Part shown: positions 1 to 64,000 of the stretch, one piece after another
Numbering within the stretch: the stretch's first letter is position 1
Layout of the letters: every line of letters begins with the position of its first letter
NCBI GenBank assembly: GCA_045605445.1
Contig: JAZUPZ010000029.1
Location: 26,265 to 90,264 of the forward strand
Source: Clostridia bacterium
Lineage (GTDB): Bacteria > Bacillota > Clostridia > RGIG6154
DNA length: 64,000 bases
Direction: 5' to 3'
Notes under the pieces: generated by a model
What the model was told of the DNA's origin: nothing
The model's input: the letters and a program-made list of their open reading frames with translations, nothing else
Databases searched by the model: none
Position numbers and translations under genes: made by a program

Positions 1-819
1 GACAGTCTTTTCGGCTTCTACGGAACCTTTATGGGAAACGGTCACACCGTTTCAAATCTGGCGGTTACCGGAAATAATGGCGGACTTTTCAACGTAAACA
101 ACGGGGAAATATACAGCCTTAATCTTGAAAACATTTCCTTTACAGGGGACATTGCCGGAGGTATTGCCTGCACCAATACGGGGCTTATATATATGTCAAC
201 CGTAACCTACTCACTTGAACACGAAGGTAAAAACATAATGCTTGGCGGAATAGCCTCAACAAATAAGTCGGGCGGAATGATAATATCCTGCGGGGTAAAC
301 GGCTCGGTTTCCCTTGAGGGAAGCAACATCTGGTTCGGCGGACTTACCTACAACAATATGGGAGTAATAGCAGGAAGCTTTAACAATGCAGAGCTTTATA
401 TAAATAAAGGAGTAACCGTAACCGCAGGGGGAATTGCCTCCGCCAACGCGGGAACAATTTCGGATACTGTAAATTACTGCAATTTCTATATTTCGCCTCA
501 GTCGGAAAGCACCGCAGGGGGAATAACGGCAGTAAATTCAGGAGATATAGTAAACTCCATCTGTACCGCTAATCTGCTTTCTGCAAGGCATTGTGGCGGA
601 GTAACTGCCTATCACAATTCCGGAAAAATTTACAACTGTTATTTCAGAGAAGAGCTGGGCTTTGGGGCAGAAGGTAAAAATCTTGAAAATACCTATAAGC
701 TTACCAACGAACAGCTTTGTACCAAAGAAAGCTATAAAGAGCTTGATTTTGAATCAATGTGGTATATGGAAAACGGAATATATCCTATACTGTTTGAAGC
801 CATGCTCTTCGGCTTTTAA
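1..819 (+). CDS. C-terminal fragment of a GLUG-like repeat surface protein (continues upstream of window)
   Basis: The frame is open from position 1 with no upstream stop; the first ATG is at 31. It has repeated GGIA(S/C)xNxGxI units resembling the GLUG motif of IgA-protease-like surface proteins and ends at the stop at 817-819. Confidence 0.5.
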   Translation, partial: DSLFGFYGTFMGNGHTVSNLAVTGNNGGLFNVNNGEIYSLNLENISFTGDIAGGIACTNTGLIYMSTVTYSLEHEGKNIMLGGIASTNKSGGMIISCGVNGSVSLEGSNIWFGGLTYNNMGVIAGSFNNAELYINKGVTVTAGGIASANAGTISDTVNYCNFYISPQSESTAGGITAVNSGDIVNSICTANLLSARHCGGVTAYHNSGKIYNCYFREELGFGAEGKNLENTYKLTNEQLCTKESYKELDFESMWYMENGIYPILFEAMLFGF

Positions 820-846
820 AACTAAAAAAATCGTTCCTTTTGCACC

Positions 847-890
847 TTTCGCCAAGCTTATGTACACAAAGTACACTACGCTTGGCGAAA
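847..890. repeat. Inverted repeat: 11-bp stem (tttcgccaagc/gcttggcgaaa) with a 22-nt loop containing TGTACACAAAGTACAC
   Basis: The complementarity can be read directly in the sequence. The loop motif recurs at 11426-11442 downstream of the giant gene. Confidence 0.6.
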
Positions 891-1141
891 TGCACAATAT
901 GATCTGATTTTTTAAAGTTTTTTGAGAATATCTCCGGTTGAGTACACTTCGGTCGGGCAAAATCACAATCTGAATAAAAATTAGCACGTTCTATTTGGGC
1001 GTGAAAGTTAGCCGACAGTATGTTTTTTGCGTTCTGTGAAGAAAATTCACCCTTGGCGAAATGCACAATATGAACTGATTTTTTTAAAGTTTTTTGAGTA
1101 TATATCCGGTTGAGTACACTCCGGTCGGGCAAAATCACAAT
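881..1141 (+). repeat. Two ~90-bp direct repeats (881-969 and 1052-1141), ~93% identical, 171-bp period, non-coding
   Basis: The two copies were aligned by eye: cttggcgaaatgcacaatatga(t/a)ctgatttttt..ccggttgagtacact(t/c)cggtcgggcaaaatcacaat. Track ORFs across this region lack an RBS or any conservation. Confidence 0.8.
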
Positions 1142-1347
1142 ATAAATCAAAAATTCTTGTTTTTTCGGAGTATTTGGACGAAAATAAGTTTTTATAAAAA
1201 ATGCCTCTTATCGGGTGCTTTTTGGAACGCTCAGATAAGGGGCGTTTTTTGTTGACATAAATTAAGGAAAGAAGTGATTCTTTTGTATTGATTTATATTG
1301 TATTTTATGGTAAAATTTATATGTATATACTTTTTTAAAATATAAGT

Positions 1348-4300
1348 ATGAGTGGAGGAAAAATTATGGCAAAAAGATTACTGAGCGCATTACTTGCAAC
1401 TGTAATGCTTCTCACAATGTTCACTCTGCCGTCGTTTGCGGAAACCCTTTACAGCGGAACCTGCGGTGACGGTCTGACCTGGACAATTGATTCCGAAGGC
1501 GTGTTTACTCTTTCGGGAAGCGGCGCAATGCCGGACTATGCGAGGGGAACAACTCCCTGGTATAAGTACAGAGCGGAAATAACCTCTGTTGTTATTGAGC
1601 CGGGCATTACCCGTGTAGGCAATTATGCTTTTTATCTGACAAAAATACTTGACAACATAACCCTTTCCGACGATGTGACTGAAATAGGAAGCTACGCTTT
1701 TGCTACCTGCGGTTCTGTTTCAACAGCAACATTCGGAAGCGGAGTTTCGTCAATTGAAAAAGGTGCCTTTTCGGGAACTTCAATTGGGGAAATTACCTAT
1801 ATGGGCTCAGAAAAGCAGTGGTATGAAATTCAGACAGAAAGCGGAAACGACTCTGTTATAAATTCCTATGACATCAAATTTATGGATCCCGGAGTAAGAC
1901 TTGATTCTGACGGATATTACAGATTTTATATCGACGGGGAAATACAGACCAAATGGCAGGTAAGCCCCGAAGGCTATAAATATTATTTTTCAACAAGCTC
2001 TTCAAAATACGGTGCAGCATTAACAGGAAAACAACAGAAAATAAGCAGTACATATTATGATTTTACCGACGACGGAAAGCTTATTGAAAGCTACGATTCA
2101 AACGGTGATCCCGTTCTCTTCTGCGACCCTGAGCAGGGCTTTATTTACACAATTATTTATGATGCGGGTGAAGGCGTAGCCTCTGTTGCTGACAAAAGAT
2201 TCAGAGTTTCAACTCAGGCAGACCTTACCGTTACAGCAGAAAAAGAAGGATATATCTTTGCAGGATGGACCGATACCTTCAATTCAAATCAGTGCATTTC
2301 CTCTTACGAGGTAACCGGCGACGGAGTTCTCTATGCGGTTTATATCAACGGTGCAGACCTTAAGGTTGAGCTTTGCGACGACGGTTATTACAGATACTAT
2401 GTAGGCGGAGTTGCTCAGACCGGATGGCAGGTTGCGGCGGACGGATATAAATACTATTTTTCAACAAGCTCCTCAAAGTACGGCGCAGCAATGACCGGAA
2501 CAAGCGTTAAAATCGGCGGAAGCTATTATGATTTTACATCTGACGGAAAGCTTATTGAAAGCTACGATTCTTCAAACAATCCCGTTTTGTTTTACGATGA
2601 AAGTGCAGACTGCAGACCCGTTGTTACCTACGATTACAAAACAAACGGCGGTGAAGCTGCCGATGCTTCATCATTAAGAGTAACAAAGGGTGAAAAGGCA
2701 GACCTTTCTGTTGTTGCAAGAAAATCAGGTTCAGTTTTCGTTGGCTGGAATACAAACTCCGATGCGGCGGTTGCAATAACCTCTCTTACCGTAACAGAAA
2801 ATGTTACCCTTTATGCTATTTTTGCCGATTATGCAAACAACGAGGTTGTTCTCTGCGAAGACGGCTATTACAGATATTACATAGGCGGAGTTGCCCAGAC
2901 AGGCTGGCAGATGACTCCAACCGGCCATAAATATTATTTCTCAACCTCATCTTCAAAATATGGCGCGGCAATGACCGGAGCAAGTGTTAAAATCGGTGGA
3001 AGCTATTACGATTTTACAACTGAAGGTAAGCTTATTGCAAGCTATGATAATGACGGAAACCCCGTTCTTTACTATGACCCTCTTTATGATGCTTCTGTTG
3101 AAAAACATACTGTAACCTATGACTATAAGACAAACGGCGGAAGCTCAGCAGGAGAAGAAACAAAGCAGGTTATTCACGGAAATAAGGCAGACCTTACGGT
3201 AACTGCCGAAAAAGCAGACAGCACCTTCCTCGGCTGGAATACCGATAAGAATGCTGATACAGCTTTAAGCGAGCTTGTTGTTAATGAAGACGTTATTCTT
3301 TATGCAATCTTCAAAGAAAGCGGAAGCAGCAAGGTCGTTCTTGATTCTGACGGCTTTTACAGATACTATATTAACGGCGAGGCTCAGATAGGTTTCTGGG
3401 TACTTGACGGTTATAAATACTATTTCTCAGGCTCAAATGCAACAAAGGGAAATGCCTATGTAAGCCAGACTGCAACTATCGGCGGAAAGGAATATACCTT
3501 TAACAGCCGAGGCGTAGTTGTTGATTCAAACAACGTTCCCGTTGTTTACAAACCCAATGCAGAGGTTGTTTATCTTTCAGCGGTATATTCCGAAGAGGGA
3601 ACAACTCTTACCTGGACAGGCGCTGTGGAAAACGGAACTATTTCAGGCTATAAGGTTTACAGAGCTGAAGGGGAAAATGCAGGCGATGACGATTTCAGCT
3701 TAATTGCAGTTGTGAATGAAACTCTTGACGGAACTTCATACAAAGGAACATATAACTCCACTTATTCAAAATATGATTTTGAAACTCCGGTAGCTCAGGT
3801 TGAATTTGTTGACTCAACAACTCAGGCTGATAAGGTTTACATTTACAAGGTTGAAGCAATTGCAGAAGGAGATTCGGCATCTTCAAAGGTTGCAATAAGA
3901 ACAAAAACCGGAACAGAAAGATATGTTTCCTACGACGAGGCAACCGACAGATGGTATTACTACATTGCAGGAAGCATCCAGACCGGCTGGAAGGTAACTC
4001 CCGACGGCCACAAGTGCTATTTTTCAACAAGCACAACCTCAACCGGCGCTGCTCTTGAATATGACGCAAGCATCGGAAGCACGGTTTATAACTTCACCTC
4101 CTACGGTGCTCTTATAAACAGCTATGACTCAGATTCAAATGCAGTTCTTTACACAGAAGAAATTGAAATCCCCGGAGTATCGGTAAAAGAAATAAAGCTT
4201 GACTCCGACGGATACTACAGATATTATATCGACGGAATTATCCAGACCAAGTGGCAGACAGGCCCGGACGGTTACAGATATTTCTTCTCAACCTCCTCTT

Positions 4301-7300
4301 CGAAATACGGTGCTGCAATGACCGGTAAAGGTCAGAAAATCGCCAGTGATACTTACGACTTTACCTCTGAAGGTAAGCTTATTGAAAGCTACGATTCCGA
4401 CGGAAACCCGATTCTTTATTATGATGAGTCCTTCGATATGACCCCTGTTGTTACTTATGACCATAACAACGGCAGCGCTGTTCTTGAAAAGGTAAGAGTA
4501 AAGAAAGGCGAAAAAGCAGACCTTACCGTTACAGCTAAAATGGGTAACCTCATTTTCCTTGGCTGGAATACAGATAAAAATGCAACCGAAGCTCTTACAA
4601 GCTACACAGTTGATGGAGATGTAACTCTTTATGCAATTTTCACAGATACAGTTGCAGGCGGAACCTGCGGGGACAATCTTACCTGGCAGTACAAGGTTGA
4701 CAAAACTCTGTTTATAACAGGTTCAGGGGCTACATACAGCTGGAATAATGCTGAAGATGTTCCCTGGTATGCTTACAGAAACGAAATTGAAAGAGTGGTT
4801 CTTGACGAAGAAATAACAAATATCGGCAACAACACTTTGGCAGGCTTGTCAAAAATTAAAACACTTAATATCCCTGAAAAAACACTTTATATAACAACTT
4901 CTTTAATGGGATGTTCAGCTCTTGAAGAAATAACAGTATCTTCAGGTAACACAAGATATAATTCTATAGACGGCGTACTTTACGGATATGAAGATTCAAC
5001 TCTTATTCTCTATCCTCAGGCAAAAGAAGAAGCTTCTTACGACCTTCCTGCAACAGTTAAGGTAATATTCCCATATGCTTTTGCGGAAAGTAAGCTTGAA
5101 GAAATAACTCTTACTTCCATTATTGTTAAAATTGAAGAATATGCCTTCTACGGTTGCGAAAACCTCAAAAAGGTTAAATACCCATTAACTTCAGATAAAT
5201 GGGAAAAAGTTTATGTGCTTGATGGAAACGACTGTCTTACAAACGCTCTTGAATGTGCGGCAAAAATGTATACAGTAACCTACGATGCAAACGGCGGAAC
5301 ATGCGCAACATCTTCTGTTCAGGTAGCAGAAGGCAAACAGGCAGACCTTACGGTTACCGCAGAAAAAGCAGGATATGTTTTTGCAGGCTGGAACACGGAT
5401 AAAAATGCTGCAACAGGCTTTGAATCTTTCGCGGTTAATGAAGATATTACTCTTTATGCAATATATGTTGAAGCAAACGATGTGGTTCTTTGCTCTGACG
5501 GATATTACAGATACTATGTAGGAGGAGTTGCCCAGACAGGCTTTTGGATAATTAACGGCTATAAGTACTACTTCTCAACTGCAGCGGCAAAATACGGAGC
5601 GGCACTTACAGACTCAACAGTTAAAATCAAAGGCGATTCTTATACCTTTGACAGCAAAGGAAGAGTATGTGAAAACGGAGAAGCGGTTCTCTTTGCGCCG
5701 TCTGTTACGGCGGAAGCAGGGGAAATGTCAGCTTCTCAGAGCACAACCTCTCTTAAATGGTCAGTTTCAGCAACAAATGCAAAGGTAAACGGCTACAAAA
5801 TTTACAGAGACGGTGAGCTTATCGCTGAAGAAGAGTTTGCGCTCAATGCTCTCTTCATTCAGGGGGAATACAAAAACAACGGCTCAGGAGTTTATGAATA
5901 TATCTTTGAGCCGAAAACAACAGAAATAACTTATAGAGACGAACATCTCGACCAGAACACAACTTATAATTACACTCTTGCGGTAAGCTTTGAAGGCGGA
6001 GAGGTAAGCGTAGATGCTTCTGTTCTTACCGAGGCTTATGCTTCAAGATATGTAACATATGATAAGGCAACAGACGGCTGGTATTATTATATCAACGGCG
6101 TTGCTCAGTCAGGCTGGCAGGTAACTCCCGACGGTTATAAATATTATTTCTCAAAGAGCACAGGAAAAGCTCTTAAGGGTAAAAACGTAAGAATCGGCTC
6201 CGATAACTACGACCTTGCAGATTACGGCGCACTTATCGACTCTTACGACTCTGAAGGAAATCCGGTTCTTTACAGAGAAATTAACGGCTGGTATACCAGC
6301 GCCGAGGACGGAAGCATAAGATATTACGACAACAACGTTTACCGTACCGGATGGCAGTACATTGACGGATATAAATATTATTTCTCAATGTCAAAGGGTA
6401 ATCTTCTTACGGGAATGACTCAGGTAGGAAGCACAAAGTATGACCTTGGCGAAGACGGTGCCTGGGTTGGTTATTACCAGACAGAATATACCGTCGAAGA
6501 ATCACCTAAGGCAACAGATGTTGTTCTTGGCGAAGACGGCTATTACAGATATTATCCAAACGGGGAAGAGGGCGAACCTCTTACCGGCTGGAAGGTTCTT
6601 CCGGGTGAAGATGCTTATTATAAATACTATTTCTCTAAAGCTTCAACAAAATACGGTGCGGCTGTAACAGGCTATGCCGTTCAGGTTGGTATCGGGGAAT
6701 ACAACTTCTTCCCCACAGGTGCGCTTCTTAACGTAACTGTTGACGAAAACGGTCAGGCAGTAATGGAACCATACTCATTAAGCCTTGAACAGGGGGCTAA
6801 AAACGGCCTTATCCTTGATGAAGACGGAAAATACAGATATTATATCGACGGTGAATTCCAGTCAGGCTGGATTACAATCGACGGAAGCCGTTACCTTTTA
6901 AGAAGAGCAGACGGCTCAGCAGTAACCGACGTTAACTATAAATACGGAAGCTATTATTACGACTTTACAGAAGACGGAAAGCTCGTAAGAATGAAAAACG
7001 GAGCAAGCTCAATTTATAAAATAACCTTTGCTCCCGGAGAAGGAACAGGCGAAGAAATTGTTCTTAATAAGGTTGCAGAAGACTGCTTTAAGTATGTTCT
7101 TCCTGAAAATACCTTTGAAAAAGAAGGCTATGTATTCTTCGGCTGGTCAGACGGGGTTAACACTTATGCTGCCGGAACTAAAGTTCAGGTTATGAAGGAT
7201 ACTGTGTTTACCGCAGTCTGGGCAGAAGAAGAGGTTGAAATAATAGCAAACGGAACAGTTTCCGACACAATTACCTGGTCTCTTAATGCAAAGGGATTAC

Positions 7301-10300
7301 TTAAAATTGAAGGTTCGGGAGAAATGCCTGCTTACTTTATCGGAAGCTCTCCCTGGTACAGCTACAGAGAATCAATAAAATCCGTAAGCTTCTCAAATGA
7401 GCTTTTAAATATCGGTCAGTATTCAATGTACGGCTGTGCAATTGAAAGCGTTGAAATTCCCGAAGGTGTTAAGTACATCGGCGACCACGTTTTTGAAAAC
7501 TGTGACAACCTTAAAACAATATCAATTCCTGCAAGTGTAATTGATATTGAAACCTATACTTTTACCAGCACCCCGGCCCTTGAAAGCATAACAGTTGCAG
7601 AGGGCAATAAAAATTATTATTCCAAAGACGGAGTTCTCTTCTATAAATACGGCAGCAGTGTAAAAATTATTCGTTACCCTTCAGCAAAAGAAGGGGAATA
7701 TACAGTTCCCGAGGATGTAGTGTTGATTGACATAATGGCTTTTGAAAACTGCGATAAACTTACAAAGGTAACAATGACCAACGTTCAGAGCATTGACCGT
7801 TCTTCATTTGCTTCCTGCGGTGCCCTTGAAACAGTTGTTACAGGCGACAAGCTTATTACAATTGGAGATTACGCTTTCTCTGCTTGTACTTCTCTTAAGG
7901 AAATAACATTGCCAAAAACTCTTAAATCGGTAGGCAATTATGCATTTAATAACTGTAAAGCGCTTTATAAAGTAAACTATGGCGGTTCTTTTGCAACCTG
8001 GGTTAAAATCACAATCGGAACAAACAACAGTTATCTTAAAGGTGCAGGCTTTGTTTACGGCTCTAAAGACTACACAGTTACCTTCGTCGACTGGGACGGA
8101 ACTACAATTGCAACATTGACTGTTCCCGACGGTGAGGGAGCAACAGCTCCTTCTGACCCCGAAAGAGAAGGCTATACCTTCACCGGCTGGGATAAAGATT
8201 TCTCCGTTGTAACAGGGGATATAACAGTAACAGCTCAGTATGAGGCGAATGTTGTTGTTCCTGAAACCGTTGCTTCAGGTTCTTGCGGTAGCGGCATAAC
8301 CTGGGAACTTGATAGTCTGGGAACAATGACAATCAGCGGAACAGGAAGCATGAGAAATTACAGCAATGACAGCTCAACTCCCTGGTATTCATACAGCAGT
8401 CAGATTAAAAAGGTTGTAATCGGAGAGGGTGTAACAAGAATAGGCGATTATTCATTTGCTTATTGCAGAAACATAACCGAAGTAACCCTCCCTGACACCT
8501 TGAAAACATTGGGTTTATGGTCTTTGGCATATACAGGAATAACAAAGCTTGATGTGCCTGAAGGCGTTACAAAAATAAATGAACGTGCATTGCTTGGTTG
8601 CTTATCCCTTGCAGAGCTTTCGTTGCCGAAATCACTTAGTTTTATCGGGGCACTTGCTTTTAACGGTTGTACGGGGCTTGAAAAAGTAGTTTACTATGCT
8701 TCATATGCAACCTGGACAAAAGTAACCATTGAAACGGGAAATGACCATCTTACAGGTGTAAGATTTATTTATCAGTACTCCGAGTGCAAGGTAACCTTTG
8801 TTGATTTTGACGGCACTGTTCTTAAAACAGAAACGGTAGAAGAAGGTAACCGAGCAACCGCACCTGAAGCTCCTTCAAGAGACGGTTATACCTTCATTGG
8901 CTGGGACATTGAATTTTCAAATGTAACTGAAGATATAACTGTGACGGCACAGTATGAAAAAATATGTTATACAGTAACCTTTGTTGACTTTGACGGCACT
9001 GTTCTTAAAACAGAGTCGGTAGAGGTGGGCAGTGGCGCAACAGCCCCTGAAGATCCCACAAGAGATGGTTATACCTTCACAGGTTGGGATGTTGGCTTTA
9101 CAAACGTAACTTCAAACCTGACCGTAACAGCCCAGTACGAAAGTGTTGTTAAAACATATAAAGTTATCTTTATTGATGAAATCGGTAATATAATTTCTGA
9201 ACAGACAGTTGAAGAAGGAAAGTCTGCTGTTGAACCTGAAGCACCTGTAAAATCGGGATATACATTCATAGGTTGGAATAATGATTTTACAAATGTAACA
9301 AGCAATCTGTATGTTATGCCACAGTATGAAAAAATCAAGTTAAATTACACTGTGAATTTTGTTGATTATGACGCAACGGTGCTTAAAACAGAAACAGTTT
9401 TAGAGGGCAACGGAGCAACCGCACCTTCAAATCCTGAAAGAGAAGGATATATTTTCCTTGGATGGAACAGTCTTTTTGCAAAAATAGACAGAGACAGAAC
9501 AATTACTGCAATTTATGACCCGGAAGGTCTTGGAAATATTTCTCATACCGGCACTTTTGGAAATTACAGAGATTTGAATAATGCTCATTACACAAAAATC
9601 TTAATCTGGACTCTTTACGACACAGGGATTCTTACAGTTAACGGAGCAGCAACTGCATATGGTGTAATGACAACATCAAGCGGCGGTGCTCCATGGAGCG
9701 ATTATGCGTCATCTGTTAAAGAAGCAAGAGTTTCAAAGGGTATTAAAGAAATTCTTATTGGCGCATTTGCAAACTGTACCAATTTGACAAAGGTAACCTT
9801 CAGCGAAGATATTACAACAATCGGCAGAAACGTATTTTTCAACTGTCCTGCATTGACAGATATTTATTTTGAAGGCACAAGAGAACAGTGGGAAGATGTT
9901 GCAATTGACTCAACCAACGATAGTATGCTTGAAAATGTAACAGTTCATTGCTCAGATGATGTTAAAACTTATACAGTAACCTTCCTTGGCTACAACGGAC
10001 AGGTTTTAAGTGAACAGACAGTAAATGAAGGGGAAAGCGCAACAGCTCCCGAAGCTCCTTCGGTTGACCTTTATACCTTCACCGGTTGGAATGTTGATTT
10101 TTCAAAGGTTACTTCAGATTTAACCGTAACCGCTCAGTACGAACGTTCTTCATTTATGGTATATTTCATCGGATATGAAGGCATTATTGAAGCTCAGATT
10201 ATTCCAAAGGGTGGTTCTGCAACTGCACCTGATGTACCTGCGGAAATAGACGGAAATGTGTTTATCGGCTGGGACGGTGACTTTGAAAACGTTACATCAG

Positions 10301-11382
10301 ACCTTAACATTTATGCAATATACACAATGGTTGACCCGGGCCCGGGACCAATGCCTGAAGACGGCGGTGAGTTCGGCGACGGTCTTACCTGGCACTATGA
10401 CGGAAATATGACCCTTACAATCAGCGGTAATGGTGCAATTCCCGATTATGACCCAACAAGCGGTGATATGGTTCCGTGGCAGTCATACGATATGTATATT
10501 AAGGTAATTGAAATTGAAGAAGGAATAACCGGAATAGGCAGTTACGCTTTCGGATATCTTGTGGAAGCAATGAGCATTTCAATTCCGTCCACAGTAACCT
10601 ATATTTCCGAACAGGCGTTTTTGGAACTTATGGCAATTGAATTAGTAACAATCAGCGACGATAATAGTGAATATACAGTAAAAGACGGTATGGTATTTAC
10701 TAAGGATGAAACTCATCTTGTTTACTGTCCTACACATTACAGTTCAAATGTTGTTGAGCTCGACGAAAAGGTTAAAACAATAAACTCTTATGCTTTTGCA
10801 TATAACCATTTCCTTGAAGCGGTAAATGTTGATCCTGCAAATGAATATTTCCATTCAGATGAAGGAGTTTTGTATGAAACCGCAACTTCAACTCTTGTGT
10901 ACTATCCTGCAGGGAAAATGGATGAAACCTATACAATTCTCGAAGGAACGGAAATTGTCAGAGAAAAAGCATTTTATTACACCTCTACGCTTACAGAACT
11001 GTGTGTTCCTGCAAGTGTGAAGCATATTAACGGTAACTGCTTCTCCAATGCAACATCAATTGCAACAATAACCGTTTCAGAAGATAATGAAACTTATGCA
11101 TCTGTTGAAGGTAATTTAACAGATAAAGAAGGACTGAACTTGTATTATTGTCCTACCGGAACAGTTCCAAACGGAGTTCAGGAAATCTGGACAGGCGCTT
11201 TTGATTTGAACTGCGTGTTTGAAATAACAATCCCTGTAAGTGTTACACAGGTTCACTCAAATGTGTTCTATACATTTGTGAATCAGATAAATTATCTCGG
11301 CTCTTACGAAGAATGGAATGCAATTTATATTTCAAATGAGGGTAATGATTATCTTGAGTATGCAAATATAAACTACAATTAA
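1348..11382 (+). CDS. Giant (3344 aa) secreted cell-surface protein with cell-wall-binding YG repeats, BspA-type LRRs, Fn3 domains and Listeria-Bacteroides (Flg_new) repeats
   Basis: An RBS ggagg precedes the ATG. The N-terminal signal peptide is MAKRLLSALLATVMLLTMFTLPSFA. There are many GWQ..DGYKYYFS..SKYGAAMTG choline-binding-type repeats and YAF..C..L..ITLP BspA-LRR segments. The YTVTFVD.DGTVL...GYTF.GW modules are typical of Flg_new, and the TW..GYKVYR segments are Fn3-like. Confidence 0.9.
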   Translation: MSGGKIMAKRLLSALLATVMLLTMFTLPSFAETLYSGTCGDGLTWTIDSEGVFTLSGSGAMPDYARGTTPWYKYRAEITSVVIEPGITRVGNYAFYLTKILDNITLSDDVTEIGSYAFATCGSVSTATFGSGVSSIEKGAFSGTSIGEITYMGSEKQWYEIQTESGNDSVINSYDIKFMDPGVRLDSDGYYRFYIDGEIQTKWQVSPEGYKYYFSTSSSKYGAALTGKQQKISSTYYDFTDDGKLIESYDSNGDPVLFCDPEQGFIYTIIYDAGEGVASVADKRFRVSTQADLTVTAEKEGYIFAGWTDTFNSNQCISSYEVTGDGVLYAVYINGADLKVELCDDGYYRYYVGGVAQTGWQVAADGYKYYFSTSSSKYGAAMTGTSVKIGGSYYDFTSDGKLIESYDSSNNPVLFYDESADCRPVVTYDYKTNGGEAADASSLRVTKGEKADLSVVARKSGSVFVGWNTNSDAAVAITSLTVTENVTLYAIFADYANNEVVLCEDGYYRYYIGGVAQTGWQMTPTGHKYYFSTSSSKYGAAMTGASVKIGGSYYDFTTEGKLIASYDNDGNPVLYYDPLYDASVEKHTVTYDYKTNGGSSAGEETKQVIHGNKADLTVTAEKADSTFLGWNTDKNADTALSELVVNEDVILYAIFKESGSSKVVLDSDGFYRYYINGEAQIGFWVLDGYKYYFSGSNATKGNAYVSQTATIGGKEYTFNSRGVVVDSNNVPVVYKPNAEVVYLSAVYSEEGTTLTWTGAVENGTISGYKVYRAEGENAGDDDFSLIAVVNETLDGTSYKGTYNSTYSKYDFETPVAQVEFVDSTTQADKVYIYKVEAIAEGDSASSKVAIRTKTGTERYVSYDEATDRWYYYIAGSIQTGWKVTPDGHKCYFSTSTTSTGAALEYDASIGSTVYNFTSYGALINSYDSDSNAVLYTEEIEIPGVSVKEIKLDSDGYYRYYIDGIIQTKWQTGPDGYRYFFSTSSSKYGAAMTGKGQKIASDTYDFTSEGKLIESYDSDGNPILYYDESFDMTPVVTYDHNNGSAVLEKVRVKKGEKADLTVTAKMGNLIFLGWNTDKNATEALTSYTVDGDVTLYAIFTDTVAGGTCGDNLTWQYKVDKTLFITGSGATYSWNNAEDVPWYAYRNEIERVVLDEEITNIGNNTLAGLSKIKTLNIPEKTLYITTSLMGCSALEEITVSSGNTRYNSIDGVLYGYEDSTLILYPQAKEEASYDLPATVKVIFPYAFAESKLEEITLTSIIVKIEEYAFYGCENLKKVKYPLTSDKWEKVYVLDGNDCLTNALECAAKMYTVTYDANGGTCATSSVQVAEGKQADLTVTAEKAGYVFAGWNTDKNAATGFESFAVNEDITLYAIYVEANDVVLCSDGYYRYYVGGVAQTGFWIINGYKYYFSTAAAKYGAALTDSTVKIKGDSYTFDSKGRVCENGEAVLFAPSVTAEAGEMSASQSTTSLKWSVSATNAKVNGYKIYRDGELIAEEEFALNALFIQGEYKNNGSGVYEYIFEPKTTEITYRDEHLDQNTTYNYTLAVSFEGGEVSVDASVLTEAYASRYVTYDKATDGWYYYINGVAQSGWQVTPDGYKYYFSKSTGKALKGKNVRIGSDNYDLADYGALIDSYDSEGNPVLYREINGWYTSAEDGSIRYYDNNVYRTGWQYIDGYKYYFSMSKGNLLTGMTQVGSTKYDLGEDGAWVGYYQTEYTVEESPKATDVVLGEDGYYRYYPNGEEGEPLTGWKVLPGEDAYYKYYFSKASTKYGAAVTGYAVQVGIGEYNFFPTGALLNVTVDENGQAVMEPYSLSLEQGAKNGLILDEDGKYRYYIDGEFQSGWITIDGSRYLLRRADGSAVTDVNYKYGSYYYDFTEDGKLVRMKNGASSIYKITFAPGEGTGEEIVLNKVAEDCFKYVLPENTFEKEGYVFFGWSDGVNTYAAGTKVQVMKDTVFTAVWAEEEVEIIANGTVSDTITWSLNAKGLLKIEGSGEMPAYFIGSSPWYSYRESIKSVSFSNELLNIGQYSMYGCAIESVEIPEGVKYIGDHVFENCDNLKTISIPASVIDIETYTFTSTPALESITVAEGNKNYYSKDGVLFYKYGSSVKIIRYPSAKEGEYTVPEDVVLIDIMAFENCDKLTKVTMTNVQSIDRSSFASCGALETVVTGDKLITIGDYAFSACTSLKEITLPKTLKSVGNYAFNNCKALYKVNYGGSFATWVKITIGTNNSYLKGAGFVYGSKDYTVTFVDWDGTTIATLTVPDGEGATAPSDPEREGYTFTGWDKDFSVVTGDITVTAQYEANVVVPETVASGSCGSGITWELDSLGTMTISGTGSMRNYSNDSSTPWYSYSSQIKKVVIGEGVTRIGDYSFAYCRNITEVTLPDTLKTLGLWSLAYTGITKLDVPEGVTKINERALLGCLSLAELSLPKSLSFIGALAFNGCTGLEKVVYYASYATWTKVTIETGNDHLTGVRFIYQYSECKVTFVDFDGTVLKTETVEEGNRATAPEAPSRDGYTFIGWDIEFSNVTEDITVTAQYEKICYTVTFVDFDGTVLKTESVEVGSGATAPEDPTRDGYTFTGWDVGFTNVTSNLTVTAQYESVVKTYKVIFIDEIGNIISEQTVEEGKSAVEPEAPVKSGYTFIGWNNDFTNVTSNLYVMPQYEKIKLNYTVNFVDYDATVLKTETVLEGNGATAPSNPEREGYIFLGWNSLFAKIDRDRTITAIYDPEGLGNISHTGTFGNYRDLNNAHYTKILIWTLYDTGILTVNGAATAYGVMTTSSGGAPWSDYASSVKEARVSKGIKEILIGAFANCTNLTKVTFSEDITTIGRNVFFNCPALTDIYFEGTREQWEDVAIDSTNDSMLENVTVHCSDDVKTYTVTFLGYNGQVLSEQTVNEGESATAPEAPSVDLYTFTGWNVDFSKVTSDLTVTAQYERSSFMVYFIGYEGIIEAQIIPKGGSATAPDVPAEIDGNVFIGWDGDFENVTSDLNIYAIYTMVDPGPGPMPEDGGEFGDGLTWHYDGNMTLTISGNGAIPDYDPTSGDMVPWQSYDMYIKVIEIEEGITGIGSYAFGYLVEAMSISIPSTVTYISEQAFLELMAIELVTISDDNSEYTVKDGMVFTKDETHLVYCPTHYSSNVVELDEKVKTINSYAFAYNHFLEAVNVDPANEYFHSDEGVLYETATSTLVYYPAGKMDETYTILEGTEIVREKAFYYTSTLTELCVPASVKHINGNCFSNATSIATITVSEDNETYASVEGNLTDKEGLNLYYCPTGTVPNGVQEIWTGAFDLNCVFEITIPVSVTQVHSNVFYTFVNQINYLGSYEEWNAIYISNEGNDYLEYANINYN
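8791..9157 (+). repeat. Two adjacent near-identical ~183-bp coding modules (Flg_new repeats) inside the giant gene
   Basis: gtaacctttgttga(t/c)tttgacggcactgttcttaaaacaga... occurs at 8791 and again at 8975 with high nucleotide identity. Confidence 0.7.
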
Positions 11383-11502
11383 CAAAATGTTAAATTTGCC
11401 AATCTTGCGCGACTAAGCGCCCTTGTGTACACAAAGTATACGAAGGTTGCTTATTCGCACAAGCTGAAGAAATTTTTCTGTTTTAATATGGACAAAGAGA
11501 AC

Positions 11503-11540
11503 AACCTCTGCATAGCAGAGGTTGAACCTTTTATATTCTT
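11503..11540 (+). terminator. Intrinsic terminator after the giant gene
   Basis: Hairpin aacctctgc-atag-gcagaggtt followed by a T-rich tract. Confidence 0.55.
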
Positions 11541-11562
11541 TATTATTTATTGTTTGTTCATT

Positions 11563-11592
11563 TTAAAAGGAGGGCTTAGCCCTCCTTTTAAA
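11563..11592. terminator. Bidirectional hairpin terminator (ggagggc-tta-gccctcc flanked by A/T runs), sits at the mgtE stop
   Basis: A perfect 7-bp GC-rich stem has an A-run on one side and a T-run on the other. Confidence 0.6.
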
Positions 11593-12940
11593 TATGCAGT
11601 ATACTTGTAGCAATCTGAAAATAAATTACAAGGCTTAAAGCGTCAACGATAGTTGTAATAAAGGGGCTTGCCATAACGGCAGGGTCCAGCTTTATTTTTT
11701 CTGCAAAAAGCGGAAGAATACAGCCGATCAGCTTTGCAATAACAACCGTTGCAACAAGGGTAATTGAAACAACCAGCGCAACCTCAACGCCTATTCTGTC
11801 AATAAACATAAGCTTTAAAAGGTTGATTGCGGCAAGAGTAAAACCGCACAAAAATGCAACTCTTATTTCTTTCCACATAACCCTGAACATATGTGAAAAC
11901 TCAATTTCACCTAAGGATAAGCCTCGTATTACCGTAACGGAAGACTGTCCGCCGGCATTACCGCCCGTACCCATAAGCATAGGAATAAAGCTTGTAAGTA
12001 TAACAAATTTGCCGAGAGCATCTTCGTAAAAGCTTATAATTCCGCCGGTGAATGCCGCTGAAATCATAAGGAACAAAAGCCAGGGGATTCTCTGCTTCCA
12101 GGTTTCAAAAACTCCGGTTTTAAGATAAGGCTTTTCAGAAGGTACGATAGCCGCCATTCTTTCAACATCCTCTGTTGCCTCTTCTTCCATAACGTCAACA
12201 GCATCGTCAACAGTTACAATGCCCACAAGGCGGTCTTCTTTGTCAACGATGGGAAGGGCAATAAGGTCGTATTTTGTAAAAATTGCCGCAACATCTTCTC
12301 TGTCATCAGTGGTTGTTGCTTTAATAACGTTCGTATCCATTAAATTTTCGATAAGAGCATCGGGAGATGCAAGAACCAGGTCTTTTAAGGATACAACGCC
12401 CTCTAATTTTCTTTTTGCATTTGTAACATAGCAGGTGTAAATCGTTTCCTTGTCCATTTCGTTTTTGCGGATGTAAGTAATTGCCTCCGCAACGGTCATA
12501 ATCTTTTTAAGGGAAACGTATTCTGCCGTCATAATTGTTCCCGCGCAGTTTTCGGGGAACTTAAGGTATTGGTTAATAAGATTTCTTGTTTTTGGCGAGG
12601 TGTTCTGCATAACACGTTTAACAATGCTTGCAGGAAGCTCTTCAATCATATCAACCGCATCGTCTGTTGCCAGGTCCTCCATAATGTGGGAAATTTCAAC
12701 GTCGGATATGCTTTGAATAATTTCGTGTTGCTTGTCAATTTCAAGATAAGCAAAAACGTCCGATGCAAAGTCTTTCGGAAGAGTTCTGAAAATAACAAGA
12801 GTTTTTTCAGCTTCAAGACCGCTGATAAAATCAGCAACATCGGATTCGTTCATTTCAATCAGGATTTCCTGAACTTTTTTATATCTTTTTTTATTGATAA
12901 GTTCAAGGAGTAAATCTCTGACAGTTGTGATTTCTTCCAT
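11588..12940 (-). CDS. mgtE: Magnesium transporter MgtE
   Basis: It has an MgtE N-domain, a CBS pair and a C-terminal TM domain. I moved the start to MEEITT (ATG at 12940) because a GGAGG RBS lies 7 nt upstream; the track ORF start at 12958 includes that RBS. Confidence 0.9.
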   Translation of the reverse strand: MEEITTVRDLLLELINKKRYKKVQEILIEMNESDVADFISGLEAEKTLVIFRTLPKDFASDVFAYLEIDKQHEIIQSISDVEISHIMEDLATDDAVDMIEELPASIVKRVMQNTSPKTRNLINQYLKFPENCAGTIMTAEYVSLKKIMTVAEAITYIRKNEMDKETIYTCYVTNAKRKLEGVVSLKDLVLASPDALIENLMDTNVIKATTTDDREDVAAIFTKYDLIALPIVDKEDRLVGIVTVDDAVDVMEEEATEDVERMAAIVPSEKPYLKTGVFETWKQRIPWLLFLMISAAFTGGIISFYEDALGKFVILTSFIPMLMGTGGNAGGQSSVTVIRGLSLGEIEFSHMFRVMWKEIRVAFLCGFTLAAINLLKLMFIDRIGVEVALVVSITLVATVVIAKLIGCILPLFAEKIKLDPAVMASPFITTIVDALSLVIYFQIATSILHI

Positions 12941-12958
12941 GTTTTGTCCTCCAATCAT

Positions 12959-13160
12959 TTAGTTGTCAATAACTTGATTGGCAAACAGAAACAAACCGTC
13001 AACCGTTACAAGACGCATCGGTTACGGCTTTTTGTATTCTGTTGTTGCACAATCGCCCGTTACCGCCGGCGTCCATAAATTCACTTCCTTTTTCTTAATT
13101 TTTGTATAACAGTATTATTTTATCATAAAAATTATATGATTTCAACATTGTTTGCAACAA
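12959..13160 (-). promoter_or_regulatory. Long structured mgtE leader with a promoter-like TTGTTG-18-TATAAT and an internal terminator-like hairpin plus U-tract (candidate attenuator or riboswitch expression platform)
   Basis: Read on the minus strand, the hairpin gccgtaaccg...cggttgacgg is followed by tttgtttctgttt about 45 nt upstream of the start codon. Confidence 0.4.
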
Positions 13161-13164
13161 TTTA

Positions 13165-13192
13165 TAAAAGGGCGACCCTGCAAGGGTCGTCT
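13165..13192 (-). terminator. Terminator of the helicase gene
   Basis: Hairpin cgaccct-gca-agggtcg followed on the minus strand by cccttttat. Confidence 0.5.
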
Positions 13193-13199
13193 GAATATT

Positions 13200-15038
13200 T
13201 TATCCGCAATAATTAACAAGTGCCGAAATAAGCTGTCCGTCGCAATTTTTCCAGAATTCAACGTCACAAACAACAATTAAATTTTTCTTTGCTCTTGAAA
13301 TGGCTGTGTTTATAAGCTCAAGCCCCTTTGAACGACGGTTGGTGCTGTCGGTAAAATACATATTTTCTCTGTCGCAAACGGAAAGAATAACCGTGTCCCA
13401 TTCCTGCCCCTGCGACCTGTGAACCGTCATAACCCTGTCGGTATATTTTCTTATAAGCGCTTCCTGGCTTTTGTAGGGAGTAAGAACTGCAAAGTCGGAA
13501 AGGTGGTAATCCTTAATAATTTCAAGAATTGCCTCCGCTTCTTTAACGCTTGAACGGGAACCGCCGCTTACACCCTTTGCATCAATTGCAAGAATGTTCG
13601 TTTCGTCTTCGGCAAGAGAGGAAAAGTGGTTCTGATAAACATAGCTTTCAAGAATTTCCGCAATTCCGCTTCCGAAACGGTGAGTTTCGTTAAGGTCTGC
13701 CTTTGCGGTATATTCAAAATTGGGAGAAGCTCCTAAAATATAGTCCTGAAAGAGCTCGTATACGTCCTTTTTGAAAATATCTTCTGCATAAACTGCCGAC
13801 TGTGCCCATATAACTGCAGGCTGAAAGAGAGGGTTTGAAAAGTTGTTTTCATCCATCTCGCATACAGGAGGCAACTGCATATGGTCTCCCAAAAAGGTTA
13901 TGGGGCACCTCATAGAAAGAAGCACCGTTGCCTTTACAAGGTTGCAGTAGCAGGCTTCGTCAAGAAAAAGGTGAGCAGCAGCTTTTTTGTTTTTTTCCAT
14001 GGCGCTGTTCATATTATAGGCAATAAACTTATCAACGGTGCAGGCAACAATTCTTATATTCCCTTTTATAAGATAAAGGAAAAGGTTTTCCCTTGCTCCC
14101 GCAAGCATTTTGCCAAGCTGTTCAATTCTCTCCAAAGATGCTTCTCCGTATTTTTTCTCGGTTTTTTCAATTACCTCTTTAAGCTTCTTTTTAAGAGGAA
14201 GGGGAGTGTCGCTTTTTTTAACCTCCTGCTTTAATTTTATGCAGTTTAAAAGCTCGTTTTTCTGAATGTTGTATTCCGCTGTAAGACGGTTTATAATCTC
14301 CTTCTCGCAAACCTGAGGATAGGTAGAAGAAAGGCTTTCCGTTGCATATCCCAGCCTTGCAACCAAAGAAAGGTCAAAGCCTTCCTCTTCAAGAACGGGC
14401 AGAAGCCCGTTTAAGGTCTGGTCAAGGGCAACGTTTGTGGGAGCAGTAATAAAAATAATGTCCTCATCGGTGTCATTCTTAAGATAGTTTAAAACGCAGT
14501 TTGCAAGAACAAATCTGGTTTTGCCTGTTCCCGGCGCACCCCATATGTATGAAAATGGCTGTGAGAAAACAGTTTTAATTGCTTTTTCCTGACAGGGAGA
14601 GGGGAGAATTTTTTTACTTATATCAAGCTCCGGGGAAAGCTTTGGCAGCTCTTCCGGAAAGGCGATTTTTTCGCCGTGAGCTTTATACCATTTTATAACC
14701 CTTTCCACAAGAAAACGCATATTAACGTTTATAACAACGTCCGATGCTTTTATATCGGCGGAAATATTTTCGTTAAATTCAACTGTAAGGGTTCTTTTGA
14801 AAAAGTCGCTGTCTTTAACAGAAAAATCTTCATCACCGTATTTTTTGCCGTTGATTTCAATTTCAAATCCGCAACTGTCAAAAAGTCGCTTTGAAAGGCG
14901 CATAAAAAAGACCTTTTCCTTCTTTCTGACAAGGTCTTCAACAAGTATATGTTCAATTCCCAGATCATTGTCAATAAGATAGTTGAGGTAAACCTGAGAA
15001 CCGTATATAAAGCTGTTTTTAATCTCTTTAATATCCAT
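13200..15038 (-). CDS. Superfamily-1 (Upf1-like, AAA_11/AAA_12) DNA/RNA helicase with an uncharacterised ~150-aa N-terminal domain
   Basis: Walker A is GAPGTGKT, motif II is DEAC, and a C-terminal TVHRSQGQEWD motif is present. The gene stands alone between mgtE and the GH28-like genes. Confidence 0.75.
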   Translation of the reverse strand: MDIKEIKNSFIYGSQVYLNYLIDNDLGIEHILVEDLVRKKEKVFFMRLSKRLFDSCGFEIEINGKKYGDEDFSVKDSDFFKRTLTVEFNENISADIKASDVVINVNMRFLVERVIKWYKAHGEKIAFPEELPKLSPELDISKKILPSPCQEKAIKTVFSQPFSYIWGAPGTGKTRFVLANCVLNYLKNDTDEDIIFITAPTNVALDQTLNGLLPVLEEEGFDLSLVARLGYATESLSSTYPQVCEKEIINRLTAEYNIQKNELLNCIKLKQEVKKSDTPLPLKKKLKEVIEKTEKKYGEASLERIEQLGKMLAGARENLFLYLIKGNIRIVACTVDKFIAYNMNSAMEKNKKAAAHLFLDEACYCNLVKATVLLSMRCPITFLGDHMQLPPVCEMDENNFSNPLFQPAVIWAQSAVYAEDIFKKDVYELFQDYILGASPNFEYTAKADLNETHRFGSGIAEILESYVYQNHFSSLAEDETNILAIDAKGVSGGSRSSVKEAEAILEIIKDYHLSDFAVLTPYKSQEALIRKYTDRVMTVHRSQGQEWDTVILSVCDRENMYFTDSTNRRSKGLELINTAISRAKKNLIVVCDVEFWKNCDGQLISALVNYCG

Positions 15039-15128
15039 ATTTTAATTGTAGCATAAAACCCCTGATTGTTCAATATTTATTGACAAAACAAAAAGGCTAT
15101 AGTAAAATTTAACAGAAGAAAGGAGTGC

Positions 15129-16376
15129 TTGAAGATGGCTGATATAAAAGCTTTCGGTGTTGTGGGAGACGGCACCCTTGAAGAAACAAGAAAAATTCAG
15201 AATGCAATTGACGAATGTGCCTTAAAAGGCGAAGCTCTTGAGTTTACGGAAGGGGTTTATCCTGCGTTTTCTCTTGAACTTAAAGATAATTCGCATATTG
15301 TTTTAACTGAAAATGCAACCTTAAAGGCTTGTGAGGATTGGAGCGGTTGGGAAAAAACCGACAAAATGCCTTTTGTTTTTGCAGATGGTAAAAGCAACAT
15401 AACAATTGAAGGGAAAGGTAAAATAGACTGTAGCAGAAAAGTTTTTCACGACTGTGAGGGAAGCCCTGTGACCCGTTTAAGACCAGAGCATACCCTTATG
15501 TTTGAAAACTGCTCCGATGTTGAAATAAAGGGAATTACGGTTAAGGATTCCGTTTGCTATAACATTTATCTTAAAAACAGCAGTAATGTAACTGTTGAAG
15601 GTATTGTAATAAGAAATCCCGAATGGTGGAAATCTCATTTAAGCGACGGAATAGCAATCTCAGGCGGAGAAAATTTCGTGATTGAAAATTGCGATATTGA
15701 AACGGGTAACGATGCTCTTTCAATTAAAACTGCCGAGGGAGAAACCGTTAAAAATGTTAAAATATCCGACTGTGTTTTAAGAACAAGCAGAAACGGACTT
15801 AAAATAGGAACAACCCTTTATGGCGACGTGTCAGGCGTTGAGTTCAGAAATATTAAAATTTATGACCACAGAGAAAAAAATCTTGTAAGACATCCCGAAC
15901 AGGGAGGTCACGTTTGGTCTGCAATTGCCCTTATTACCACAAGGGGCGGAAATATTTCAGACTTTACGGCAGATAACGTTACTGCAGATTTTGCAAATAC
16001 GCCTTTCCTTATGGTGGCTGAACAAAGGTTTGGTTCAAATGCCGCTATAGGGAAAATAAGCAATATTACAATAAACGATTTTCACGTTAACCACTCAATC
16101 AGAGCGGCTCAGATTAACATTGCAAACGGAAGTGTTGCTGAAAACATAAAAATTACAAATAGCACCATAATGAACTATGAAAATCACGACGGTGAGTTTA
16201 AATGCGAAACTGCCTGCGGAAGATGGTATCCCGCAGGGTACACCTTCGGTCATATGCCGGCTTACGGCCTTTACGGTAACAACGTTAAAAATGTTGACCT
16301 GACCGGCAGCGTTTTCAAGGAGGATATTTACTCAAAAAGACCGTCAACAATCTTAAAAGGCGGTGATTTGTTATGA
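15129..16376 (+). CDS. Pectate-lyase-superfamily / GH28-like right-handed beta-helix glycoside hydrolase (paralog 1)
   Basis: The N-terminal FGVVGDGT..T..IQNAID motif is typical of the Pectate_lyase_3/GH28 family. Beta-helix repeats are NxxI.N-like. Confidence 0.6.
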   Translation: MKMADIKAFGVVGDGTLEETRKIQNAIDECALKGEALEFTEGVYPAFSLELKDNSHIVLTENATLKACEDWSGWEKTDKMPFVFADGKSNITIEGKGKIDCSRKVFHDCEGSPVTRLRPEHTLMFENCSDVEIKGITVKDSVCYNIYLKNSSNVTVEGIVIRNPEWWKSHLSDGIAISGGENFVIENCDIETGNDALSIKTAEGETVKNVKISDCVLRTSRNGLKIGTTLYGDVSGVEFRNIKIYDHREKNLVRHPEQGGHVWSAIALITTRGGNISDFTADNVTADFANTPFLMVAEQRFGSNAAIGKISNITINDFHVNHSIRAAQINIANGSVAENIKITNSTIMNYENHDGEFKCETACGRWYPAGYTFGHMPAYGLYGNNVKNVDLTGSVFKEDIYSKRPSTILKGGDLL

Positions 16377-17653
16377 CAGATATAAAAACCCTGGGCGTTC
16401 TTTGTGACGGAACCTGCGAAACGGAAAAAATTCAGAATGCAATAAACCTTTGCGCCGAAAAGGGCGAGGTTCTGGAATTTACAGAAGGCGTTTATTATAC
16501 GGCGTCTCTGGAGCTTAAAAACAACAGCCATCTTTATCTTAATGAAAATGCTGTTATAAAGGCTTCCGAAAATGAAAATGACTGGGAAAACTGCAATCAT
16601 AAACCGCTTATAAATGCAGTTGAAAAAGAAAATATAACAATAGAAGGAAAGGGGAAAATTGACTGCAGCGGCGATAAATATCACGATTTTGACGGAAACC
16701 GCTCTCTCGGATGGCGTCCCGAAACAACAATAAATTTTCAGAACAGTAAAAATATAAAGCTTTATGATTTTACTGCAGGAAACTCCGTTGCCTGGACAGT
16801 TCATTTTAACGATTGCGAATATGTAGGCATAGAAAGGGTAATCTTAAGAAATCCCGACTGGTGGTGCGGAAAAAGCAACGACGGTTTTGATATAAACGGT
16901 TGCCGCCACGTTAAAATAAAAGATTGCGACGTGGAAGTAGGCGACGATGGTATCTGCCTTAAAAATTATCACAATGGCGAAGACAGAAAGCCAATGTTCG
17001 ATATTCTGGTTACCGACTGTATCGTTCGTTCAACCTGCGGAGCTCTTAAAATAGGAACCGAAACTCAGGGCGATATCTACGACGTTCGCATAGAAAACAT
17101 AAAAATAGAGGATCACAGAAATCCCAACATTTTCCGTCATCCCGATTTCGGCGGACACTCATTAACTGCCATTTCAATTCATTCAAATGACGGCGCCCAT
17201 GTTCACGATATAACCTTTAAAAATATTCATGCAACCTACGCAAATACGGGAATATTCATATTCCTTCAGAAAAGATATATGATGATAAACAACCCCAATC
17301 AGAAAAAAGCGGTAGTGCTTAAAGAACCGAAAATGGGCAAAATTTCAAATATCTTAATTGACGGGCTTACGGTTGAACACGCTCAGAGAGCCAATCAGAT
17401 AAATGTAGGCGAAGGCGGACTTGTAGAAAACGTAAAAATAAAAAATGTAAATATAACCGTATACGAGGATAACAACGGCGATTACGAGGCAATAGTTCCC
17501 GAAAGCCGCAGCTATCCCGACGGTTACGCCTACGGTCATATGCCTGCCTACAGTCTCTTTGCAAGAAGAGTGAAGAACCTTTCCTATGAAGAAAATATAA
17601 GGGTTAGAGATGTGTTTAATACCGGTCGCCCGGCAATAATTGTAGAACCTTAA
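16373..17653 (+). CDS. Pectate-lyase-superfamily / GH28-like glycoside hydrolase (paralog 2), translationally coupled to paralog 1 (ATGA overlap)
   Basis: It is paralogous to the upstream gene, with LGVLCDGT..T..IQNAIN and shared GHMPAYGLY / GHMPAYSLF C-terminal motifs. Confidence 0.6.
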   Translation: MTDIKTLGVLCDGTCETEKIQNAINLCAEKGEVLEFTEGVYYTASLELKNNSHLYLNENAVIKASENENDWENCNHKPLINAVEKENITIEGKGKIDCSGDKYHDFDGNRSLGWRPETTINFQNSKNIKLYDFTAGNSVAWTVHFNDCEYVGIERVILRNPDWWCGKSNDGFDINGCRHVKIKDCDVEVGDDGICLKNYHNGEDRKPMFDILVTDCIVRSTCGALKIGTETQGDIYDVRIENIKIEDHRNPNIFRHPDFGGHSLTAISIHSNDGAHVHDITFKNIHATYANTGIFIFLQKRYMMINNPNQKKAVVLKEPKMGKISNILIDGLTVEHAQRANQINVGEGGLVENVKIKNVNITVYEDNNGDYEAIVPESRSYPDGYAYGHMPAYSLFARRVKNLSYEENIRVRDVFNTGRPAIIVEP

Positions 17654-17840
17654 AAAACTTTTCTCTGCTGCGTTACAGCTCGTTGCCGTACCTTTGTACT
17701 GTTTGCCTCGCTGTGCCTTGCAGATAAAAGTTTTTAAGAACCTGCTTGGAATGTTAAAATTGCACGCATACAGTTACAACTAAAAAAGAACAAAGTCAGG
17801 CGTCTGCCTGACTTTGAACATCAATTATTTATTATTAACT

Positions 17841-17866
17841 AAAGAGCCTTCGGGCTCTTTTTTTAC
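17841..17866. terminator. Bidirectional hairpin terminator (agagcc-ttcg-ggctct with a T-run)
   Basis: A stem-loop has flanking A and T runs and overlaps the stop codon of the small peptide gene. Confidence 0.5.
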
Positions 17867-17989
17867 TGACAGCAGTCGTTATTTCCGAAAATGCTGTCGT
17901 TTCCGTTAGAGAAAAGAGCAATTACTATAATTGCAATAATTATGATCCAGATCCAGTTTGTGTCGTTATTGCAGCAACAATTATTCATA
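17864..17989 (-). CDS. Small (41 aa) Cys-rich hydrophobic peptide, YjcZ-like (MNNCCCNNDTNWIWIIIIAIIVIALFSNGNDSIFGNNDCCQ)
   Basis: I translated this ORF by hand. It is below the 60-aa track cut-off. It has a hydrophobic core flanked by Cys/Asn/Asp-rich ends and a weak RBS aaagg. Confidence 0.45.
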
Positions 17990-18019
17990 GGGTTAACCTT
18001 TCTGCCCTTTGTAGTTTGC

Positions 18020-18046
18020 CTTCCGCCCCGGGCGAGGGCGGAAGGA
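18020..18046. other. GC-rich 10-bp-stem hairpin (ccttccgccc-cgggcga-gggcggaagg) between the two small peptide genes
   Basis: Perfect complementarity is visible in the sequence. No U-tract follows on the minus strand. Confidence 0.5.
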
Positions 18047-18060
18047 TGTACGGTTAAGTT

Positions 18061-18189
18061 CAGCAGTCAGATTTGCAATAATCGTCGCCGCAGCCGTCGT
18101 TACAGCCCTTACCGCACCAGAAGAGCAATAAGAAAAGAATAATGAACCAGAGAATTGTATCCTGGTCAAAGCCGTCAAAAAGTTTCATT
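18061..18189 (-). CDS. Small (42 aa) Cys-rich hydrophobic peptide, YjcZ-like (MKLFDGFDQDTILWFIILFLLLFWCGKGCNDGCGDDYCKSDC)
   Basis: I translated this ORF by hand. A GGAGG RBS lies 7 nt upstream of the ATG at 18189. The architecture matches the downstream peptide. Confidence 0.5.
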
Positions 18190-18271
18190 CGTCAAACCTC
18201 CTTTTCAATACATAATATGATATCTTTATATTTTTGTTACAGCGTATAACGCCTTTCGTTGACTTTTTAAA

Positions 18272-18300
18272 TAAAAAAGAGTAAAATAAGGTTATTCAAC
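18272..18300 (+). promoter_or_regulatory. Sigma-A-like promoter TTGACT-17-TAAAAT upstream of the ugtP-like gene
   Basis: The hexamers and their spacing were read directly from the sequence. Confidence 0.4.
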
Positions 18301-18322
18301 ATAAGAAGGGAGAAGATCTTAA

Positions 18323-19435
18323 TTGAAGGTACTTATTTTGTCAGTTTCAACAGGCGGAGGACACTATTCCGCAAGCCTTGCAATAGAAAAATACATAACC
18401 GAAACGGGAAACGAGGCAAAGGTTGTTGATGCATATGAATATATAAGTCCGCTTATCAGTGATTCTATTTCAAAGGGATATCTGCTTTCAACCAAGTATG
18501 CAAAAACGGTTTATGGACAGATTTACAAAAGAATGGAAAAAACCGATGCAACCGAAAAAAGAATGTATCTTTCAAAAGCGGCAAATACCGTTTTAAGCAT
18601 TCCTTTTGCAAGCTGTGTTGAGGAATATAAGCCCGATATTATCGTAAGTACTCACGTTATGGCGTGTGAAATGGTAGATGCTTTAAGAAACAGCGGAAAG
18701 CTTGATGACAATGTTATAACAATCGGAATTGTTACCGATTTTACCGTTCATCCCCTCTGGGAGGACACCTATGTTGACTATTATATAAGTGCCTCGGAGC
18801 TTTTAAACAATCAGTTTGCAAAAAAGAAAATAGACCTTGAAAAGGTTCTGCCCTTAGGAATCCCAATCGACGGGAAATATGCGGAAAAAATGCCGAAGGA
18901 GGAAGCAAGAAAGCTTCTTGGAATTGAAAACAAGCCTACCGTTCTGGTTATGAGCGGGTCAATGGGATATGGCAACATTACAAAACATATCAAGGAACTT
19001 GACAAGCTTGAAATGGATTTCCAGATGCTTATCGTCTGCGGCAAAAACAAAAGTCTTTTCAAAAGGATGAACGAGCTGAAAACTGAAAAGAGTAAAACTG
19101 TTTTTGGCTTTGTTGATAATGTTGATGTTATGATGGACGCTTCCGACTGTATAATTACCAAGCCCGGCGGACTTACCGTTTCCGAGGCTCTGGCAAAAGG
19201 TCTGCCTCTTATTTTAATGAATCCTATTCCCGGTCAGGAGGACAGAAATTTAGAGTTCCTCTTAAACAACGGAATTGCTCAGTATATAACTGACACCTAT
19301 CCGGTTGATGAAGCGGTTTTTCAGCTTTTCAACAACCAATGGAAGAAAAATAATTTAAGCGAAGGAATTAAATATATCGGAAAGCCCAATGCCACAAGGG
19401 ACCTTTGCGATTTTATAACAGGACTTGGAAAATGA
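18323..19435 (+). CDS. MGDG-synthase-family (GT28) diacylglycerol glycosyltransferase, UgtP-like
   Basis: The N-terminal LILSVSTGGGHYSAS is the hallmark of UgtP/MGDG synthase. The start is TTG with an RBS aagggagaag. Confidence 0.75.
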   Translation: MKVLILSVSTGGGHYSASLAIEKYITETGNEAKVVDAYEYISPLISDSISKGYLLSTKYAKTVYGQIYKRMEKTDATEKRMYLSKAANTVLSIPFASCVEEYKPDIIVSTHVMACEMVDALRNSGKLDDNVITIGIVTDFTVHPLWEDTYVDYYISASELLNNQFAKKKIDLEKVLPLGIPIDGKYAEKMPKEEARKLLGIENKPTVLVMSGSMGYGNITKHIKELDKLEMDFQMLIVCGKNKSLFKRMNELKTEKSKTVFGFVDNVDVMMDASDCIITKPGGLTVSEALAKGLPLILMNPIPGQEDRNLEFLLNNGIAQYITDTYPVDEAVFQLFNNQWKKNNLSEGIKYIGKPNATRDLCDFITGLGK

Positions 19436-20583
19436 AGTTGAGTAACAATGGGGTAAAAGTTTTAGAAAAGCTTAACAAAAACGGGTATGACGCCTATTTC
19501 GTTGGCGGCTGTGTCCGTGATTTTGTTATGGGCAAAACTCCCTCTGATTACGATATAACAACCTCGGCGCTTCCTGATGAAATCAAGGGTCTTTTTGAAA
19601 AAACAATTGATACGGGAATTAAACACGGAACCGTTACCGTTTTTTCGGGCGGGGAAACTTTTGAGGTTACAACCTTTCGTAGTGAAAGTGAATATGAAAA
19701 AAACCGCCGTCCGAAAAAGGTTGAGTTTGTAAAAAGCCTTGAAGAGGATTTAAAACGCCGCGATTTTACAATGAATGCAATGTGTATCAGCAAGGAAGGG
19801 GAAATTGTTGACCTTTTTGGCGGAAGATACGATATTGAAAAGAAAATAATAAAATGTGTCGGAGAGGCGGAAATCCGCTTTGAGGAAGATGCTTTAAGAA
19901 TGTTAAGGTTAATCCGTTTTGCCTGCAAAACGGGCTTTGATATTGAAAAGAAAACCTTTGAAGCCGCTAAAAAAAAGGCACATTTAATTAAAAACATAAG
20001 TGTTGAAAGAATAAAAAACGAGCTTGACGGGGCTCTTGTGGGCATATTCCCGGAAAAAATTGTTCTTCTTAAGGAAACGGGAATAGGGGAACAGCTTTTT
20101 GAAAAGCCTTTTTATGACCTTATTGCAAAGGCTCCCAAAAAGCTCAACACAAGATGGGCTCTGCTTCTTCTTAACGAGGAAAATCCGAAAGAAGTGCTCA
20201 GCCGTCTTAAGTTTGACAACAAAAGCAAAAGAGAAATTCTTTCTTTTCTTGAAAATAAAAATGCCCGTCTTGAAAATGATGAATATTTTCTGAAGTGCTT
20301 TATTTATGAAAATAAAATCTTAGGTTTCAGGGATTATCTTGAGTTCAGATGTATTCTTGACAGTTCCCTTAATCCTCTTAAGGAGAAATATGAAAAGCTT
20401 AAGCCTGCTACCTTAAGGGATCTTGAAATCAACGGAAATGTGCTTCTTGAAATGGGCTTTAAAAAGGAAGAGATAGGAAAAATTCTTGAAAGCCTCCTTT
20501 ACAGTGTTTTTAAGAATGAATCTCTTAACCAAGCGGAAAAACTTAAAGAAAAGGCAAGGGGAATAAAATGTTCTGGAAACTGA
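19432..20583 (+). CDS. cca: CCA-adding tRNA nucleotidyltransferase
   Basis: GYDAYFVGGCVRDFVMGKTPSDYDITT is the poly(A) polymerase head-domain motif. The ATG at 19432 overlaps the upstream stop (ATGA). Confidence 0.85.
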   Translation: MKLSNNGVKVLEKLNKNGYDAYFVGGCVRDFVMGKTPSDYDITTSALPDEIKGLFEKTIDTGIKHGTVTVFSGGETFEVTTFRSESEYEKNRRPKKVEFVKSLEEDLKRRDFTMNAMCISKEGEIVDLFGGRYDIEKKIIKCVGEAEIRFEEDALRMLRLIRFACKTGFDIEKKTFEAAKKKAHLIKNISVERIKNELDGALVGIFPEKIVLLKETGIGEQLFEKPFYDLIAKAPKKLNTRWALLLLNEENPKEVLSRLKFDNKSKREILSFLENKNARLENDEYFLKCFIYENKILGFRDYLEFRCILDSSLNPLKEKYEKLKPATLRDLEINGNVLLEMGFKKEEIGKILESLLYSVFKNESLNQAEKLKEKARGIKCSGN

Positions 20584-21248
20584 ATTATATAAAAGCATTA
20601 AAGCTTATAGAAAAGGGCGACGTGAAAAAGTCCTTTGAGCAGTATAAAAAAATGAAGGCTAAAAAATGCGATATGGCGGCAGTTGCAACCTACGGTTACC
20701 ATCTTCTGAATCTTGATGAAAAAGAAAAGGCAAAAGAGGTTTTTGAAAGTATTGACAAAAGCCTTATAACTGAAAAAAACGAGCTTGCGGTTAATATGAA
20801 TTTAGGACTTTTTTATTGGCTTACGGGCAAAAAAAACGAGGCAATAGAATTAACTGCAAAAACTCTCGAAAAGTTCAAAACTACTAATCTTTATATTAAC
20901 CTCGGCTATTTCCTTACCCTTGATGGTCAACTTGAAAGGGCTCTTGAGGTATGTCTTGAGGGCTATGAATTTTCGCCCGAAAACAGAGCCATACTTGACA
21001 ATCTCGGATTTACTTATCTGAAAATGGGGGAGTTTGAAAAAGCAGAGGAGATTTATGAAAAGTTGTTTAAAGGAGTATCTCCGTCATTTCCCGAGTGTTA
21101 TTACAATTACGGACTTCTTAAAAAGGCAAAAGGCGAGTTTGATGAGGCAAAAGAGCTTTTTGAAGACGCATTAAAACAGCAGTTTTCACCTCTTATTTCC
21201 CTTAAAGAGACCGACGTTTTAAAGGAGCTTGAACTATGCAAAGAATAA
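20568..21248 (+). CDS. TPR-repeat protein
   Basis: Repeated 34-aa helical units have the A..LG..Y...G..E.A pattern. Confidence 0.6.
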   Translation: MFWKLNYIKALKLIEKGDVKKSFEQYKKMKAKKCDMAAVATYGYHLLNLDEKEKAKEVFESIDKSLITEKNELAVNMNLGLFYWLTGKKNEAIELTAKTLEKFKTTNLYINLGYFLTLDGQLERALEVCLEGYEFSPENRAILDNLGFTYLKMGEFEKAEEIYEKLFKGVSPSFPECYYNYGLLKKAKGEFDEAKELFEDALKQQFSPLISLKETDVLKELELCKE

Positions 21249-22177
21249 CTGTTAATGCAAACGATGCAAATCAGAGGCTTGACAAGTTTTTAACAAAAAC
21301 CTTTCCTCAACTGCCTCAGACAATGATGTATAAGGCGATAAGAAAAAAGGATATTAAAATAAACAAAAAAAGATGCGAAATTTCCACAAGGCTCAACGAG
21401 GGCGATGTTGTTGAAATTTATGTAAAGGACGAGTTTCTTGTAAAAAAAGAAAAGCCGACGGTTAAAAATATAATGCCTGTTCTGAACATTCTTTTTGAGG
21501 ATAAAAATATAATGCTTATTGATAAGGAACCGGGAGTTTCAGTTCATAGCGACTTAACCTCCGACGAGCCTGCTCTTGTTGACATGCTTCAGGCTTATCT
21601 TTATCTTAAAGGGGAATATAACCCCGATGATGAATCCAGCTTTGCTCCTGCTCTTTGTAACAGAATCGACAAAAACACCGGCGGAATCGTAATCGCTGCA
21701 AAAAATGCAACAGCTTTGCGCATAATGAATGAGAAGATAAGAAACAGGGAAATTTCAAAAAAATATCTTTGTCTTGTTCACGGAAAGCTGTGGCCGAGGG
21801 AGGCAACCCTTAATGCTTATCATATAAAAAATGCAAAGCAGAACAGGGCCTTTATATTTAACGAAGAGGTTGAAGGTTCAAGGAAAATTGCTACAAAATA
21901 CAAAGTTTTAAAGCAAAAAGGCGGACTTTCTCTGGTTGAGGTTGAGCTCCTTACAGGAAGAACTCACCAGATAAGGGCTCATATGGCTCATATCGGTCAT
22001 CCTCTTGCAGGTGATACCAAGTACGGCACCAACGAACAGAATAAAAACTTAAAATATAAATATCAGGCGCTTTATGCCTATAAAATAAAATTTACCTTTG
22101 ACAAAAAAACCGAGCTTCACTATTTAAACGGCAAGGAATTCACCGTTAAAGAGGTTTATTTTGCAAATGATGTGTAA
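21236..22177 (+). CDS. RluA-family 23S rRNA pseudouridine synthase (RluD/RluC-like) with N-terminal S4 domain
   Basis: An S4 domain is followed by the catalytic HRLD.NTGG.V.AK and HQIRAH.A motifs. Confidence 0.85.
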   Translation: MQRITVNANDANQRLDKFLTKTFPQLPQTMMYKAIRKKDIKINKKRCEISTRLNEGDVVEIYVKDEFLVKKEKPTVKNIMPVLNILFEDKNIMLIDKEPGVSVHSDLTSDEPALVDMLQAYLYLKGEYNPDDESSFAPALCNRIDKNTGGIVIAAKNATALRIMNEKIRNREISKKYLCLVHGKLWPREATLNAYHIKNAKQNRAFIFNEEVEGSRKIATKYKVLKQKGGLSLVEVELLTGRTHQIRAHMAHIGHPLAGDTKYGTNEQNKNLKYKYQALYAYKIKFTFDKKTELHYLNGKEFTVKEVYFANDV

Positions 22178-22185
22178 GAATACAA

Positions 22186-22216
22186 GAAAAAGTCAGGCAA
22201 AAGCCTGACTTTTTCT
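22186..22216. terminator. Bidirectional terminator hairpin agtcaggc-aaaa-gcctgact with flanking A/T runs between convergent genes
   Basis: An 8-bp perfect stem with a T-run overlaps the 3' end of the AraC gene. Confidence 0.55.
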
Positions 22217-23056
22217 GTATTGCTTCGGAGTAATTCCGACAGCTTTTTTAAATGCCTTGTAAAAACTTTTCGAGGATTCGTAGCCAACTGAATGTGAAAT
22301 CTCTTCAATAGACAGTTCTTTGCTTTTTAAAAGACGCTTGGCATTTTCAATTTTCAAAAAAAGAATTCTTTCGGTGAAGTTCTGGCGGTAAAGCTTTTTA
22401 ATAATCCGCTGAAGCTGTTGAACGCTTATAAAGGTCTGCTCCGACAAATCGGTAATGGAGGGCTTTTTGTTATAGTTCAAACTGAAATACTGGTCGATGT
22501 ACGAATACTGATATTCCGTAAAGCTTGACTGAGCGGGAATCTGCATTTTGTTGTTTTCTTCGGTCAATGAATTTTTGATAAGAAAAATCAATTCGGTAAG
22601 GCAGGAAACAATAAGGCGGTCGCTGTCCGCATAGCCCGACCTTAAGTAAAAGTTAATTCTGTCAAAGCAGCGAAACTTGTCAAGGTTTTCGACTTTGGTA
22701 ATCTTGTTTTTATTGAGCTTCAAAAAAGAGTCATAGCAGGAATTGTTTTCGTTGCTTTTTACCTTGTTTATAATATAGCCTATGGAAATATAGTGGGTCA
22801 GTTCCCTGTATACGGTGTTGTGAATGAAATTGGAATTTATAAAGGCGATGTCGCCGCTGTTTAACAAAACGTTGCTTTCATCGGTATAAATTTCCATGTT
22901 TCCGTTTATAACACATATTATCTCTTCGTGAAGATGAGAGTGGCTTATCATATCCTCGTTATCGGGAGAAATGGTGGACAGGCTGCTTATCATAAACAAA
23001 AACTGTGCATCGCCTATTGTGCACTGATACTCTTTTGCAATTTTTTCACCGTTCAT
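22193..23056 (-). CDS. AraC-family transcriptional regulator (cupin sensor domain plus HTH)
   Basis: The C-terminal domain has a twin HTH_AraC signature (ISHSVGYESSKSFYKAFKK..GITP..YR). Confidence 0.85.
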   Translation of the reverse strand: MNGEKIAKEYQCTIGDAQFLFMISSLSTISPDNEDMISHSHLHEEIICVINGNMEIYTDESNVLLNSGDIAFINSNFIHNTVYRELTHYISIGYIINKVKSNENNSCYDSFLKLNKNKITKVENLDKFRCFDRINFYLRSGYADSDRLIVSCLTELIFLIKNSLTEENNKMQIPAQSSFTEYQYSYIDQYFSLNYNKKPSITDLSEQTFISVQQLQRIIKKLYRQNFTERILFLKIENAKRLLKSKELSIEEISHSVGYESSKSFYKAFKKAVGITPKQYRKSQAFA

Positions 23057-23227
23057 TTTCTATCCCGTCCTTTTAGTGAATATTACCATATGCGCTGCAA
23101 AAAGTCAATAAAAAGTATCCTTTTATATCGGTTGGCTTTCAAATATGATATATCGGGTGGTTAGAAACTGCGGACGGATATAGTATAATTTATTCGTAAG
23201 CAAACTTATAAAATGGAGATTAAAACA

Positions 23228-24124
23228 ATGAAAAATATTCTTTTTGAAGGCGTTTACAGTGCGACCTTCGCAATTTATGACAAAAATCTTGATGTAATGA
23301 AGAATAGTGTAAAAAAACTCATAGACTTTAATTTGAAAAACGGAGTAAAAGGCTTTTACGTTGGAGGTAACACGGGGGAGTGTACCGTTCTCCCGAATAA
23401 AACAAGAAAGCAGATGCTTGAAGCTGTTAAAGAGTTCTCACACGAGGGTACGGAAATAATGGCTCATATCGGCGCAGGTCATCTTGAAGATGCAGTTGAC
23501 CTTGTTAATCACGCAAATCAGATTGGTGTTGATGCAATTGCATCCCTTCCGCCGGCGCTTACCTCTTATTACAATCCTGAAGAAATTATTGAGTATTATA
23601 AATATATTTCATCAATTTCAAACAGTCCGGTGCTTGCATACGTTACCCCGGTTCTGACCTGCGATGTTGTATGGTTTGCGGAAAAAATAATGGAAATTGA
23701 TAATGTTATTGGTCTTAAGGTTTCAATTCCCGATTATTATGCTTTTGAAAAAATCAAAAATGTTAACGGCGGAGACATCAATATTTTGAACGGTCCCGAC
23801 CAGTGTATGCTTGCAGGCCTTGCAATGGGAGCAGACGGAGCAGTTGGCACAACCTACAACCTTATGCCGAAAACCTCTTGTGCAATTTACGATTGCTTTA
23901 AAAAGGGCGACATTGAAGGGGCAAGAAAAAAACAGAAACTTCTTAACCGTTGTATTGATACTCTTCTCGGAAATAATCTTGCAACCTGGAAGGAAGTTCT
24001 TAAAATGATTGATATTGACCCGGGTTATACCGTTGCGCCTACAATTATGCCCTCGGAGGAAAAGTTTGCAGAAATTGCAAAAATACTTACAGAAAAGTGT
24101 TGTGCAGAGGAAATGAAATTATAG
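23228..24124 (+). CDS. DHDPS-family aldolase, N-acetylneuraminate-lyase-like
   Basis: It has the GFYVGGNTGE motif and a candidate Schiff-base Lys in the IGLKVS context. I chose the start at MKNIL (RBS ggaga 8 nt upstream) rather than the ORF-track ATG at 23213. Confidence 0.65.
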   Translation: MKNILFEGVYSATFAIYDKNLDVMKNSVKKLIDFNLKNGVKGFYVGGNTGECTVLPNKTRKQMLEAVKEFSHEGTEIMAHIGAGHLEDAVDLVNHANQIGVDAIASLPPALTSYYNPEEIIEYYKYISSISNSPVLAYVTPVLTCDVVWFAEKIMEIDNVIGLKVSIPDYYAFEKIKNVNGGDINILNGPDQCMLAGLAMGADGAVGTTYNLMPKTSCAIYDCFKKGDIEGARKKQKLLNRCIDTLLGNNLATWKEVLKMIDIDPGYTVAPTIMPSEEKFAEIAKILTEKCCAEEMKL

Positions 24125-24222
24125 TTTAAATATAATGTTGGATTTGTCGGTTGTTATCTTAACCGTAACAAGATTTTGCTGTGCCTTGGCGAAAATAAGA
24201 ATAAGACAGAGGAGGTGCCTTT

Positions 24223-25644
24223 ATGTTGAATATTGGTAAAAAAATGGAAGTTTTCTGGGATGACTGCATTATTGATACAGAAAAAACCACAGCTTTTCAC
24301 AGGGTTATGAATCCCGTTAAAAAAGGGCAGTGCTTCACCTTTGACAGCGGATGGGAAAAGGATTATACCTGCGGATATCCCTGTATTGTAAAAGACGGTA
24401 AAAACTATAAAATGTATTATTCCTACCAGAATTATGAGGATGTATATCATCCTAAGCAGGCTCTGGCAGTTATAGAAAGTGAAGACGGAATTCACTGGAC
24501 AAGACCGAACCTTAATATATGCCTCCACCCTGAGCTTGAAGGAAAGAACAATATCGTTCTGGAACCTATCGGCGACGGATACTATGTTTTTGTTGATGAA
24601 AACCCTGCCTGTCCCTCAAAAGAAAGGTACAAGGCTGTGGGTGCCGTGTGGAGATACAATGAGGAAAAACAAAAGGACGAGCCTAAGCTATACTGTTTTG
24701 CATCTCCCGACGGATATAATTTTACGGAAATCTGTACTTTAAGAGAAGACAGTCTTTTTGACAGTATGAATATAATTTTGTGGAGAAATAACCGTTATGA
24801 GTGTTATTTCCGCAATTTCCATCCTGCAACAACAAGAGAGGGCGTTGTAAGGGATATAAGAGTTATGTATTCCGACGACTTCAGAACCTGGACCGGTGGC
24901 GATATAATTCAGTATACAGACAAAGAGGTTGATATGGAACTTTATACAAATAATATTATTGCCTACGAAAGAGCACCTCATATCCTTATAGGTTTTCCTG
25001 CCCGCTATGTTGAAAAGCCCGTATGGACAAGCAATATGGAAAGAATGAAAGGCGGAGCTGCAAAGAATTCTCTGGCTGATAATTACGGGAAAGAACGTTG
25101 CAGAAGAGCGGCTACCGACTGTTTGTTTATGTGCTCAAGAGACGGAAAAGCCTGGACAAGATATGCAGACCCATTCTTAACTCCGGGTCTTGAAAACGAA
25201 ACAAACTGGCTTTACGGAGACAACTTCCTTTCGTATAATATGATTGAAAAAAATGAAAATACCTGGTATTTATACGATATGGACAATCACGGCATTTTCG
25301 GAAAAGATAAACCTCTTACTTATTATGAAATTGTAAAAGACCGCTTTGCCTGTATAATGGCTGAAAACGATGAAAAAGTTGTTGTTACAAAGCCTTTGGT
25401 TTTTGAGGGGAAGGATTTACATCTTAATTTTTCAACCTCTGTTTACGGGCATATTCTGGTTGAGGTTCTTGATAAGGACGGCACCCCGTATCCGGAAGCA
25501 AAAAGCTTTGAGGTTTTCGGAGATACCGTTGACAGGCGGATAAGCCTTGAAAACGGTAACGATTATTCGGAATTTGCAGGAAAAGAAATAAGACTCAGGT
25601 TTACTTTAAAGCAGTCCAAGTTGTATTCTATGTATTTTAAATAA
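24223..25644 (+). CDS. BNR/Asp-box repeat protein, probable beta-propeller glycoside hydrolase
   Basis: Three Asp-box-like motifs are present (SEDGIHWT, SDDFRTWT, SRDGKAWT) and the RBS is GGAGG. No sialidase FRIP motif was seen. Confidence 0.5.
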   Translation: MLNIGKKMEVFWDDCIIDTEKTTAFHRVMNPVKKGQCFTFDSGWEKDYTCGYPCIVKDGKNYKMYYSYQNYEDVYHPKQALAVIESEDGIHWTRPNLNICLHPELEGKNNIVLEPIGDGYYVFVDENPACPSKERYKAVGAVWRYNEEKQKDEPKLYCFASPDGYNFTEICTLREDSLFDSMNIILWRNNRYECYFRNFHPATTREGVVRDIRVMYSDDFRTWTGGDIIQYTDKEVDMELYTNNIIAYERAPHILIGFPARYVEKPVWTSNMERMKGGAAKNSLADNYGKERCRRAATDCLFMCSRDGKAWTRYADPFLTPGLENETNWLYGDNFLSYNMIEKNENTWYLYDMDNHGIFGKDKPLTYYEIVKDRFACIMAENDEKVVVTKPLVFEGKDLHLNFSTSVYGHILVEVLDKDGTPYPEAKSFEVFGDTVDRRISLENGNDYSEFAGKEIRLRFTLKQSKLYSMYFK

Positions 25645-25647
25645 AAA

Positions 25648-25690
25648 AAGGGATGTAAAACATTTGTGTTTTACATCCCTTTTTTTATTG
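25648..25690. terminator. Bidirectional terminator: 13-bp stem gggatgtaaaaca/tgttttacatccc with A- and T-runs
   Basis: It lies between the convergent BNR gene and citrate synthase gene. Confidence 0.7.
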
Positions 25691-25703
25691 CGAAAAACAA
25701 GGG

Positions 25704-27080
25704 TTATTTTCTTTCGTCTAAGGGTTCGTAGGTAAGCTTGTTTGAAATGCTCTTGTATGCAGGACGGATAATTCTTCCGCCGGAAACAATTTCTTCAATT
25801 CTGTGAGCACACCAGCCAACAATTCTCGACATTGAGAAAAGAGGAGTGTAAAGGTCGTGAGAAATGCCGAGCATACTGTATACAAGGCCCGAGTAGAAGT
25901 CAACGTTTGCGCAAAGAGGCTTTTCGTGATGTTTTTCGTTGTAGAAAACTCTTGGGGTAACCTTTTCAACAAGCTCGTAAAGAGCAAATTCCTTTTCTCT
26001 TCCCTTTAAAGCGGCAAGCTCTCTTGCTTTTTCTTTAAGGAGAACAGATCTTGGGTCGGAAAGGGTGTAAATAGCGTGCCCCATTCCGTAAACAAGTCCC
26101 TTTTTGTCAAACGCCTGTTTTCTGATTATCTTTGTAACGTAAGCTTCAACCTCGTCTTCATCGTCCCAGTTTTTAACATTTTCCTTGATTTCTTTGAACA
26201 TTCTTGCAACCGTTTCTGCCGCACCGCCGTGTTTTGGACCCTTAAGAGAGCAAATGGCAGAGGAGATTGCCGCATAAGTATCGGTATCGGAAGAGGAAAC
26301 AACGTGAGTTGTAAACGCCGAGTTGTTACCGCCGCCGTGTTCCGCGTGAACAATAAGGCAAAGATCTAAAATTTCAGCCTCTTCTTTTGTATATTTATGG
26401 TCGGGACGAATCATATAAAGGAAATTCTCCGCCGTTGAAAGCTCGGGGTTGTGAGTATGAATAACAAGGCTTCCGTTTTCATATGCATATTTTTTGGTAG
26501 CATAAGCGTTGGCAATAAGAATCGGAAACTTTGCTATAAGGCTTATAGACTGGAGCATAACGTTGCTAAGGGAAATATCGTCTGCCTTATCATCATAAGA
26601 ATAAAGGGTAAGAACAGATCTTGCCAGCTTGTTCATAATGTTTTTGCTGGGAGTTTTTATAATGGTATCTTCAACAAAGTTGTCGGGAAGCTCTCTCATT
26701 TTTACAAGAAGCTTTTTGAAGGTTTTAAGATTCTCTTTGTTTGGAAGCTCGCCGAATAAAATAAGATAGCAAACCTCTTCAAAGCCGAAACGCTGTTCTT
26801 TCTGCACGCCTTCGATAAGCTTGTTTATGCTTATTCCTCTGTAAAGAAGCTTTCCGTGGGCAGGAATTTTATCGCTGTCTTCAATAACGTAGCCGTGAAC
26901 CTCTCCGATTGCGGTAAGACCTACAAGAACACCGGTGCCGTCGGAATTTCTCAGTCCTCGCTTAACGTTGTATTTGTTATAAAGTTCCATAGGGATAGCG
27001 TCGGTTATTTCAACGGTTTCAATAAGTCGTTTAACGCTTTCTTTGAATTCTGCATTTATGCTTGAAAATGTTTTTTGCAA
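25704..27080 (-). CDS. Citrate synthase
   Basis: It has the HAEHGGGNNSAFT and LKGPKHGGAAE active-site motifs and an RBS GAGGTG. Confidence 0.85.
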   Translation of the reverse strand: MQKTFSSINAEFKESVKRLIETVEITDAIPMELYNKYNVKRGLRNSDGTGVLVGLTAIGEVHGYVIEDSDKIPAHGKLLYRGISINKLIEGVQKEQRFGFEEVCYLILFGELPNKENLKTFKKLLVKMRELPDNFVEDTIIKTPSKNIMNKLARSVLTLYSYDDKADDISLSNVMLQSISLIAKFPILIANAYATKKYAYENGSLVIHTHNPELSTAENFLYMIRPDHKYTKEEAEILDLCLIVHAEHGGGNNSAFTTHVVSSSDTDTYAAISSAICSLKGPKHGGAAETVARMFKEIKENVKNWDDEDEVEAYVTKIIRKQAFDKKGLVYGMGHAIYTLSDPRSVLLKEKARELAALKGREKEFALYELVEKVTPRVFYNEKHHEKPLCANVDFYSGLVYSMLGISHDLYTPLFSMSRIVGWCAHRIEEIVSGGRIIRPAYKSISNKLTYEPLDERK

Positions 27081-27205
27081 ATTTTGTCACCTCATCTTGC
27101 ATTTGTTATGTTGGAATGCTATTATACATCATTTTGTAATAAATGTCAATAAGATACAGTAAATATATATAGTAGAAGGTGTTTTGAGTGTAGGAAAGGG
27201 GTGAG

Positions 27206-28117
27206 ATGAAAAAGTTGAAAAATGCAAGTTTTTGTGTAGTAAGTTGCATTTTACTTACAATTCTTATCCCTTTTTTTGTTTTTCTTTCAAAGGATAAGCC
27301 TCCGGCAAAAGAAGAAATAACTCTTGAGATTTACGATGAAACGCTTAATGAAGTATATGAAATGGGACTCGAAGATTATGTTTTGTGTGTTATAAGAAAA
27401 GAGGTTCCGTCGGGTTACCACGCTGAGGCGCTAAAGGCTCAGGCAGTAGCAATAAGAAGCTATGCTCTGAAAAAAGCCGGAAACAATTCTCATAATAATG
27501 CCGACCTTTGCACCTCTTTTTCCTGCTGTATGGCGTTTTTGTCCGATAAAGAAGCAGAAGAAAAATGGGGAGACGATTTTGAAAAGATAAACAGCATATA
27601 CAAAAAAGCTGTAGCGGAAACAAAAGGTCAGATTTTAAAGTATGAAGGTGAAATTGCAAATACTGTGTTTTTTGCAATTTCCTCGGGGAAAACCGAAAAT
27701 TCAAAGGATGTGTGGGGAGGGGAGGTTCCCTATCTTGTTAGTGTTGACAGCAGTGAAGACTTAACCGCCGAAGGCTTTGAAAGCGTACTTGAAATTACGG
27801 AGGAGGAGTTTAAAAACAAGCTTAATGTGGAAAACGGACTTGTAGGTGAAATTGAAAGAAGCGAAGGCGGTAGTGTCAGGAAAATAAAAATAGGAGGAAA
27901 AAGCTTTTCGGGGAGCGAAATAAGAAAAATATTCGGCTTAAGGTCGGCAAATTTTGAAATTGAAAGGGCAAACAGTATAAAATTCAAAGTAAAGGGCTAC
28001 GGACACGGCGTTGGAATGAGTCAGAACGGGGCTAATGAGTGTGCAAAAAAGGGGATGGCTTACGAAGAAATTCTTTATAAATACTATCAGGGAACCCTGC
28101 TTGTTGATTTATTCTGA
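27206..28117 (+). CDS. spoIID: Stage II sporulation protein D (SpoIID/LytB-domain lytic transglycosylase)
   Basis: The SpoIID signature GYHAEALKAQAVAIRSYAL is present, with an N-terminal TM anchor. Confidence 0.85.
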   Translation: MKKLKNASFCVVSCILLTILIPFFVFLSKDKPPAKEEITLEIYDETLNEVYEMGLEDYVLCVIRKEVPSGYHAEALKAQAVAIRSYALKKAGNNSHNNADLCTSFSCCMAFLSDKEAEEKWGDDFEKINSIYKKAVAETKGQILKYEGEIANTVFFAISSGKTENSKDVWGGEVPYLVSVDSSEDLTAEGFESVLEITEEEFKNKLNVENGLVGEIERSEGGSVRKIKIGGKSFSGSEIRKIFGLRSANFEIERANSIKFKVKGYGHGVGMSQNGANECAKKGMAYEEILYKYYQGTLLVDLF

Positions 28118-28174
28118 AAAAAGTGGTACAATGACTTTGAATACGGATTTAATTACAAAAGAGGAGTGAACTGA

Positions 28175-28621
28175 ATGTTTGAAATTCTCTCAAGTATAAT
28201 AAAATATGCTTTTGTAACGGCGATTTACTTTTTTATGTTCGGCATAATAAGGCTTATTTATTTTGACATTAAAAGAACAAGAATGGGAAGTGTTATAGAT
28301 GATGAGCCTTACATAAAGCTTATAAACAGAAGAAGTACCCTTAAATTTCGTGTTGAAGAAAGCTACAGCATAAAAGATAAAAGTACTGTGGGAAGAGGTG
28401 CAAAGGCTTCAATTATAATTCCCGACCCGTTTCTGTCTTCAGTTCACGCTCAGTTCAGAAAAGAGGGCGACGGCTTTGTTTTAATTGATAACGACAGTAC
28501 AAACGGAACTTTTGTAAACGGTGAAAAGCTGGAGGATGCCCCTTGTCTTATAAAAACAGGAGACCTTATTAAAATAGGTCAGCTTATGTTTATTTTCGTT
28601 TATCCCGAGGGAGAAGAATAA
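28175..28621 (+). CDS. Membrane-anchored FHA-domain protein
   Basis: An N-terminal TM helix is followed by an FHA motif (GR....I.I.D...S..HA.F....G...L.D..STNGTFVNG). Confidence 0.7.
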   Translation: MFEILSSIIKYAFVTAIYFFMFGIIRLIYFDIKRTRMGSVIDDEPYIKLINRRSTLKFRVEESYSIKDKSTVGRGAKASIIIPDPFLSSVHAQFRKEGDGFVLIDNDSTNGTFVNGEKLEDAPCLIKTGDLIKIGQLMFIFVYPEGEE

Positions 28622-29466
28622 TGAATAAAACAGTATTAAAAGCAAATTGCAAAATAAATCTTACCCTTGATGTTACCGGCAAAAGGGAGGACGGATACCA
28701 TCTGGTTTCAATGATAATGCAGTCTCTTGACCTTTGCGATACCGTTGAAATAACAAAATCGGACAAAATTTCAGTTTTCTGCGACAAGGGCGAGGTTCCT
28801 TGCGATGAAAGCAATATAGCCTTTAAGGCGGCAAAGCTCTTTTTCAAAAAAAACAACATAGAGGGCGGAGCTGAAATAAAAATAACCAAAAGAATTCCCG
28901 TTGCGGCGGGGCTTGCCGGAGGAAGTGCCGACGGGGCGGCGGTTTTAAAAGGGCTTAATGATTTGTATGAAACAAACAAAAGTGAAAATGAGCTTATGGA
29001 GGCAGGGCTTGAAATCGGCGCAGACGTTCCTTTTTGCATAATGGGCGGAACGGCGCTTGCTGAGGGAATAGGAGAAATTCTTACTCCGCTTAAGCCTTTT
29101 GAAAATGTTGTTGTCTGTCTTGCAAAACCAAACTTTTCGGTCAGCACCCCGAAGGCTTATGGAGAAATAGACAGAACCCCGCCAAAAAACCATCCTGATA
29201 ATAAAAGGGTTATAAGGGCAATCGAAGAGGGGAATCTTAAAGAGGTGTGCAACGGTCTTATAAATGTTTTCGAAGAGGTTACGAGAAAAGAACACCCTGA
29301 AATAGACGAAATTAAAAACGTTATGCTTTCAAAGGGAGCGCTGGGCGCAGCTATGAGCGGCTCGGGTCCCTCTGTTTACGGAATTTTCGACAGTGTGGAA
29401 AAGGCTCAGGATGCCTGCAACGCTCTGAAAGAAAAAATGTTTTGCACCGTAACAAAAACTGTATAA
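28621..29466 (+). CDS. ispE: 4-diphosphocytidyl-2-C-methyl-D-erythritol kinase
   Basis: It has the KINL.L.V.G.R.DGYH N-terminus and the GHMP motif PVAAGLAGGSADGAA. Confidence 0.9.
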   Translation: MNKTVLKANCKINLTLDVTGKREDGYHLVSMIMQSLDLCDTVEITKSDKISVFCDKGEVPCDESNIAFKAAKLFFKKNNIEGGAEIKITKRIPVAAGLAGGSADGAAVLKGLNDLYETNKSENELMEAGLEIGADVPFCIMGGTALAEGIGEILTPLKPFENVVVCLAKPNFSVSTPKAYGEIDRTPPKNHPDNKRVIRAIEEGNLKEVCNGLINVFEEVTRKEHPEIDEIKNVMLSKGALGAAMSGSGPSVYGIFDSVEKAQDACNALKEKMFCTVTKTV

Positions 29467-29505
29467 AACAAAAAATATGAGGCTATAATTTCTTCAGAAA
29501 GGAAA

Positions 29506-30096
29506 GTGATTCATTTGAAGAAAATTACAGTCTCTTTTTTTATTGTTATTGTACTTATTTCCGGTGTTTTTTTACATTTAAGGCAGGTTAAGGAAAATAT
29601 AAGCTCAAGTCTTATAAGAATGCACATAATTGCAAACAGCAACAGCCCTTCAGACCAGCAGGTGAAGCTTAAAATAAGGGACAGGCTTTTTGAAGCATAT
29701 TCCTTTGAGACAGACAGTCTTTCAAAAGAGAAGGAATTCATCAGAGCGAATTTAAAAAACATTACCTCTGACGTAAATAAATGGCTTAAAGAAGAAGGTT
29801 TTGAATATACTGCAAGGGCTTATCTTGCCTCAGGCAGCTTTCCTACGAAGGAATACGGAAATCTTTCCCTTCCAAAAGGGGAATATACCGCCTTCAGGGT
29901 GGTGCTTGGCGATGGTAAGGGGGAAAACTGGTGGTGCGTAATGTTTCCTCCTCTTTGTTTTGCAGACTCCTCCGTTGGCGAAATTGACGAAAAGGGTGGG
30001 AAATACTTGAAGCAAGCCCTCTCGGAGGAGGAATACAGCCTTGTTACGGGAGGAAATACAAAAATAAAATTCAAGCTTCTGGAGTGGTTAAACTAA
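29506..30096 (+). CDS. spoIIR: Stage II sporulation protein R
   Basis: The SpoIIR motif IRMHIIANSNSPSDQQVKLKIRD is present. The start is GTG with an RBS gaaaggaaag. Confidence 0.8.
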   Translation: MIHLKKITVSFFIVIVLISGVFLHLRQVKENISSSLIRMHIIANSNSPSDQQVKLKIRDRLFEAYSFETDSLSKEKEFIRANLKNITSDVNKWLKEEGFEYTARAYLASGSFPTKEYGNLSLPKGEYTAFRVVLGDGKGENWWCVMFPPLCFADSSVGEIDEKGGKYLKQALSEEEYSLVTGGNTKIKFKLLEWLN

Positions 30097-30205
30097 AAAA
30101 TTACCAAATATTATGTTACTTTTGCCCAAGCTTATTTCGTTGACAACAGCCCCTGCTTTGTGGTAAAATTATAATGATATATTATGATTTTCAGTGGGGG
30201 ACGTT

Positions 30206-32086
30206 ATGGAACGTAAAGTAAAAAGATATTCTCCGTATGTTTTTGCGGTTACTGACCTTGTGTGTATTCTTCTGTCATTTCTTTTTGCAGTTGCAATGAT
30301 AGATGCAGGAAGAATAGTAACTGAGGGGTTATGGAGAAAAATTTTAAGCAATGCGTTTATCTTTTACGGAATTACTGTTGTATTTCAGCTTATTTTCCGG
30401 TGCCCGAAGAGCATCTGGACAAAGGCAAATGTAGACGATTATGCAAACTTTTTTATATCCTGCATTGCAACAATTGCGGTTGACATTGTTTTAAGCATGC
30501 TTCTTCACGATGCTATGCTTCCCGTAAAAGACAATATATTAGGTGTTCTCACCGCAACGACTTTGATTGTTGTGTCAAGAATTGCCGTTAAATATATCGG
30601 GAAATATCTGAATATGGTTATTCTGAAAACCTATAATCCAAGTCATAAAAACCTTCTAATTGTAGGTGCCGGTGTTGCGGCAAAAATACTTATTTCGGAT
30701 ATAATCGATGTTAAGGCGCAGAAATATAATATAATCGGCTTTATTGACGATGATGTGAGAAAACAGAATTACAGCTATCTTGGTTATAAGGTTCTCGGTA
30801 CCAGGGATGATATTATAAAAATCTGCGAGGAAAAGCTGGTTGATGAAATAATTGTTGCCATTCCTTCGGGACATAAGGAGGATATCAGCAAAATTGTTGA
30901 CATCTGCAGTAAAACCGTTTGCAAGGTTAAAATTATTCCCGATGTTTTCGGAACCGTAAAAAGCTCAAACGGAATTTTAAGACAGGCAAGAGATGTTGAA
31001 ATTGAAGACCTTCTGCCCAGAACGGAAATCCGTCTTGATAACAGCGAAATTTCCGAACAGCTCAACGGAAAAGTTGTTCTTGTAACCGGAGGAGGCGGCT
31101 CAATCGGAAGCGAGCTTTGCCGTCAGATTGCAAAATTTTCTCCCAAGCAGCTTATCGTTGTTGATATTTATGAAAATAATGCTTACGACCTTCAGAATGA
31201 GCTCAGATTTGAACATCCTTATCTCGATGTTGAGGTTCTTATTGCTTCAATCAGGGATTACGACAGGATGGACTCTATTTTCAAAACCTATAATCCTTAT
31301 ATTGTTTTTCATGCAGCAGCTCATAAACACGTTCCGCTTATGGAGGATTCTCCCGGTGAAGCTGTTAAAAACAATATTTTCGGAACCTATAACGTTGCAA
31401 AATGTGCAAGCGTGAACAAAATAGAAAAATTTGTTATGATTTCAACAGACAAGGCGGTTAACCCTACAAATGTTATGGGAGCAACCAAAAAGTTCTGCGA
31501 AATGATTATAGGTGCTTTCCAGGCTCAGGAGGGCACAAGATTTGCAATAGTGCGTTTCGGTAACGTTCTTGGAAGCAACGGCTCGGTAATTCCTTTGTTT
31601 AAAAGGCAGATTGCCAAGGGCGGTCCCGTTACCGTAACTCATAAAGATATAACAAGATATTTTATGACAATTCCCGAGGCTGCTCAGCTTGTGCTTCAGG
31701 CTTCTGCCTATGCACAGGGCGGAGAAATTTTCGTTCTTGATATGGGAAGACCTGTTAAAATTTACGACCTTGCGGTTAACGTAATCAAGCTTTCGGGTTT
31801 CGTTCCCGAGGAGGATATAAAAATTGAGGTTACCGGTTTAAGACCCGGCGAAAAGCTTTATGAAGAGCTCCTTACCGCCGAGGACGGACTTAAAGGAACT
31901 TATAATAAGAGTATTTTCGTTGCTCAGCCCCATTCCTTTACAATGGATGAGGTTCTCGCAAAAATGGACGAGCTTAAAAAGGCTCTTGAAAGCGGTGAAA
32001 ACAAAAAGGTTGTGAAAACTCTTCACGAGGTTGTTCCTTCCTTTGTTCCGGCGGAGATATTTAACGCACAAAAACAAAACCAATAA
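30206..32086 (+). CDS. Membrane-bound NDP-sugar 4,6-dehydratase/epimerase (CapD/PglF/WbpM family)
   Basis: N-terminal TM helices are followed by a Rossmann LVTGGGGSIGSEL and the Polysacc_synt_2 domain. I chose the ATG at 30206, with RBS ggggga, over the GTG at 30194. Confidence 0.85.
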   Translation: MERKVKRYSPYVFAVTDLVCILLSFLFAVAMIDAGRIVTEGLWRKILSNAFIFYGITVVFQLIFRCPKSIWTKANVDDYANFFISCIATIAVDIVLSMLLHDAMLPVKDNILGVLTATTLIVVSRIAVKYIGKYLNMVILKTYNPSHKNLLIVGAGVAAKILISDIIDVKAQKYNIIGFIDDDVRKQNYSYLGYKVLGTRDDIIKICEEKLVDEIIVAIPSGHKEDISKIVDICSKTVCKVKIIPDVFGTVKSSNGILRQARDVEIEDLLPRTEIRLDNSEISEQLNGKVVLVTGGGGSIGSELCRQIAKFSPKQLIVVDIYENNAYDLQNELRFEHPYLDVEVLIASIRDYDRMDSIFKTYNPYIVFHAAAHKHVPLMEDSPGEAVKNNIFGTYNVAKCASVNKIEKFVMISTDKAVNPTNVMGATKKFCEMIIGAFQAQEGTRFAIVRFGNVLGSNGSVIPLFKRQIAKGGPVTVTHKDITRYFMTIPEAAQLVLQASAYAQGGEIFVLDMGRPVKIYDLAVNVIKLSGFVPEEDIKIEVTGLRPGEKLYEELLTAEDGLKGTYNKSIFVAQPHSFTMDEVLAKMDELKKALESGENKKVVKTLHEVVPSFVPAEIFNAQKQNQ

Positions 32087-32087
32087 A

Positions 32088-32124
32088 AAAGAAGCTGTAA
32101 AACATTTGCTTTACAGCTTCTTTT
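32088..32124. terminator. Bidirectional terminator: stem gaagctgtaaa/tttacagcttc with flanking A/T runs
   Basis: It lies between two convergent genes and has the same loop core gtaaaacatttg as the terminator at 25648. Confidence 0.65.
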
Positions 32125-32313
32125 TTATTCAATATTTAATTTAACTTGCTTAACCGTTCTTCTTTTTCGTACAACCTTTTTGGTTAAGTCAAATTTATAT
32201 TTTTTGCAGGGAGAGTCGCCCGCCAGAACTCCGTGCTTCTGACAGAGGATTTCTTCAGATAAAATTATTTTATTTCCGTAAACACAGGTCGTGCAGGAGG
32301 ATACGTTTTCCAT
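32125..32313 (-). CDS. Small (62 aa) hypothetical protein with four Cys (possible zinc ribbon)
   Basis: I placed the start at MENVSSCTTC, where an AAGGAG RBS lies 8 nt upstream. The longer track ORF lacks an RBS. Confidence 0.35.
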   Translation of the reverse strand: MENVSSCTTCVYGNKIILSEEILCQKHGVLAGDSPCKKYKFDLTKKVVRKRRTVKQVKLNIE

Positions 32314-32467
32314 TTTTAAAACTCCTTCGTGTTGTTTGTATATTATTCTACCATATAACCGAAAATATTGCAAATTAAATTTAGTTGCAGACTCTGATAA
32401 AATATGGTAAAATAATATATTATTGAATATACTGGAATAATACAGACAAACTTAACGGGAGGCATAT

Positions 32468-34063
32468 ATGGAAACAAAAAGCAGAAAACAGGGCTTTGTT
32501 CAGGGTGCACTTATTCTTGCGGCTGCTAACCTTTTTGTAAAAATAATCGGCGGATTGTATAAAATACCTCTTCGTCGCTTTATTATAGGTCCCGACGGAA
32601 TGGGAATATACAACGCTTCATACAGTATTTATAATATTTTGTTTATAATTGCAACAGCAGGACTTCCCGTTGCAATTTCGAAAATGATTTCTGAAAGTAT
32701 AGCAAGAGAAAAATATTCCGAAGTAAGAAAAATATATAAAATTGCAAGACTGTTGCTTTTTATAATCGGAGTGTTCGGCGGGGCAGTTTTGTTTTTTGGT
32801 GCCCGCTATTTCGCTGAATTTATTACGGCAGAGTCGGCTTATAAAGGCATAATGGCTTTGGCACCCTGTATGTTTTTTGTTTCAATAATGAGCGTTTACA
32901 GAGGTTTTAACCAGGGAATGTCGAATATGATTCCAACGGCAGTTTCAGAGGTTATCGAGTCTTTTGGTAAGCTGTTTTTAGGGCTTGCTCTTGCATATCT
33001 GTTTTTGCCAATGGGAAAACCTACTGCGGCTGCAGGAGCAATTCTCGGCGTTTCAACGGGAGCTTTTTTAAGTGCGGCATATCTTTTTGTTAACCAGATA
33101 AAATTAAACAGAGAATTAAAACAAAAAATAGCTCAGAGTGATAAAAATGTAAAGTGCAGCAGTAACAGAGAAATTTTTGTAAAGCTTATAAAGCTTGCCG
33201 TTCCCATAACTCTCGGAGCCTCGGTTTTTACTCTGGCAAGCACAATAGACCTTGTTATGATAATGCGTCAGCTTGCAGGGCTTGGTTTTGACGAAGAAAC
33301 AAGAACAACCCTTTACGGCTATTATTCCGGTGATGCGGTAACAATGTTCAATCTGCCGCCAACGGTTATAACTGCTCTTTGTGTAAGCATTGTGCCTGCA
33401 ATTGCAAGTGCAATGGCAAAGGGAGACAGACTTGGGGCAAAGAAAACAACCGAAACCGCAATAAGACTTGCTCTTATGTTTGCTCTTCCCTGCGGAGTAG
33501 GTATGTCAGTTCTTTCGGGACCTATTCTTAATTTTGCCATGGGCGATGCAGGCGCGGAAACCCTTCTTGGAATTCTTGCTTACGGAAGTATTTTCGTTTC
33601 GGTTGTAATGATTTCAAATTCAATTCTGCAGTCTCTGGGAAAGGTTTGGCTTCCCGTTATTCATATGTGTATCGGCGGAGCGGTAAAGGTAATAGTAAAC
33701 TATATCCTTGTGGGAAATATTGACATAAATATAAACGGTGCCCCGGTGGGAACCGACTGTTGTTATTTCGTAACAGCGGCGCTTAATCTTATTTCTATTC
33801 ACAAATGCATAAAACCAAACTACGGCGTTGGCTTTATATTAAAGTCGCTGGCGTCTGTTGCGGTAATGGGCGTTGTGGCATATTTCAGTTACGGTTTCCT
33901 TGTTCCTTATGTGGGAGCAACAATTTCCCTTATTCTGTCAATAAGTGTTGCCGCAGTAGTATATTTTGTTCTTTTAATCGGCACAAAAGCAATTGAAAAA
34001 CAGGATATTCTTGCAATGCCCAAATCGGAAAAAATACTGAAATTGCTCGGAAGATTCATATAA
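32468..34063 (+). CDS. MOP-superfamily flippase, SpoVB/YabM-like (stage V sporulation protein B family)
   Basis: It has 12-14 TM helices. The N-terminal GFVQGALILAAANLFVKIIGGLYKIPL is typical of SpoVB/MurJ-like proteins. It sits in the conserved position upstream of hup and yabO. Confidence 0.7.
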   Translation: METKSRKQGFVQGALILAAANLFVKIIGGLYKIPLRRFIIGPDGMGIYNASYSIYNILFIIATAGLPVAISKMISESIAREKYSEVRKIYKIARLLLFIIGVFGGAVLFFGARYFAEFITAESAYKGIMALAPCMFFVSIMSVYRGFNQGMSNMIPTAVSEVIESFGKLFLGLALAYLFLPMGKPTAAAGAILGVSTGAFLSAAYLFVNQIKLNRELKQKIAQSDKNVKCSSNREIFVKLIKLAVPITLGASVFTLASTIDLVMIMRQLAGLGFDEETRTTLYGYYSGDAVTMFNLPPTVITALCVSIVPAIASAMAKGDRLGAKKTTETAIRLALMFALPCGVGMSVLSGPILNFAMGDAGAETLLGILAYGSIFVSVVMISNSILQSLGKVWLPVIHMCIGGAVKVIVNYILVGNIDININGAPVGTDCCYFVTAALNLISIHKCIKPNYGVGFILKSLASVAVMGVVAYFSYGFLVPYVGATISLILSISVAAVVYFVLLIGTKAIEKQDILAMPKSEKILKLLGRFI

Positions 34064-34140
34064 ACTCCGGTGAAATGGGTTAAAATAGCTGAAAAAAGGG
34101 TAAAAATTATACAAAAACACCAAAAATTTTAAAAAAGTAC

Positions 34141-34169
34141 TTGAATAATTGAAAATAATTGGTTATAAT
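34141..34169 (+). promoter_or_regulatory. Strong sigma-A promoter TTGAAT-17-TATAAT upstream of hup
   Basis: The consensus hexamers have exact 17-nt spacing. Confidence 0.55.
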
Positions 34170-34242
34170 GGATTTATGAATAAAATGGTGTAAACCTTTT
34201 TATATCCCAATTTTAAAAAATTTATAGGAGGTGAATTTGGTC

Positions 34243-34515
34243 GTGAATAAAACAGAATTAGTTGCTGCTATCGCAGAAAAAGCTGGCTTGAAAAAGACAG
34301 ATGCTGAAAAAGCTCTTAACGCTCTTATCGAAAGCGTAGAAGGTGCTCTTAAAGCAAACGACAAAGTTCAGTTAGTAGGATTCGGTACATTCGAAGTTAA
34401 AACAAGAGCTGCAAGAAAAGGTAGAAATCCTCAGACAAAGCAGGAAATTACTATCCCTGCATCAAAGGCTCCTGCATTCAAAGCAGGTAAAGCATTCAAG
34501 GATGCTATCAAATAA
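34243..34515 (+). CDS. hup: DNA-binding protein HU
   Basis: MNKTELVAAIAEK...GFGTFEV..RAAR.GRNPQT is the canonical HU signature. I chose the GTG at 34243; the track ORF begins 12 nt earlier inside the RBS. Confidence 0.9.
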   Translation: MNKTELVAAIAEKAGLKKTDAEKALNALIESVEGALKANDKVQLVGFGTFEVKTRAARKGRNPQTKQEITIPASKAPAFKAGKAFKDAIK

Positions 34516-34534
34516 TTATATATTTGAAGTCTTA

Positions 34535-34568
34535 TAAAGCAGCTTTTTAAGCTGCTTTATTTTTTATG
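34535..34568 (+). terminator. Intrinsic terminator after hup (aaagcagc-ttttta-gctgcttt plus T-run)
   Basis: A hairpin is followed by a poly-T tract. Confidence 0.6.
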
Positions 34569-34579
34569 GAAGAAGTAAT

Positions 34580-34822
34580 ATGAGAATAGATAAATTTTTA
34601 AAGGTATCAAGAATAATAAAAAGAAGAACTGTTGCAAACGAAGCCTGCGACAAGGGCAAAATAACCTTAAACGGTAAAGTTGCAAAGGCCTCTGCCAATG
34701 TTTCAGCAGGTGACATAATGGAGATCACTTTCGGAGAGAAAACCGTTAAGTTTGAAATCTTAAAAGTTGATGAGCATGTTAAAAAAGAAGATGCTCCTCT
34801 TATGTACAGGCAGTTCGATTAA
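34580..34822 (+). CDS. S4-domain RNA-binding protein, YabO/Hsp15-like (RqcP-type)
   Basis: An S4 fold (MRIDKFLKVSRIIKRRTVANEACDKGKITLNG) sits in the conserved position after hup. Confidence 0.8.
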   Translation: MRIDKFLKVSRIIKRRTVANEACDKGKITLNGKVAKASANVSAGDIMEITFGEKTVKFEILKVDEHVKKEDAPLMYRQFD

Positions 34823-34870
34823 GATAGAAATTTTGAAATTGCTGTCTTAAAAAGAATAAATAATAAAAAT

Positions 34871-34909
34871 TGTTGAAACTCACTGGTTTTGTCAGGAGTT
34901 TCTTTTTTT
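34871..34909 (+). terminator. Intrinsic terminator (gaaactc...gagtttc plus T8). A second hairpin at 34917-34944 (atttcaacc-ggcg-gttgaaat plus T-run) follows.
   Basis: Hairpins with U-tracts can be read directly in the sequence. Confidence 0.6.
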
Positions 34910-34968
34910 TAAAATAAATTTCAACCGGCGGTTGAAATTTTTTGTATTATAGGGTAAAATAATTACAG

Positions 34969-36423
34969 GTGATACAAATGACAGTTGATAAAATGGCGGA
35001 AAGCCTTAAAAAATTAAGAAAAAAATTAAATATGTCCCAGCAGGAATTCGGCGAGGCGCTGGGAGTTTCAAACAGAGCCGTTTCAAAGTGGGAAAAAGGG
35101 CTTTCAAAGCCCGGAATGCAAACCTGGCTTAAAATTTCCGAGCGCTTCAATGTGCCTATTGATAAGTTTATAAAGCCCGCAAGGGAGGAAATAAAAACAG
35201 ACAGAGTTAAAACAAAGAAAACAACTCTTCCTTCAATAAAGGGGCTTTATAAAATCGGCAGAGGGCCTTCAAGCTCACATACAATGGCGCCTGAAAAGGT
35301 TTGTAAAATATTCAAGAAAAAATATGAAGATGCCGACTTTTTTGAGGTGCACCTTTTCGGCTCCCTTGCCAAAAACGGAAGGGGAAGCCTTACCGATAAG
35401 GTTATAGAAAGAGTTTTTTATCCCGTTGATGTGAAAATTCATTTCGACTATTCGGGAGTGGATCTGCCCCATCCCAACACTATGGAGCTTTATGCTTTCA
35501 AGAAAAATAAAAAGCTCGGCTTTATGAGGGCGTACAGCACCGGCGGCGGTGATATTGAGGCTGAAGGCGAGGTTCTTGAAACTGTAAATGATGTTTACCC
35601 CTTCAATAAGTTTGAACAGATAGCAAACTATTGCTTTGAAAACAACAAAAAGCTGTGGCAGGTGGTTGAAGAATTCGAGGGCGAGGGCATATGGGAGTAC
35701 CTTGAAAAAATATGGGAAACTATGAAAAAAACAATTCAAAAAGGGCTTGAAGAGGAGGGAACTCTTCCCGGAGGGCTTGACGTTAAAAGAAAAGCAAAAT
35801 TCCTTTTTAATCAGAGGCATATGGACGAAAGCAGCGAAACAAAGCAGAATCGAATTGTTTGCTCCTATGCTTTTGCAACCTCCGAGCAGAATGCCTGCGG
35901 CGGAATTGTTGTAACTGCGCCAACCTGCGGAGCTTCGGGAGTTCTTCCTGCGGTTTTGCTGTATAATCAGGAAAAAAGAGGATTTACGGATAAGGAAATT
36001 TACAGAGCTCTTGCGGTTGCGGGGCTTGTGGGAACGATAATAAAAACCAATGCCTCCATAAGCGGGGCAGAGTGCGGATGTCAGGCAGAAATCGGAACAG
36101 CGTGTTCAATGGCAGCGGCAGCTCTGGGGCAGCTTTTCGGTCTTGAAATTGACCAGATTGAGTATGCTGCAGAGGTCGCAATGGAGCACCATCTGGGACT
36201 TACCTGCGACCCTATTGCAGAGCTTGTGCAAATTCCCTGCATTGAAAGAAATGCAGTTGCGGCAATGAGAGCAATAAACTCGGTTAGTCTTGCAAATTTT
36301 CTGAGCGGCTCCAGAAAAATTTCCTTCGACCTGGTGATAGATACAATGTACGAAACAGGTAAAGATATGTCTAAAAATTACAGAGAAACAAGCGAAGGCG
36401 GACTTGCAAAGCTTTATAACTAA
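34969..36423 (+). CDS. L-serine dehydratase (Fe-S type) with an N-terminal XRE-family HTH domain fused
   Basis: Residues 1-60 form an HTH_3 (LRKKLNMSQQEFGEALGVSNRAVSKWEKG). The GPSSSHTMAP and CGG..VTAPTCGASGVLPAVL motifs of the serine dehydratase family follow. Confidence 0.7.
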   Translation: MIQMTVDKMAESLKKLRKKLNMSQQEFGEALGVSNRAVSKWEKGLSKPGMQTWLKISERFNVPIDKFIKPAREEIKTDRVKTKKTTLPSIKGLYKIGRGPSSSHTMAPEKVCKIFKKKYEDADFFEVHLFGSLAKNGRGSLTDKVIERVFYPVDVKIHFDYSGVDLPHPNTMELYAFKKNKKLGFMRAYSTGGGDIEAEGEVLETVNDVYPFNKFEQIANYCFENNKKLWQVVEEFEGEGIWEYLEKIWETMKKTIQKGLEEEGTLPGGLDVKRKAKFLFNQRHMDESSETKQNRIVCSYAFATSEQNACGGIVVTAPTCGASGVLPAVLLYNQEKRGFTDKEIYRALAVAGLVGTIIKTNASISGAECGCQAEIGTACSMAAAALGQLFGLEIDQIEYAAEVAMEHHLGLTCDPIAELVQIPCIERNAVAAMRAINSVSLANFLSGSRKISFDLVIDTMYETGKDMSKNYRETSEGGLAKLYN

Positions 36424-36540
36424 AGGTCTGCTGTAAAGACAAGCCGTCAAAAAAACAACGGAAAAATAGGAGCATATGAAACTGTATTCTTAAAACAGAA
36501 ATGTTGAATTGACTTTTATATACAAGAAACGGAGAAACTT

Positions 36541-39312
36541 ATGAAAAATACACAGCAAAAAGCAGCTGCAAAAAAATTTGTTGAATACTGGAAAGATAAA
36601 GGTTATGAAAAGGGCGAAAGTCAACCCTTCTGGCTTGAATTGCTTGAAAGCGTGTTCGGAATTGAAAATCCTGCTCATTATATAAAGTTTGAAGAGCAGG
36701 TTCACCTTGATCATACAAGCTTTATTGACGGGCATATTCCCGCAACTCATGTTTTAATTGAACAAAAGGGAAGAAATAAGGATTTAAGAAAGGGTATAAA
36801 GCAGTCCGACGGAAGCTTTCTTACTCCTTTTCAGCAGGCACAGCGCTATTCGGCTGTTTTGCCATACTCTCAGAGACCTCGCTGGATAGTAACCTGCAAC
36901 TTTGAAGAATTTTTGATTTACGATATGGAAAAGCCCACCGGTGAACCGGAAAGTATTCTTCTTGAAAACCTTGAAAAAGAGTATTATCGTTTGCAGTTCC
37001 TTGTAGATGCTCAGGACGATAACGTAAAAAAAGAAATGGAAATATCCATTCAGGCGGGAAAAATAGTAGGCGTTTTATACGACGAGCTTCTTAAACAGTA
37101 TAACGATGCTGAAAGCGAAGAAATACTGAAAAGCCTTAATATGCTTTGTGTTCGCCTTGTTTTCTGTCTTTATGCTGAAGATGCCGGTATTTTTGGCGGA
37201 CATAATAAATTTCATAACTACTTAAAAGCAACTCCCGTCAAATATGCAAGACAGGCATTGATTGACCTTTTTAAGGTTCTTGATACAAAAGTTGAGGACA
37301 GAGACAGATATATGGACGAAGCTCTGGCTCAGTTTCCTTATGTGAACGGGGGCTTGTTTGCCGATGAAAAAATAATAATTCCGCCCCTTAATGAAAAAAT
37401 AATCAATCTTATTCTTGAAAAAGCAAGTGAAGATTTTGACTGGTCAGATATTTCTCCTACCATTTTCGGCGCCGTATTTGAAAGCACGTTAAACCCCGAA
37501 ACAAGGCGTTCCGGCGGAATGCACTACACCTCTATTGAAAATATTCATAAGGTTATTGACCCGCTTTTTCTTGATGAACTGAAGGAAGAGCTCGAGGAAA
37601 TAAAAGACCTGAAGGTTCAGAAAACAAAAGAGGCAAAGCTTTACGGCTTTATTGAAAAAATTTCAAAACTTAATTTTCTTGACCCTGCCTGCGGAAGCGG
37701 AAATTTTCTTACAGAAACCTATATTTCTTTAAGACGTCTTGAAAATGAAGCAATAAGAGAAATAACAAACGGGGAAATTCTCTTTGACACGGTAATTGAT
37801 ATAAAGGTTTCAATAAAACAGTTTTACGGAATTGAAATTAACGATTTTGCCGTAACAGTAGCAAAAACAGCTCTCTGGATTGCAGAAAGTCAAATGCTTA
37901 AAGAAACAGAGGAAATAATTCATATGAATCTCGATTTTCTGCCGCTTAAATCTTATGCCAACATTGTTGAGGGCAACGCCCTCCGACTTAACTGGAACGA
38001 TGTCATACCTAAAGAAAATCTTAACTACATTATGGGCAATCCGCCGTTTGTTGGTACAAAAATGATGGTAGCCGAACAGAAGCAAGATACAAAGGCGGTA
38101 ATTGGTGAATGGAAAAACTATGGCACTTTGGATTATGTTGCTTGTTGGTACAAAAAGGCTACAGATTATATTACTGATACAAGAATAAAGTGTGCCTTTG
38201 TTTCAACCAATTCTATATGTCAAGGAGAGCAGGTAACGCACCTTTGGAAACCTTTGTTTGATGCGGGAATACAAATTGTCTTTGCTCATGGCACTTTCCA
38301 ATGGGACAGCGAAGCGTCGTTAAAGGCTCATGTTCATTGTGTTATTGTTGGCTTTGCTATGTCAAATGTTATTTTGGATAAATATTTGTTTGATAACGGT
38401 AGATACAGAAAAGTGAATAATATAAATGGCTATCTTGTTGAAGCACCGAGTGTGTTCATTGAAAATCGCAAACAACCGCTATGCGATGTTGCGGCTATGC
38501 ACAACGGTTGTAAATTTTTGGACGATGGCAACTATGTGTTTACTAAAGAAGAAATGCTCGATTTTATTTCAAAAGACCCTGTGGCAAAGCTATTTATCAG
38601 ACCGTATTTAGGGGCACAAAACTTTATTAGTGGAGAAAAATTATTTTGTATATGGTTGAAAAATGCTGACCCGTCAGAAATGCGGAGGTCGCATTTGGTT
38701 ATGGAACGAGTAAGAAAAGTTAAAGAATTCAGACTGTCTTGCAATAGTCCGGACACTCAAAAATATGCTGAACGCCCCACGCTACCTACAAGACTTGCAT
38801 ATTATAGTGCGGATAGAAATACAGATGTACTTTTGGTTCCTATTGTTTCTTCTCAAAGGCGGAAGTATCTCCCGATTGGTTATGTGGATAAGGATACCAT
38901 TGTATCGTATTCTTGTATGGTAATTCCAGAAGCAACGACGTATCAATTTGGAATTTTGGAATCGAATGTTCATACCGCTTGGATGCGCACCTTCTGCGGT
39001 AGACTGAAAAGTGATTATAGATACTCAAATACGATTGTCTACAACAACTTCCCTTGGCCGTCGCCAACAGAGGAACAAAAGGCGAAAATTGAAGAAACTG
39101 CTCAGGCGATACTTAATGCAAGGGCGCTTTATCCCGATTGTTCTCTGGCAGATTTGTATGACGAGCTTACAATGCCTCCCGAGCTCAGGAAGGCACATCA
39201 GGAGAATGATAAGGCGGTTATGAGAGCCTACGGTTTTGATGTTAAAACCACAACCGAATCTTCCTGTGTTGCAGAGCTTATGAAAATGTATCAGAAATTA
39301 ACAGAAAAATAA
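36541..39312 (+). CDS. MmeI-family Type IIL (type IIG) restriction-modification enzyme: N-terminal endonuclease, N6-adenine methyltransferase, C-terminal target recognition domain
   Basis: The N-terminus is MmeI-like (PFWLELLESVFGI...HVLIEQKGRNKDL, D...EXK), an NPPF methyltransferase motif is present (YIMGNPPFVG), and the length of 923 aa is similar to MmeI. Confidence 0.8.
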   Translation: MKNTQQKAAAKKFVEYWKDKGYEKGESQPFWLELLESVFGIENPAHYIKFEEQVHLDHTSFIDGHIPATHVLIEQKGRNKDLRKGIKQSDGSFLTPFQQAQRYSAVLPYSQRPRWIVTCNFEEFLIYDMEKPTGEPESILLENLEKEYYRLQFLVDAQDDNVKKEMEISIQAGKIVGVLYDELLKQYNDAESEEILKSLNMLCVRLVFCLYAEDAGIFGGHNKFHNYLKATPVKYARQALIDLFKVLDTKVEDRDRYMDEALAQFPYVNGGLFADEKIIIPPLNEKIINLILEKASEDFDWSDISPTIFGAVFESTLNPETRRSGGMHYTSIENIHKVIDPLFLDELKEELEEIKDLKVQKTKEAKLYGFIEKISKLNFLDPACGSGNFLTETYISLRRLENEAIREITNGEILFDTVIDIKVSIKQFYGIEINDFAVTVAKTALWIAESQMLKETEEIIHMNLDFLPLKSYANIVEGNALRLNWNDVIPKENLNYIMGNPPFVGTKMMVAEQKQDTKAVIGEWKNYGTLDYVACWYKKATDYITDTRIKCAFVSTNSICQGEQVTHLWKPLFDAGIQIVFAHGTFQWDSEASLKAHVHCVIVGFAMSNVILDKYLFDNGRYRKVNNINGYLVEAPSVFIENRKQPLCDVAAMHNGCKFLDDGNYVFTKEEMLDFISKDPVAKLFIRPYLGAQNFISGEKLFCIWLKNADPSEMRRSHLVMERVRKVKEFRLSCNSPDTQKYAERPTLPTRLAYYSADRNTDVLLVPIVSSQRRKYLPIGYVDKDTIVSYSCMVIPEATTYQFGILESNVHTAWMRTFCGRLKSDYRYSNTIVYNNFPWPSPTEEQKAKIEETAQAILNARALYPDCSLADLYDELTMPPELRKAHQENDKAVMRAYGFDVKTTTESSCVAELMKMYQKLTEK

Positions 39313-39318
39313 AATCAA

Positions 39319-39350
39319 AACAAACACCGACAGAAATCTGTCGATGTTTG
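39319..39350. terminator. Hairpin terminator (13-bp stem caaacaccgacag/ctgtcggtgtttg, one G-U) serving mscL and possibly the RM gene
   Basis: On the minus strand the stem is followed by ttttgatttt. Confidence 0.55.
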
Positions 39351-39358
39351 CACGTTCA

Positions 39359-39386
39359 CTATTAACTATTATCTATTAACTATTAT
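39359..39386 (+). repeat. Perfect 2-copy 14-bp tandem repeat ctattaactattat
   Basis: The repeat lies in the intergenic region between the RM gene and mscL. Confidence 0.6.
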
Positions 39387-39397
39387 CTGAAAAAAGA

Positions 39398-39793
39398 TTA
39401 GCAATCTTTTTTCAAAAGGTCTCTTATTTCTTCAAGAAGCTTTATATCTGCAGGGGTTTCTTCCACTATTTCTTCAACAATCTCTTCTTTTTTACCCAGA
39501 GTTTTGAGCTTGTTAATTGTTTTAACAACAAAGAAAAGACAAACCGCAACAATTAAGAAGTTTACAAAATTCTGGATAAGATTTCCGTATTTAATCTGGG
39601 AATCGCCGATGGTAATTGCAAGCCCCGTAAAGTCCTTTCCGCCAATGATTACGCCTACAAGGGGCATAATGATATCGTCAACAATTGACTTTACAATGGT
39701 GGTGAAGGCAGTACCGATAACCATACCGATAGCCAGGTCGAGCATATTGCCTTTAATGGCAAATTCCTTGAATTCAGCTAATAACTTTTTCAT
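39398..39793 (-). CDS. mscL: Large-conductance mechanosensitive channel
   Basis: The MscL signature is MLKEFKEFA.KGNMLDLAIGMVIGTAFT. I placed the start at MKKLLAEF, which has an AAAGGAG RBS. Confidence 0.9.
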   Translation of the reverse strand: MKKLLAEFKEFAIKGNMLDLAIGMVIGTAFTTIVKSIVDDIIMPLVGVIIGGKDFTGLAITIGDSQIKYGNLIQNFVNFLIVAVCLFFVVKTINKLKTLGKKEEIVEEIVEETPADIKLLEEIRDLLKKDC

Positions 39794-40050
39794 ACAAAAT
39801 CTCCTTTTTGCTGAATTTGTACCCAAAGGTACAAAATCCGACATTTTTTATGCTTAAAAGATATCATAAAAAAAGCCTTGTGTCAAGGGAATAAAGGACA
39901 TTATTTTGTTGACAAAAGGAGTGTAAATATATATAATATATTATAGGTATGTTTAGTTGGGCCGGTCTTGAATTTTTATCCGCATATCGTTGACGGTTTT
40001 TTTGTTCCTGATCTGCCGAACTTTTATTTTTTACCTGAGGAGAAATTATT

Positions 40051-41244
40051 ATGAGAAATATTCAGTTTTCGCCACCCGATATTTCCGAAGAGGAAATAAA
40101 AAAGGTCGGGGAGGCTTTGAGGTCCGGTTGGATTACAACGGGGCCTATGACTAAAGACTTTGAAAGAAGAGTAGCAGACTATTGTAACACAAACAGAGCG
40201 GTTTGTCTTAATTCCCAGACGGCGTGTGCCGAAATGACCCTTCGTCTGCTGGGAGTGGGCGAGGGTGACGAGGTTATTACCACCGCTTATACATACACTG
40301 CTACGGCGTCGGTAATCTGTCACACAGGTGCGACGCCTGTTCTTGTTGACACAAAAAAAGACAGCTTTGAAATTGACATAGAAAAAGCCGCAGAGCTTAT
40401 AAACGAGAAAACAAAAGTTATAATTCCCGTTGATATAGCGGGAGTTCCTTGCGATTACGACAAAATTTTCCAAATGGTGGAAAGCAAAAAAAGCCTTTTT
40501 AAACCTAACAACGAAATTCAGAAGGCTTTCGGAAGAGTAATTGTTATGGCTGACGGAGCACACTCCTTTGGTGCAACCTACAAGGGCAAAAAAGCGGGAA
40601 GCGTTGCAGACTTTACAAATTTTTCCTTCCATGCGGTTAAAAATTTAACAACCGCCGAGGGCGGAGCCGTTGCCTGGAAAGATATAGAGGGAATTGACAA
40701 CGAGGAGCTTTATAAACAGTATATGCTTTTATCCCTTCACGGTCAGTCAAAGGATGCTCTGGCGAAAACAAAGCCCGGTGCCTGGGAATACGACATTGTT
40801 GCTCCCAACTATAAGTGTAATATGACCGACGTTGTTGCGGCAATAGGCCATGTTCAGCTTGACAGATATGATGCTCTTCTTGCAAAGAGAAGAAAATACA
40901 TAGAAATGTATAACGAGGCTTTGAAAACTTTAAACGTTCAGGTGCTTGATCACTATAACAGCGAGCATATGTCAAGCGGCCATCTTTATCTTATGAGGCT
41001 TCTTGGCAAAGACTGCGATTTCAGAAATGAATTTATAGTTAAAATGGCTGAGCAGGGAGTTGCAACAAATGTTCACTACAAGCCCCTTCCTCTGCTTACT
41101 GCATATAAAAACCTCGGCTTCGACATAAAGAATTTTCCAAATGCTTATGATATGTATAAAAACGAGGTTTCGCTTCCGCTCAACACGAAAATGACGGAGG
41201 ATGACGTTTTGTATGTTGCGGAAAAAATCCGCTCAATTTTGTAA
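40051..41244 (+). CDS. DegT/DnrJ/EryC1-family PLP-dependent sugar aminotransferase (NDP-4-keto-sugar transaminase, PglE/WbpE/ArnB-like)
   Basis: It has the DegT fold and a conserved Lys region (FSFHAVKNLTTAEGG), with an RBS gaggag. Confidence 0.85.
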   Translation: MRNIQFSPPDISEEEIKKVGEALRSGWITTGPMTKDFERRVADYCNTNRAVCLNSQTACAEMTLRLLGVGEGDEVITTAYTYTATASVICHTGATPVLVDTKKDSFEIDIEKAAELINEKTKVIIPVDIAGVPCDYDKIFQMVESKKSLFKPNNEIQKAFGRVIVMADGAHSFGATYKGKKAGSVADFTNFSFHAVKNLTTAEGGAVAWKDIEGIDNEELYKQYMLLSLHGQSKDALAKTKPGAWEYDIVAPNYKCNMTDVVAAIGHVQLDRYDALLAKRRKYIEMYNEALKTLNVQVLDHYNSEHMSSGHLYLMRLLGKDCDFRNEFIVKMAEQGVATNVHYKPLPLLTAYKNLGFDIKNFPNAYDMYKNEVSLPLNTKMTEDDVLYVAEKIRSIL

Positions 41245-41257
41245 GGGGGAACAGATT

Positions 41258-41893
41258 TTGTATAAGTGTTTTTTTAAGAGATTTTTTGATATTGTTATTT
41301 CGTTTTTCGGTGTTCTTGCGTTCTTACTTGTTTTCATAATAGTTGCACCAATTATTCATTTTACCGACGGAGGTCCTGTTTTCTACAATGCACAGAGAAG
41401 GGGAAGAAACGGCGAGGTTTTCAAAATGTATAAATTCCGTTCAATGAAGGTAAACTCGCCCGACCTTCGCAATGCCGACGGCTCTACATATAACGGCGAT
41501 AACGATCCCAGAGTTACAAAAATCGGAAGAATACTGAGAAAAACCAGCCTTGATGAAATTCCTCAGGTGCTCAATATTTTTCTTGGCGATATGAGCATCG
41601 TTGGTCCTCGTCCGGTGCTTCCTACAAAGCCCGTTGACAGAACCGATGAAATGAGAATGAAAAGGTTCAGCGTAAGACCCGGTCTTACAGGATATAATCA
41701 GGCATATTTCAGAAATTCCGTTGATCAGGAAACAAAGCTTAAAAACGACTGCTACTATGTTGACCATCTTACCTTTATGATGGACGTTAAGGTTATTTTT
41801 GTAACTGCATTAAACGTTCTCAGAAGAAAAAATGTTTACGTTGAACAGGGTGAAACTCATATTGCGCCCGAAAAGGAAGAGGTTAACAAATAA
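41258..41893 (+). CDS. Undecaprenyl-phosphate sugar phosphotransferase, small PglC/WbaP-C-terminal type (priming transferase)
   Basis: FKRFFDIVISFFGVL...KMYKFRSM...PRVTKIGRILRKTSLDELPQ is the bacterial sugar-transferase signature. I chose the TTG start at 41258 with an RBS agggggaa. Confidence 0.8.
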   Translation: MYKCFFKRFFDIVISFFGVLAFLLVFIIVAPIIHFTDGGPVFYNAQRRGRNGEVFKMYKFRSMKVNSPDLRNADGSTYNGDNDPRVTKIGRILRKTSLDEIPQVLNIFLGDMSIVGPRPVLPTKPVDRTDEMRMKRFSVRPGLTGYNQAYFRNSVDQETKLKNDCYYVDHLTFMMDVKVIFVTALNVLRRKNVYVEQGETHIAPEKEEVNK

Positions 41894-43074
41894 TGAAAAA
41901 GCTAATGGTAATCGGAGCCTCTGTGCTTCAGCTTCCTGCAATAAAAAGAGGCAAGGAGCTGGGCTTTGAGGTTGCCGCCGTAGACTACGATGAAAATGCC
42001 GTAGGCATAAAGTATGCAGATAAATTTTATAATATCAGTACAATCGATGCCGAGGGCGTTACCGAAGCGGCAAAGGATTTTAAGGCAAACGGAATAATGA
42101 CTCTTGCCTCTGATATGCCTATGCGCAGTGTTGCAAGGGCGGGAAAAGAGCTGGGACTTCCGGCAATTTCCGAAGAAACTGCAATTTGTGCTACCGATAA
42201 AGGAGAAATGATAAAATGCTTCAAAAAATGCGGTGTTCCTTCTCCCTGGTATTTTATTGCAAAAGACAAAAAAGAATTTGAAGAGCTTCTTGAAAAGGTT
42301 GAGTATCCCTGCATAATGAAGCCTCTTGACAATTCGGGAAGCCGTGGAATTATCCTTGCCAAAAGCAAAGAAGAACTCAAAGAAGGCTATGAATACAGCT
42401 CTTCAAACTCAAGAGGAGCGGGAGTAATAGTTGAAGAGTTTCTTACAGGAAAGGAAATAAGCGTTGAGGTTATGACCGTTAACGGCAAAGCGTATGTTCT
42501 TGCAGTTACCGATAAAACCACGACCGGTCATCCTCACTTCGTTGAAACGGGACACGCTCAGCAGTCTGAGTTTACCGGCGAAATAAGAAAACAAATTGAA
42601 GAGGTTGCAAAAAAAGCAGTTTTCTCAGTAGGAATAGAAAACGGACCTGCCCACGTTGAAATGATGGTAACGGACAAGGGGCCGAAAATGATTGAGCTTG
42701 GTGCCCGAATGGGCGGCGACTGTATAACAACCCATCTTGTTCCCCTTTCAACGGGAATTGATATGGTTGAAGCAACCATAAGGGTTGCCTGCGGTGAAAC
42801 TCCCGACCTTGAAAAGAAGTTTGACAAGGGCAGCGCAATAAGATATTTCAATGTGCCAAAAGGAAAAATAAAAGAAATAAAAGGCGTTGAAGAGGCAGAA
42901 AAGCTTGAAGGTGTAAAGGAAATTACCTTTGTTAAAAATGTTGGCGACGAGGCGGTTGAAATCAACAGTTCTGCCGACAGAGTGGGTTTTATTATCGCTC
43001 AGGGAAGAGATGCCTTCGAGGCAAAGGAAATCTGCAAAAAAGCGATGGAAATGATAAAAATAGTAATTGAGTAG
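41893..43074 (+). CDS. ATP-grasp ligase (carboxylate-amine ligase type) 1
   Basis: ATP-grasp motifs are present (EYPCIMKPLDNSGSRGI, EEFL.G.E.SVE). Confidence 0.75.
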   Translation: MKKLMVIGASVLQLPAIKRGKELGFEVAAVDYDENAVGIKYADKFYNISTIDAEGVTEAAKDFKANGIMTLASDMPMRSVARAGKELGLPAISEETAICATDKGEMIKCFKKCGVPSPWYFIAKDKKEFEELLEKVEYPCIMKPLDNSGSRGIILAKSKEELKEGYEYSSSNSRGAGVIVEEFLTGKEISVEVMTVNGKAYVLAVTDKTTTGHPHFVETGHAQQSEFTGEIRKQIEEVAKKAVFSVGIENGPAHVEMMVTDKGPKMIELGARMGGDCITTHLVPLSTGIDMVEATIRVACGETPDLEKKFDKGSAIRYFNVPKGKIKEIKGVEEAEKLEGVKEITFVKNVGDEAVEINSSADRVGFIIAQGRDAFEAKEICKKAMEMIKIVIE

Positions 43075-43083
43075 GTGTGAATT

Positions 43084-44382
43084 ATGGATTTAAAAAATAA
43101 AACACTGCTTCTTATGGGCGGCGGTGCTTATGCAAAAGGACTTAAAAAATATAAAGACGAAAAGGGCTTTAAAATGATTGCCGTTGGCAGAGATGCCGAC
43201 ACTCCTCTCAGCAGAATAGCAGACGAGTTTTATCAGATTAACACTCAGGATGTTGATGCAGTATCAAAGCTTGTTGAGGAAAAGGGAATCGACGGAATTT
43301 TTGTAGGCTCCTCAGAGGTTAATATCGACCCTGCAATAAAGGTTGCAGAAAGAACCGGCGCAAGATTTTACACCGACAGAAAACAGTGGGACCTTATTTC
43401 AAACAAGGCAAGATTCAAGGAGTTCAGCAGAAAGAACAATGTTCCCGTTGTTCCCGAATTCAGACTTACAAAGGAATTAAAAGAGGAAGACCTTGAAAAG
43501 CTCGTTTTTCCGATAATGATAAAGCCTGTTGACAGCAGCGGTGCCAGAGGTCTTTATGTGTGCTACACAAAAGAGGACCTGCTTAAAAATTACAGCGAAG
43601 CCTTAAAGTGGTCACAAAGCGGAGAAATTATCGTTGAGAAGCTTATAACCGACAGCGACGAGGTTTTCTTTTACTACACAATGCAGGACGGAAACTACAG
43701 CCTTTCTGCGGCGTTTACAAAGCATAAAGTTATATCTGGAAGTGAATATGTTGATGCAACCCTTCCTATTTTCCATATGTACCCCTGCAAATACGTTCCC
43801 GAATTTTTAAGGGATGTTGACCCGGGCGTTAAAAAAATGTTCAGGGAAATGGGACTCAAAAACGGCGTTATAATGCTTCAGGGCTTTGTAAACAAAGAAG
43901 GAAAATTCTGCTTCTTCGAGTCGGGCTTCAGAATGGGCGGCGAGCAGATGTATATTTTAACCGATTATCAGTGGGGAATTAACTCCCTTGAAATGATGGT
44001 TAACTATGCCCTTACCGGAAGTATGGCAGATTTTGATATAAGCGAAAAAGACGATGCAAGGTTCAGACATCCCTGCTGCAACTACTATGTAAGCCTTAAA
44101 TCAGGGGTAATAAAGGAAATGAACGGCATTGAAGAGGTTGAAAAAATGCCTGAGGTTCTTAATGTAACCGTAATGAGTCAGCCGGGAGACGTTATTCCCG
44201 AAACTAATGCGCTTGAACGTTGCTGTCTCAGAATTCACGTTGTGGGAGAAACAAAGGAAAAGCTTGCAAAGGCTCTTGAAAAAATCAGCGCAACCTTAAG
44301 AATTATCTCAACAGAAAACGAAGAAATGCAGATTGAGCATCTTACATATGAAAGATGCCTCGATGCAATAGAAAGGTCTTAA
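43084..44382 (+). CDS. ATP-grasp ligase 2
   Basis: ATP-grasp motifs are present (FPIMIKPVDSSGARGL, VEKLI.....FFYY). It is paralogous to the upstream gene. Confidence 0.75.
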   Translation: MDLKNKTLLLMGGGAYAKGLKKYKDEKGFKMIAVGRDADTPLSRIADEFYQINTQDVDAVSKLVEEKGIDGIFVGSSEVNIDPAIKVAERTGARFYTDRKQWDLISNKARFKEFSRKNNVPVVPEFRLTKELKEEDLEKLVFPIMIKPVDSSGARGLYVCYTKEDLLKNYSEALKWSQSGEIIVEKLITDSDEVFFYYTMQDGNYSLSAAFTKHKVISGSEYVDATLPIFHMYPCKYVPEFLRDVDPGVKKMFREMGLKNGVIMLQGFVNKEGKFCFFESGFRMGGEQMYILTDYQWGINSLEMMVNYALTGSMADFDISEKDDARFRHPCCNYYVSLKSGVIKEMNGIEEVEKMPEVLNVTVMSQPGDVIPETNALERCCLRIHVVGETKEKLAKALEKISATLRIISTENEEMQIEHLTYERCLDAIERS

Positions 44383-44385
44383 ATT

Positions 44386-45732
44386 ATGATTCACGCAACA
44401 AAGCTTCTTGCTGAATTTGTGTATAATCTTAAATTTGAAAATATTAAAAAAAGCGACGTTGAATATACAAAGCTGCTTATAATGGACTACTTTGCCGCTT
44501 CCTTTGCGGGAATTAAGGTCAACAAGGTCTACAATCGTGCAGTAGAGGAAATAATCTGCGGAATGGGCGGAAAAGAGGAGGCTTCGGTGCTTAATTCAGC
44601 CAAAAAGCTTCCCTTGCTGAATGCAGCATTTGTAAATGCAACCTATGCTCACGGTGCCGATATGGACGACGGTCACAAAAGGGCAATGGGACATGTGGGA
44701 GCTCACGTTATTTCAGCAGTTTTTGCTCTTGCTCAAACGTTGAACGTTTCCGGTAAAGAGGTTTTAACGGCAATTGTTGCGGGCTATGAAATTTATGTAA
44801 GAGTGTCTGCAGCGGCTCAGCCGGGCCTTGTAAACAGAGGCTTCCATTCAACGGGAACTGCAGGAGCAGTTGCCTGTGCGGCGGCTTGTGCAAAGCTCCT
44901 TAAGCTTGATGCAAAAGGGATTTACAATTCAATGGCAATTTCCGTAACTCAGGCAAGCGGGCTTATGATTATCGCCGAAAGCGGACAAATGATAAAGCCG
45001 CTTAATCCTGCAAGGGCGGCTCAGGGCGGAATTCTGTCAGCCCTTATGACAAAAAAAGGAGTTGTGGGCGGAGACTTTCCTCTTGAAAGCGAAAAGGGAT
45101 GGTTCCACGCTATGACCGACTCCGTTGACGAGGGAATGATAACAAAGGGACTGGGCGAAAGCCTTGAGGTAAGCCAGTGCTACTTTAAGCCATATCCTTC
45201 CTGCCGTCATACTCACGGGGGCGTTGAGGCGGCTCTTGAACTGAGAAAAGGAATTAACATAAACGAAATTGAAAAAATTACTCTTTACACATATAAAAAT
45301 GCAATAAAAATTGCGGGGCAGATAGAAATTCCCGAAAAAGAGGGAGACTCGAAATTTTCTATTCACTATGCCCTTGCCTGCGCTATTGCAAGAGGCCATT
45401 TCGGTCTTTCAGACCTTGCCCTTGAAAATAACGGAGATGTTATTGCCTTTGTTTCAAAAATTCAGCTTGTTGAAGATCCGGGTATGGAAATAAAGGAAAA
45501 GGGAATAAGAGGCGCAAGACTTGAAATTACAATGAAGGACAAGAGAGTGCTTGAAAAAACGGTACTTGTTCCAAAGGGCGATCCCGAAAGCCCCTTCACA
45601 GTTGAGGATATGAAGGAAAAGCTTGAAGGCTGTGCAGGAAAAGATTTCGGAGAAAATATTGCCGACAGGGTTATTGACTATGTAAACAATATTGAATTTC
45701 AGGACAAGTTCCGATATATAAGAGAGGGTTAA
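44386..45732 (+). CDS. MmgE/PrpD-family protein (2-methylcitrate dehydratase / cis-aconitate decarboxylase superfamily)
   Basis: The N-terminal LAEFV..L.FE.I....V...K....D..A....G and the overall length are typical of MmgE/PrpD. Confidence 0.8.
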   Translation: MIHATKLLAEFVYNLKFENIKKSDVEYTKLLIMDYFAASFAGIKVNKVYNRAVEEIICGMGGKEEASVLNSAKKLPLLNAAFVNATYAHGADMDDGHKRAMGHVGAHVISAVFALAQTLNVSGKEVLTAIVAGYEIYVRVSAAAQPGLVNRGFHSTGTAGAVACAAACAKLLKLDAKGIYNSMAISVTQASGLMIIAESGQMIKPLNPARAAQGGILSALMTKKGVVGGDFPLESEKGWFHAMTDSVDEGMITKGLGESLEVSQCYFKPYPSCRHTHGGVEAALELRKGININEIEKITLYTYKNAIKIAGQIEIPEKEGDSKFSIHYALACAIARGHFGLSDLALENNGDVIAFVSKIQLVEDPGMEIKEKGIRGARLEITMKDKRVLEKTVLVPKGDPESPFTVEDMKEKLEGCAGKDFGENIADRVIDYVNNIEFQDKFRYIREG

Positions 45733-45735
45733 AAA

Positions 45736-46815
45736 ATGAGTATTATAAACAAGCTTCAAAGCGCATCAATGACTGCGAGAAAAATAAGAAGAAAAATTCT
45801 TGTTAAAAAGTCGAACAAAAGCTATTTTAAAAAATTAAAGGACCACGGTATTCCCTTAAGGGAGCTTTCTTCTGAACAGAAAAAGCAGATTGACGGGGTT
45901 TACAAAAAATATAATTTTAAATATGGCTACGATACTCACAGGCTTATCTATTCGGTGACCGGAAATTTTGATCCTTATTTTATGCCCGAGGATATGTTCC
46001 GTCAGATTGAGCTTAAACTCAACGATCCGGAGCTTAAAGGTGCCTGGTCAGACAAGAGCTATTTTGACTTTTTCTTCCCGGAAATAAGATTTCCCGTGAC
46101 CGTTGTAAGAAACATTGCGGGTACCTTCTATGATAAAGACTATAATATAATTTCAGCGGAAAAGGCAAAGGAAATTGTTTCAGCATACGATAAATTTGCA
46201 ATAAAGCCCTCCCTTGATAACGGAACGGGCAAAGGGGTTGCTCTCGGCACAAAAGAGGACGACCTTGACAAAATGTTTAAAAAATATAAAAGAGATTACG
46301 TTATTCAGGAGGTAATCAAACAGCATAAGAACATTGCTCAGTTTAATGAATCCTCCGTTAACGTTGTAAGATTTATAAGCCTTTTTGTAAACGACAGGGT
46401 TGTTCCCGTAATGGCGGCATTAAGAGTTGGCGCAAAGGGAGCTTTTAACGACAACTCAATCTCAAAAGAGGGCGAGGGTATGCTTGTAATCGGCATCGAC
46501 GAAAAGGGATGCCTTAAAAAAGATGCCTATATGTCCTGCGGTATGAGGGTTGAAGAGTCTCACAGCGGAGTAAGATTCGAAGGGGTTCAGATTCCCGGCT
46601 TTGAAAAAATGAAGGAAATAATTGTAAAGGGTCACAGCAAAATGCCGAACTTCAAGTTCGTTGCCTGGGATTTTGCCGTTGATGAAAACGGCGAGGTTCT
46701 TGTTATGGAATATAACATAAAAGGTCCCGGAGTGCTCTATTATCAGTATGTTAACGGTCCGCTTTTTGCAGAGTATACCGATGAATTATTAAAATATGTT
46801 CAGGAGAAGTTGTAA
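45736..46815 (+). CDS. Sugar-transfer-associated ATP-grasp protein (TupA-like), tentative
   Basis: Its size, its glycan-locus context and the C-terminal FVAWDFAVDENGEVLVMEYN / VVRFISLF segments resemble the ATP-grasp_TupA family. Confidence 0.45.
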   Translation: MSIINKLQSASMTARKIRRKILVKKSNKSYFKKLKDHGIPLRELSSEQKKQIDGVYKKYNFKYGYDTHRLIYSVTGNFDPYFMPEDMFRQIELKLNDPELKGAWSDKSYFDFFFPEIRFPVTVVRNIAGTFYDKDYNIISAEKAKEIVSAYDKFAIKPSLDNGTGKGVALGTKEDDLDKMFKKYKRDYVIQEVIKQHKNIAQFNESSVNVVRFISLFVNDRVVPVMAALRVGAKGAFNDNSISKEGEGMLVIGIDEKGCLKKDAYMSCGMRVEESHSGVRFEGVQIPGFEKMKEIIVKGHSKMPNFKFVAWDFAVDENGEVLVMEYNIKGPGVLYYQYVNGPLFAEYTDELLKYVQEKL

Positions 46816-48056
46816 TGAAAATTTTAATGCTTAAGCCTTATTACACTCCCGAGTCTGTATCAAGCTCTCACCTTTCAGAGGATATGATGGAGTCATATCT
46901 TGCCGAAGAGGATATAACTATTGAGATACATACGCCTTATCCAACCAGGGGTGTTTCAAAGGAAGTAAGAAAAGAATTTATTAAAAATAAAAAACACGAG
47001 GTTCTTGAAAACGGCAGACTTACCGTTCACAGATTCCCTATGTTCAGAGAAGGAAGAAATTCTCTTTTAAGAGCCTTCAGATATACTCTTTGTATTATTG
47101 CAAACACAATTAACGGTCTTAAGGCTAAAGATGTTGACGTGTTCACCATTGCCAGCACACCTCCTATAAACGGTCTCATGATGGCGGTTCTCAAAAAGTT
47201 CAAGGGATATAAGATTATGTATAATCTTCAGGATATTTTCCCTGATTCTCTTGTAAATACGGGAATGACCAAAAAGGGCTCCTTCTTATGGAAAATAGGC
47301 AGATGGATTGAAAATATGACCTATAGAGCTGCAGATGTTATTACCGTTATTTCTGAAGATTTTAAAAAGAATATAATGGAGAAGGGTGTTCCCGAGGAAA
47401 AAATTGAAATTGTTTACAACTGGGTTGACGAAAACAAGGTTGTTAACGTTGAAAGGGAAGACAATCCTCTTTATGACAAATTCGGTCTTGACAGAAATAA
47501 GTTTTATATTTGTTACAGCGGCAATGTGGGCTATACCCAGAATCTTGATATGCTTAAAACCGTAGCTAAAAATTTAAAAGAGTATGAAGATATTGAATTT
47601 ATAATAATAGGCGAGGGCGCCTATAAAGAAAAGCTTATTTCAGAGCTTGAAGAGGAAAACATTAAAAACATAAAGCTGTTTCCGTTCCAGGACTACAGCG
47701 ATATTTCCTGCGTTTTCTCTCTTGGCGATGCGGGTCTTGTTATGTCTAAAAAAGGCGTTGGAACAAATTCGGTTCCAAGTAAAACCTGGAGCATAATGTC
47801 GGCAGAGCGTCCGGTGCTTGCCTCCTTTGACAAGGGCTCTGAGCTTGACAGTATAATTGAAAGTCAGAAATGCGGAATCTGTGTTGATGCCGACGATGTT
47901 GAAGCCTTTACCGGTGCCGTTATCGAAATGTATAACAACAAAGATTTGTTAAGAGAGCTTGGCAAAAACGGAAGACAGTTTATTTTAGACAATCTTACAA
48001 AAGAAACAGGTACAAAGAAAAACTTGGAAATTATGAGAAGGATTGTAAATGGTTAA
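46815..48056 (+). CDS. Glycosyltransferase family 4 (WbuB-like)
   Basis: It has the GT-B fold and an N-terminal MKIL.LKPYY.PE motif. Confidence 0.8.
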   Translation: MKILMLKPYYTPESVSSSHLSEDMMESYLAEEDITIEIHTPYPTRGVSKEVRKEFIKNKKHEVLENGRLTVHRFPMFREGRNSLLRAFRYTLCIIANTINGLKAKDVDVFTIASTPPINGLMMAVLKKFKGYKIMYNLQDIFPDSLVNTGMTKKGSFLWKIGRWIENMTYRAADVITVISEDFKKNIMEKGVPEEKIEIVYNWVDENKVVNVEREDNPLYDKFGLDRNKFYICYSGNVGYTQNLDMLKTVAKNLKEYEDIEFIIIGEGAYKEKLISELEEENIKNIKLFPFQDYSDISCVFSLGDAGLVMSKKGVGTNSVPSKTWSIMSAERPVLASFDKGSELDSIIESQKCGICVDADDVEAFTGAVIEMYNNKDLLRELGKNGRQFILDNLTKETGTKKNLEIMRRIVNG

Positions 48057-49242
48057 ATATTTGTGGATCGGTATGAGTGCCGACGAAAAGCTTAAAAAGG
48101 AAATAGTTTCAAAAGGCGGAAAAATGCTTTCTGCCGCTGTTTCCCAGGATAACTTTGTAGAAGGACTTTCACGGGAAATAAAGCTTGATTCAATAAATGC
48201 CTACCGTTTGCCCCCGTATCCAAAATACAAAGAAAGAAAAGTAAAGGAATATTCCTGGGAAAACCAAGCGGGAAAGCATATAAGCGTGGGATATCTTAAT
48301 TTAAAGTATATAGGGCATATGTTTAAAACCGCTTCCCTGAAAAAGGCGGCAAAAAAATGGGCAAAGGAAAATAAAAACGAAAAGGTTGTTGTTTTTGTCT
48401 ATTCAATGCACTCGCCCTTTATGGAAGCTGCGGTTCAGGTTAAAAAAATTGTAAAAAGCTGCCGCATTTGTCTTATTGTTCCCGACCTGCCTCAGTATAT
48501 GGACCTTGCAATGTCAAGGGTTAAGGCAGCCCTGAAAAAAGCCGACTGGGTTAAAATTCAGAGGCTTATGAAATCAATTGATAGATATGTGCTTTATTCA
48601 AAGCATATGGCAGAATTCTTAAAGCTTAAGGATAACTGGACAGTAATAGAAGGCTCTGTTAATGATGCCGATGTGGTTTACGACTTAGTTGAAAAAAGCG
48701 AAAAAACAACGGTTATGTACAGCGGAGTATGCGATTTAAGATACGGAATTCCCGAGCTTCTTGATGCCTTTAATGAAATAGAAAACGAAAACTTTGAGCT
48801 TTGGATAACCGGCGTTGGAAACGCAGTTGAGCTCATAAAGGAAAGAGCCGCAGGGGATGCGAGAATAAAATATCTCGGCTTTTTGCCCACAAGAAAAGAC
48901 CTTCTTTTAAAGCAAAAAAGTGCTACAATGATGATAAATATGAGAAAGCCTACAGAGGAGGCTTCGGCTTATTGCTTCCCCTCAAAGCTTTTTGAATATA
49001 TGGCTTCAGGAAACCCCGTTTTAACTTTTGCTATCGACGGTATTCCCGATGAATACTACAATTATCTTGTAAAAATGGAAAGTACGGCAATCTGCCATAT
49101 AAAGGATGCAATTTTAAAGGTTGCGGAGCTTTCCGGGGAAGAAAGAGAAAGTCTGGGCAGTTTTTCAAGAAACTTTGTTCTTGAAAAGAAAAACAAGTTT
49201 GTCCAGGCAAAAAAATTATTGGAGTTTGCAGATTATGAGTAA
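48049..49242 (+). CDS. GT-B glycosyltransferase (GT4-like)
   Basis: The C-terminal E-x7-E region is FPSKLFEYMASGNPVL. Confidence 0.65.
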   Translation: MVKYLWIGMSADEKLKKEIVSKGGKMLSAAVSQDNFVEGLSREIKLDSINAYRLPPYPKYKERKVKEYSWENQAGKHISVGYLNLKYIGHMFKTASLKKAAKKWAKENKNEKVVVFVYSMHSPFMEAAVQVKKIVKSCRICLIVPDLPQYMDLAMSRVKAALKKADWVKIQRLMKSIDRYVLYSKHMAEFLKLKDNWTVIEGSVNDADVVYDLVEKSEKTTVMYSGVCDLRYGIPELLDAFNEIENENFELWITGVGNAVELIKERAAGDARIKYLGFLPTRKDLLLKQKSATMMINMRKPTEEASAYCFPSKLFEYMASGNPVLTFAIDGIPDEYYNYLVKMESTAICHIKDAILKVAELSGEERESLGSFSRNFVLEKKNKFVQAKKLLEFADYE

Positions 49243-50032
49243 TCCTTTTTTCAGTATAATAGTTGTATGCCTTAATGCAGAAGATTCTGTCAGAGAAACG
49301 GTTAACTCTGTTTTAAAACAGAATTTTACAGATTTTGAGGTTGTTGTAAAAGACGGGCTTTCAAAGGATAAAACCCTTGAAGAGGTGCCTGTTGATGAAA
49401 GAGTAAAGGTTTATTCTTTGGCAGATAAAAGCCTTTACGATGCAATGAATCAGGCAATTGAAAGAGCAACGGGAAGGTTCCTTTGTTTCTTGAACTGTGG
49501 CGATTTTTTCGCAAACGAAAATGTTTTGGCGGAAATATACAAAAAAGCAATAGAGGATAAGGAAGAAAGAAAAACAGTTTACGGTAATTACGCAAGAAAG
49601 GGCGTTGTTTATAAACAGCCCTCAGCCCTTTCAAAGTTTTATCTTTACAGAACGCCCCTTTGCCATCAGACAATGTTTTTTGCAAAGAAGCTCTTTGAGG
49701 AAAACGGACTCTATGATACAAGCCTTAAAATTCTTGCGGATTATGACCATACCCTTCACGATTTTACAAGCGGAGCAAAATTTGCTTATTGTGATACGGT
49801 TGTCTGCGACTATATGGGTGGTGGCGTTTCAGAATCGGAAAAGGGAAGACAGATAAAAAAACAGGAATATAAAGTAGTAAGGGAAAAATATTTTTCAAAA
49901 TCGGAAATAAGAAAATTTGAACTAAAGCTTAAGCTTTCAATGAGAGGCTTAAGACAGAAAATGGCATCTGACAACGCGCCCTATTTTATAAGAAAGCTTT
50001 ACAGATTTCTGGTTAATAAAGTAAACAGGTAG
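49235..50032 (+). CDS. Glycosyltransferase family 2
   Basis: FSIIVVCLNAEDSVRETVNSVLKQNFTDFEVVVKDGLSKD is a GT2 N-terminus. I chose the start at ATG 49235, overlapping the upstream stop. Confidence 0.8.
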   Translation: MSNPFFSIIVVCLNAEDSVRETVNSVLKQNFTDFEVVVKDGLSKDKTLEEVPVDERVKVYSLADKSLYDAMNQAIERATGRFLCFLNCGDFFANENVLAEIYKKAIEDKEERKTVYGNYARKGVVYKQPSALSKFYLYRTPLCHQTMFFAKKLFEENGLYDTSLKILADYDHTLHDFTSGAKFAYCDTVVCDYMGGGVSESEKGRQIKKQEYKVVREKYFSKSEIRKFELKLKLSMRGLRQKMASDNAPYFIRKLYRFLVNKVNR

Positions 50033-50041
50033 GTGAGGAAA

Positions 50042-51121
50042 ATGAAAATTTGTTTTGTAACCGGCTCTCTTAAATTCAGCGGAGCGGAAAAAATAATTTC
50101 TATGCTTATGGACAAGCTTAATGAAAGAGGTCATGATATAAGCGTTATTCTTTTAAGCAAAAAAGAGGCAGTTGAAGGCTTTGATTATGCAACCCAATAT
50201 CCCTGCTTTGTAAGAGGAAATCCCGTTTCAAAGGTGCTTAACAGAATTAAAAAAATAAGAAAAATTGCAAAGGAAAACAAGTTCGATGCAATAATTTCCT
50301 TTAATGCCCTGTTTAATATCGACGTACTTTTTGCTCTTATGGGGACAAAGTCAAATGTTATCTGCTGTGACAGAAACGACCCGGTTTACGACCCTCCGGA
50401 GCTTAACAGAAGAATAAGAAGAAAAATTTTCTATCCTTTGTCAAAGGGCTTTGTTTTCCAGACAGAGGTTATAAAAAATTACTATAAAGAGGGAATAAGA
50501 AAAAAATCTGTTGTAATTCCCAATTTTATCGAGGCAGACTATGAATGTGTTGCCGAAAACAAAAGAAGAAAGGTTATTGCAACCTCTGCCCGTCTTGATG
50601 ATAATCAGAAAAACCACGTTATGCTTTTAAAGGGCTTTGCGGAATTTTCAAAAACAAACAGCGAATATACCCTTGAAATGTATGGCGACGGTCCCGACAG
50701 GGCAAAATACGAGGCTCTTATAAAAGAGCTGGGAATGGAAGAGAAAATAATTCTTTGCGGACGTGTTGAAAACGTTTCCGAAAGACTTAAAGATATTGAA
50801 ATTTTTGTGCTTACCTCAAAATTCGAGGGAATGCCAAATGCTCTTATAGAGGCAATGGCAACAGGTTTGCCCTGTATTTCAACCGATTGCGGCGGTGGCG
50901 GAGCTGCGGCACTTATTGAAAACAACGTAAACGGAATTTTAATTCCGCAAAATGACATTAAGGCTTTCACAAAAGCTCTTGAAAAGCTTGCTTCAGACGA
51001 AGCTTTAAGAATTGAGCTTGGTAAAAATGCCTATAAAATCAATCAGCGTCTTGATATAAACAAAATTGCGGTTATGTGGGAAGATGCAATTGAAAAACTG
51101 ACAAAAGGAACGGATAAATGA
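50042..51121 (+). CDS. Glycosyltransferase family 4
   Basis: EGMPNALIEAMATGLPCISTD is the E-x7-E motif. The RBS is aggtgagg. Confidence 0.85.
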   Translation: MKICFVTGSLKFSGAEKIISMLMDKLNERGHDISVILLSKKEAVEGFDYATQYPCFVRGNPVSKVLNRIKKIRKIAKENKFDAIISFNALFNIDVLFALMGTKSNVICCDRNDPVYDPPELNRRIRRKIFYPLSKGFVFQTEVIKNYYKEGIRKKSVVIPNFIEADYECVAENKRRKVIATSARLDDNQKNHVMLLKGFAEFSKTNSEYTLEMYGDGPDRAKYEALIKELGMEEKIILCGRVENVSERLKDIEIFVLTSKFEGMPNALIEAMATGLPCISTDCGGGGAAALIENNVNGILIPQNDIKAFTKALEKLASDEALRIELGKNAYKINQRLDINKIAVMWEDAIEKLTKGTDK

Positions 51122-52425
51122 GAGTACTTAACCCTTTGGAAAAAAACAGCATAATTCACGATATGGCAATGTTCTGCCTGGCGCTCTGGATTGTTCTTAA
51201 CACAACCTTTGAGTTCTTCTCGGGCTATACGGTATTGTCCTCCCTTTCAATGTATCTGTTTCTGGGAGCTGGAGCCTTCTGGCTTCTTATAAAGGGCAGA
51301 TATACAATTGCAGGAAATTACTATTTCGTGTCCCTTATATTTCTTGAAATTCTGATTCTTATATCAACCTTTTTCGTGCCAAGCACAATTACAAAATACG
51401 TTGACATGTATACCTACAGATTTTCAACTAACGTTGTTATGGCTTTTATAATAATTAACCTTATAAAGGACGAAAAAGATATCGATTACATATTCAAAGC
51501 CTTCGTAATAGGCGGAGTTTTGCTTACTATAATGTTTTACTCCGTTTACGGCTTCGACGTTTTCGAGTTTGAAGCAATGGCAAATGATGACGAATCAAGA
51601 TTCGGCTGGGAGTTTGGAAACGTTAACGTTCTTGCTCAGAGATGCTCCTTCTCCCTTATATTTGCTCTTTACTATATGATTTTTACAAAGAAAAAGGCAA
51701 GTAAAATATGGTATCTTTTAATTGTTGCGGCAACCTTTACGGTTATTCTGTTCTCCGGTTCAAGAAAATCGGTTCTTGTAGTTGCTTTCGTTGCGGTATT
51801 CCTTATTATGAACCGTCAGAAAAGAACGGGAGTGGGCAAAAGGCTTACGGCGGTTGCCGGTGCTATTGCGGTTATTGTGGCAATTGTTGTGGTTATTATG
51901 ACAGTTCCTGCTTTTGAGGTTGCAAGGGTAAGGCTTGAGAGTCTTTTCGAGGTATTCTTAGGCGGAAACTTCAGCGTTTCCGATATGAGACGAATGGTGT
52001 ATATAAGAAGGGGACTTTCTCAGTTTCTGAAATCGCCTTTCTTCGGCAACGGAATGTGTTATTCTGTTTATATGTTCGGAACATATACCCATAATAACTT
52101 TGTTGAAATGCTCCTTAACTTTGGTGTTGTAGGTTTTATAATTTACTATTCTTCCTACTATATCAGTATGAGAAAGGCATTAAGCAAACAGTTTGGCTAC
52201 GACAGAAAAAGAAAAATTCTTTTTATAGGAATTATCCTTTCCATTCTTGTTACCGAGATGGGAATTATAACTTATTATGACAGAAACATTGTTGTTCTTC
52301 TGTGCGCCGTAAGTAAATATTATTCAGATATTGTTTATGTAAAAGTGCCGGAGGAAGAGGAAGAAGTCGAAGGCTTTAACGAAGAGTATGAAGAAGATTT
52401 TGAGCTTTCTGAAGATTCAGAATAA
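51118..52425 (+). CDS. Wzy-type O-antigen/polysaccharide polymerase (multi-TM) with acidic C-terminal tail
   Basis: It has ~10-12 TM helices, a large loop and no soluble domains, and sits between the glycosyltransferases and Wzx. Confidence 0.6.
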   Translation: MRVLNPLEKNSIIHDMAMFCLALWIVLNTTFEFFSGYTVLSSLSMYLFLGAGAFWLLIKGRYTIAGNYYFVSLIFLEILILISTFFVPSTITKYVDMYTYRFSTNVVMAFIIINLIKDEKDIDYIFKAFVIGGVLLTIMFYSVYGFDVFEFEAMANDDESRFGWEFGNVNVLAQRCSFSLIFALYYMIFTKKKASKIWYLLIVAATFTVILFSGSRKSVLVVAFVAVFLIMNRQKRTGVGKRLTAVAGAIAVIVAIVVVIMTVPAFEVARVRLESLFEVFLGGNFSVSDMRRMVYIRRGLSQFLKSPFFGNGMCYSVYMFGTYTHNNFVEMLLNFGVVGFIIYYSSYYISMRKALSKQFGYDRKRKILFIGIILSILVTEMGIITYYDRNIVVLLCAVSKYYSDIVYVKVPEEEEEVEGFNEEYEEDFELSEDSE

Positions 52426-52442
52426 ATTGAAAGGAATGTAAT

Positions 52443-53927
52443 ATGGCTAAAGGATTGATGAAAACCGTAAAGGGAATGGCATTGATGTCTTCAAGCATTT
52501 TTATTGACTATGTGGTCAATCTTATAATAACTTATGTGCTTGCAAGGCTTCTTACTCAGGCAGATTACGGTGAGGTTGCGGCAATAACGGTAATGGTCGG
52601 CTTTGCGGACATTTTCTGGCAGATGGGCGTAGGTCCTGCTCTTGTTCAGAAAAAAGATGCTACTGAAAAAGACATTTTAACAGCCCAAACTCTTAACCTT
52701 ATGTTTGGCGTTGTGCTATTTTCGGTTGTTAATATTTTTGCAGGCTTCTGGGTTAAAGTTTTCAGCATTTCAAATATTATAATGTTCAGAATTTACTCAA
52801 CTGTTTTCCTGCTGAACAGCTATATTGCAACCCCTATGTCTCTTGCGCAGAGAAACTGCAATTTCAAGCTTTTGTCAAAGCTTAATGTATGGGGTGTTGT
52901 GTTCTACGGGGTTATCGCAATAATCCTTGCAAAAATGGGCTTTGGTCCCTGGGCACTTATTTATGCAACCCTTTTGAGATATGTGTTCAAGCTGGTGCTG
53001 CTTGTTATTAACGTAAAGCTGAAATTCAGCCTTTATTTTAATAAGGAATCGGCAAAAAGCCTTCTTTTCTTCGGAAGCGGACACACTCTTGCAAGAATTT
53101 TTAATTACATAGCAAATAACGGAGATACCTTCGTTGTAAATAAAACTCTTACAAAAGCGGCGGTAGGCGCCTATACAAAAACCTACAGCCTTATCGGTTA
53201 TCCCGCAAGCCTTATCGGAAACACTCTTGACCACGTAATGTTTCCCATTTTATCAGGCTGTCAGGACGACCACGCAAAAATCAGAAAGTTTTTGTATACC
53301 TGCACAAGCTTTGTGGCGCTCATGACGGTTCCTCTTTCGGTTACCTGTGTTTTCTGCAGCGAAGACCTTGTTCTTTTCTTCCTGGGCGAAAACTGGGTAT
53401 CAATCGTTGAACCCTTTAATATAATGATTGTTGCTCTGTTCTTCAGAACGGCATACAGAATTGCAGATACAATAACAAAATCAATAGGTAAGGTTTATTA
53501 CCGTTCCGTAATTCAGATTGTTTATGCGGTTTCGGTTGTTCTCGGAGCCTATGTCGGTCACTTTAACGGACTTACAGCTATCGCTTTTTATGTAACAATT
53601 GCTTTTGTTCTTAACTATTTCCTTATGACCGGACTTTGTATGTATTTTATAAAAGCAAATGTTCTTAAATATATCTCAACGGCAATCGGACCTTTTGTTT
53701 ACGGCTTTGTGGCTCTTATGGCGGGAATGCTTGTTAAAGGCTTTATAAATCAGATTCAGAACCACTTCCTGGTGTGCGCCGCATGGGCAATATTTATTTT
53801 CGGAATTTACGCTCTGCTCTTTTTAACAACAAGAAAGTTTATGCTTGTAAAAGAATTAAACGAGTCCTTTGATTCGGTTGTAAAATCCTTTTTCAGTAAG
53901 CTGAAAAAGAAAAATCAGGAGGGATAA
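52443..53927 (+). CDS. Wzx-type oligosaccharide flippase (MOP superfamily)
   Basis: It has 12-14 TM helices and the polysaccharide-biosynthesis-protein architecture. Confidence 0.7.
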   Translation: MAKGLMKTVKGMALMSSSIFIDYVVNLIITYVLARLLTQADYGEVAAITVMVGFADIFWQMGVGPALVQKKDATEKDILTAQTLNLMFGVVLFSVVNIFAGFWVKVFSISNIIMFRIYSTVFLLNSYIATPMSLAQRNCNFKLLSKLNVWGVVFYGVIAIILAKMGFGPWALIYATLLRYVFKLVLLVINVKLKFSLYFNKESAKSLLFFGSGHTLARIFNYIANNGDTFVVNKTLTKAAVGAYTKTYSLIGYPASLIGNTLDHVMFPILSGCQDDHAKIRKFLYTCTSFVALMTVPLSVTCVFCSEDLVLFFLGENWVSIVEPFNIMIVALFFRTAYRIADTITKSIGKVYYRSVIQIVYAVSVVLGAYVGHFNGLTAIAFYVTIAFVLNYFLMTGLCMYFIKANVLKYISTAIGPFVYGFVALMAGMLVKGFINQIQNHFLVCAAWAIFIFGIYALLFLTTRKFMLVKELNESFDSVVKSFFSKLKKKNQEG

Positions 53928-53930
53928 GAA

Positions 53931-55421
53931 ATGTTATCTGCGGTTGAAAAATTTATAAAAACCTTTAATGAAAAGGGAATTTTATACTGTCACTATAAAG
54001 GAAACAATCATATAGAAGATGGCCTTGAAGGCATATCCGACCTTGACATTCTTGTGGATAAAACACAAAAAAAAGAATGTAAAGAAGCTTTGAAGGAAAT
54101 GGGCTTTGTTCACTTTAAATCTCAGGAGGGTTCGGCTTTTGAGTCTGTGGAAGACTGGATAAACGTTGACAGCGAAACGGGAAAAATGATTCATATTCAT
54201 TTGTATTATGAAATAATAACCGGAACAAAATACGTTGAAGAGTATCGTATCCCCTGGGAAAAACAAATTCTTGAAACAAGAATTCAGGATGTTAACCACG
54301 GCGGAATTTACATTTCCTCAAGAGAGGCAGAGCTTGCTCTTGTTTATGCAATTATGAGCCTTAAAAAGGAAAAAAGCGTTTCGGAAAAGAATATGAAAAA
54401 GCTTGATTTCTTTAAGCCCGTTGCGGAAGATGAAGCTCTTGAAGCTTTTCTTAAATCTGTGTTTAAAGAAGAGGATGCGGAAAAATTCGGAGAAATTCTT
54501 CACAGATATTATAACCTTGAAAAAACATATAAAATCATTTCTTCTTATGCAGAAAGAAGGGTAAGCCCTTTGAAAACCCTTCTTTGTCATAAGAAAACTG
54601 ATTTTAAGATAAAAATGAAATCAAAGCTTAACAGAAAGCTTAAAACCAATTTTGTTTTAAAGAAAACAATTGAAGGTAACGGATTTTCTGTTTGCTTTGC
54701 AGGTGCCGACGGCTCAGGAAAAAGCACAATCAGTGCCGATGTAATCAAATGGCTTAACTGGAAAATAGACTCAAAAAATTTTTACCTCGGAAGCGGTGAC
54801 CAGTATCACAGCCTGTGGAAAACAATAACCCTTAAGTTCGGCGGAAGAACAAGCAGAACAGCTCCTGCAGCAGATTCAAAGCCTGAGGATAAAGAAAACA
54901 ATGCGGTAAAAGCTCCGGCTCCCGTTAAAAGAAAGTTTTCAATTTTAAGCTACGGTATGGCGGTTGTTAACTGTCTTAACGAGGTTGGAATAGCAAAGTA
55001 TAAGTATAAAACTCTTAAAAAAGCCGAAAAATATATGAGAAAAGGCGGAATTGCAATTTTTGACCGCTTCCCTCAGATGCAGTTTGCGGGAGTTTACGAC
55101 GGTCCTAAGCTTGATGGCGTGCTCAAAAAATTCCCAAAAAGTATTGTTATAAATCATTTTCACAAAAAAGAACGTAAGCTTCTTGAGCTTATAACAACAA
55201 ATTATTATCCTACAATTTTAATTAAGCTTATTCTTCCGCCGGAAGAGTCAATAAGAAGAAAACCCGACCATAATTTCAAAGAGGTTGCGCTTAAGGCAGA
55301 AATTACCGAAAAGCTTGAATTTGAAAAATCTCAGGTTGAAAAAATTGATGCAACCCAGCTTTATGAAAATGAACTCATTGAGGTGAAAAACATTATATGG
55401 GAAAAAGTAAAAAGCCTGTAA
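53931..55421 (+). CDS. Two-domain protein: N-terminal nucleotidyltransferase-fold (GLEGISDLDILVD) plus C-terminal P-loop kinase (dTMP-kinase-like, FAGADGSGKST ... FDRFP)
   Basis: The hG[GS]..SDxD motif of Pol-beta-type nucleotidyltransferases is present, together with Walker A and a DR(Y/F)-like motif. Confidence 0.45.
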   Translation: MLSAVEKFIKTFNEKGILYCHYKGNNHIEDGLEGISDLDILVDKTQKKECKEALKEMGFVHFKSQEGSAFESVEDWINVDSETGKMIHIHLYYEIITGTKYVEEYRIPWEKQILETRIQDVNHGGIYISSREAELALVYAIMSLKKEKSVSEKNMKKLDFFKPVAEDEALEAFLKSVFKEEDAEKFGEILHRYYNLEKTYKIISSYAERRVSPLKTLLCHKKTDFKIKMKSKLNRKLKTNFVLKKTIEGNGFSVCFAGADGSGKSTISADVIKWLNWKIDSKNFYLGSGDQYHSLWKTITLKFGGRTSRTAPAADSKPEDKENNAVKAPAPVKRKFSILSYGMAVVNCLNEVGIAKYKYKTLKKAEKYMRKGGIAIFDRFPQMQFAGVYDGPKLDGVLKKFPKSIVINHFHKKERKLLELITTNYYPTILIKLILPPEESIRRKPDHNFKEVALKAEITEKLEFEKSQVEKIDATQLYENELIEVKNIIWEKVKSL

Positions 55422-56083
55422 TAATAGAGCTTACGGGATTTCCGGGAGTGGGAAAAACAACGGTAAGCAGTAAGCTTTCCGAAAGGTACGGTCAGGAGCT
55501 TAACCTTTCCGATTACATAAATTTTTTTAGCAGCGGGGAATCGGGCGTTAAGAACTATATAAAATTTTTAAAGGACGGCGACCTTGTTCAGCTTTTCAAC
55601 CTTGCTTGTTATCTTGCTTCGATAAGAAGGCTTAAGTCAATAAAATATGTTCTGAAAAATGTATATATATTTACTCTGACTTACAAAAGCTTCTGCAAAA
55701 ACAGTAAATACAGCTACACTCTCTCAGACGACAGTATGATTCAGGCAATAACCCTGCTGAATTTTCCAGAAAAATTTGTTCTTAATAAATATTCTGAAAG
55801 AATTTTCAAAAGGCTTTTTTCAAGGTTTGAAATAGTTGCGGTTAACTGTATCTGCGACAAGGAAATCTGTATGGAGAGGCTTATTGAAAGAAATCACAGC
55901 AAGGGAAGATTTGACAAAATTGACAAAAACAATAAAGAAGAGCTTAAAAGGGTTCTTGGAAATTTTGAAGAATCTCTTGAAATTGTAAGAAATTATCTTG
56001 AAAGTATCGGCGTAAAGCAGATAAATCTTGATATGACTGCGACACCTGAGGAAAATGCGGAAATAATTTATAAAAATCTTTAA
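55397..56083 (+). CDS. P-loop NTPase / small-molecule kinase (AAA_33/zeta-toxin/CPT-like fold)
   Basis: Walker A GFPGVGKTT lies at the N-terminus of a ~225-aa protein. Confidence 0.5.
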   Translation: MGKSKKPVIIELTGFPGVGKTTVSSKLSERYGQELNLSDYINFFSSGESGVKNYIKFLKDGDLVQLFNLACYLASIRRLKSIKYVLKNVYIFTLTYKSFCKNSKYSYTLSDDSMIQAITLLNFPEKFVLNKYSERIFKRLFSRFEIVAVNCICDKEICMERLIERNHSKGRFDKIDKNNKEELKRVLGNFEESLEIVRNYLESIGVKQINLDMTATPEENAEIIYKNL

Positions 56084-56095
56084 AGGAAGTATTTT

Positions 56096-57277
56096 ATGAT
56101 ATCGGATAAGCTTTTAACTCAATTTTTAAAAAGATACCCGGGAGCGGAAAACCCTATGAAGGCATTCTGTCCTTACAGAGTTTGCCCCATCGGTGCCCAC
56201 GTTGACCATCAGCACGGGAAAATAACCGGCTTTGCTATTGATAAGGGAATTGAAATTGTGTTCATCCCTACAAAAAACGGCGTTGTTGAACTGTCAAGCC
56301 TTAACTTTGAAGGTAAAAAACAGTTTCATATAAACAGTGTTCCCGAAAAGCAAAATGACTGGGCAGACTATTTAAGAGGTGCAACAATTGCAATCGGAGA
56401 AAGATACGAGCTGAAATACGGGGTTTATGCTCTTATTTCCGGCGGTCTTCCCATAGGCGGACTTTCTTCCTCTGCGGCTGTAATTCTTGCCTATATGTCA
56501 GCTCTTTGCAAGGCGAACAACATTCATCTTAACCAAAGAGAGGTTGTTGAAATTGCTCAGTCGGCAGAGAATAATTATGTTGGAATCAGCGTTGGAAAGC
56601 TTGACCAGTCCTGCGAGATATATTCCAAAAAAGAGCATCTGCTTTATCTTGATACAAGAACAGACGAATATCAGCTTATTCCTTTAAATAAAAAAATGAA
56701 GCCCTTTGAAATTGCGGTTTTTTTCAGCGGAGTTGAAAGAACTCTGGTGGGAAGCGCATATAATATGCGAGTAGACGAGTCAAAATCTGCGGCATATGCT
56801 CTTCTGGCTTTTGCAAATCAGCCTTACGGCAAATTCAAAGAAACCAGACTTCGCGATGTTGAAGAAAGTGTTTTTGAAAAATATAAGGACAAGCTTCCGG
56901 AAAACTGGAAAAAAAGAGCAATGCACTATTACAGCGAGCAAAACAGAGTTGAAAAAGGCGTTGAGGCGTGGAAAAACGGCGATATCGATGCTTTCGGAAG
57001 CCTTTCTTACGAAAGCGGAATAAGCAGTATTGAAAATTATCAGACAGGCTCAACCGAGCTTAAAGCATTAAGTGAAATAATGGCTCATACCGAAGGTATT
57101 TACGGCGGAAGGTTCAGCGGAGCAGGCTTTAAAGGCTGTTGTATAGCTCTTGTAGACCCGGCAAAAAAGAAAAGCATAAAAGAACAGGTTACAAAGGAAT
57201 ATCTCGGAAAGTTTCCTGAGCTTGAAGGCAAATTTTCCGTTCATTTCTGTAAAACCGCCGACGGATGTGAATTTTAA
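56096..57277 (+). CDS. GHMP-family sugar 1-kinase, galactokinase-like
   Basis: It has a GalK signature (PYRVCPIGAHVDHQHG) and the GHMP motif LPIGGLSSSAAV. Confidence 0.8.
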   Translation: MISDKLLTQFLKRYPGAENPMKAFCPYRVCPIGAHVDHQHGKITGFAIDKGIEIVFIPTKNGVVELSSLNFEGKKQFHINSVPEKQNDWADYLRGATIAIGERYELKYGVYALISGGLPIGGLSSSAAVILAYMSALCKANNIHLNQREVVEIAQSAENNYVGISVGKLDQSCEIYSKKEHLLYLDTRTDEYQLIPLNKKMKPFEIAVFFSGVERTLVGSAYNMRVDESKSAAYALLAFANQPYGKFKETRLRDVEESVFEKYKDKLPENWKKRAMHYYSEQNRVEKGVEAWKNGDIDAFGSLSYESGISSIENYQTGSTELKALSEIMAHTEGIYGGRFSGAGFKGCCIALVDPAKKKSIKEQVTKEYLGKFPELEGKFSVHFCKTADGCEF

Positions 57278-57295
57278 AACAAAGGAGAAGGATTT

Positions 57296-58039
57296 ATGAA
57301 ATGTGTTGTTCTTGCGGCAGGATATGCAACAAGGCTGTATCCTCTTACAGAAAATTTTCCAAAACCGCTTCTTGAGGTTAAAAACAAAACTATTCTCGAT
57401 TGGCTTTTAGATGATATCGACGGTATTGAGGGAATAAATGAATATGTAATTATTTCAAATCACAGATATTTTGAGCATTTTAAAAGCTGGGCAGAAAATA
57501 AAAAGCTTTCTGCTCCTATAACCCTTATAGACGATGGCTCTGTTGATAATGAAAACAGACTGGGAGCAGTAAAGGATATTGATTTTGCGGTAACCGAGTT
57601 AAAGCTTAACGACGATTTAATGGTTATCGCAGGGGATAACGTGCTCGATTTCAGCTTTAAATCTTTTGCAGACTACTTTAAAGAAAAAAACAGTACCTGC
57701 ATAATGAGATATTTTGAAGAAAATAAAGAGAAAATAAAAAAGAGCGCTGCGGCAGTTGTTGATGAAAACGGCAAGGTTCTCAATATGACTGAGAAACCTG
57801 AAAATCCTCAGTCAAACTGGTGCGTTCCGCCCTTTTACATTTATAAAAAGTGCGACATTCCTTACATAAAAAAGGCAATAGAATCCGGCTGTAAAACCGA
57901 TGCTCCGGGAAGCTTTGTTGCCTGGCTGTCTTCTCAGACAACCGTTCATGCAATGGAAATGCCGGGTAAAAGATTCGATGTGGGAAACCTTGAAAGCTAT
58001 AACTATGTAAAGGAAACCTATAACGGAATAACAAAATAA
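57296..58039 (+). CDS. Sugar-1-phosphate nucleotidyltransferase
   Basis: MKCVVLAAGYATRLYPLT..FPKPLL is the NTP_transferase N-terminal signature. Confidence 0.8.
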   Translation: MKCVVLAAGYATRLYPLTENFPKPLLEVKNKTILDWLLDDIDGIEGINEYVIISNHRYFEHFKSWAENKKLSAPITLIDDGSVDNENRLGAVKDIDFAVTELKLNDDLMVIAGDNVLDFSFKSFADYFKEKNSTCIMRYFEENKEKIKKSAAAVVDENGKVLNMTEKPENPQSNWCVPPFYIYKKCDIPYIKKAIESGCKTDAPGSFVAWLSSQTTVHAMEMPGKRFDVGNLESYNYVKETYNGITK

Positions 58040-58092
58040 ACAGTCGAACCTTTTCAGGTTCGACACTTTTATGAACAACAGGAGATTACAAA

Positions 58093-59460
58093 ATGGAACA
58101 AATTAAAGAAAACAAGATGGGCGTAATGCCCGTAAACAGACTTTTAATAACAATGGCACTGCCGATAATGATCTCAATGCTGGTTCAGGCGCTTTACAAT
58201 ATTGTTGACAGTATTTACGTTGCAAGAGTAAGCGATGCGGCTTTAAATGCTGTGTCGCTGGCATTTCCCGCTCAGAATTTAATGATAGCAATAGGAACGG
58301 GAACGGGAGTTGGTATAAATGCTCTTTTGTCCAGGTCCCTTGGTGAAAAAAACTTTAAGCTTGCAAATAAAATTGCCGAAAACGGCGTTTTTCTTGCTTT
58401 TATGAGCTATGTGCTTTTCTTGATTTTCGGACTTACTGCCTGCGAGGTTTATTTTAAAGCGCAGACAACAAATGCAGAGGTAATTTCAGGGGGAACAAGC
58501 TATTTGTTCGTATGCTCTGTTTTTTCCTTTGGTGTATTCGGGCAGATTGTTTTTGAAAGACTTGTTCAGGCAACGGGAAAAACAATTTACAGTATGCTTA
58601 CTCAGGGCTTCGGTGCAATAATAAACATAATTTTAGACCCGATTTTTATTTTCGGATTTTTCGGAATTCCGGCAATGGGCGTAACAGGAGCCGCAATTGC
58701 AACAGTTGCAGGTCAGATTTGTGCAATGATTCTCGGAATTTTGCTTAATCATTTCAAGAATCCGGAAGTTAAGCTTAATTTTAAGAAGTTCAGACCTTCG
58801 CTAAGAATAATAAAGGAAATTTATGCAATCGGAATTCCCAGCATAATAATGAGTGCAATAACCTCGGTTATGACCTTTTGCCTTAACAAAATTCTTTACG
58901 GCTTTACCGAGCTTGCGGTAAACGTTCTGGGAATTTATTTCAAGCTTCAGAGCTTTGTGTTTATGCCGGTGTTCGGGCTTAATAACGGGCTTGTTCCCAT
59001 TGTAAGCTACAACTATGGTGCAGGAAAAAGAAAAAGACTTGTTAAGTCGGTAAAGCTTGCTTTGGTTTATGCGTTTTCAATTTTGTTTGTAGGATTTTTA
59101 GTGTTTCAATTTGCCTGTGAACCGCTGCTCAGAGTTCTGTTCGATGCTTCCGACGAGGTTGTAAAAATCGGAGCTCCCGCATTAAGAATTATAAGCTTAA
59201 GCTTTCTTCTTGCGCCCTTCTGTATAATAATAATTTCAACTCTTCAGTCTCTTGGCAAAGGATTTCAGGCAATGGTTATATCTATGGTAAGACAGTTGGT
59301 GTTCTTAATTCCCGTGGCGTTTTTAATGTCCCTTACAGGCGTTTTGAATGCAGTATGGACCGCATTTCCGATAGCTGAGCTTGCTTCGGTTATCTGCGCA
59401 GTATTTATGTTTGTGTCGGTATATAAAAAGGTTATAAGCAAAATTCCAAACAATGAATAA
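58093..59460 (+). CDS. MATE-family efflux transporter
   Basis: It has 12 TM helices and the MatE N-terminal motif (PI.ISMLVQALYNIVDSIYVA). Confidence 0.8.
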   Translation: MEQIKENKMGVMPVNRLLITMALPIMISMLVQALYNIVDSIYVARVSDAALNAVSLAFPAQNLMIAIGTGTGVGINALLSRSLGEKNFKLANKIAENGVFLAFMSYVLFLIFGLTACEVYFKAQTTNAEVISGGTSYLFVCSVFSFGVFGQIVFERLVQATGKTIYSMLTQGFGAIINIILDPIFIFGFFGIPAMGVTGAAIATVAGQICAMILGILLNHFKNPEVKLNFKKFRPSLRIIKEIYAIGIPSIIMSAITSVMTFCLNKILYGFTELAVNVLGIYFKLQSFVFMPVFGLNNGLVPIVSYNYGAGKRKRLVKSVKLALVYAFSILFVGFLVFQFACEPLLRVLFDASDEVVKIGAPALRIISLSFLLAPFCIIIISTLQSLGKGFQAMVISMVRQLVFLIPVAFLMSLTGVLNAVWTAFPIAELASVICAVFMFVSVYKKVISKIPNNE

Positions 59461-59589
59461 CAGGAATGTAGAAAAAGTTTGGACCACTATGTTTTGAACA
59501 AACTTCATCTAACTCCGCGTATCTGTATACGCGTTCGGGTTCAGTTTGTCCAATCCAATTCTTTTTTTCTATTCCTTGGAAATGAACAA

Positions 59590-59629
59590 AAAAATACAGT
59601 AAAAACAAATTTGTTTTTACTGTATTTTT
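59590..59629. terminator. Strong bidirectional terminator: perfect 18-bp stem aaaaatacagtaaaaaca/tgtttttactgtattttt
   Basis: The stem is perfectly complementary with A/T runs on both sides, and lies between the convergent MATE and htpG genes. Confidence 0.8.
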
Positions 59630-59632
59630 GTT

Positions 59633-61504
59633 TTATATTAAATCGCAGATGTTGTTTGAAAATTCAACCGGGTCTTCAATTGAAAGACCTTCAATAAGCA
59701 TTGCACTCGAAAGAAGAACCGATGCATATTTTGAAAGCTTTTCCTTGTCGCCTTCAAGCATTTCCTTAAGCTTGCTGAAAACGGGGTGAGAAACGTTAAT
59801 TTCAAGAATTTTCTGTGCCTTAACCTGATTGTCGTTTGGCATCATATTAAGAACCTTTTCCATTTCAATTGAAATTTCACCGTCGGCAGTAAGGCAAACA
59901 GGGTGAGAACCCATTGTTGAGGAAGGACGAACGTCTGAAACCTTTTCCTTGAGAGCTTCCTTAAGGAAGTCAAAAAGCTCCTTGTTCTCTTCTTTTATTT
60001 TTCCGTTGTCCTCTTTGTCTTCTTCAAAGCCAAGGTCTGATGCGGAAACGTTTTTGAATTCCTTTTCTTTGTATGTCGTAAGAACTTTAATTGCAAATTC
60101 GTCAACGTCTTCGGTAAGGTAAATAACCTCAAAGCCCTTTGATGTAACCTTTTCTGTCTGAGGAAGCTTTGCAATTTTGTCAACGCTTTCGCCGCAGGCA
60201 TAATAAATGAATTTCTGGTCTTCCTTCATTCTTTCAACATACTCGGCTAAGGTTGAAAGCTTGCTTTCAAAAGAGGTAGTAAACATAACCAGGTCCTGAA
60301 GAGCTTCTTTGTTCATTCCGAACTTGTCGTAAATTCCGAATTTAAGCTGTCTTGCAAAAGCCTTATAAAATTCTTCGTAAGCCTCTCTGTCGTTTTTCTG
60401 CATTGAAAGAAGCTCGCTTCTTATTTTCTTGTCAATTCTTGATGCGATAACCTTAAGCTGTCTGTCGTGCTGAAGAATTTCCCTTGAAATGTTCAGAGAA
60501 AGATCGGCAGAGTCAACAAGTCCCTTTACAAAGCTGAAATAGTCAGGAAGCAAATCCTTGCACTTGTCCATAATAAGAACGCCGTTTGAGTAAAGCTGAA
60601 GTCCTTTTTCAAAGTCCTTGGTGTAATAATCATAAGGAGCGTTCTTTGGAATGTAAAGAATTGCATTGTAGTTAACCGCGCCGTCGGCAGAGGTGTGAAT
60701 AACCTTAGCGGGCTCTTCAAAATCGTGAAAATTATCCTTATAGAAGGAGTTGTATTCCTCCTTGCTTATTTCGTTTTTGTTCTTTCTCCAGAGGGGAACC
60801 ATTGAGTTTAAAACGGTGTCCTCAAAAACGGTTTCGTATTCGTTTTCGGTGTCAGGCTTTTTAACCTGCTTTGAAACGAGCATTTTTATCGGATATTTAA
60901 TATAGTCGGAATATTTTTTAACAATTCCTCTTGTTCTGTATTCCTCCAAGAATTCGCTGTAATTTTCCTCTTCGGTATCGGCTTTAACGTAAAGAGTAAT
61001 AACCGTGCCTGCTTCTTCCTTTTCGCAGGGCTCAACGGTGTATCCCTTAGAGCCTTCCGATTCCCATATGTAAGCTTCCTCTGAACCGAACTTTTTGCTT
61101 TCAACGGTAATTTTATCTGCAATCATAAAAGCAGAATAAAAGCCAACGCCGAACTGGCCGATAATATCAACATCTTCTTTTTTATCGTTTGCAGCTTTAA
61201 AGTCGAAGGAACCGCTTTTTGCAATTGTTCCGAGATTGGATTCAAGCTCTTCCTTTGACATGCCGATACCCGTATCTGTAATAACAATTTTTCTTGCATC
61301 CTTGTCAAGAGAAATTCTTATATAGAAATTCTCTCTGTCAAACTTTATATTTTCGTCGGAAAGGGAAAGATAGTAGAGCTTGTCTATTGCGTCCGACGCA
61401 TTTGAAATAAGCTCTCTGAGATAAATTTCCTTGTGAGTATAAATAGAATTTATCATCATATCAAGGAGCTTTTTTGATTCTGATTTAAACTGCTTAATTG
61501 CCAT
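59633..61504 (-). CDS. htpG: Molecular chaperone HtpG (Hsp90)
   Basis: It has an HATPase N-domain ([21 protein letters not shown]), a GxxGxG-like [13 protein letters not shown] motif and a C-terminal dimerisation domain. Confidence 0.95.
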
Positions 61505-61528
61505 AATATTACCTTCTTTTGATTGATT

Positions 61529-61555
61529 TTAGCACTCTTTCGTTTCGAGTGCTAA
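61529..61555. promoter_or_regulatory. CIRCE element (HrcA operator) TTAGCACTC-N9-GAGTGCTAA, exact consensus, 25 nt upstream of the htpG start
   Basis: It is a perfect match to the CIRCE consensus with the canonical 9-nt spacer. Confidence 0.8.
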
Positions 61556-61579
61556 AACTATTTTATCACAAAAATTTGT

Positions 61580-61617
61580 TTTGTCAATAGTATTGTAAAA
61601 TTTAGCATAATGTGGTA
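61580..61617 (+). promoter_or_regulatory. Candidate trpS promoter: TTGTCA with an extended -10 TGgTATGAT
   Basis: The hexamers were read by eye and the spacing is approximate. Confidence 0.35.
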
Positions 61618-61658
61618 TGATATATAGTGTATATTTATATGAACAAGAGGTAATAAAA

Positions 61659-62642
61659 ATGAAAAAAAGAATTTTCAGCGGAGTTCAGCCGTCGGGAGAA
61701 CTTACCATAGGTAATTATCTCGGAGCTATTAAAAACTGGACAAAGCTTATAGATGAATATGAGTGTATTTTTTCGGTAGTTGACCTTCATTCGATTACTG
61801 TAAGACAGGACCCTGAGGAGCTGAGAAACAGAAGCTACGGTCTTCTTGCTCAGTATATTGCCTGCGGAATTGACCCGGATAAATGTACACTTTTTGTACA
61901 GTCTCACGTGCCTGCACATGCCCAGCTTTCCTGGTTGCTTAACTGTTATACCTATAACGGCGAGCTTCAGAGAATGACCCAGTTCAAAGAAAAATCAAAA
62001 AGACATGCAGATAATATAAATGCAGGACTTTTCACTTATCCCGTACTTATGGCTGCAGACATTCTTCTTTATCAGACAGACCTTGTGCCCGTAGGACACG
62101 ACCAAAAACAGCATCTTGAGCTTGCAAGAAACATTGCTGAAAGATTTAACGGAATTTACGGCGAAAGCTTTAAAGTACCCGATCCTTATATTGCAAAATT
62201 CGGCGCAAGAATTATGGACCTTACCGACCCGACAAAGAAAATGTCAAAATCAGAACCAAACGGTGCCATTTTGCTTTCCGACGAAAGTGCGGCAATAATC
62301 AAAAAATTCAAAAGAGCTGTTACCGACTCTCTTGCAACAGTTAAATTTGAAGAGGGAAGAACTGCAATAAATAACCTTATGTCAATATACGGCTGTGTAA
62401 CAGGTAAGGAAATGAGCGAGATTGAAACAGAATTTGAAGGCAAAGGCTATGGCGACTTCAAAAAGGCAATCGGAGAAGCAGTAGTTGCAGAGCTTGAACC
62501 TATTCAGGTTAAATATAACGAGCTTATGAATAACAAAGATTATCTTGAAGCAATCTTTAAAAAGGGTGCAGAAAAGGCCAATGAAATTGCAGAAAACACA
62601 TTGCAGGATGTATATGGCAAGGTAGGCTTTATTTTAAAATAA
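61659..62642 (+). CDS. trpS: Tryptophan--tRNA ligase
   Basis: It has a HIGH-like TIGNYLGA motif and a KMSKS motif. I chose the start at MKKRIFSG with an RBS aagaggt. Confidence 0.9.
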   Translation: MKKRIFSGVQPSGELTIGNYLGAIKNWTKLIDEYECIFSVVDLHSITVRQDPEELRNRSYGLLAQYIACGIDPDKCTLFVQSHVPAHAQLSWLLNCYTYNGELQRMTQFKEKSKRHADNINAGLFTYPVLMAADILLYQTDLVPVGHDQKQHLELARNIAERFNGIYGESFKVPDPYIAKFGARIMDLTDPTKKMSKSEPNGAILLSDESAAIIKKFKRAVTDSLATVKFEEGRTAINNLMSIYGCVTGKEMSEIETEFEGKGYGDFKKAIGEAVVAELEPIQVKYNELMNNKDYLEAIFKKGAEKANEIAENTLQDVYGKVGFILK

Positions 62643-62702
62643 TAAATAAAAAGAAACCTGCTTTTCCGGGTTTCAACTGAATTATTCATCGGAGATAAAA
62701 AT

Positions 62703-63770
62703 ATGTCAGAAATAATAGTAATCGTAGTGGCGTTTCTTGTGGCATTTGTAATGACCTTTGCCTCAACGCCGCTGGCTGAAAAAATTGCATATAAAATCGG
62801 CGCGGTAGACGTGCCCAATGATGCCAGAAGAATGCACAAAAAACCTATTCCAAGACTTGGCGGAATCGCAATATTTTTCGGATTTCTTGTGTCTTGTCTT
62901 TGCTTTGTGGTAATGTCAAGAGAAATGATTGCAATAATCTTAGCTTCGCTTCTTATAGTGATTCTCGGTGTTCTTGACGACAGAAAGCCAATTCGTGCAA
63001 TAATCAAGCTGGCAGTTCAAATTGTTGCGGCATTTATTGTTGCGTATTTCGGAAAGGTTAATATTGATGTTTTTACAAACCCGAACCTTTTCTCAACAAG
63101 CGAATATCTGATTTTAGGAAAGCTTTCCATTCCGATAACAATAATCTGGATTGTAGCAATTACTAATGCGGTTAATTTAATTGATGGTCTCGACGGTCTT
63201 GCGGCAGGAGTTGCCTCAATTTCGTCAATCTGTCTTCTTATAATTGCCCTTATGGTTTCGGAAATAAACATTGCGGTGTTTACCGCGTGTATCGCAGGAG
63301 CCTGCTTCGGTTTTCTGCCTTACAATTTCAACCCCGCAAAAATATTTATGGGGGATTCGGGCTCAACCTTTTTGGGCTTTGTCCTTGCCTGCATTTCAAT
63401 TGAGGGCGTTTTCAAGGCATATGCCGTTGTGTCCTTTGCGGTGCCCCTGCTTGTTATGGCGCTTCCGCTCTTTGATACAACCGTTGCAATTTTAAGAAGA
63501 ATTAAAAACAAAAAACCAATTATGGCTCCCGACAGGGGACATCTTCACCATAAGCTTATCGATATGGGCTTTTCTCAGAAGCAGGCGGTTGGAATTTTAT
63601 ATGCAATTTCCGCATTTCTGGGAATAACCGCAATAATTCTGGTAGGCTTTGGTGTAATGAGAGCGCTTGCTCTGCTCAGCATTGCAATAATTTTTATAAT
63701 AGCAAGTCTTTATTTCAGTAATAAAAAGGAAGAAAACGAATCAGAGGATAAGGAGAATAACAATGATTAA
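62703..63770 (+). CDS. tagO: Undecaprenyl-phosphate GlcNAc-1-phosphate transferase (TagO/WecA, MraY-like)
   Basis: It has the MraY/WecA motifs ([18 protein letters not shown]) and ~10 TM helices. Confidence 0.85.
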
Positions 63771-64000
63771 AGTAATGACAATTTTCGGAACAAGACCCGA
63801 AGCAATCAAAATGGCTCCGCTGGTTAAAGAACTTGAAAACACAGAAGGCATCAAATCTGTTGTTGCCGTAACTGCTCAGCACAGACAAATGCTTGACCAG
63901 GTTCTTGAAATTTTTGACATCAAGCCGGATTACGACCTTAACATTATGAAGGACAGACAAACTCTTGTTTCAATAACAACCAATGCCCTTTCAGGTCTTG
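63763..64000 (+). CDS. UDP-N-acetylglucosamine 2-epimerase (MnaA/WecB), 5' portion, continues past window end
   Basis: [21 protein letters not shown] is the hallmark N-terminus. The ATG overlaps the tagO stop. Confidence 0.85.

What the first reader, a model, noticed from the sequence alone, without database searches (positions are those of the whole stretch)
13200..15038. Solitary Upf1-like SF1 helicase with an unrecognised N-terminal domain: candidate single-gene nucleic-acid defence protein
The 612-aa protein has clear SF1 motifs (GAPGTGKT, DEAC, TVHRSQGQEWD) of the AAA_11/AAA_12 Upf1/DNA2 type. Its first ~150 aa match nothing I recognise. It is a monocistronic gene with its own terminator, wedged between mgtE and carbohydrate genes, and has no replication or repair partners. 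Prokaryotic Upf1-like helicases with variable N-terminal effector domains are recurrent in anti-phage systems such as the Nhi nuclease-helicase family. An MmeI-type RM gene lies 21 kb away.
Basis: inference. Interest (0 to 1): 0.5.

Follow-up and report, generated by a model that had tools for sequence, protein, structure and literature searches.

The report
Stand-alone Upf1-like helicase, probably housekeeping
This gene encodes an intact Upf1-type helicase whose unrecognised front end is most likely the normal built-in barrel of such helicases, and because it sits at a fixed housekeeping position while its closest cousins are fused into an operon with the DNA polymerase gene dnaE, it looks more like a DNA replication or repair helper than a new anti-phage weapon.

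Summary
A 612-aa ORF lies at 13200-15038 (-) with intact SF1 motifs and AAA_11/AAA_12 Pfam hits, and its first ~147 aa match nothing by sequence.

1. A confident AlphaFold model (pLDDT 90.9) folds residues 1-124 as helix, seven-strand beta-barrel, helix. This is the stalk + 1B arrangement that precedes RecA1 in Upf1-like helicases. No nuclease fold or catalytic residue pattern is present.
2. The N-terminal module occurs only in this one helicase family (469 clusters among 1.84 billion representatives), nearly always at residues 1-150.
3. Orthologs at 71% and 65% identity occupy the same site between mgtE and a CCA-enzyme/MGDG-synthase block. They keep the same leaderless promoter and evolve like their neighbours.
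4. The sister clade (45% identity) lies directly downstream of a standard dnaE in 8 of 8 loci.

Longer (~800 aa) relatives do occur in integrated elements (repressor-helicase-serine recombinase) and sometimes beside defence genes, so a defence role is not excluded.

Best reading: an accessory 5'-3' helicase of DNA replication or repair. It is a new member of a known kind, of modest interest.

The parts
13200..15038 (-). Complete CDS of the 612-aa Upf1-like SF1B helicase (stop codon at 13200-13202)
   Evidence: ORF list. Pfam AAA_11 + AAA_12. The whole-protein model matches the IGHMBP2, UPF1, SETX and Sen1 helicase cores.
14667..15038 (-). Residues 1-124: helix (3-23), seven-strand beta-barrel (28-106), helix (108/109-124). 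Interpreted as the stalk + 1B-type barrel.
   Evidence: AlphaFold models of the whole protein and of the domain alone give the same topology. The only full-span fold hits are UPF1, IGHMBP2 and Dna2, and they are weak (E about 0.03). No nuclease fold was found. The domain is conserved across the family.
14598..14666 (-). Residues 125-147: linker with the conserved prolines P128 and P132
   Evidence: No regular secondary structure in the model. P128 and P132 are invariant in the short subfamily.
14307..14597 (-). Residues 148-244: first part of RecA1 (1A), containing Walker A (GAPGTGKT, nt 14517-14540) and motif Ia (APTNVA, nt 14427-14444)
   Evidence: Motif coordinates. Invariant columns in the 66-sequence alignment. 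Domain boundaries are inferred from the model.
14064..14306 (-). Residues 245-325: helical insertion in RecA1. This is the site where the ~800-aa relatives carry about 170 extra coiled-coil residues.
   Evidence: Helices 245-273, 280-297 and 302-325 in the model. Insertions after residues 268 and 292 in the long forms. The long-form region matches coiled-coil and SMC chains.
13719..14063 (-). Residues 326-440: second part of RecA1, with Walker B (DEAC, nt 13950-13961) and motif III (GDHMQLPPV, nt 13863-13889)
   Evidence: The boundary at about residue 440 is inferred.
13203..13718 (-). Residues 441-612: RecA2 (2A), with TVHRSQGQEWD (nt 13395-13427) and NTAISRAK (nt 13287-13310)
   Evidence: Pfam AAA_12 and UvrD_C_2. 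Motif coordinates.
15045..15073 (-). Dedicated promoter: TTGAAC, 17-nt spacer, TG-extended TACAAT ending 6 nt before the ATG, with no Shine-Dalgarno sequence. Inferred to give a leaderless mRNA.
   Evidence: Consensus scan and sequence. The same layout is seen in the 71% and 65% orthologs.
13163..13189 (-). Terminator-like hairpin CGACCCTTGCAGGGTCG followed by CCCTTTTATA, 10 nt after the stop codon
   Evidence: It is not conserved in L002, so read-through into the mgtE leader is possible in relatives.

Best explanation
The gene encodes an intact stand-alone Upf1-like (SF1B) helicase made only of the canonical Upf1-type module. The parts, in order, are an N-terminal stalk helix, a small beta-barrel (1B-type), a second stalk helix, a linker, RecA1 with a short helical insertion, and RecA2. 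There is no nuclease or other effector domain.

By analogy with solved Upf1-like helicases, ATP binding and hydrolysis between the two RecA domains would drive 5'-to-3' translocation along a single strand. The barrel and stalk would sit over the nucleic-acid channel and be needed for strand separation. This mechanism is inferred and was not tested.

In this organism's lineage the gene is a vertically inherited chromosomal gene with its own conserved leaderless promoter, and it is under purifying selection. Its sister clade is translationally coupled to the standard replicative-type dnaE. I therefore think it most likely acts as an accessory helicase of DNA replication or repair, for example clearing RNA:DNA hybrids, flaps or bound proteins on the lagging strand. 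I do not think it is an anti-phage system.

The longer relatives that ride on integrated elements suggest that the chromosomal short form descends from, or gave rise to, an element-borne helicase.

Shown: identity, architecture, synteny, selection, and dnaE coupling in the sister clade. Inferred: polarity, substrate and cellular role.
For: Identity: AAA_11/AAA_12 hits. All SF1 motifs are intact and invariant across 66 relatives.

Whole-protein fold: a model with pLDDT 90.9 and pTM 0.88 aligns over about 690 columns with the IGHMBP2, SETX, UPF1, ZNFX1, Sen1, Aquarius and Dna2 helicase cores at probability 1.00.

N-terminus: it folds as helix, seven-strand barrel, helix. The only PDB hits spanning the whole domain are UPF1, IGHMBP2 and Dna2. 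No nuclease fold appears. The conserved residues are hydrophobic or structural: Y17, L21, F109, L110, V111, W117, Y118, plus D106 and R113. The canonical order of stalk, then 1B barrel, then core, and the requirement of stalk and 1B for unwinding but not for ATPase activity, are documented for nsp13 in PMC11939599. The N-terminal profile finds only 469 clusters among 1.84 billion, nearly all at residues 1-150 of this same helicase.

Synteny: the 71% and 65% orthologs lie between mgtE and the MGDG-synthase/CCA/TPR/RluD block. Helicase identity (71% and 65%) falls within the range of the neighbours (73-97% and 66-86%). pN/pS is 0.18/0.57, similar to the CCA enzyme at 0.16/0.65. The promoter is conserved.

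dnaE link: the sister clade in the NJ tree has dnaE directly upstream in 8 of 8 loci, representing 6 distinct proteins, with gaps of -4 to +24 nt, while the outer flanks differ. That DnaE passes the standard equivalog cut-off (1431 vs 1260 bits) and fails the error-prone DnaE2 cut-off (577 vs 939). One junction is a TAATG overlap preceded by an RBS.

Other tight upstream partners elsewhere in the family also belong to DNA metabolism: a UDG-family protein, a Metallophos phosphoesterase and LexA/CI-like S24 repressors. No defence gene lies within 20 kb in the window.
Against: In the window itself there is no dnaE or repair gene next to the helicase, so the replication link is borrowed from a clade that is only 45% identical.

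The lineage is sparsely sampled, with three genomes that have usable context. The next MgtE relatives are at most 64% identical and are not syntenic. Presence/absence polymorphism therefore could not be tested.

The wider family is patchily distributed across Clostridia, Bacteroidota, Methanomassiliicoccales and Campylobacterota. Its long forms sit in repressor-helicase-integrase modules and sometimes beside RM, Druantia, Septu, CBASS, Hhe or GmrSD genes. That pattern is what an accessory or defence gene would show.

Most characterised Upf1-like helicases act on RNA. The substrate here is unknown.
Confidence: 0.55

Rival explanations
1. It is a single-gene anti-phage or anti-mobile-element helicase. 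It would sense or strip foreign nucleic-acid structures by itself, with the divergent N-terminal barrel acting as the sensor, and it happens to have become fixed at a chromosomal site in this lineage.
For: The helicase core is most similar, among defence models, to Mokosh MkoA (E 2.6e-33). Long-form relatives lie within two genes of type I, IIG and IV restriction enzymes, DruE, PtuA, mad2/mad3 (PADLOC mads models), Hhe, a CBASS cyclase with a 2TM effector, GmrSD and an OLD-like ATPase, and next to AIPR in Chitinophaga. Others lie between a CI/LexA-like repressor and a serine integrase in integrated elements, a classic position for prophage-encoded exclusion genes. The distribution across phyla is patchy.
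Against: No effector domain and no partner gene are present. The N-terminal barrel is not a nuclease. The locus is housekeeping and syntenic at 65-71% identity, with neighbour-like divergence. The sister clade is coupled to dnaE in 8 of 8 loci. Defence neighbours were seen in only very roughly one long-form locus in ten, no background rate was computed, and several of those loci are related to each other, such as the Agathobaculum MmeI loci. The family is absent from 50,697 phage and 72,556 plasmid records.
Confidence: 0.2
2. It is an RNA helicase for RNA quality control, decay or RNP remodelling, like eukaryotic Upf1 and IGHMBP2, and is unrelated to DNA replication.
For: The closest solved structures are RNA or RNA/DNA helicases: IGHMBP2, UPF1, SETX/Sen1, ZNFX1 and Aquarius. 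The syntenic block next to the gene contains RNA-modifying enzymes, namely the CCA-adding enzyme and an RluD-type pseudouridine synthase.
Against: Those RNA genes are transcribed divergently, and the only adjacency conserved beyond the immediate clade is to dnaE. Other tight partners in the family are DNA-metabolism proteins: UDG, Metallophos and S24 repressors. Dna2, which is also a close structural match, is a DNA helicase. Activity on RNA:DNA hybrids would fit both this rival and the best explanation.
Confidence: 0.13
3. It is a stranded remnant of an integrated mobile element, a former element replication or excision helicase, that persists without a host function.
For: Clostridial long-form relatives are fixtures of repressor-helicase-serine recombinase modules in integrated elements. 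The short clade nests among Clostridia long forms in the NJ tree.
Against: The ORF is intact with all motifs invariant. It is under purifying selection comparable to the CCA enzyme. It keeps a conserved dedicated promoter in three genomes. No integrase, repressor or repeat boundary lies nearby in the window.
Confidence: 0.07

Closest known systems
Eukaryotic Upf1-like SF1B helicase cores (IGHMBP2, UPF1, SETX/Sen1, ZNFX1, Aquarius)
   Same: The same two RecA domains with AAA_11/AAA_12 signatures and motifs I, Ia, II, III, V and VI. There is an accessory helix/beta-barrel module N-terminal to RecA1 and a helical insertion within RecA1. The whole-chain Foldseek match has probability 1.00 and TM about 0.6.
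   Different: Only 15-19% identity. The N-terminal barrel has no detectable sequence similarity and only weak fold similarity to their 1B domains. It lacks the CH, R3H, zinc-finger and other regulatory domains. It is prokaryotic, and in the sister clade it is linked to dnaE.
Dna2 (and functionally Pif1): SF1B helicases of lagging-strand and Okazaki-fragment processing
   Same: An Upf1-like helicase fold, with Dna2 among the structural matches for both the whole protein and the N-terminal module. The sister clade has a genomic link to a replicative polymerase.
   Different: No PD-(D/E)xK nuclease domain and no Fe-S cluster. The functional analogy is an inference, not a test.
Mokosh MkoA/MkoC (anti-phage system)
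   Same: The helicase core is homologous: PADLOC MkoA E 2.6e-33 over residues 152-599. Both are COG1112/Upf1-like, as described in 10.1101/2022.05.11.491447.
   Different: The match covers only positions 622-1084 of the 1112-position model. There is no PLD nuclease, fused or adjacent, and no serine-threonine kinase domain.
Nhi (nuclease-helicase immunity, Staphylococcus)
   Same: A single polypeptide of about 600-700 aa with an SF1 helicase related to Dda, Upf1 and Dna2.
   Different: Nhi is defined by an N-terminal PD-(D/E)xK nuclease (first 230 aa) and a helicase overlapping DUF2075 (10.1101/776245). Here the N-terminus is a small beta-barrel between two helices with no nuclease fold, and there is no DUF2075 hit.
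Bacterial SF1B helicases RecD2 and Dda
   Same: SF1B helicases with weak sequence hits: NCBIfam RecD2 at 60 bits and the PHROGs Dda-like helicase family.
   Different: Far below the family cut-offs (60 vs 500 bits). The accessory domains differ, and this protein carries the AAA_11/AAA_12 signatures rather than AAA_30.

Membership tests
Upf1-like SF1B helicases (Pfam AAA_11 + AAA_12) | Both Pfam domains score above the gathering thresholds | tested here: met
   AAA_11 72.7 bits (cut-off 27) and AAA_12 45.3 bits (cut-off 27).
Upf1-like SF1B helicases (Pfam AAA_11 + AAA_12) | Intact motifs I (GxxGxGKT), II (DExx), III (GDxxQLPP) and V/VI | tested here: met
   GAPGTGKT 167-174, DEAC 360-363, GDHMQLPPV 384-392, TVHRSQGQEWD 538-548, NTAISRAK 577-584. 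Their core residues are invariant or nearly invariant (at least 90%) in 66 relatives.
Upf1-like SF1B helicases (Pfam AAA_11 + AAA_12) | Three-dimensional match of the whole helicase core to solved members | tested here: met
   Foldseek gives IGHMBP2 at E 6e-24, with SETX, UPF1, ZNFX1, Sen1, Aquarius and Dna2 all at probability 1.00 and about 690 aligned columns.
Upf1-like SF1B helicases (Pfam AAA_11 + AAA_12) | Stalk helices plus a 1B beta-barrel N-terminal to RecA1 | tested here: inconclusive
Upf1-like SF1B helicases (Pfam AAA_11 + AAA_12) | 5'-to-3' ATP-dependent unwinding | not testable with these tools
   This needs biochemistry.
Nhi | N-terminal PD-(D/E)xK nuclease domain (10.1101/776245) | tested here: not met
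Nhi | Helicase overlapping DUF2075 | tested here: not met
   No DUF2075 (PF09848) hit at E of 1 or better.
Mokosh (type I or II) | COG1112/Upf1-like helicase domain | tested here: met
   MkoA PDLC03920 at E 2.6e-33, helicase region only.
Mokosh (type I or II) | PLD-family nuclease, fused (type II) or in an adjacent gene (type I) (10.1101/2022.05.11.491447) | tested here: not met
   There is no PLD domain in the protein. The neighbours are MgtE and GH28.
Mokosh (type I or II) | Serine-threonine kinase domain in MkoA (type I) | tested here: not met
   No kinase domain is found. The protein matches only positions 622-1084 of the 1112-position model.
RecD2 | NCBIfam equivalog TIGR01448 above its cut-off | tested here: not met
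   60.1 bits against a cut-off of 500.
   The window, L001 and L002 share the mgtE / CCA-MGDG site with no defence genes. The nearest RM gene is 21.5 kb away. The long-form relatives only partly meet the criterion.
   This needs challenge assays.

The most novel reading that the evidence does not exclude
The short clade to which this gene belongs is a previously unrecognised replisome-associated Upf1-like helicase of a Clostridia lineage. It would be co-produced with DnaE in the sister clade and would act on the lagging strand, removing RNA:DNA hybrids, flaps or roadblocks. That would make it a bacterial counterpart of the roles played by Dna2, Pif1 and Sen1 in eukaryotes, recruited from a helicase carried by integrated mobile elements.
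Probability: 0.3. Interest if true: 0.6.

Novelty: new member of a known kind. Interest (0 to 1): 0.3.

Why it matters
As a defence candidate it is weak, because it has no effector, no partner and no island. The useful outcomes are three.

1. A caution: in Upf1-like helicases, an N-terminal ~150 aa with no recognisable sequence is expected to be the stalk/1B module and should not be read as an effector domain.

2. A small, unnamed prokaryotic Upf1-like family can now be defined (469 clusters at 50% identity). It has a family-specific N-terminal barrel and occurs in three settings: element-borne (repressor-helicase-integrase), chromosomal and syntenic (Methanomassiliicoccales, Helicobacter, this lineage), and dnaE-coupled.

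3. The strict dnaE-helicase coupling in the sister clade gives a concrete, testable lead to an accessory replication helicase in PolC/DnaE-type bacteria. Apart from Dna2-like enzymes, I know of no Upf1-like helicase assigned to DNA replication. That statement rests on my own knowledge, not on a search.

Tried and rejected
- Rfam on the whole window at gathering thresholds, and permissively on the helicase-mgtE spacer, gave no real hit. There is no M-box.
- Nhi membership was rejected: no PD-(D/E)xK nuclease and no DUF2075.
- Mokosh membership was rejected: no PLD nuclease and no kinase domain.
- RecD2, RecD and IGHMBP2 equivalogs were rejected, all far below their cut-offs.
- I initially read the ~790-aa relatives as sharing only the C-terminal half, because the best BLAST segment covered 46%. 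That was wrong. The N-terminal profile hits them at E 1e-36 to 1e-8, and the length difference is a coiled-coil insertion after residues 268 and 292.
- The phage (INPHARED) and plasmid (PLSDB) tblastn searches found no match at 1e-10.
- The first metagenome scan, with the single protein, found nothing.
- The presence/absence test via MgtE relatives was uninformative. The 93% relative's contig is cut 320 nt upstream of mgtE, and the next lineage (63%) is not syntenic.
- The search for a conserved small partner ORF found only clade-specific upstream genes (an archaeal 145-aa protein and Clostridia XRE/S24 repressors). The window has none.
- The literature searches found no description of this family or of a dnaE-linked Upf1-like helicase.
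Full report
OBSERVATION

Pfam assigns AAA_11 (residues 149-393, E 5.3e-20) and AAA_12 (493-593, E 9.9e-12). Both are above their gathering scores, and weaker hits to other SF1 helicase families overlap them.

The quoted motifs are present: GAPGTGKT at 167-174, DEAC at 360-363 and TVHRSQGQEWD at 538-548. So is the Upf1-type motif III, GDHMQLPPV, at 384-392.

No Pfam, NCBIfam, PADLOC or PHROGs model covers residues 1-~100; the furthest-reaching hits, two PHROGs families, begin at residues 98 and 106. No NCBIfam model reaches its cut-off; for example RecD2 scores 60 bits against a cut-off of 500.

The neighbours are as stated:
- MgtE at 11588-12958 (-).
- Two GH28 glycoside hydrolases at 15129-17653 (+).
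- MGDG synthase, the CCA-adding enzyme, a TPR protein, an RluD-type pseudouridine synthase and an AraC regulator.
- An MmeI-type IIG enzyme at 36541-39312, 21.5 kb away.

A terminator-like hairpin follows the stop codon at 13189..13173.

ARCHITECTURE

An AlphaFold2 model built on a 66-sequence alignment is confident (mean pLDDT 90.9, pTM 0.88). Foldseek aligns the whole chain, over about 690 columns and at probability 1.00, with the helicase cores of IGHMBP2 (E 6e-24), SETX, UPF1, ZNFX1, Sen1, Aquarius and Dna2. A sequence profile of the family finds the same set in the PDB (IGHMBP2 7.5e-25, UPF1 1e-18).

The region that looked unrecognisable folds as helix 3-23, seven beta-strands between 28 and 106, and helix 109-124, followed by a linker to RecA1. 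Modelled alone it gives the same topology at pLDDT 89.

This is the order found in Upf1-like helicases. A helical stalk and a beta-barrel 1B domain precede the RecA core, and in nsp13 they are needed for unwinding but not for ATPase activity (PMC11939599). The sequence alignments to UPF1, NAM7 and Sen1 begin at about residues 120-148 of this family and at about positions 180-212 of their helicase-core constructs. Those proteins therefore also carry a comparable pre-RecA1 module.

No PD-(D/E)xK, HNH, PLD or other nuclease fold appears. The conserved N-terminal residues are structural ones: Y17, L21, F109, L110, V111, W117 and Y118, plus D106, R113, G27 and G122.

I conclude with about 75-80% confidence that the N-terminus is this family's version of the stalk/1B module. 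It is not an effector domain.

THE FAMILY

A profile of the N-terminal 147 residues, run against 1.84 billion representative proteins, finds only 469 clusters at E of 1e-3 or better. Nearly all of them carry it at residues 1-150 of a protein of about 780-810 aa. The shorter hits look like fragments, and two proteins carry it behind an N-terminal extension.

The same profile hits the helicase ORF in nearly all of the 92 loci held at that point. The ~800-aa relatives differ from this 612-aa protein by about 170 residues inserted after positions 268 and 292, inside the helical insertion of RecA1. That insertion is coiled-coil-like.

The N-terminal module and the helicase core are therefore one evolutionary unit.

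Members come from Clostridia (Oscillospiraceae, Ruminococcaceae), Bacteroidota, Methanomassiliicoccales archaea, Helicobacter and Wolinella, and a few other groups. An NJ tree, computed without support values, groups them largely by taxon.

GENOMIC CONTEXT OF THIS GENE'S CLADE

The 71% ortholog (L001, GCA_964566065.1) and the 65% ortholog (L002, GCA_965354685.1) lie at the same site. On one side is the RluD-TPR-CCA-MGDG synthase block and on the other is mgtE. The GH28 pair is present in the window and L001 but absent in L002.

Helicase identity (71% and 65%) lies at the fast end of the neighbours' range (73-97% and 66-86%) but within it, and is close to that of the CCA enzyme (73% and 67%). 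Uncorrected pN/pS is 0.18/0.57 and 0.22/0.67, against 0.16/0.65 for the CCA enzyme. The gene is therefore under purifying selection and appears to be vertically inherited.

All three genes have an extended -10 element (TGcTACAAT or TGcTATACT) ending 6-7 nt before the conserved ATG, a -35 element at 17-nt spacing in the window and L001, and no Shine-Dalgarno sequence. This indicates a conserved dedicated promoter and probably a leaderless mRNA. The terminator is not conserved in L002.

The caveat is that only three genomes of this sparsely sampled lineage have usable context.

THE SISTER CLADE

Proteins about 45% identical over their full length, which also lack the coiled-coil insertion, form the sister group in the tree. 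In all eight loci recovered, the helicase lies directly downstream of a DnaE of about 1140 aa. The gaps range from -4 to +24 nt.

The eight loci are L003, L004, L005, L006, L011, L012, L095 and L096. They represent six distinct proteins, and the five in alignment A1 are 60-76% identical to each other. Everything outside the gene pair differs among the loci.

That DnaE passes the curated cut-off for the standard DNA polymerase III alpha equivalog (1431 vs 1260 bits) and fails the error-prone DnaE2 model (577 vs 939). One junction is a TAATG stop/start overlap behind an RBS-like GGGAGAG.

No long-form locus, out of about 130, has dnaE adjacent. This is the strongest functional clue available, and it contradicts 'no replication partners' at the level of the subfamily.

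THE WIDER FAMILY

Contexts are heterogeneous.

- Methanomassiliicoccales loci share strong synteny: a 145-aa unknown protein upstream, Sel1-repeat and trypsin-like genes, and an XPD-type helicase nearby.
- Helicobacter loci follow hypD.
- Clostridial long forms repeatedly sit between an XRE-type repressor, two of which carry a LexA/CI-like S24 domain, and a large serine recombinase.
- The same module recurs in the few IMG/VR proviral contigs that carry the family: about 8 among 2.9 million contigs, mostly at contig ends.
- Tight upstream partners elsewhere include a UDG-family protein and a Metallophos phosphoesterase.

Scans of the +/-1 and +/-2 neighbours of 52 genome loci and 78 metagenome loci found recognised defence proteins. 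These were type I, IIG and IV restriction enzymes, DruE, PtuA, mad2/mad3 (PADLOC mads models), Hhe, a CBASS cyclase with a 2TM effector, GmrSD and an OLD/AriA-like ATPase, each in one to three loci. The scans also found five serine and three tyrosine recombinases.

Three limits apply to these counts:
- The tool reports counts per family rather than per locus.
- Several of the loci are related, for example the Agathobaculum MmeI loci.
- I computed no background rate.

I therefore estimate only that very roughly one long-form locus in ten has a defence gene within two genes.

The family is absent from 50,697 phage and 72,556 plasmid records at E 1e-10.

MECHANISM AND VERDICT

Shown:
- An intact Upf1-like helicase with no effector domain.
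- A family-specific N-terminal helix, barrel, helix module.
- Stable housekeeping synteny, purifying selection and a dedicated promoter in this clade.
- dnaE coupling in the sister clade.

Inferred from established knowledge of Upf1-like SF1B helicases (my own knowledge): ATP-driven 5'-3' translocation on a single strand, with the barrel and stalk required for strand separation.

Inferred from context: an accessory role in DNA replication or repair, for example clearing RNA:DNA hybrids, flaps or bound proteins for DnaE on the lagging strand. I put this at 0.55.

The rivals are:
- A helicase-only defence gene, 0.20.
- An RNA-metabolism helicase, 0.13.
- A stranded mobile-element remnant, 0.07.

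COMPARISON WITH KNOWN SYSTEMS

The protein is a member of the Upf1-like SF1B helicases by motifs, Pfam domains and fold.

It is not Nhi, which is defined by an N-terminal PD-(D/E)xK nuclease and a helicase overlapping DUF2075. Neither feature is present.

It is not Mokosh, which requires a PLD nuclease and, in type I, a kinase domain. Only the helicase part of the MkoA model matches.

It is not RecD2.

NOVELTY

This is a new member of a known kind. The family itself is unnamed, and the dnaE-coupled clade is a worthwhile lead. The gene in this window, however, is an ordinary-looking stand-alone helicase. Interest 0.3.

Noticed in passing
window 12959-13145 (minus strand), between the helicase terminator and the mgtE start codon: A block of about 75 nt in the mgtE leader is nearly identical in the window, L001, L002 and L093, although the flanking proteins are only 65-97% identical. 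It contains an RBS and a 25-codon ORF (MDAGGNGRLCNNRIQKAVTDASCNG in the window; its C-terminal half varies). Downstream, a CCAATCA...TGATTGGAGGA pairing could sequester the mgtE Shine-Dalgarno sequence. There is no Rfam match, so it is not an M-box by that criterion. It is a candidate uncharacterised riboswitch or leader-peptide attenuator for a Mg2+ transporter.
   Followed up: partly
L003:5075-10377, L004:5403-10736, L006:4161-9499, L011, L012, L095:1221-6478, L096: In the sister clade (about 45% identity), a standard dnaE and the Upf1-like helicase form a tightly coupled gene pair in 8 of 8 loci, with gaps of -4 to +24 nt and one TAATG overlap. The surrounding genes are otherwise unrelated.
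   Followed up: yes
L007:7604-12101, L033, L042, L063, L176, L180-L182: Oscillospiraceae integrated elements, some classed as viral by IMG/VR, carry a recurring module of XRE or LexA/CI-like repressor, ~800-aa helicase of this family, and large serine recombinase at one end of the element.
   Followed up: partly
L019-L028, L064, L071, L081, L084, L087, L091, L092; also L022, L075, L077, L078, L082: Methanomassiliicoccales archaea keep the helicase at a strongly syntenic site, with a conserved 145-aa protein of unknown function directly upstream and an XPD-type helicase nearby. Five contigs binned as Lachnospiraceae, Firmicutes CAG:194, Dialister, Prevotella and Bacteroidaceae share this archaeal synteny and are probably mis-binned.
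   Followed up: partly
window 15045-15073 and 15038; L001:10005-10045; L002:9965-10003: The helicase has no Shine-Dalgarno sequence. An extended -10 element ends 6-7 nt before the ATG in all three orthologs, which implies a leaderless transcript. The 14-aa N-terminal extension in the public gene call for P0002 runs through this promoter and is probably spurious.
   Followed up: yes
window 15129-17653: The two tandem GH28 genes between the helicase and the MGDG-synthase block are present in the window and L001 but absent from L002. They are an insertion or deletion within an otherwise conserved gene order.
   Followed up: no
window 1348-11382: A giant 3344-aa ORF with many internal repeats and an N-terminal signal-like sequence lies downstream of mgtE. 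In L093, a 1995-aa protein with LRR_5 and Flg_new repeats occupies the equivalent position downstream of mgtE. It is probably a cell-surface adhesin.
   Followed up: no
window 36541-39312; L048, L131, L133, L163: The MmeI-type IIG restriction-modification gene is confirmed, with all five MmeI Pfam domains. It is separated from the helicase by about 18 housekeeping genes. In Agathobaculum-like loci an MmeI-type gene does lie directly upstream of a long-form helicase, but those loci are related to each other, so this is probably one evolutionary event.
   Followed up: partly

Follow-up and report, generated by a model that had tools for sequence, protein, structure and literature searches.

Two tandem micropeptide genes

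The stretch of DNA analyzed here, referred to as the window, comprises 64,000 nucleotides and carries on its minus strand two very short genes in tandem, pepA and pepB. The genes and the signals that surround them, in the order in which they lie on the minus strand, are the following.

18235–18240, minus strand: -35-like element GTAACA, with the AC of the sigma-K type
18212–18219, minus strand: -10-like element CATATTAT, of the mother-cell sigma-E/K type, 16 nt after the AC
18197–18201, minus strand: putative ribosome-binding site of pepA, GGAGG, 8 nt 5' of the ATG, the same in all four close relatives
18060–18188, minus strand: pepA, encoding an A-type micropeptide of 42 aa, MKLFDGFDQDTILWFIILFLLLFWCGKGCNDGCGDDYCKSDC
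18019–18045, minus strand: intercistronic GC-rich stem-loop of 10 perfect base pairs plus a G-U pair, with a loop of 5–7 nt
17997–18002, minus strand: putative ribosome-binding site of pepB, GAAAGG, 8 nt 5' of the ATG
17863–17988, minus strand: pepB, encoding a B-type micropeptide of 41 aa, MNNCCCNNDTNWIWIIIIAIIVIALFSNGNDSIFGNNDCCQ
17836–17865, no strand assigned: first hairpin after the pepB stop codon, of a bidirectional form, with a T-run on the plus strand
17781–17816, minus strand: intrinsic-terminator-like hairpin of 11 bp (17816–17791), followed by TTCTTTTTT

An initial annotation of this DNA had placed two tandem genes for Cys-rich, single-helix peptides at 17864–18189. The two genes are indeed there, with frames that are kept in tandem under purifying selection, and only the span is off by one base. 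Both peptides, which had been translated by hand, are reproduced exactly by a reading of the minus strand between 17600 and 18500 and by an ORF listing, and the GGAGG sequence proposed ahead of the first gene is found at 18201–18197. The pepA product is composed of an acidic N-terminus, a nearly invariant transmembrane core, DTILWFIILFLLLFWC, and, at the C-terminus, a tail that contains five cysteines. The pepB product has an N-terminus with a CCC-Asn motif, the transmembrane segment NWIWIIIIAIIVIALF, and a tail that ends in IFGNNDCCQ. The ribosome-binding site of pepB is part of a block, GGGCAGAAAGG, that is invariant across four close relatives, and AAAGGAG is the usual upstream site of B-type genes elsewhere.

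The description of both genes as unannotated can be checked in part. The exact pepA sequence is already public as a nameless entry of NCBI origin (P0001) in the public protein collection, whereas a word-based search of the same collection with pepB gave zero shared words with any protein. Genes of this size are routinely missed, and pepB and most of the relatives described below are absent from protein databases.

A comparison of the window with the related locus L017 by the Nei-Gojobori method gives a dS of 1.0 and a dN of 0.09 for pepA, and a dS of 2.0 and a dN of 0.10 for pepB (dN/dS of 0.05). The dN/dS of pepA is 0.06–0.09 against L017 and L025. Over 17 pairs the ratio spans 0.03–0.34 for A-type and 0.02–0.14 for B-type genes where dS is measurable; synonymous sites are saturated in many of the B comparisons, with dN values of 0.03–0.46. 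Both small frames are thus retained in tandem in related genomes with mostly synonymous change. An opposite explanation is that the two frames arose by chance and that the true gene is one of the longer ORFs that overlap them in other frames, of 83 aa on the plus strand (17891–18142) and 61 aa on the minus strand (17993–18178). Both of these ORFs exist as originally listed, but they are interrupted in related loci, while the short frames have ribosome-binding sites, lie in tandem and change mostly at synonymous positions across distant genomes; these observations refute the explanation. Because the tandem is conserved, dN/dS is low and the alternative frames are not kept open, we conclude with high confidence that pepA and pepB are real, selectively maintained coding genes.

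The peptide families and their distribution

A profile search of 1.84 billion representatives (E ≤ 1e-3) revealed an A-type family of 71 clusters at 50% identity. Its members are mostly 32–82 aa long and contain the core LWFIILFLLLF or a close variant, together with variable tails that are either rich in Cys, Asn and Asp or rich in Gly and Tyr. In an alignment of 60 A-type members, residues L13, F15 and F23 never vary, and conservation reaches at least 90% at seven other positions of the core. The relatives of pepA found in the public protein collection all have DTILWFIILFLLLFWC, and include "hypothetical proteins" of Acetivibrio thermocellus, A. straminisolvens and A. mesophilus. Four matches depart from this pattern: a repetitive protein of 664 aa that is a doubtful, weak match (P0072), two long products of mis-calling or read-through in which the core is still found at the N-terminus (P0025 and P0026), and a protein made of two B-type units (P0090). 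Conservation across the family does not extend to the Cys-rich tails, the Acetivibrio members being Gly/Tyr-rich, and a fixed metal site is therefore unlikely.

The relatives of pepB could be found only with a profile built from B-type peptides derived from the loci themselves. This profile retrieved 21 more peptides with the core WIWIII(I/V)I(A/I), one of which (P0110) ends in IFGNNDCCC and resembles the tail of pepB. The alignment of the A and B profiles with hhalign, which covers the boundary between the polar region and the Trp as well as the helix, has a probability of 81% (E = 1.2e-5). The two types are probably paralogous; the relationship is no firmer than that because the similarity of transmembrane helices inflates profile-profile scores. 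Single-chain fusions of two A or two B units occur naturally (P0048, P0064, P0071, P0080, P0090, P0103 and P0105), which suggests that the peptide units act in pairs.

Pfam and NCBIfam contain no model for either family, as judged from a scan of pepA, pepB, 60 A-type and 17 B-type peptides. The sub-threshold matches to DltX, PEF-CTERM, FtsH_ext and TatA were set aside as noise caused by hydrophobic composition. For DltX (PF12459), pepA scores 13.3 bits against a gathering threshold of 25, and 7 of 60 relatives match at E ≤ 10, with a best E-value of 6.4e-4; dlt genes are not among the neighbouring genes. The literature was searched for the core motif and for similar micropeptides of Clostridia, and neither was found. 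Both families are uncharacterized.

A scan of one genome per species, covering 185,579 species, located 29 A-type loci, all of them in Clostridia. The closest relatives of the window locus are uncultured Eubacteriales/Oscillospiraceae metagenome-assembled genomes (MAGs). In the automated scan, a second small ORF for a transmembrane peptide lies beside the A-type gene at 19 of the 29 loci. It is a downstream B-type gene at 17 of these, with a spacing of 20–89 nt where measured (that of L009 was seen as a B-type motif in a six-frame check, without coordinates), and shows the pattern of a Cys/Asn-rich N-terminus followed by [DN]xW and an Ile-rich helix. At the two other loci (L020 and L023), the small transmembrane-peptide gene is located upstream of the A-type gene instead, and L023 has in addition a looser B-like gene 121 nt downstream. 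Three close relatives of the window (L017, L034 and L036) have the A+B pair as well, and in the cultured Acetivibrio straminisolvens (L033) an A-type gene at 3001–3126 is followed by a B-type gene for 30 aa at 3167–3259. The A+B pair is an ancient unit.

No neighbour gene is conserved across 30 loci, and the synteny is lineage-specific only. A divergent gene for an MGDG-synthase-type glycosyltransferase lies upstream in the group of the window and in a second group (L005, L012, L015 and L027). A CCA-adding enzyme (window and L036) and a convergent GH28 gene (window, L034 and L035) are neighbours in the window group only, and other lineages have pheS, an ECF sigma/anti-sigma pair, or a PPTase together with an HMA protein. 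A gene for a maturase, protease, exporter or immunity protein was not found near the A-type genes in any lineage. The host has sporulation genes: the window contains spoIID (27206–28117), which scores 281 bits against the NCBIfam cut-off of 234.75, as well as a SpoVB-like gene.

Promoter, stem-loop and terminators

Upstream of pepA, the window contains GTAACA-N15-CATATTAT (18240–18212; the spacer is counted from hexamer to octamer). The strict pattern AC-N15-17-CATAnnnT is present within 130 nt upstream at 24 of 30 loci, compared with 3.4% of background windows and 3.2% of shuffled sequences. A relaxed search, in which the first gene of the L020 and L023 clusters was used, any first base of the -10 element and a range of 160 nt were allowed, and L033 was added, matched 29 of 31 loci, the motif being missing in L007 and L016. 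The consensus across the matched loci is gT[A/C]ACA-N16-17-CATAwwwTg. Within gT[A/C]ACA, the T and the AC are fixed (29/29), as is the second base of the -10 element, an A (29/29); the flanking bases are also constrained, with a G before that T in 21, an A after the AC in 25 and a G after the -10 element in 22 of the 29 loci. The third position of the -35 hexamer is always A or C and never G (29/29). The first base of the -10 element is C in 26 of 29, and A replaces it in the Acetivibrio/Pseudobacteroides group. The spacers of the promoter show no relationship from one lineage to another. In 348 kb of locus sequence, searched on both strands, the extended motif was counted 30 times, about as often as there are peptide promoters. 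The window, which amounts to 128 kb with both strands taken together, contains two occurrences, of which the second, weaker one precedes trpS.

In Bacillus subtilis, sigma-K and sigma-E share a common -10 element and are distinguished by one base of the -35 element, a C in the case of sigma-K and a T in that of sigma-E (PMC517825). In Clostridioides difficile, sigma-K promoters have AC and sigma-E promoters ATA in the -35 element, and CATATTAT is described as the canonical -10 element of mother-cell promoters (PMC3789822). The window has the features that define the sigma-K type, namely an AC in the -35 element, a spacer of about 15–17 nt and a CATA---T -10 element, and the sigma-K-specific C of the -35 element is present in all 29 matched loci. 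Judged by these motifs, the promoter is most likely of the mother-cell sigma-K type, and we have moderate confidence in this mode of regulation. The initial annotation had instead proposed a forespore-type -10 candidate, catatta. These bases belong to the mother-cell element CATATTAT, and the -35 element is T[A/C]ACA throughout the family. The consensus of sigma-G and sigma-F promoters is GnATR at -35 and CATnnTA at -10. The CATATTA of the window fits this -10 element alone, most loci have CATATATT or CATAATAT, and GnATR is found in none of the matched loci, so that the forespore assignment was discarded.

The perfect 10-bp GC hairpin that had been noticed between the two genes is present at 18019–18045, with arms (18019–18028 and 18036–18045) that are 100% complementary and a sequence that is unique within the window. 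The hairpin alone folds with -21.4 kcal/mol (z = -5.4 relative to shuffled sequences), and the whole spacer of 71 nt with -24.7 kcal/mol (z = -1.96). A U-tract is absent on both strands; the hairpin is, therefore, not a canonical terminator. Imperfect homologous stem-loops were found in L017 (-9.6 kcal/mol, z = -1.4), L034 (-10.5 kcal/mol, z = -2.2) and L036 (-10.3 kcal/mol, z = -2.2). The base of the stem, CCTTC/GAAGG, is retained in L034 and L036 and reads TCTTC/CAAGG in L017. By our own reading of the folds, one inner pair of the stem is altered on both sides, from C-G in the window to U-A in L036.

The analysis of the four sequences with RNAalifold revealed no covariation, and another pairing, of the loop region with the block GGGCAGAAAGG around the pepB ribosome-binding site, was preferred. 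The whole intergenic region of L017 folds no better than shuffled sequences (z = +0.2). A comparable stem-loop is absent from most of the loci farther away, and their spacers are usually 20–44 nt long and contain the ribosome-binding site only. The idea that the hairpin tunes the relative expression of the two genes does not hold as a general device, as the structure is retained in the four closest genomes only. On the folds compared, the stem-loop is a clade-specific addition and not a defining part of the system, and it may serve as a barrier to mRNA decay or as a modulator of translational coupling.

Of the two hairpins located after the pepB stop codon, the second is the probable end of a two-gene transcript. 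A scan of positions 17400–18500 found no Rfam family that reaches its threshold; the matches of STnc130 (26 bits against a gathering score of 55) and BSR0709 (25 bits against 382) to the terminator hairpins were rejected.

Proposed function and comparison with known systems

We propose, with a probability of roughly 0.6, that pepA and pepB form a late sigma-K-dependent mother-cell operon for paired membrane micropeptides that act in the assembly of the spore envelope. The operon would be self-contained, with the promoter, pepA, the stem-loop, pepB and the terminators, and its transcription by sigma-K RNA polymerase would take place in the mother cell at a late stage of sporulation. Peptides A and B would insert through their conserved helices (LWFIILFLLLF and WIWIIII, respectively) into the mother-cell membrane or the outer forespore membrane, where they would act together. 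Their short tails, rich in Cys, Asn, Asp and Gly, would be exposed and could contribute to the assembly of the spore envelope, for instance through the cross-linking of thiols or the binding of metal. The operon would then be the clostridial functional counterpart of the tiny YjcZ sporulation proteins of Bacillus. Genes that are real, arranged in tandem and under purifying selection, a conserved promoter motif, the lack of a partner enzyme gene and the sporulation genes of the host are the observations behind this proposal; the sigma factor involved, the timing and localization, the interaction of A with B and the role of the tails are what we infer. Confidence in any specific biochemical role is low.

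A more far-reaching version, possible but doubtful, is that the nearly invariant helices join A and B into an obligate hetero-oligomer, a so far unrecognized component of late spore morphogenesis that is common to the Clostridia and evolutionarily independent of YjcZ. The complex might be a membrane-anchored, thiol-rich or metal-binding link between the outer forespore membrane and the coat, or it might regulate, as a micropeptide, a conserved membrane machine of sporulation. Few Bacillus coat genes are conserved in the late mother-cell programme of Clostridia. If the proposed function is correct, the operon would be a testable addition to this poorly known programme, and the presence of the family in the genetically tractable Acetivibrio thermocellus makes direct testing possible.

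The promoter also bears on a different and distinctly unlikely explanation, in which the peptides are vegetative small membrane proteins, such as accessory subunits of membrane complexes or stress peptides, that depend on the housekeeping sigma factor. The window promoter agrees with the sigma-70 consensus at 9 of 12 positions (GTAACA-17-TATTAT) with a spacer of 17 nt, the sigma-A element TAnnnT is contained in CATAnnnT, and housekeeping genes (MGDG-synthase-type glycosyltransferase, CCA-adding enzyme and pheS) are among the neighbours. Sigma-A is nevertheless disfavoured because the G of TTGACA that is critical for this factor is absent at all 29 loci and because the CA ahead of TAnnnT, for which sigma-A has no need, is fixed; in addition, the scan of 185,579 species genomes located the family in Clostridia only. 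The very short and very hydrophobic single helix would also suit a peptide that damages membranes, be it a type I toxin or a holin-like peptide that triggers lysis of the mother cell at the end of sporulation, and the late mother-cell timing would agree with lysis. Similarly to pepA and pepB, the type I toxins TxpA and BsrG are short single-helix membrane peptides overlooked by annotation. Type I toxins have an antisense RNA partner, are driven by sigma-A, as are the B. subtilis modules, and are often located on mobile elements (PMC10730256). By contrast, pepA and pepB have a sporulation-type promoter and a chromosomal synteny, their tails are acidic rather than basic (pepB lacks basic residues flanking the helix, and the tails of pepA are net acidic), and the promoter-like sites on the opposite strand are accounted for by the neighbouring genes, with no further sign of an antisense RNA gene or its promoter. 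The single-copy synteny and the strong purifying selection are, moreover, atypical for toxin-antitoxin loci. A membrane-damaging role is improbable, a holin-like part in mother-cell lysis being a slight possibility.

Two tandem short Cys-rich peptides in Clostridia also call to mind the precursors of Cys-rich RiPPs or bacteriocins, of the ranthipeptide/SCIFF-like, sactipeptide or two-peptide type. SCIFF peptides (six cysteines in forty-five residues) are Cys-rich peptides of about 45 aa that are widespread in Clostridia. They have no transmembrane helix and are always encoded beside a radical-SAM maturase, whereas pepA and pepB have neither such a maturase nor a match to the SCIFF or any other RiPP model of NCBIfam at E ≤ 10. 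More generally, the gene neighbourhoods argue against this explanation, as they include no conserved gene for a maturase, a transporter or an immunity protein: genes for radical-SAM enzymes, lanthionine synthetases, proteases, ABC exporters and immunity proteins are absent nearby in every lineage, and the neighbourhoods vary between lineages. The conservation of the hydrophobic helix and the variability of the Cys-rich parts are the opposite of what a modified core would show, and a RiPP or bacteriocin origin is accordingly very improbable.

The proposed spore-envelope function can be compared with that of other small sporulation proteins. SpoVM and CmpA of B. subtilis are very small peptides made in the mother cell that act at the forespore surface in the assembly of coat and cortex; SpoVM is a sigma-E-dependent amphipathic surface helix of 26 aa, and CmpA is a ClpXP adaptor (PMC10730256). 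The pepA and pepB products are likewise very small, and a mother-cell origin is proposed for them, but they have no sequence similarity to either peptide. To our knowledge, neither SpoVM nor CmpA has a full hydrophobic transmembrane segment or Cys-rich tails. CotY/CotZ and CdeC/CdeM are Cys-rich proteins of the spore coat and exosporium, of the sigma-K stage, that are thought to cross-link the outer layers of the spore. They are larger, soluble and without a transmembrane anchor, and homology to pepA or pepB was not found.

The YjcZ family, to which the initial annotation had likened the two peptides, is the closest counterpart in architecture, and this part of the comparison stands; membership in the family does not. 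The NCBIfam model TIGR01732 ("YjcZ family sporulation protein", tiny_TM_bacill; 26 positions, cut-off of 21.35 bits) served as the sole test of remote homology. It matches neither pepA nor pepB at E ≤ 10, nor any of 60 A-type peptides, 17 B-type peptides and 3 further members, while two positive controls composed on the consensus score 53 and 43.8 bits. The core of YjcZ, which we take from the model description to be FALLVVLFILLIIVG, with indirect support from the control score, differs from the LWFIILFLLLFW or WIWIIII found here. That the peptides are true but very divergent YjcZ members, and thus merely unannotated paralogues, is for these reasons unlikely. In its favour are the common size, the single conserved helix, the variable Gly/Cys/Tyr tails, the endospore-forming hosts, the predicted sigma-K promoter and the multi-copy nature of YjcZ genes in Bacillus (PMC8313275). 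Against it, the model detects its controls but, out of 79 distinct peptides, not one; the core motif differs, and Pfam gives no YjcZ-type match for the window peptides or the A-type relatives. The A and B peptides also form a fixed tandem pair, in contrast to YjcZ, and their families belong to Clostridia, whereas the YjcZ genes were seen in B. subtilis and B. cereus.

The resemblance is one of size (35–50 aa), of a single hydrophobic helix that is strongly conserved, and of variable flanks of low complexity that are rich in Gly and Cys. The window peptides, of 41–42 aa, agree with this description, and their helix core is nearly invariant over 60 relatives. As for the endospore-forming Firmicutes in which YjcZ proteins occur, all 29 loci are from Clostridia, the sporulation of the MAG hosts being presumed. 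YjcZ genes are often present in multiple copies, and B. subtilis yjcZ is a member of the sigma-K regulon (PMC517825), to which the predicted sigma-K-type promoter of pepA and pepB corresponds. The likeness is reinforced because the sporulation-type promoter is conserved and the family is restricted to Clostridia. As an analogy, the comparison with YjcZ is a good functional one that fails as a statement of membership, and it predicts the timing of pepA and pepB and not their mechanism. If correct, the proposed function of the operon would in turn provide a handle on the role of YjcZ-like tiny sporulation proteins.

Two-unit fusions of the micropeptides

Natural fusions that join two micropeptide units in a single chain were found within both families. 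The A-A type is represented by P0048, P0064, P0071 and P0080, and the B-B type by P0090, P0103 and P0105; no A-B fusion was seen among the family proteins. Both units of each fusion keep their own conserved helix. Because such two-unit chains exist in nature, the data suggest that the micropeptide helices pair.

The upstream region and the pepB ribosome-binding site

The sigma-K-like motif that precedes the first peptide gene (gT[A/C]ACA-N16-17-CATAnnnT) is absent from only two loci, one of which is L007. Directly 5' of the A-type gene of L007, at approximately 1440-1570, a unit of about 13 nt (aaaccttacaggt) is repeated in tandem copies. The sole further match to the extended motif in the window, TCACA-N15-AATAGTAT at 61566-61593 on the plus strand, lies 24 nt before the start codon of trpS (61617) and probably reflects chance.

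In one lineage (L003, L004, L006, L008, L009, L010, L014, L018 and L019), the peptide pair is directly preceded on the same strand by an ECF sigma factor gene and a zf-HC2 anti-sigma gene, at a distance of about 150-1900 nt from the A-type gene; L013, a short locus, carries the anti-sigma gene alone. Between these genes and the peptide pair there is both a sequence resembling a terminator and the sigma-K-like promoter.

A comparison of the window with its close relatives L017, L034 and L036 using RNAalifold favours the pairing of the loop segment of the intercistronic hairpin (TTTGCCC) with an invariant GGGCAGAAAGG block, which includes the pepB ribosome-binding site:

17997-18035, minus strand, alternative pairing region, with homologous positions in L017, L034 and L036

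This pairing could constitute an alternative fold that occludes the ribosome-binding site in competition with the hairpin. RNAalifold detected no covariation for it in these four sequences.

Gene content of the window

Other genes in the window are as follows:

1348-11382, plus strand, giant ORF of 3344 aa built from leucine-rich repeats of the BspA type and Listeria-Bacteroides repeat domains
27206-28117, plus strand, spoIID, exceeding the NCBIfam cut-off
30194-32086, PseB-like dehydratase fusion
32468-34063, plus strand, SpoVB-like MATE-fold flippase gene, under the cut-off (241 versus 372 bits)
34969-36423, plus strand, L-serine ammonia-lyase ORF
36541-39312, plus strand, complete MmeI-family fused restriction-modification enzyme
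40051-58039, plus strand, long same-strand gene cluster including a PseC-like aminotransferase and two ATP-grasp enzymes

The giant ORF probably encodes a cell-surface adhesin, and the long cluster together with the PseB-like fusion looks like a locus for nonulosonic-acid or glycan biosynthesis. The MmeI-family enzyme has its full set of domains: N-terminal, helicase-spacer, methyltransferase, TRD and C-terminal. N-terminal residues 9-83 of the L-serine ammonia-lyase ORF match an RstR-type HTH repressor, and the ORF may represent either two genes merged by a start-codon artefact or a genuine fusion. Taken together, spoIID and the SpoVB-like gene suggest an endospore-forming host.

Follow-up and report, generated by a model that had tools for sequence, protein, structure and literature searches.

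An MmeI-family restriction-modification gene from a Clostridia bacterium that probably combines a host-adapted backbone with a specificity cassette of separate ancestry

Introduction

Does a restriction-modification (RM) gene whose codon usage changes partway along its reading frame combine parts of different ancestry, and if so, where do the parts join and what might the join have altered? The gene considered here lies in the window, by which we mean the whole 64,000-nucleotide stretch of Clostridia bacterium DNA that was analyzed. A preliminary description had proposed that it encodes an MmeI-family (Type IIL) enzyme carrying a recently swapped target-recognition domain (TRD).

Results

The gene and its surroundings

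The reading frame had been placed exactly (36541-39312 on the + strand, 923 aa), and the family assignment made with it was borne out. The five Pfam MmeI domains occur in order (MmeI_N, residues 9-186; MmeI_hel, 198-273; MmeI_Mtase, 360-617; MmeI_TRD, 635-841; MmeI_C, 844-922), with E values of 1e-21 to 8e-92, all far above the cut-off. The MmeI structure, 5HR4, aligned end to end with the protein (residues 9-921, E = 9e-193), with 42% identity over 876 aligned residues. In this alignment the nuclease triad D63/E74/K76 is intact; mutation of D70, E80 or K82 abolishes cleavage by MmeI (PMC4833311). H328 and W588 match the conserved His314 and Trp570 of MmeI, which, like motif I and NPPF, are absolutely conserved in 341 members of the family (PMC4833311). 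Motif I (residues 380-390) precedes NPPF (residues 500-503), the order by which gamma-class N6-adenine methyltransferases are recognized. The protein thus shares with MmeI of Methylophilus methylotrophus, the prototype Type IIL enzyme, the same five domains in the same order on a single chain, the D/E/K triad, the His/Trp adenine box, motif I and NPPF, and its specificity positions can be aligned. These features support the view that the gene product is an intact single-chain Type IIL enzyme, which is predicted to be active. One polypeptide would provide a PD-ExK nuclease, a helical spacer, a gamma-class N6-adenine methyltransferase, a TRD and a C-terminal helical bundle, and the single TRD would serve both restriction and modification.

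PglX of BREX systems is not known to have an N-terminal PD-ExK nuclease domain and acts with other brx genes. We rejected this identity for the window protein, in which the nuclease domain is present and its triad complete and which has non-BREX neighbors, no brx-like genes being seen among the open reading frames (ORFs) that were Pfam-scanned. What the two have in common is the MmeI-like methyltransferase-TRD module, which in PglX/BrxX reads 6-bp asymmetric sites (PMC11341690, PMC11842806).

A Pfam scan of ORFs between 24223 and 45732 revealed no separate methyltransferase or S subunit, in agreement with the preliminary description. The products of these ORFs are channels and proteins of metabolism, the envelope and sporulation, and one ORF has no Pfam match. 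A SpoIIR-family gene in the window suggests that the host is a spore-former. The Pfam-scanned neighbors of the RM gene include no recombinase, tblastn and blastn revealed no second MmeI-like or cassette-like sequence in the 64-kb window, and the only repeats in the window are short (no longer than 29 nt) and mostly imperfect. Intragenomic domain movement, a shufflon and silent cassettes were therefore rejected as sources of the pattern described below, as there are no flanking repeats, no second copy and no neighboring recombinase. A promoter scan 5' of the RM gene yielded nothing convincing; the hairpin that follows the gene (Table 1) may act as terminator of mscL, of the RM gene or of both.

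Table 1. Positions in the window of the RM gene, its parts and the adjacent hairpin
Feature	Position	Strand	Description	Basis
RM gene, complete	36541..39312	+	923 aa, MmeI-family (Type IIL)	ORF list, translation, Pfam, 5HR4 alignment
5' backbone, codons 1-503	36541..38049	+	Nuclease, helical spacer, methyltransferase through motif IV	
PD-(D/E)XK residues D63, E74, K76	36727..36768	+		Aligned with MmeI D70, E80, K82
Methyltransferase motif I, LDPACGSGNFL, residues 380-390	37678..37710	+		Aligned with MmeI 360-370
Motif IV NPPF, codons 500-503	38038..38049	+	Putative 5' recombination junction	L001/L004/L006 comparison
Specificity cassette, probably exchanged, codons 504-810	38050..38970	+	Post-motif-IV methyltransferase and most of the TRD	
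3' junction zone, codons 811-835	38971..39045	+	Gradual regain of similarity to the L001 backbone	Codon alignment
K823-S-D825 and R827	39007..39021	+	Predicted to read recognition positions 6 and 4	Alignment with MmeI E806, R808, R810
MmeI_C	39070..39306	+	C-terminal helical domain, part of the backbone	Pfam, residues 844-922
Terminator-like hairpin	39320..39351	-	14-bp stem, then T-run, in the 85-bp spacer of the RM gene and convergent mscL	

Codon usage within the gene

The preliminary description had reported TTG in place of CTT for Leu and CAA in place of CAG for Gln across codons 501-840, and the counts agree with it. Using the 42 other ORFs in the window as the host reference (Leu: CTT 62%, TTG 8%; Gln: CAG 86%), we found CTT at only 4 of 23 Leu codons and CAG at 2 of 11 Gln codons within this interval, compared to 34/60 and 18/23 elsewhere in the gene (p = 0.0014 and 0.0020 by Fisher's test). 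Given host usage, the probability of so few CTT codons (4 or fewer of 23) is 2e-5, and that of so few CAG codons (2 or fewer of 11) is 8e-7.

Numbers of 23 and 11 codons are small, and sliding windows of GC and GC3 along the gene are flat (GC3 0.34 vs. 0.32). Both observations would suit a gene without real heterogeneity, in which the Leu and Gln differences arise from chance in sampling or follow from which amino acids make up the TRD. In a host that is AT-rich like this one, GC and GC3 stay level and the signal is confined to synonymous codon choice, so that the GC3 sliding window suggested in the preliminary description would have missed it. For codon scoring we used a segment, codons 504-810, whose limits were set from homology breakpoints and are independent of codon usage. 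Only one in 10,000 synonymous shuffles, which keep each amino acid in place, was as poorly adapted to the host as this segment (z = -3.7). Its centred codon score is -0.204, whereas the first 503 codons score -0.015, which is host-typical. This places the segment about 6 SD below 156 control windows of 300 codons from other genes (mean 0.012, SD 0.036, minimum -0.102), none of which scored as low. The segment favors CAA and TTG/TTA/CTA where the host favors CAG and CTT. An unbiased scan located the worst-adapted segment of the gene at codons 636-848 (nt 38446-39084), with a score that was matched by 1 of 200 synonymous shuffles.

The shuffles, the control windows and the segment scan agree that codon adaptation is not uniform and refute a homogeneous gene, a reading to which we assign a negligible probability, as the independently determined homology breakpoints also coincide with the compositional boundary. 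We conclude that there is a compositional discontinuity within the gene. The return to normal usage that had been described for the last ~80 codons proved to be partial: there is some recovery, but the last ~110 codons still score -0.107.

Closest relatives of the two parts

The preliminary description had made its proposal depend on whether the TRD segment has nearest relatives unlike those of the rest of the gene. It does. For the rest of the gene the nearest relative is L001, the positional ortholog in a sister metagenome-assembled genome (MAG) of the GCA_964566065.1 lineage, which has the same HTH-serine dehydratase gene upstream and is 83-85% identical in nucleotides to the window from that gene through the initial 1.5 kb of the RM gene. 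Identity between L001 and the window is 87% in nucleotides and 92% in amino acids over the backbone (84-93% and ~95% in codons 1-503; 77-87% and ~90% in the C-terminal helical domain) and 55% and ~43% over the cassette. The protein comparison with P0007/L001 followed the same course along the chain, with 95% amino-acid identity at residues 1-475, 30-40% at residues 500-790 and ~90% at residues 820-923. The nearest relatives of the cassette, L002, L004, L006 and L007, are 77-82% identical to it in amino acids but only 71-75% identical in the backbone; in nucleotides, L004 matches the window at 78% in the cassette and 66% in the backbone. Among the matches listed in the full-length search, 119 relatives had a mean identity to the window protein of 47% in the TRD and 80% in the N domain. 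P0004, P0005 and P0008 invert this usual pattern (TRD 78-80%, N domain 61-66%); these three and P0002 reach ~80% in the TRD and 61-75% in the N-terminal domain. The comparisons support descent of the recognition portion from a lineage other than that of the rest of the gene.

The switch between the two sets of relatives is sharp at its 5' end. The nucleotide sequence follows that of L001 through codon 503 and that of L004/L006 from codon 504; identity to L001 drops from ~88% to ~45% directly past NPPF and is regained near codons 810-835, and L004/L006 are closest in codons 511-600 (83-89%). The 5' junction thus sits within codons 496-504, in conserved sequence at NPPF, and the 3' junction is diffuse, spanning codons 810-835. 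Since the block begins right past NPPF, it contains part of the methyltransferase domain (~130 residues) as well as the TRD. A swapped TRD had been proposed; the different ancestry stands, but the block exceeds the TRD and takes in that part of the methyltransferase domain which lies beyond motif IV.

The closest relatives come from MAGs, and at the 5' junction homologues share conserved nucleotide sequence, as would be expected if the MmeI genes of two co-occurring organisms or strains had been joined at conserved stretches during metagenome assembly, so that no single cell would hold the mosaic gene. Such an artifact would need two in-frame switches, the second one back to the same host-like backbone, on a 248-kb contig with host genes on both sides of the RM gene. 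Furthermore, the same architecture is present in 80 of 83 independently assembled genomes, the isolate genome of Anthropogastromicrobium aceti strain H6_35 (L036) shares it, and identical backbones with different cassettes stem from different samples. We regard mis-assembly as highly improbable.

We consider it likely that the gene is a two-compartment recombinant, with a host-adapted backbone and a cassette of separate ancestry in an intact Type IIL enzyme. The backbone (codons 1-503 and ~830-923), which is common to the sister-species ortholog, would have been resident long enough to acquire host codons. The cassette (codons 504 to ~810) would have come from another MmeI-family gene, either through homologous recombination or through gene conversion, with one crossover in the invariant NPPF motif-IV region and the other in the conserved end of the TRD.

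Donor, age and direction of the exchange

The preliminary description had called the swap recent, which our searches did not demonstrate. No near-identical donor was found, the best relative of the cassette being 82% identical in amino acids and 78% in nucleotides, and a recent date is therefore unproven. Synonymous-codon identity between the cassette and its best relatives (0.49-0.56) is near saturation and is inflated by shared AT-richness, so that it gives no date for the event; the corresponding value for the backbone and L001 is higher, at 0.70. A protein search with the cassette gave only short fragments of at most 68% identity among the matches listed and says little, because full-length relatives known to be ~80% identical were absent from it. 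Scanning species-representative genomes with the cassette returned no match, source genome included; a metagenome scan gave 65% at best, and a viral scan gave no match.

Some of the cassette's relatives lie in mobile-element contexts: MobL and a tyrosine integrase accompany L002/L003, and L004 is found with phage-like genes and a serine recombinase. A mobile element may have supplied the cassette. The cassette of L001 is also non-host-like, and the swap may have occurred in L001, in the window lineage or in both.

Cassette exchange in the family

Cassettes are exchanged across the family. Backbone and cassette identity show a Spearman correlation of 0.13, and among pairs whose backbones are at least 85% identical, the cassettes are <55% identical in 1,469 of 2,140. 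We distinguished 31 cassette types. Of the 400 pairs that share a backbone and differ in cassette, 398 begin to diverge at residues 500-514, and across the family the block ends at residues 790-850 (median 807); the GC3 profile of the family steps up again between codons 811 and 826. L091 and L092 are 100% identical in nucleotides in codons 1-503 (with one mismatching codon, 421) and 827-920, and only 50-75% identical in the cassette, where the first difference falls at codon 504. Their K-S-D vs. E-M-R patch, for recognition position 6, is set apart from the main divergent block by an identical stretch. Judging from these alignments, this pair represents a very recent swap elsewhere in the family. 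L004 and L006, whose nucleotide identity is 94% over the cassette and 75% over the backbone, point to transfer across backbones. As the same kind of swap recurs among its relatives, the window gene clearly illustrates a known route to altered restriction specificity.

The compositional pattern is likewise a property of the family and not peculiar to the window copy. In a survey of 83 homologues from species representatives, GC3 of the cassette block was below that of its own backbone in 80. Cassette GC3 rises with host GC3 with a slope of 0.45, which is neither host-like nor constant; the mean is ~0.32, and hosts whose own GC3 is 0.7-0.9 still carry AT-rich cassettes. For the cassettes of high-GC hosts, no close AT-rich donors were found among the 83 species representatives (best, 57-76% nucleotide identity), and a cause other than recent import may therefore contribute to their composition. 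We rejected drift toward AT in a fast-evolving region: GC3 is independent of amino-acid conservation within either compartment, poorly conserved backbone bins keeping high GC3 and well conserved cassette bins keeping low GC3.

These data also bear on whether the window cassette is long resident, or even ancestral with L001 as the swapper, its AT-rich usage being kept by a region-specific cause such as selection on translation rate, folding, or DNA or mRNA properties. The block's low GC3 among homologues (80 of 83), the slope of 0.45, the AT-rich cassettes of high-GC hosts with only distant sampled relatives, and cassettes of the window type that are near synonymous saturation and yet all AT-rich are in keeping with long residence. 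It leaves unexplained the discordant nearest relatives with a sharp breakpoint at NPPF, as well as identical backbones that carry different cassettes. In addition, synonymous composition does not track amino-acid conservation, and the codon usage of the window cassette is unlike that of the host and statistically indistinguishable from the pooled usage of other cassettes. We know of no mechanism that selects for AT-rich codons in only one half of a gene irrespective of the host. Long residence therefore appears unlikely to us, and we favor the two-compartment recombinant.

Predicted recognition specificity

By the residue-to-base rules of PMC4833311 and PMC2731914, the window protein and L001 differ at recognition position 3 (I768/Y790 in the window; R/D, specifying G, in L001) and in their residues for positions 1-2, and have the same residues for positions 4-6 (R/S, V/L, K/D). 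A K...D pair specifies G at position 6 (PMC4833311). The cassette is thus predicted to carry the determinants for positions 1-3, and the exchange would therefore have re-targeted cleavage and methylation together. The predicted recognition sequence keeps ...R-A-G at positions 4-6 and is unlike that of the sister ortholog at positions 1-3. Unlike in MmeI, which recognizes TCCRAC, the residues at positions 1, 2, 3 and 6 lead us to expect a different recognition sequence. Enzymes of the MmeI family cut about 20/18 nt away from an asymmetric site and methylate a single strand. Methylome data should show the two enzymes sharing ...RAG at positions 4-6 and differing at positions 1-3.

Discussion

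When Type I S subunits exchange their TRDs (StySB/StySP to StySQ), and likewise in the "domain movement" of Type I and Type IIG genes of Helicobacter pylori (PMC3874165, PMC3077401), specificity changes because recombination in conserved flanks replaces a recognition module and keeps the catalytic framework. Unlike in those cases, the module described here is internal to a single-chain Type IIL enzyme and extends over the methyltransferase domain past motif IV, and the exchange would have taken place between species of differing base composition rather than within one species. Among single-polypeptide RM enzymes, the pattern of backbone and cassette seen in L091/L092 and in the window and L001 resembles that summarized for LlaGI and LlaBIII (Type ISP), which are >95% identical in nuclease, motor and methyltransferase and differ in TRD and specificity; the abstract of PMC3553950 makes no mention of a compositional discontinuity. 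LlaGI and LlaBIII belong to another class, whose members depend on ATP for translocation and combine an Mrr nuclease with a helicase. Published accounts of the MmeI family describe specificity change through point substitutions in a shared TRD. In PMC2731913 we found no treatment of cassette exchange or compositional mosaicism, and the MmeI-family publications cited here describe no two-compartment construct, AT-rich cassette or separate position-6 patch.

The natural cassette junctions can now be placed to the codon, directly past NPPF at the 5' end and at ~810-830 at the 3' end. With L091 and L092, in which an identical backbone carries unrelated cassettes, they offer a practical guide to new MmeI-type specificities by module swapping, an engineering route beyond point mutation.

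A broader possibility concerns the clade as a whole, that is, the MmeI-family genes of gut and rumen Firmicutes and occasionally of other phyla. Every gene of this clade may consist of a host-ameliorated backbone and a standard AT-rich cassette that extends from the codon following NPPF to a conserved stretch, GRL(K/E)x(D/R)YRYS, drawn from a shared pool or maintained by selection; we put the chances of this at about even. If it is true, a shared pool of cassettes, probably on mobile elements, would outpace amelioration, or else some unrecognized form of selection would favor AT-rich codons in the recognition module. A family-wide AT-rich cassette would bear on how rapidly restriction specificities turn over in the gut and on where their reservoir is located.

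An intact, solitary MmeI-family gene

The 923-aa protein matched all five MmeI domain models of Pfam in order and aligned almost end to end with the structure of MmeI (5HR4; residues 9–921, E = 9e-193, 42% identity), its only relative with a solved structure. In this alignment, the nuclease residues D63, E74, and K76 correspond to MmeI D70, E80, and K82, and the adenine-box residues H328 and W588 are kept; methyltransferase motif I occupies residues 380–390 and NPPF residues 500–503. The roles of these residues in MmeI activity have been described (PMC4833311), and the set is complete here. By every defining feature that can be judged from sequence, the gene belongs to the MmeI family, as the preliminary description had proposed in calling it Type IIL.

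Location of the restriction-modification (RM) gene and of the MmeI domains in its product (residue numbers)
Feature	Location	Strand	Length	Source
RM ORF	36541–39312	+	923 aa	
MmeI_N	residues 9–186			Pfam
MmeI_hel	residues 198–273			Pfam
MmeI_Mtase	residues 360–617			Pfam
MmeI_TRD	residues 635–841			Pfam
MmeI_C	residues 844–922			Pfam

The neighbors identified by Pfam between 24223 and 45732 are citrate synthase, GHMP kinase, SpoIIR, polysaccharide-synthesis genes, HU, an S4-domain protein, an HTH-fused serine dehydratase, MscL, an aminotransferase, a sugar transferase, ATP-grasp ligases, and an MmgE/PrpD-family protein, among others. None is restriction-related, in agreement with the earlier statement that no methyltransferase or specificity subunit lies nearby, and a second MmeI-like sequence was absent across the 64-kb window. 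Since the activity residues are also complete, we conclude that this is an intact, solitary Type IIL gene.

Several other features of the window were recorded. At its N terminus, the L-serine dehydratase (34969–36423, + strand; SDH beta and alpha domains) has an XRE-type HTH_3 domain, a fusion kept in a sister metagenome-assembled genome (MAG; L001:398–1843); fusion of a metabolic enzyme to a DNA-binding domain is unusual. The RM gene and mscL are convergent and 85 bp apart; in this spacer, the 14-mer CTATTAACTATTAT occurs as an exact tandem duplicate of two copies (39359–39386), adjoining a terminator-like hairpin with a 14-bp stem (39320–39351). A 3344-aa ORF (1348–11382, + strand) with BspA-type leucine-rich repeats and 11 Listeria-Bacteroides repeat domains presumably encodes a giant surface protein. 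About 20 same-strand ORFs follow one another at 40051–63770 (+), the first five encoding a DegT-type aminotransferase, a sugar transferase, two ATP-grasp/L-amino-acid-ligase-like proteins, and an MmgE/PrpD-family protein (Pfam); this run appears to be a large glycan or modified-polysaccharide biosynthesis cluster.

Codon usage within the RM gene

Host codon usage, taken from 42 other ORFs of the window, favors CTT for Leu (62%; TTG, 8%) and CAG for Gln (86%). The preliminary description had reported a shift to TTG and CAA over codons 501–840. There, 4 of the 23 Leu codons are CTT and 2 of the 11 Gln codons are CAG, vs. 34 of 60 and 18 of 23 outside this interval (Fisher p = 0.0014 for Leu and 0.0020 for Gln). 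The same interval is richer in CCG, GCG, ACG, TCG, and TGT. An unbiased scan placed the worst-adapted stretch at codons 636–848, a result that 1 of 200 synonymous shuffles reached. When the boundaries were derived from homology alone (codons 504–810, here called the cassette, the rest being the backbone), 1 of 10,000 shuffles with every amino acid fixed was equally ill-adapted. The centered score for fit to host usage was −0.204 in the cassette and −0.015 in the first 503 codons, vs. 0.012 ± 0.036 (minimum −0.102) in 156 control windows of 300 codons; the Gln and Leu codon choice of the cassette has probabilities of 8e-7 and 2e-5, respectively, under host usage. The reported codon shift is confirmed. 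A GC3 analysis, which had been suggested as a check, was flat: neither GC nor GC3 shifts along the gene (host, 39% GC), and the compositional signal is confined to synonymous codon choice. The least host-like of the other ORFs (22193–23056, − strand; GC3 0.49, 8 TTG Leu codons) scored −0.081, a deviation far below that of the cassette.

The cassette has a separate ancestry

A full-length protein search listed 119 relatives of 66–76% identity, which we compared domain by domain. Their mean identity to the window protein is 47% in the TRD and 80% in the N domain. Four proteins (P0002, P0004, P0005, and P0008) reverse this family norm, with 78–81% identity in the TRD and just 61–75% in the N-terminal domain, and P0007 is 95% identical over residues 1–475, 30–40% over 500–790, and about 90% over 820–923. 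The segment and the rest of the gene therefore have different nearest relatives, an outcome on which the idea of a swap depended. P0002 adjoins MobL and a tyrosine integrase, and P0005 a serine recombinase and phage-like genes; these two cassette relatives are carried on mobile elements.

P0007 is encoded on L001, a MAG contig labeled "uncultured Eubacteriales bacterium", where, as in the window, the HTH-serine dehydratase gene lies upstream of the RM gene. A GH42 beta-galactosidase gene (L001:1853–3835) separates the two genes there, whereas they are adjacent in the window; on the downstream side, where the window has mscL, the two loci are not syntenic. Because the upstream gene is conserved and DNA identity is 83–85% both in that gene and over 1.5 kb from the start of the RM gene, L001 is, as judged from sequence, the positional ortholog from a sister species. 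In a codon alignment, the window gene tracks L001 nearly base for base up to ...NYIMGNPPF (codon 503). From codon 504 onward it tracks L004 (the locus encoding P0005) and L006, a further homologous locus, at 83–89% nucleotide identity over codons 511–600 and 72–79% in the TRD, while L001 drops to 40–60%; similarity to L001 recovers gradually over codons 810–835. The swap itself was thus upheld, but not its assignment to the TRD, as the exchanged block starts after NPPF and is larger than that domain.

We found neither silent cassettes nor flanking repeats nor a recombinase at the RM gene in the window, and a phase-variable or intragenomic system was therefore rejected. An exact 15-nt direct repeat, TTGTTGGTACAAAAA, is present at 38048–38062 and 38142–38156, its copies 94 nt apart; the first sits exactly on the 5′ junction (codons 503–508) and the second lies in another reading frame over a conserved CWYKK motif. 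This repeat may be due to chance.

Cassette exchange across the family

We collected the DNA of 82 additional homologues, in most cases a single gene per species (83 genes with the window gene; L009–L087, L001, L002, L004, L006, and L007). The mosaic described for this copy proved real but not peculiar to it: the block homologous to codons 505–810 has a lower GC3 than its own N-terminal part in 80 of the 83 genes (means, 0.32 in the block, 0.50 in the N-terminal part, and 0.52 in the C-terminal part), and CAA and TTR codons are likewise enriched there. Block GC3 is also far below that of flanking genes, and the steps are sharp at both ends; L073 has values of 0.91, 0.35, and 0.85 for its N-terminal part, cassette, and C-terminal part. 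With the flanking ORFs of 75 loci as host reference, backbone GC3 follows the host (N-terminal, slope 0.89, offset +0.03; C-terminal, slope 0.88, offset +0.05), and cassette GC3 is 0.14 lower with a slope of 0.45. For hosts of GC3 0.55–0.7, the values are 0.62 (flank), 0.66 (N), 0.39 (cassette), and 0.66 (C). In the positional profile of the family, GC3 drops at codons 496–511 and rises again at 811–826. AT-rich drift of a fast-evolving region could be ruled out, since GC3 is unrelated to amino-acid conservation: variable backbone bins are GC3-rich and conserved cassette bins GC3-poor.

Among 196 proteins, backbone and cassette identities are nearly uncorrelated (Spearman 0.13), cassettes fall into 31 types at about 60% identity, and 1469 of the 2140 pairs with backbones at least 85% identical have cassettes <55% identical. 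The divergent block starts at residues 500–514 in 398 of 400 sampled pairs with like backbones and unlike cassettes, and ends at 790–850. Two metagenome contigs from different samples, L091 (gene at 480–3242) and L092 (893–3643), are 100% identical in nucleotides over codons 1–503 (one mismatching codon, 421) and 827–920, yet their cassettes, which first differ at codon 504, are just 50–75% identical. A distinct 10-codon patch (817–826), set off from the main divergent block by an identical stretch, exchanges K-S-D for E-M-R at the residues that determine recognition position 6. Conversely, L004 and L006 share 94% of cassette nucleotides and 75% of backbone nucleotides. From the decoupled identities, the fixed block start, and these two pairs, we conclude that MmeI-family genes commonly exchange cassettes, with the 5′ junction fixed at NPPF, and continue to do so, the window gene being one instance.

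Several homologues lie between an upstream Fic-domain gene and a downstream HEPN_Swt1-like gene (L093:542–5227, L094:1133–8079, L002:5911–6843), and L094 has T5orf172 and Mrr_cat genes as well. The arrangement looks like a defense-island neighborhood that recurs; it is absent from the window.

Age of the swap

The preliminary description had called the swap recent, which is unproven. A cassette-only protein search listed only fragments and nothing closer, and a closer cassette was absent from scans of species-representative genomes, metagenomes (best, 65%), and viruses. Synonymous-codon identity is 0.49–0.56 between the cassette and its best relatives, and 0.70 between the backbone and L001. 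Codon usage of the window cassette is indistinguishable from that of the other cassettes pooled and very unlike the host's; thus, no amelioration is detectable. L001's own cassette is likewise non-host-like. At least one swap, in either lineage, is later than the split of the two species. As AT-rich cassettes persist family-wide, composition may be a poor clock for them. Close donors of AT-rich cassettes in high-GC hosts were absent from our sample, and a factor besides recency may help to hold cassettes AT-rich.

Predicted recognition specificity

Starting from the residues with which MmeI contacts DNA (PMC4833311), we identified their counterparts in the window protein and in its relatives by alignment and read them with published covariation rules (PMC2731914). 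The position-6 pair is K823/D825, and a K...D pair gives G (PMC4833311). R827 with the small residue S791 predicts a purine at position 4, position 5 (the methylated A) has the conserved V/L, and the position-3 pair, I768/Y790, lies outside the published rules. L001 has identical residues for positions 4–6, R/D, specifying G, at position 3, and different residues at positions 1 and 2. At all mapped positions, two homologous loci, L002 and L007, agree with the window; in L004 and L006 the only deviation is at position 6 (E...R, specifying C). The swap is predicted to have re-targeted positions 1–3 and kept ...R-A-G.

Relation to known systems

Recombination that replaces a recognition module is a classical means of specificity change in Type I S subunits and has also been documented in Type I and IIG genes of H. 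pylori (PMC3874165, PMC3077401) and for the Type ISP pair LlaGI/LlaBIII (PMC3553950). The papers on the MmeI family consulted here describe specificity change by point substitution in a shared TRD, and a term search of PMC2731913 turned up no passage on composition or on the exchange of cassettes. The interpretation of the preliminary description is supported, with block size, recency, and family-wide scope corrected. The window gene itself belongs to an already known kind; the sharply bounded, persistently AT-rich, family-wide cassette may be the new part.
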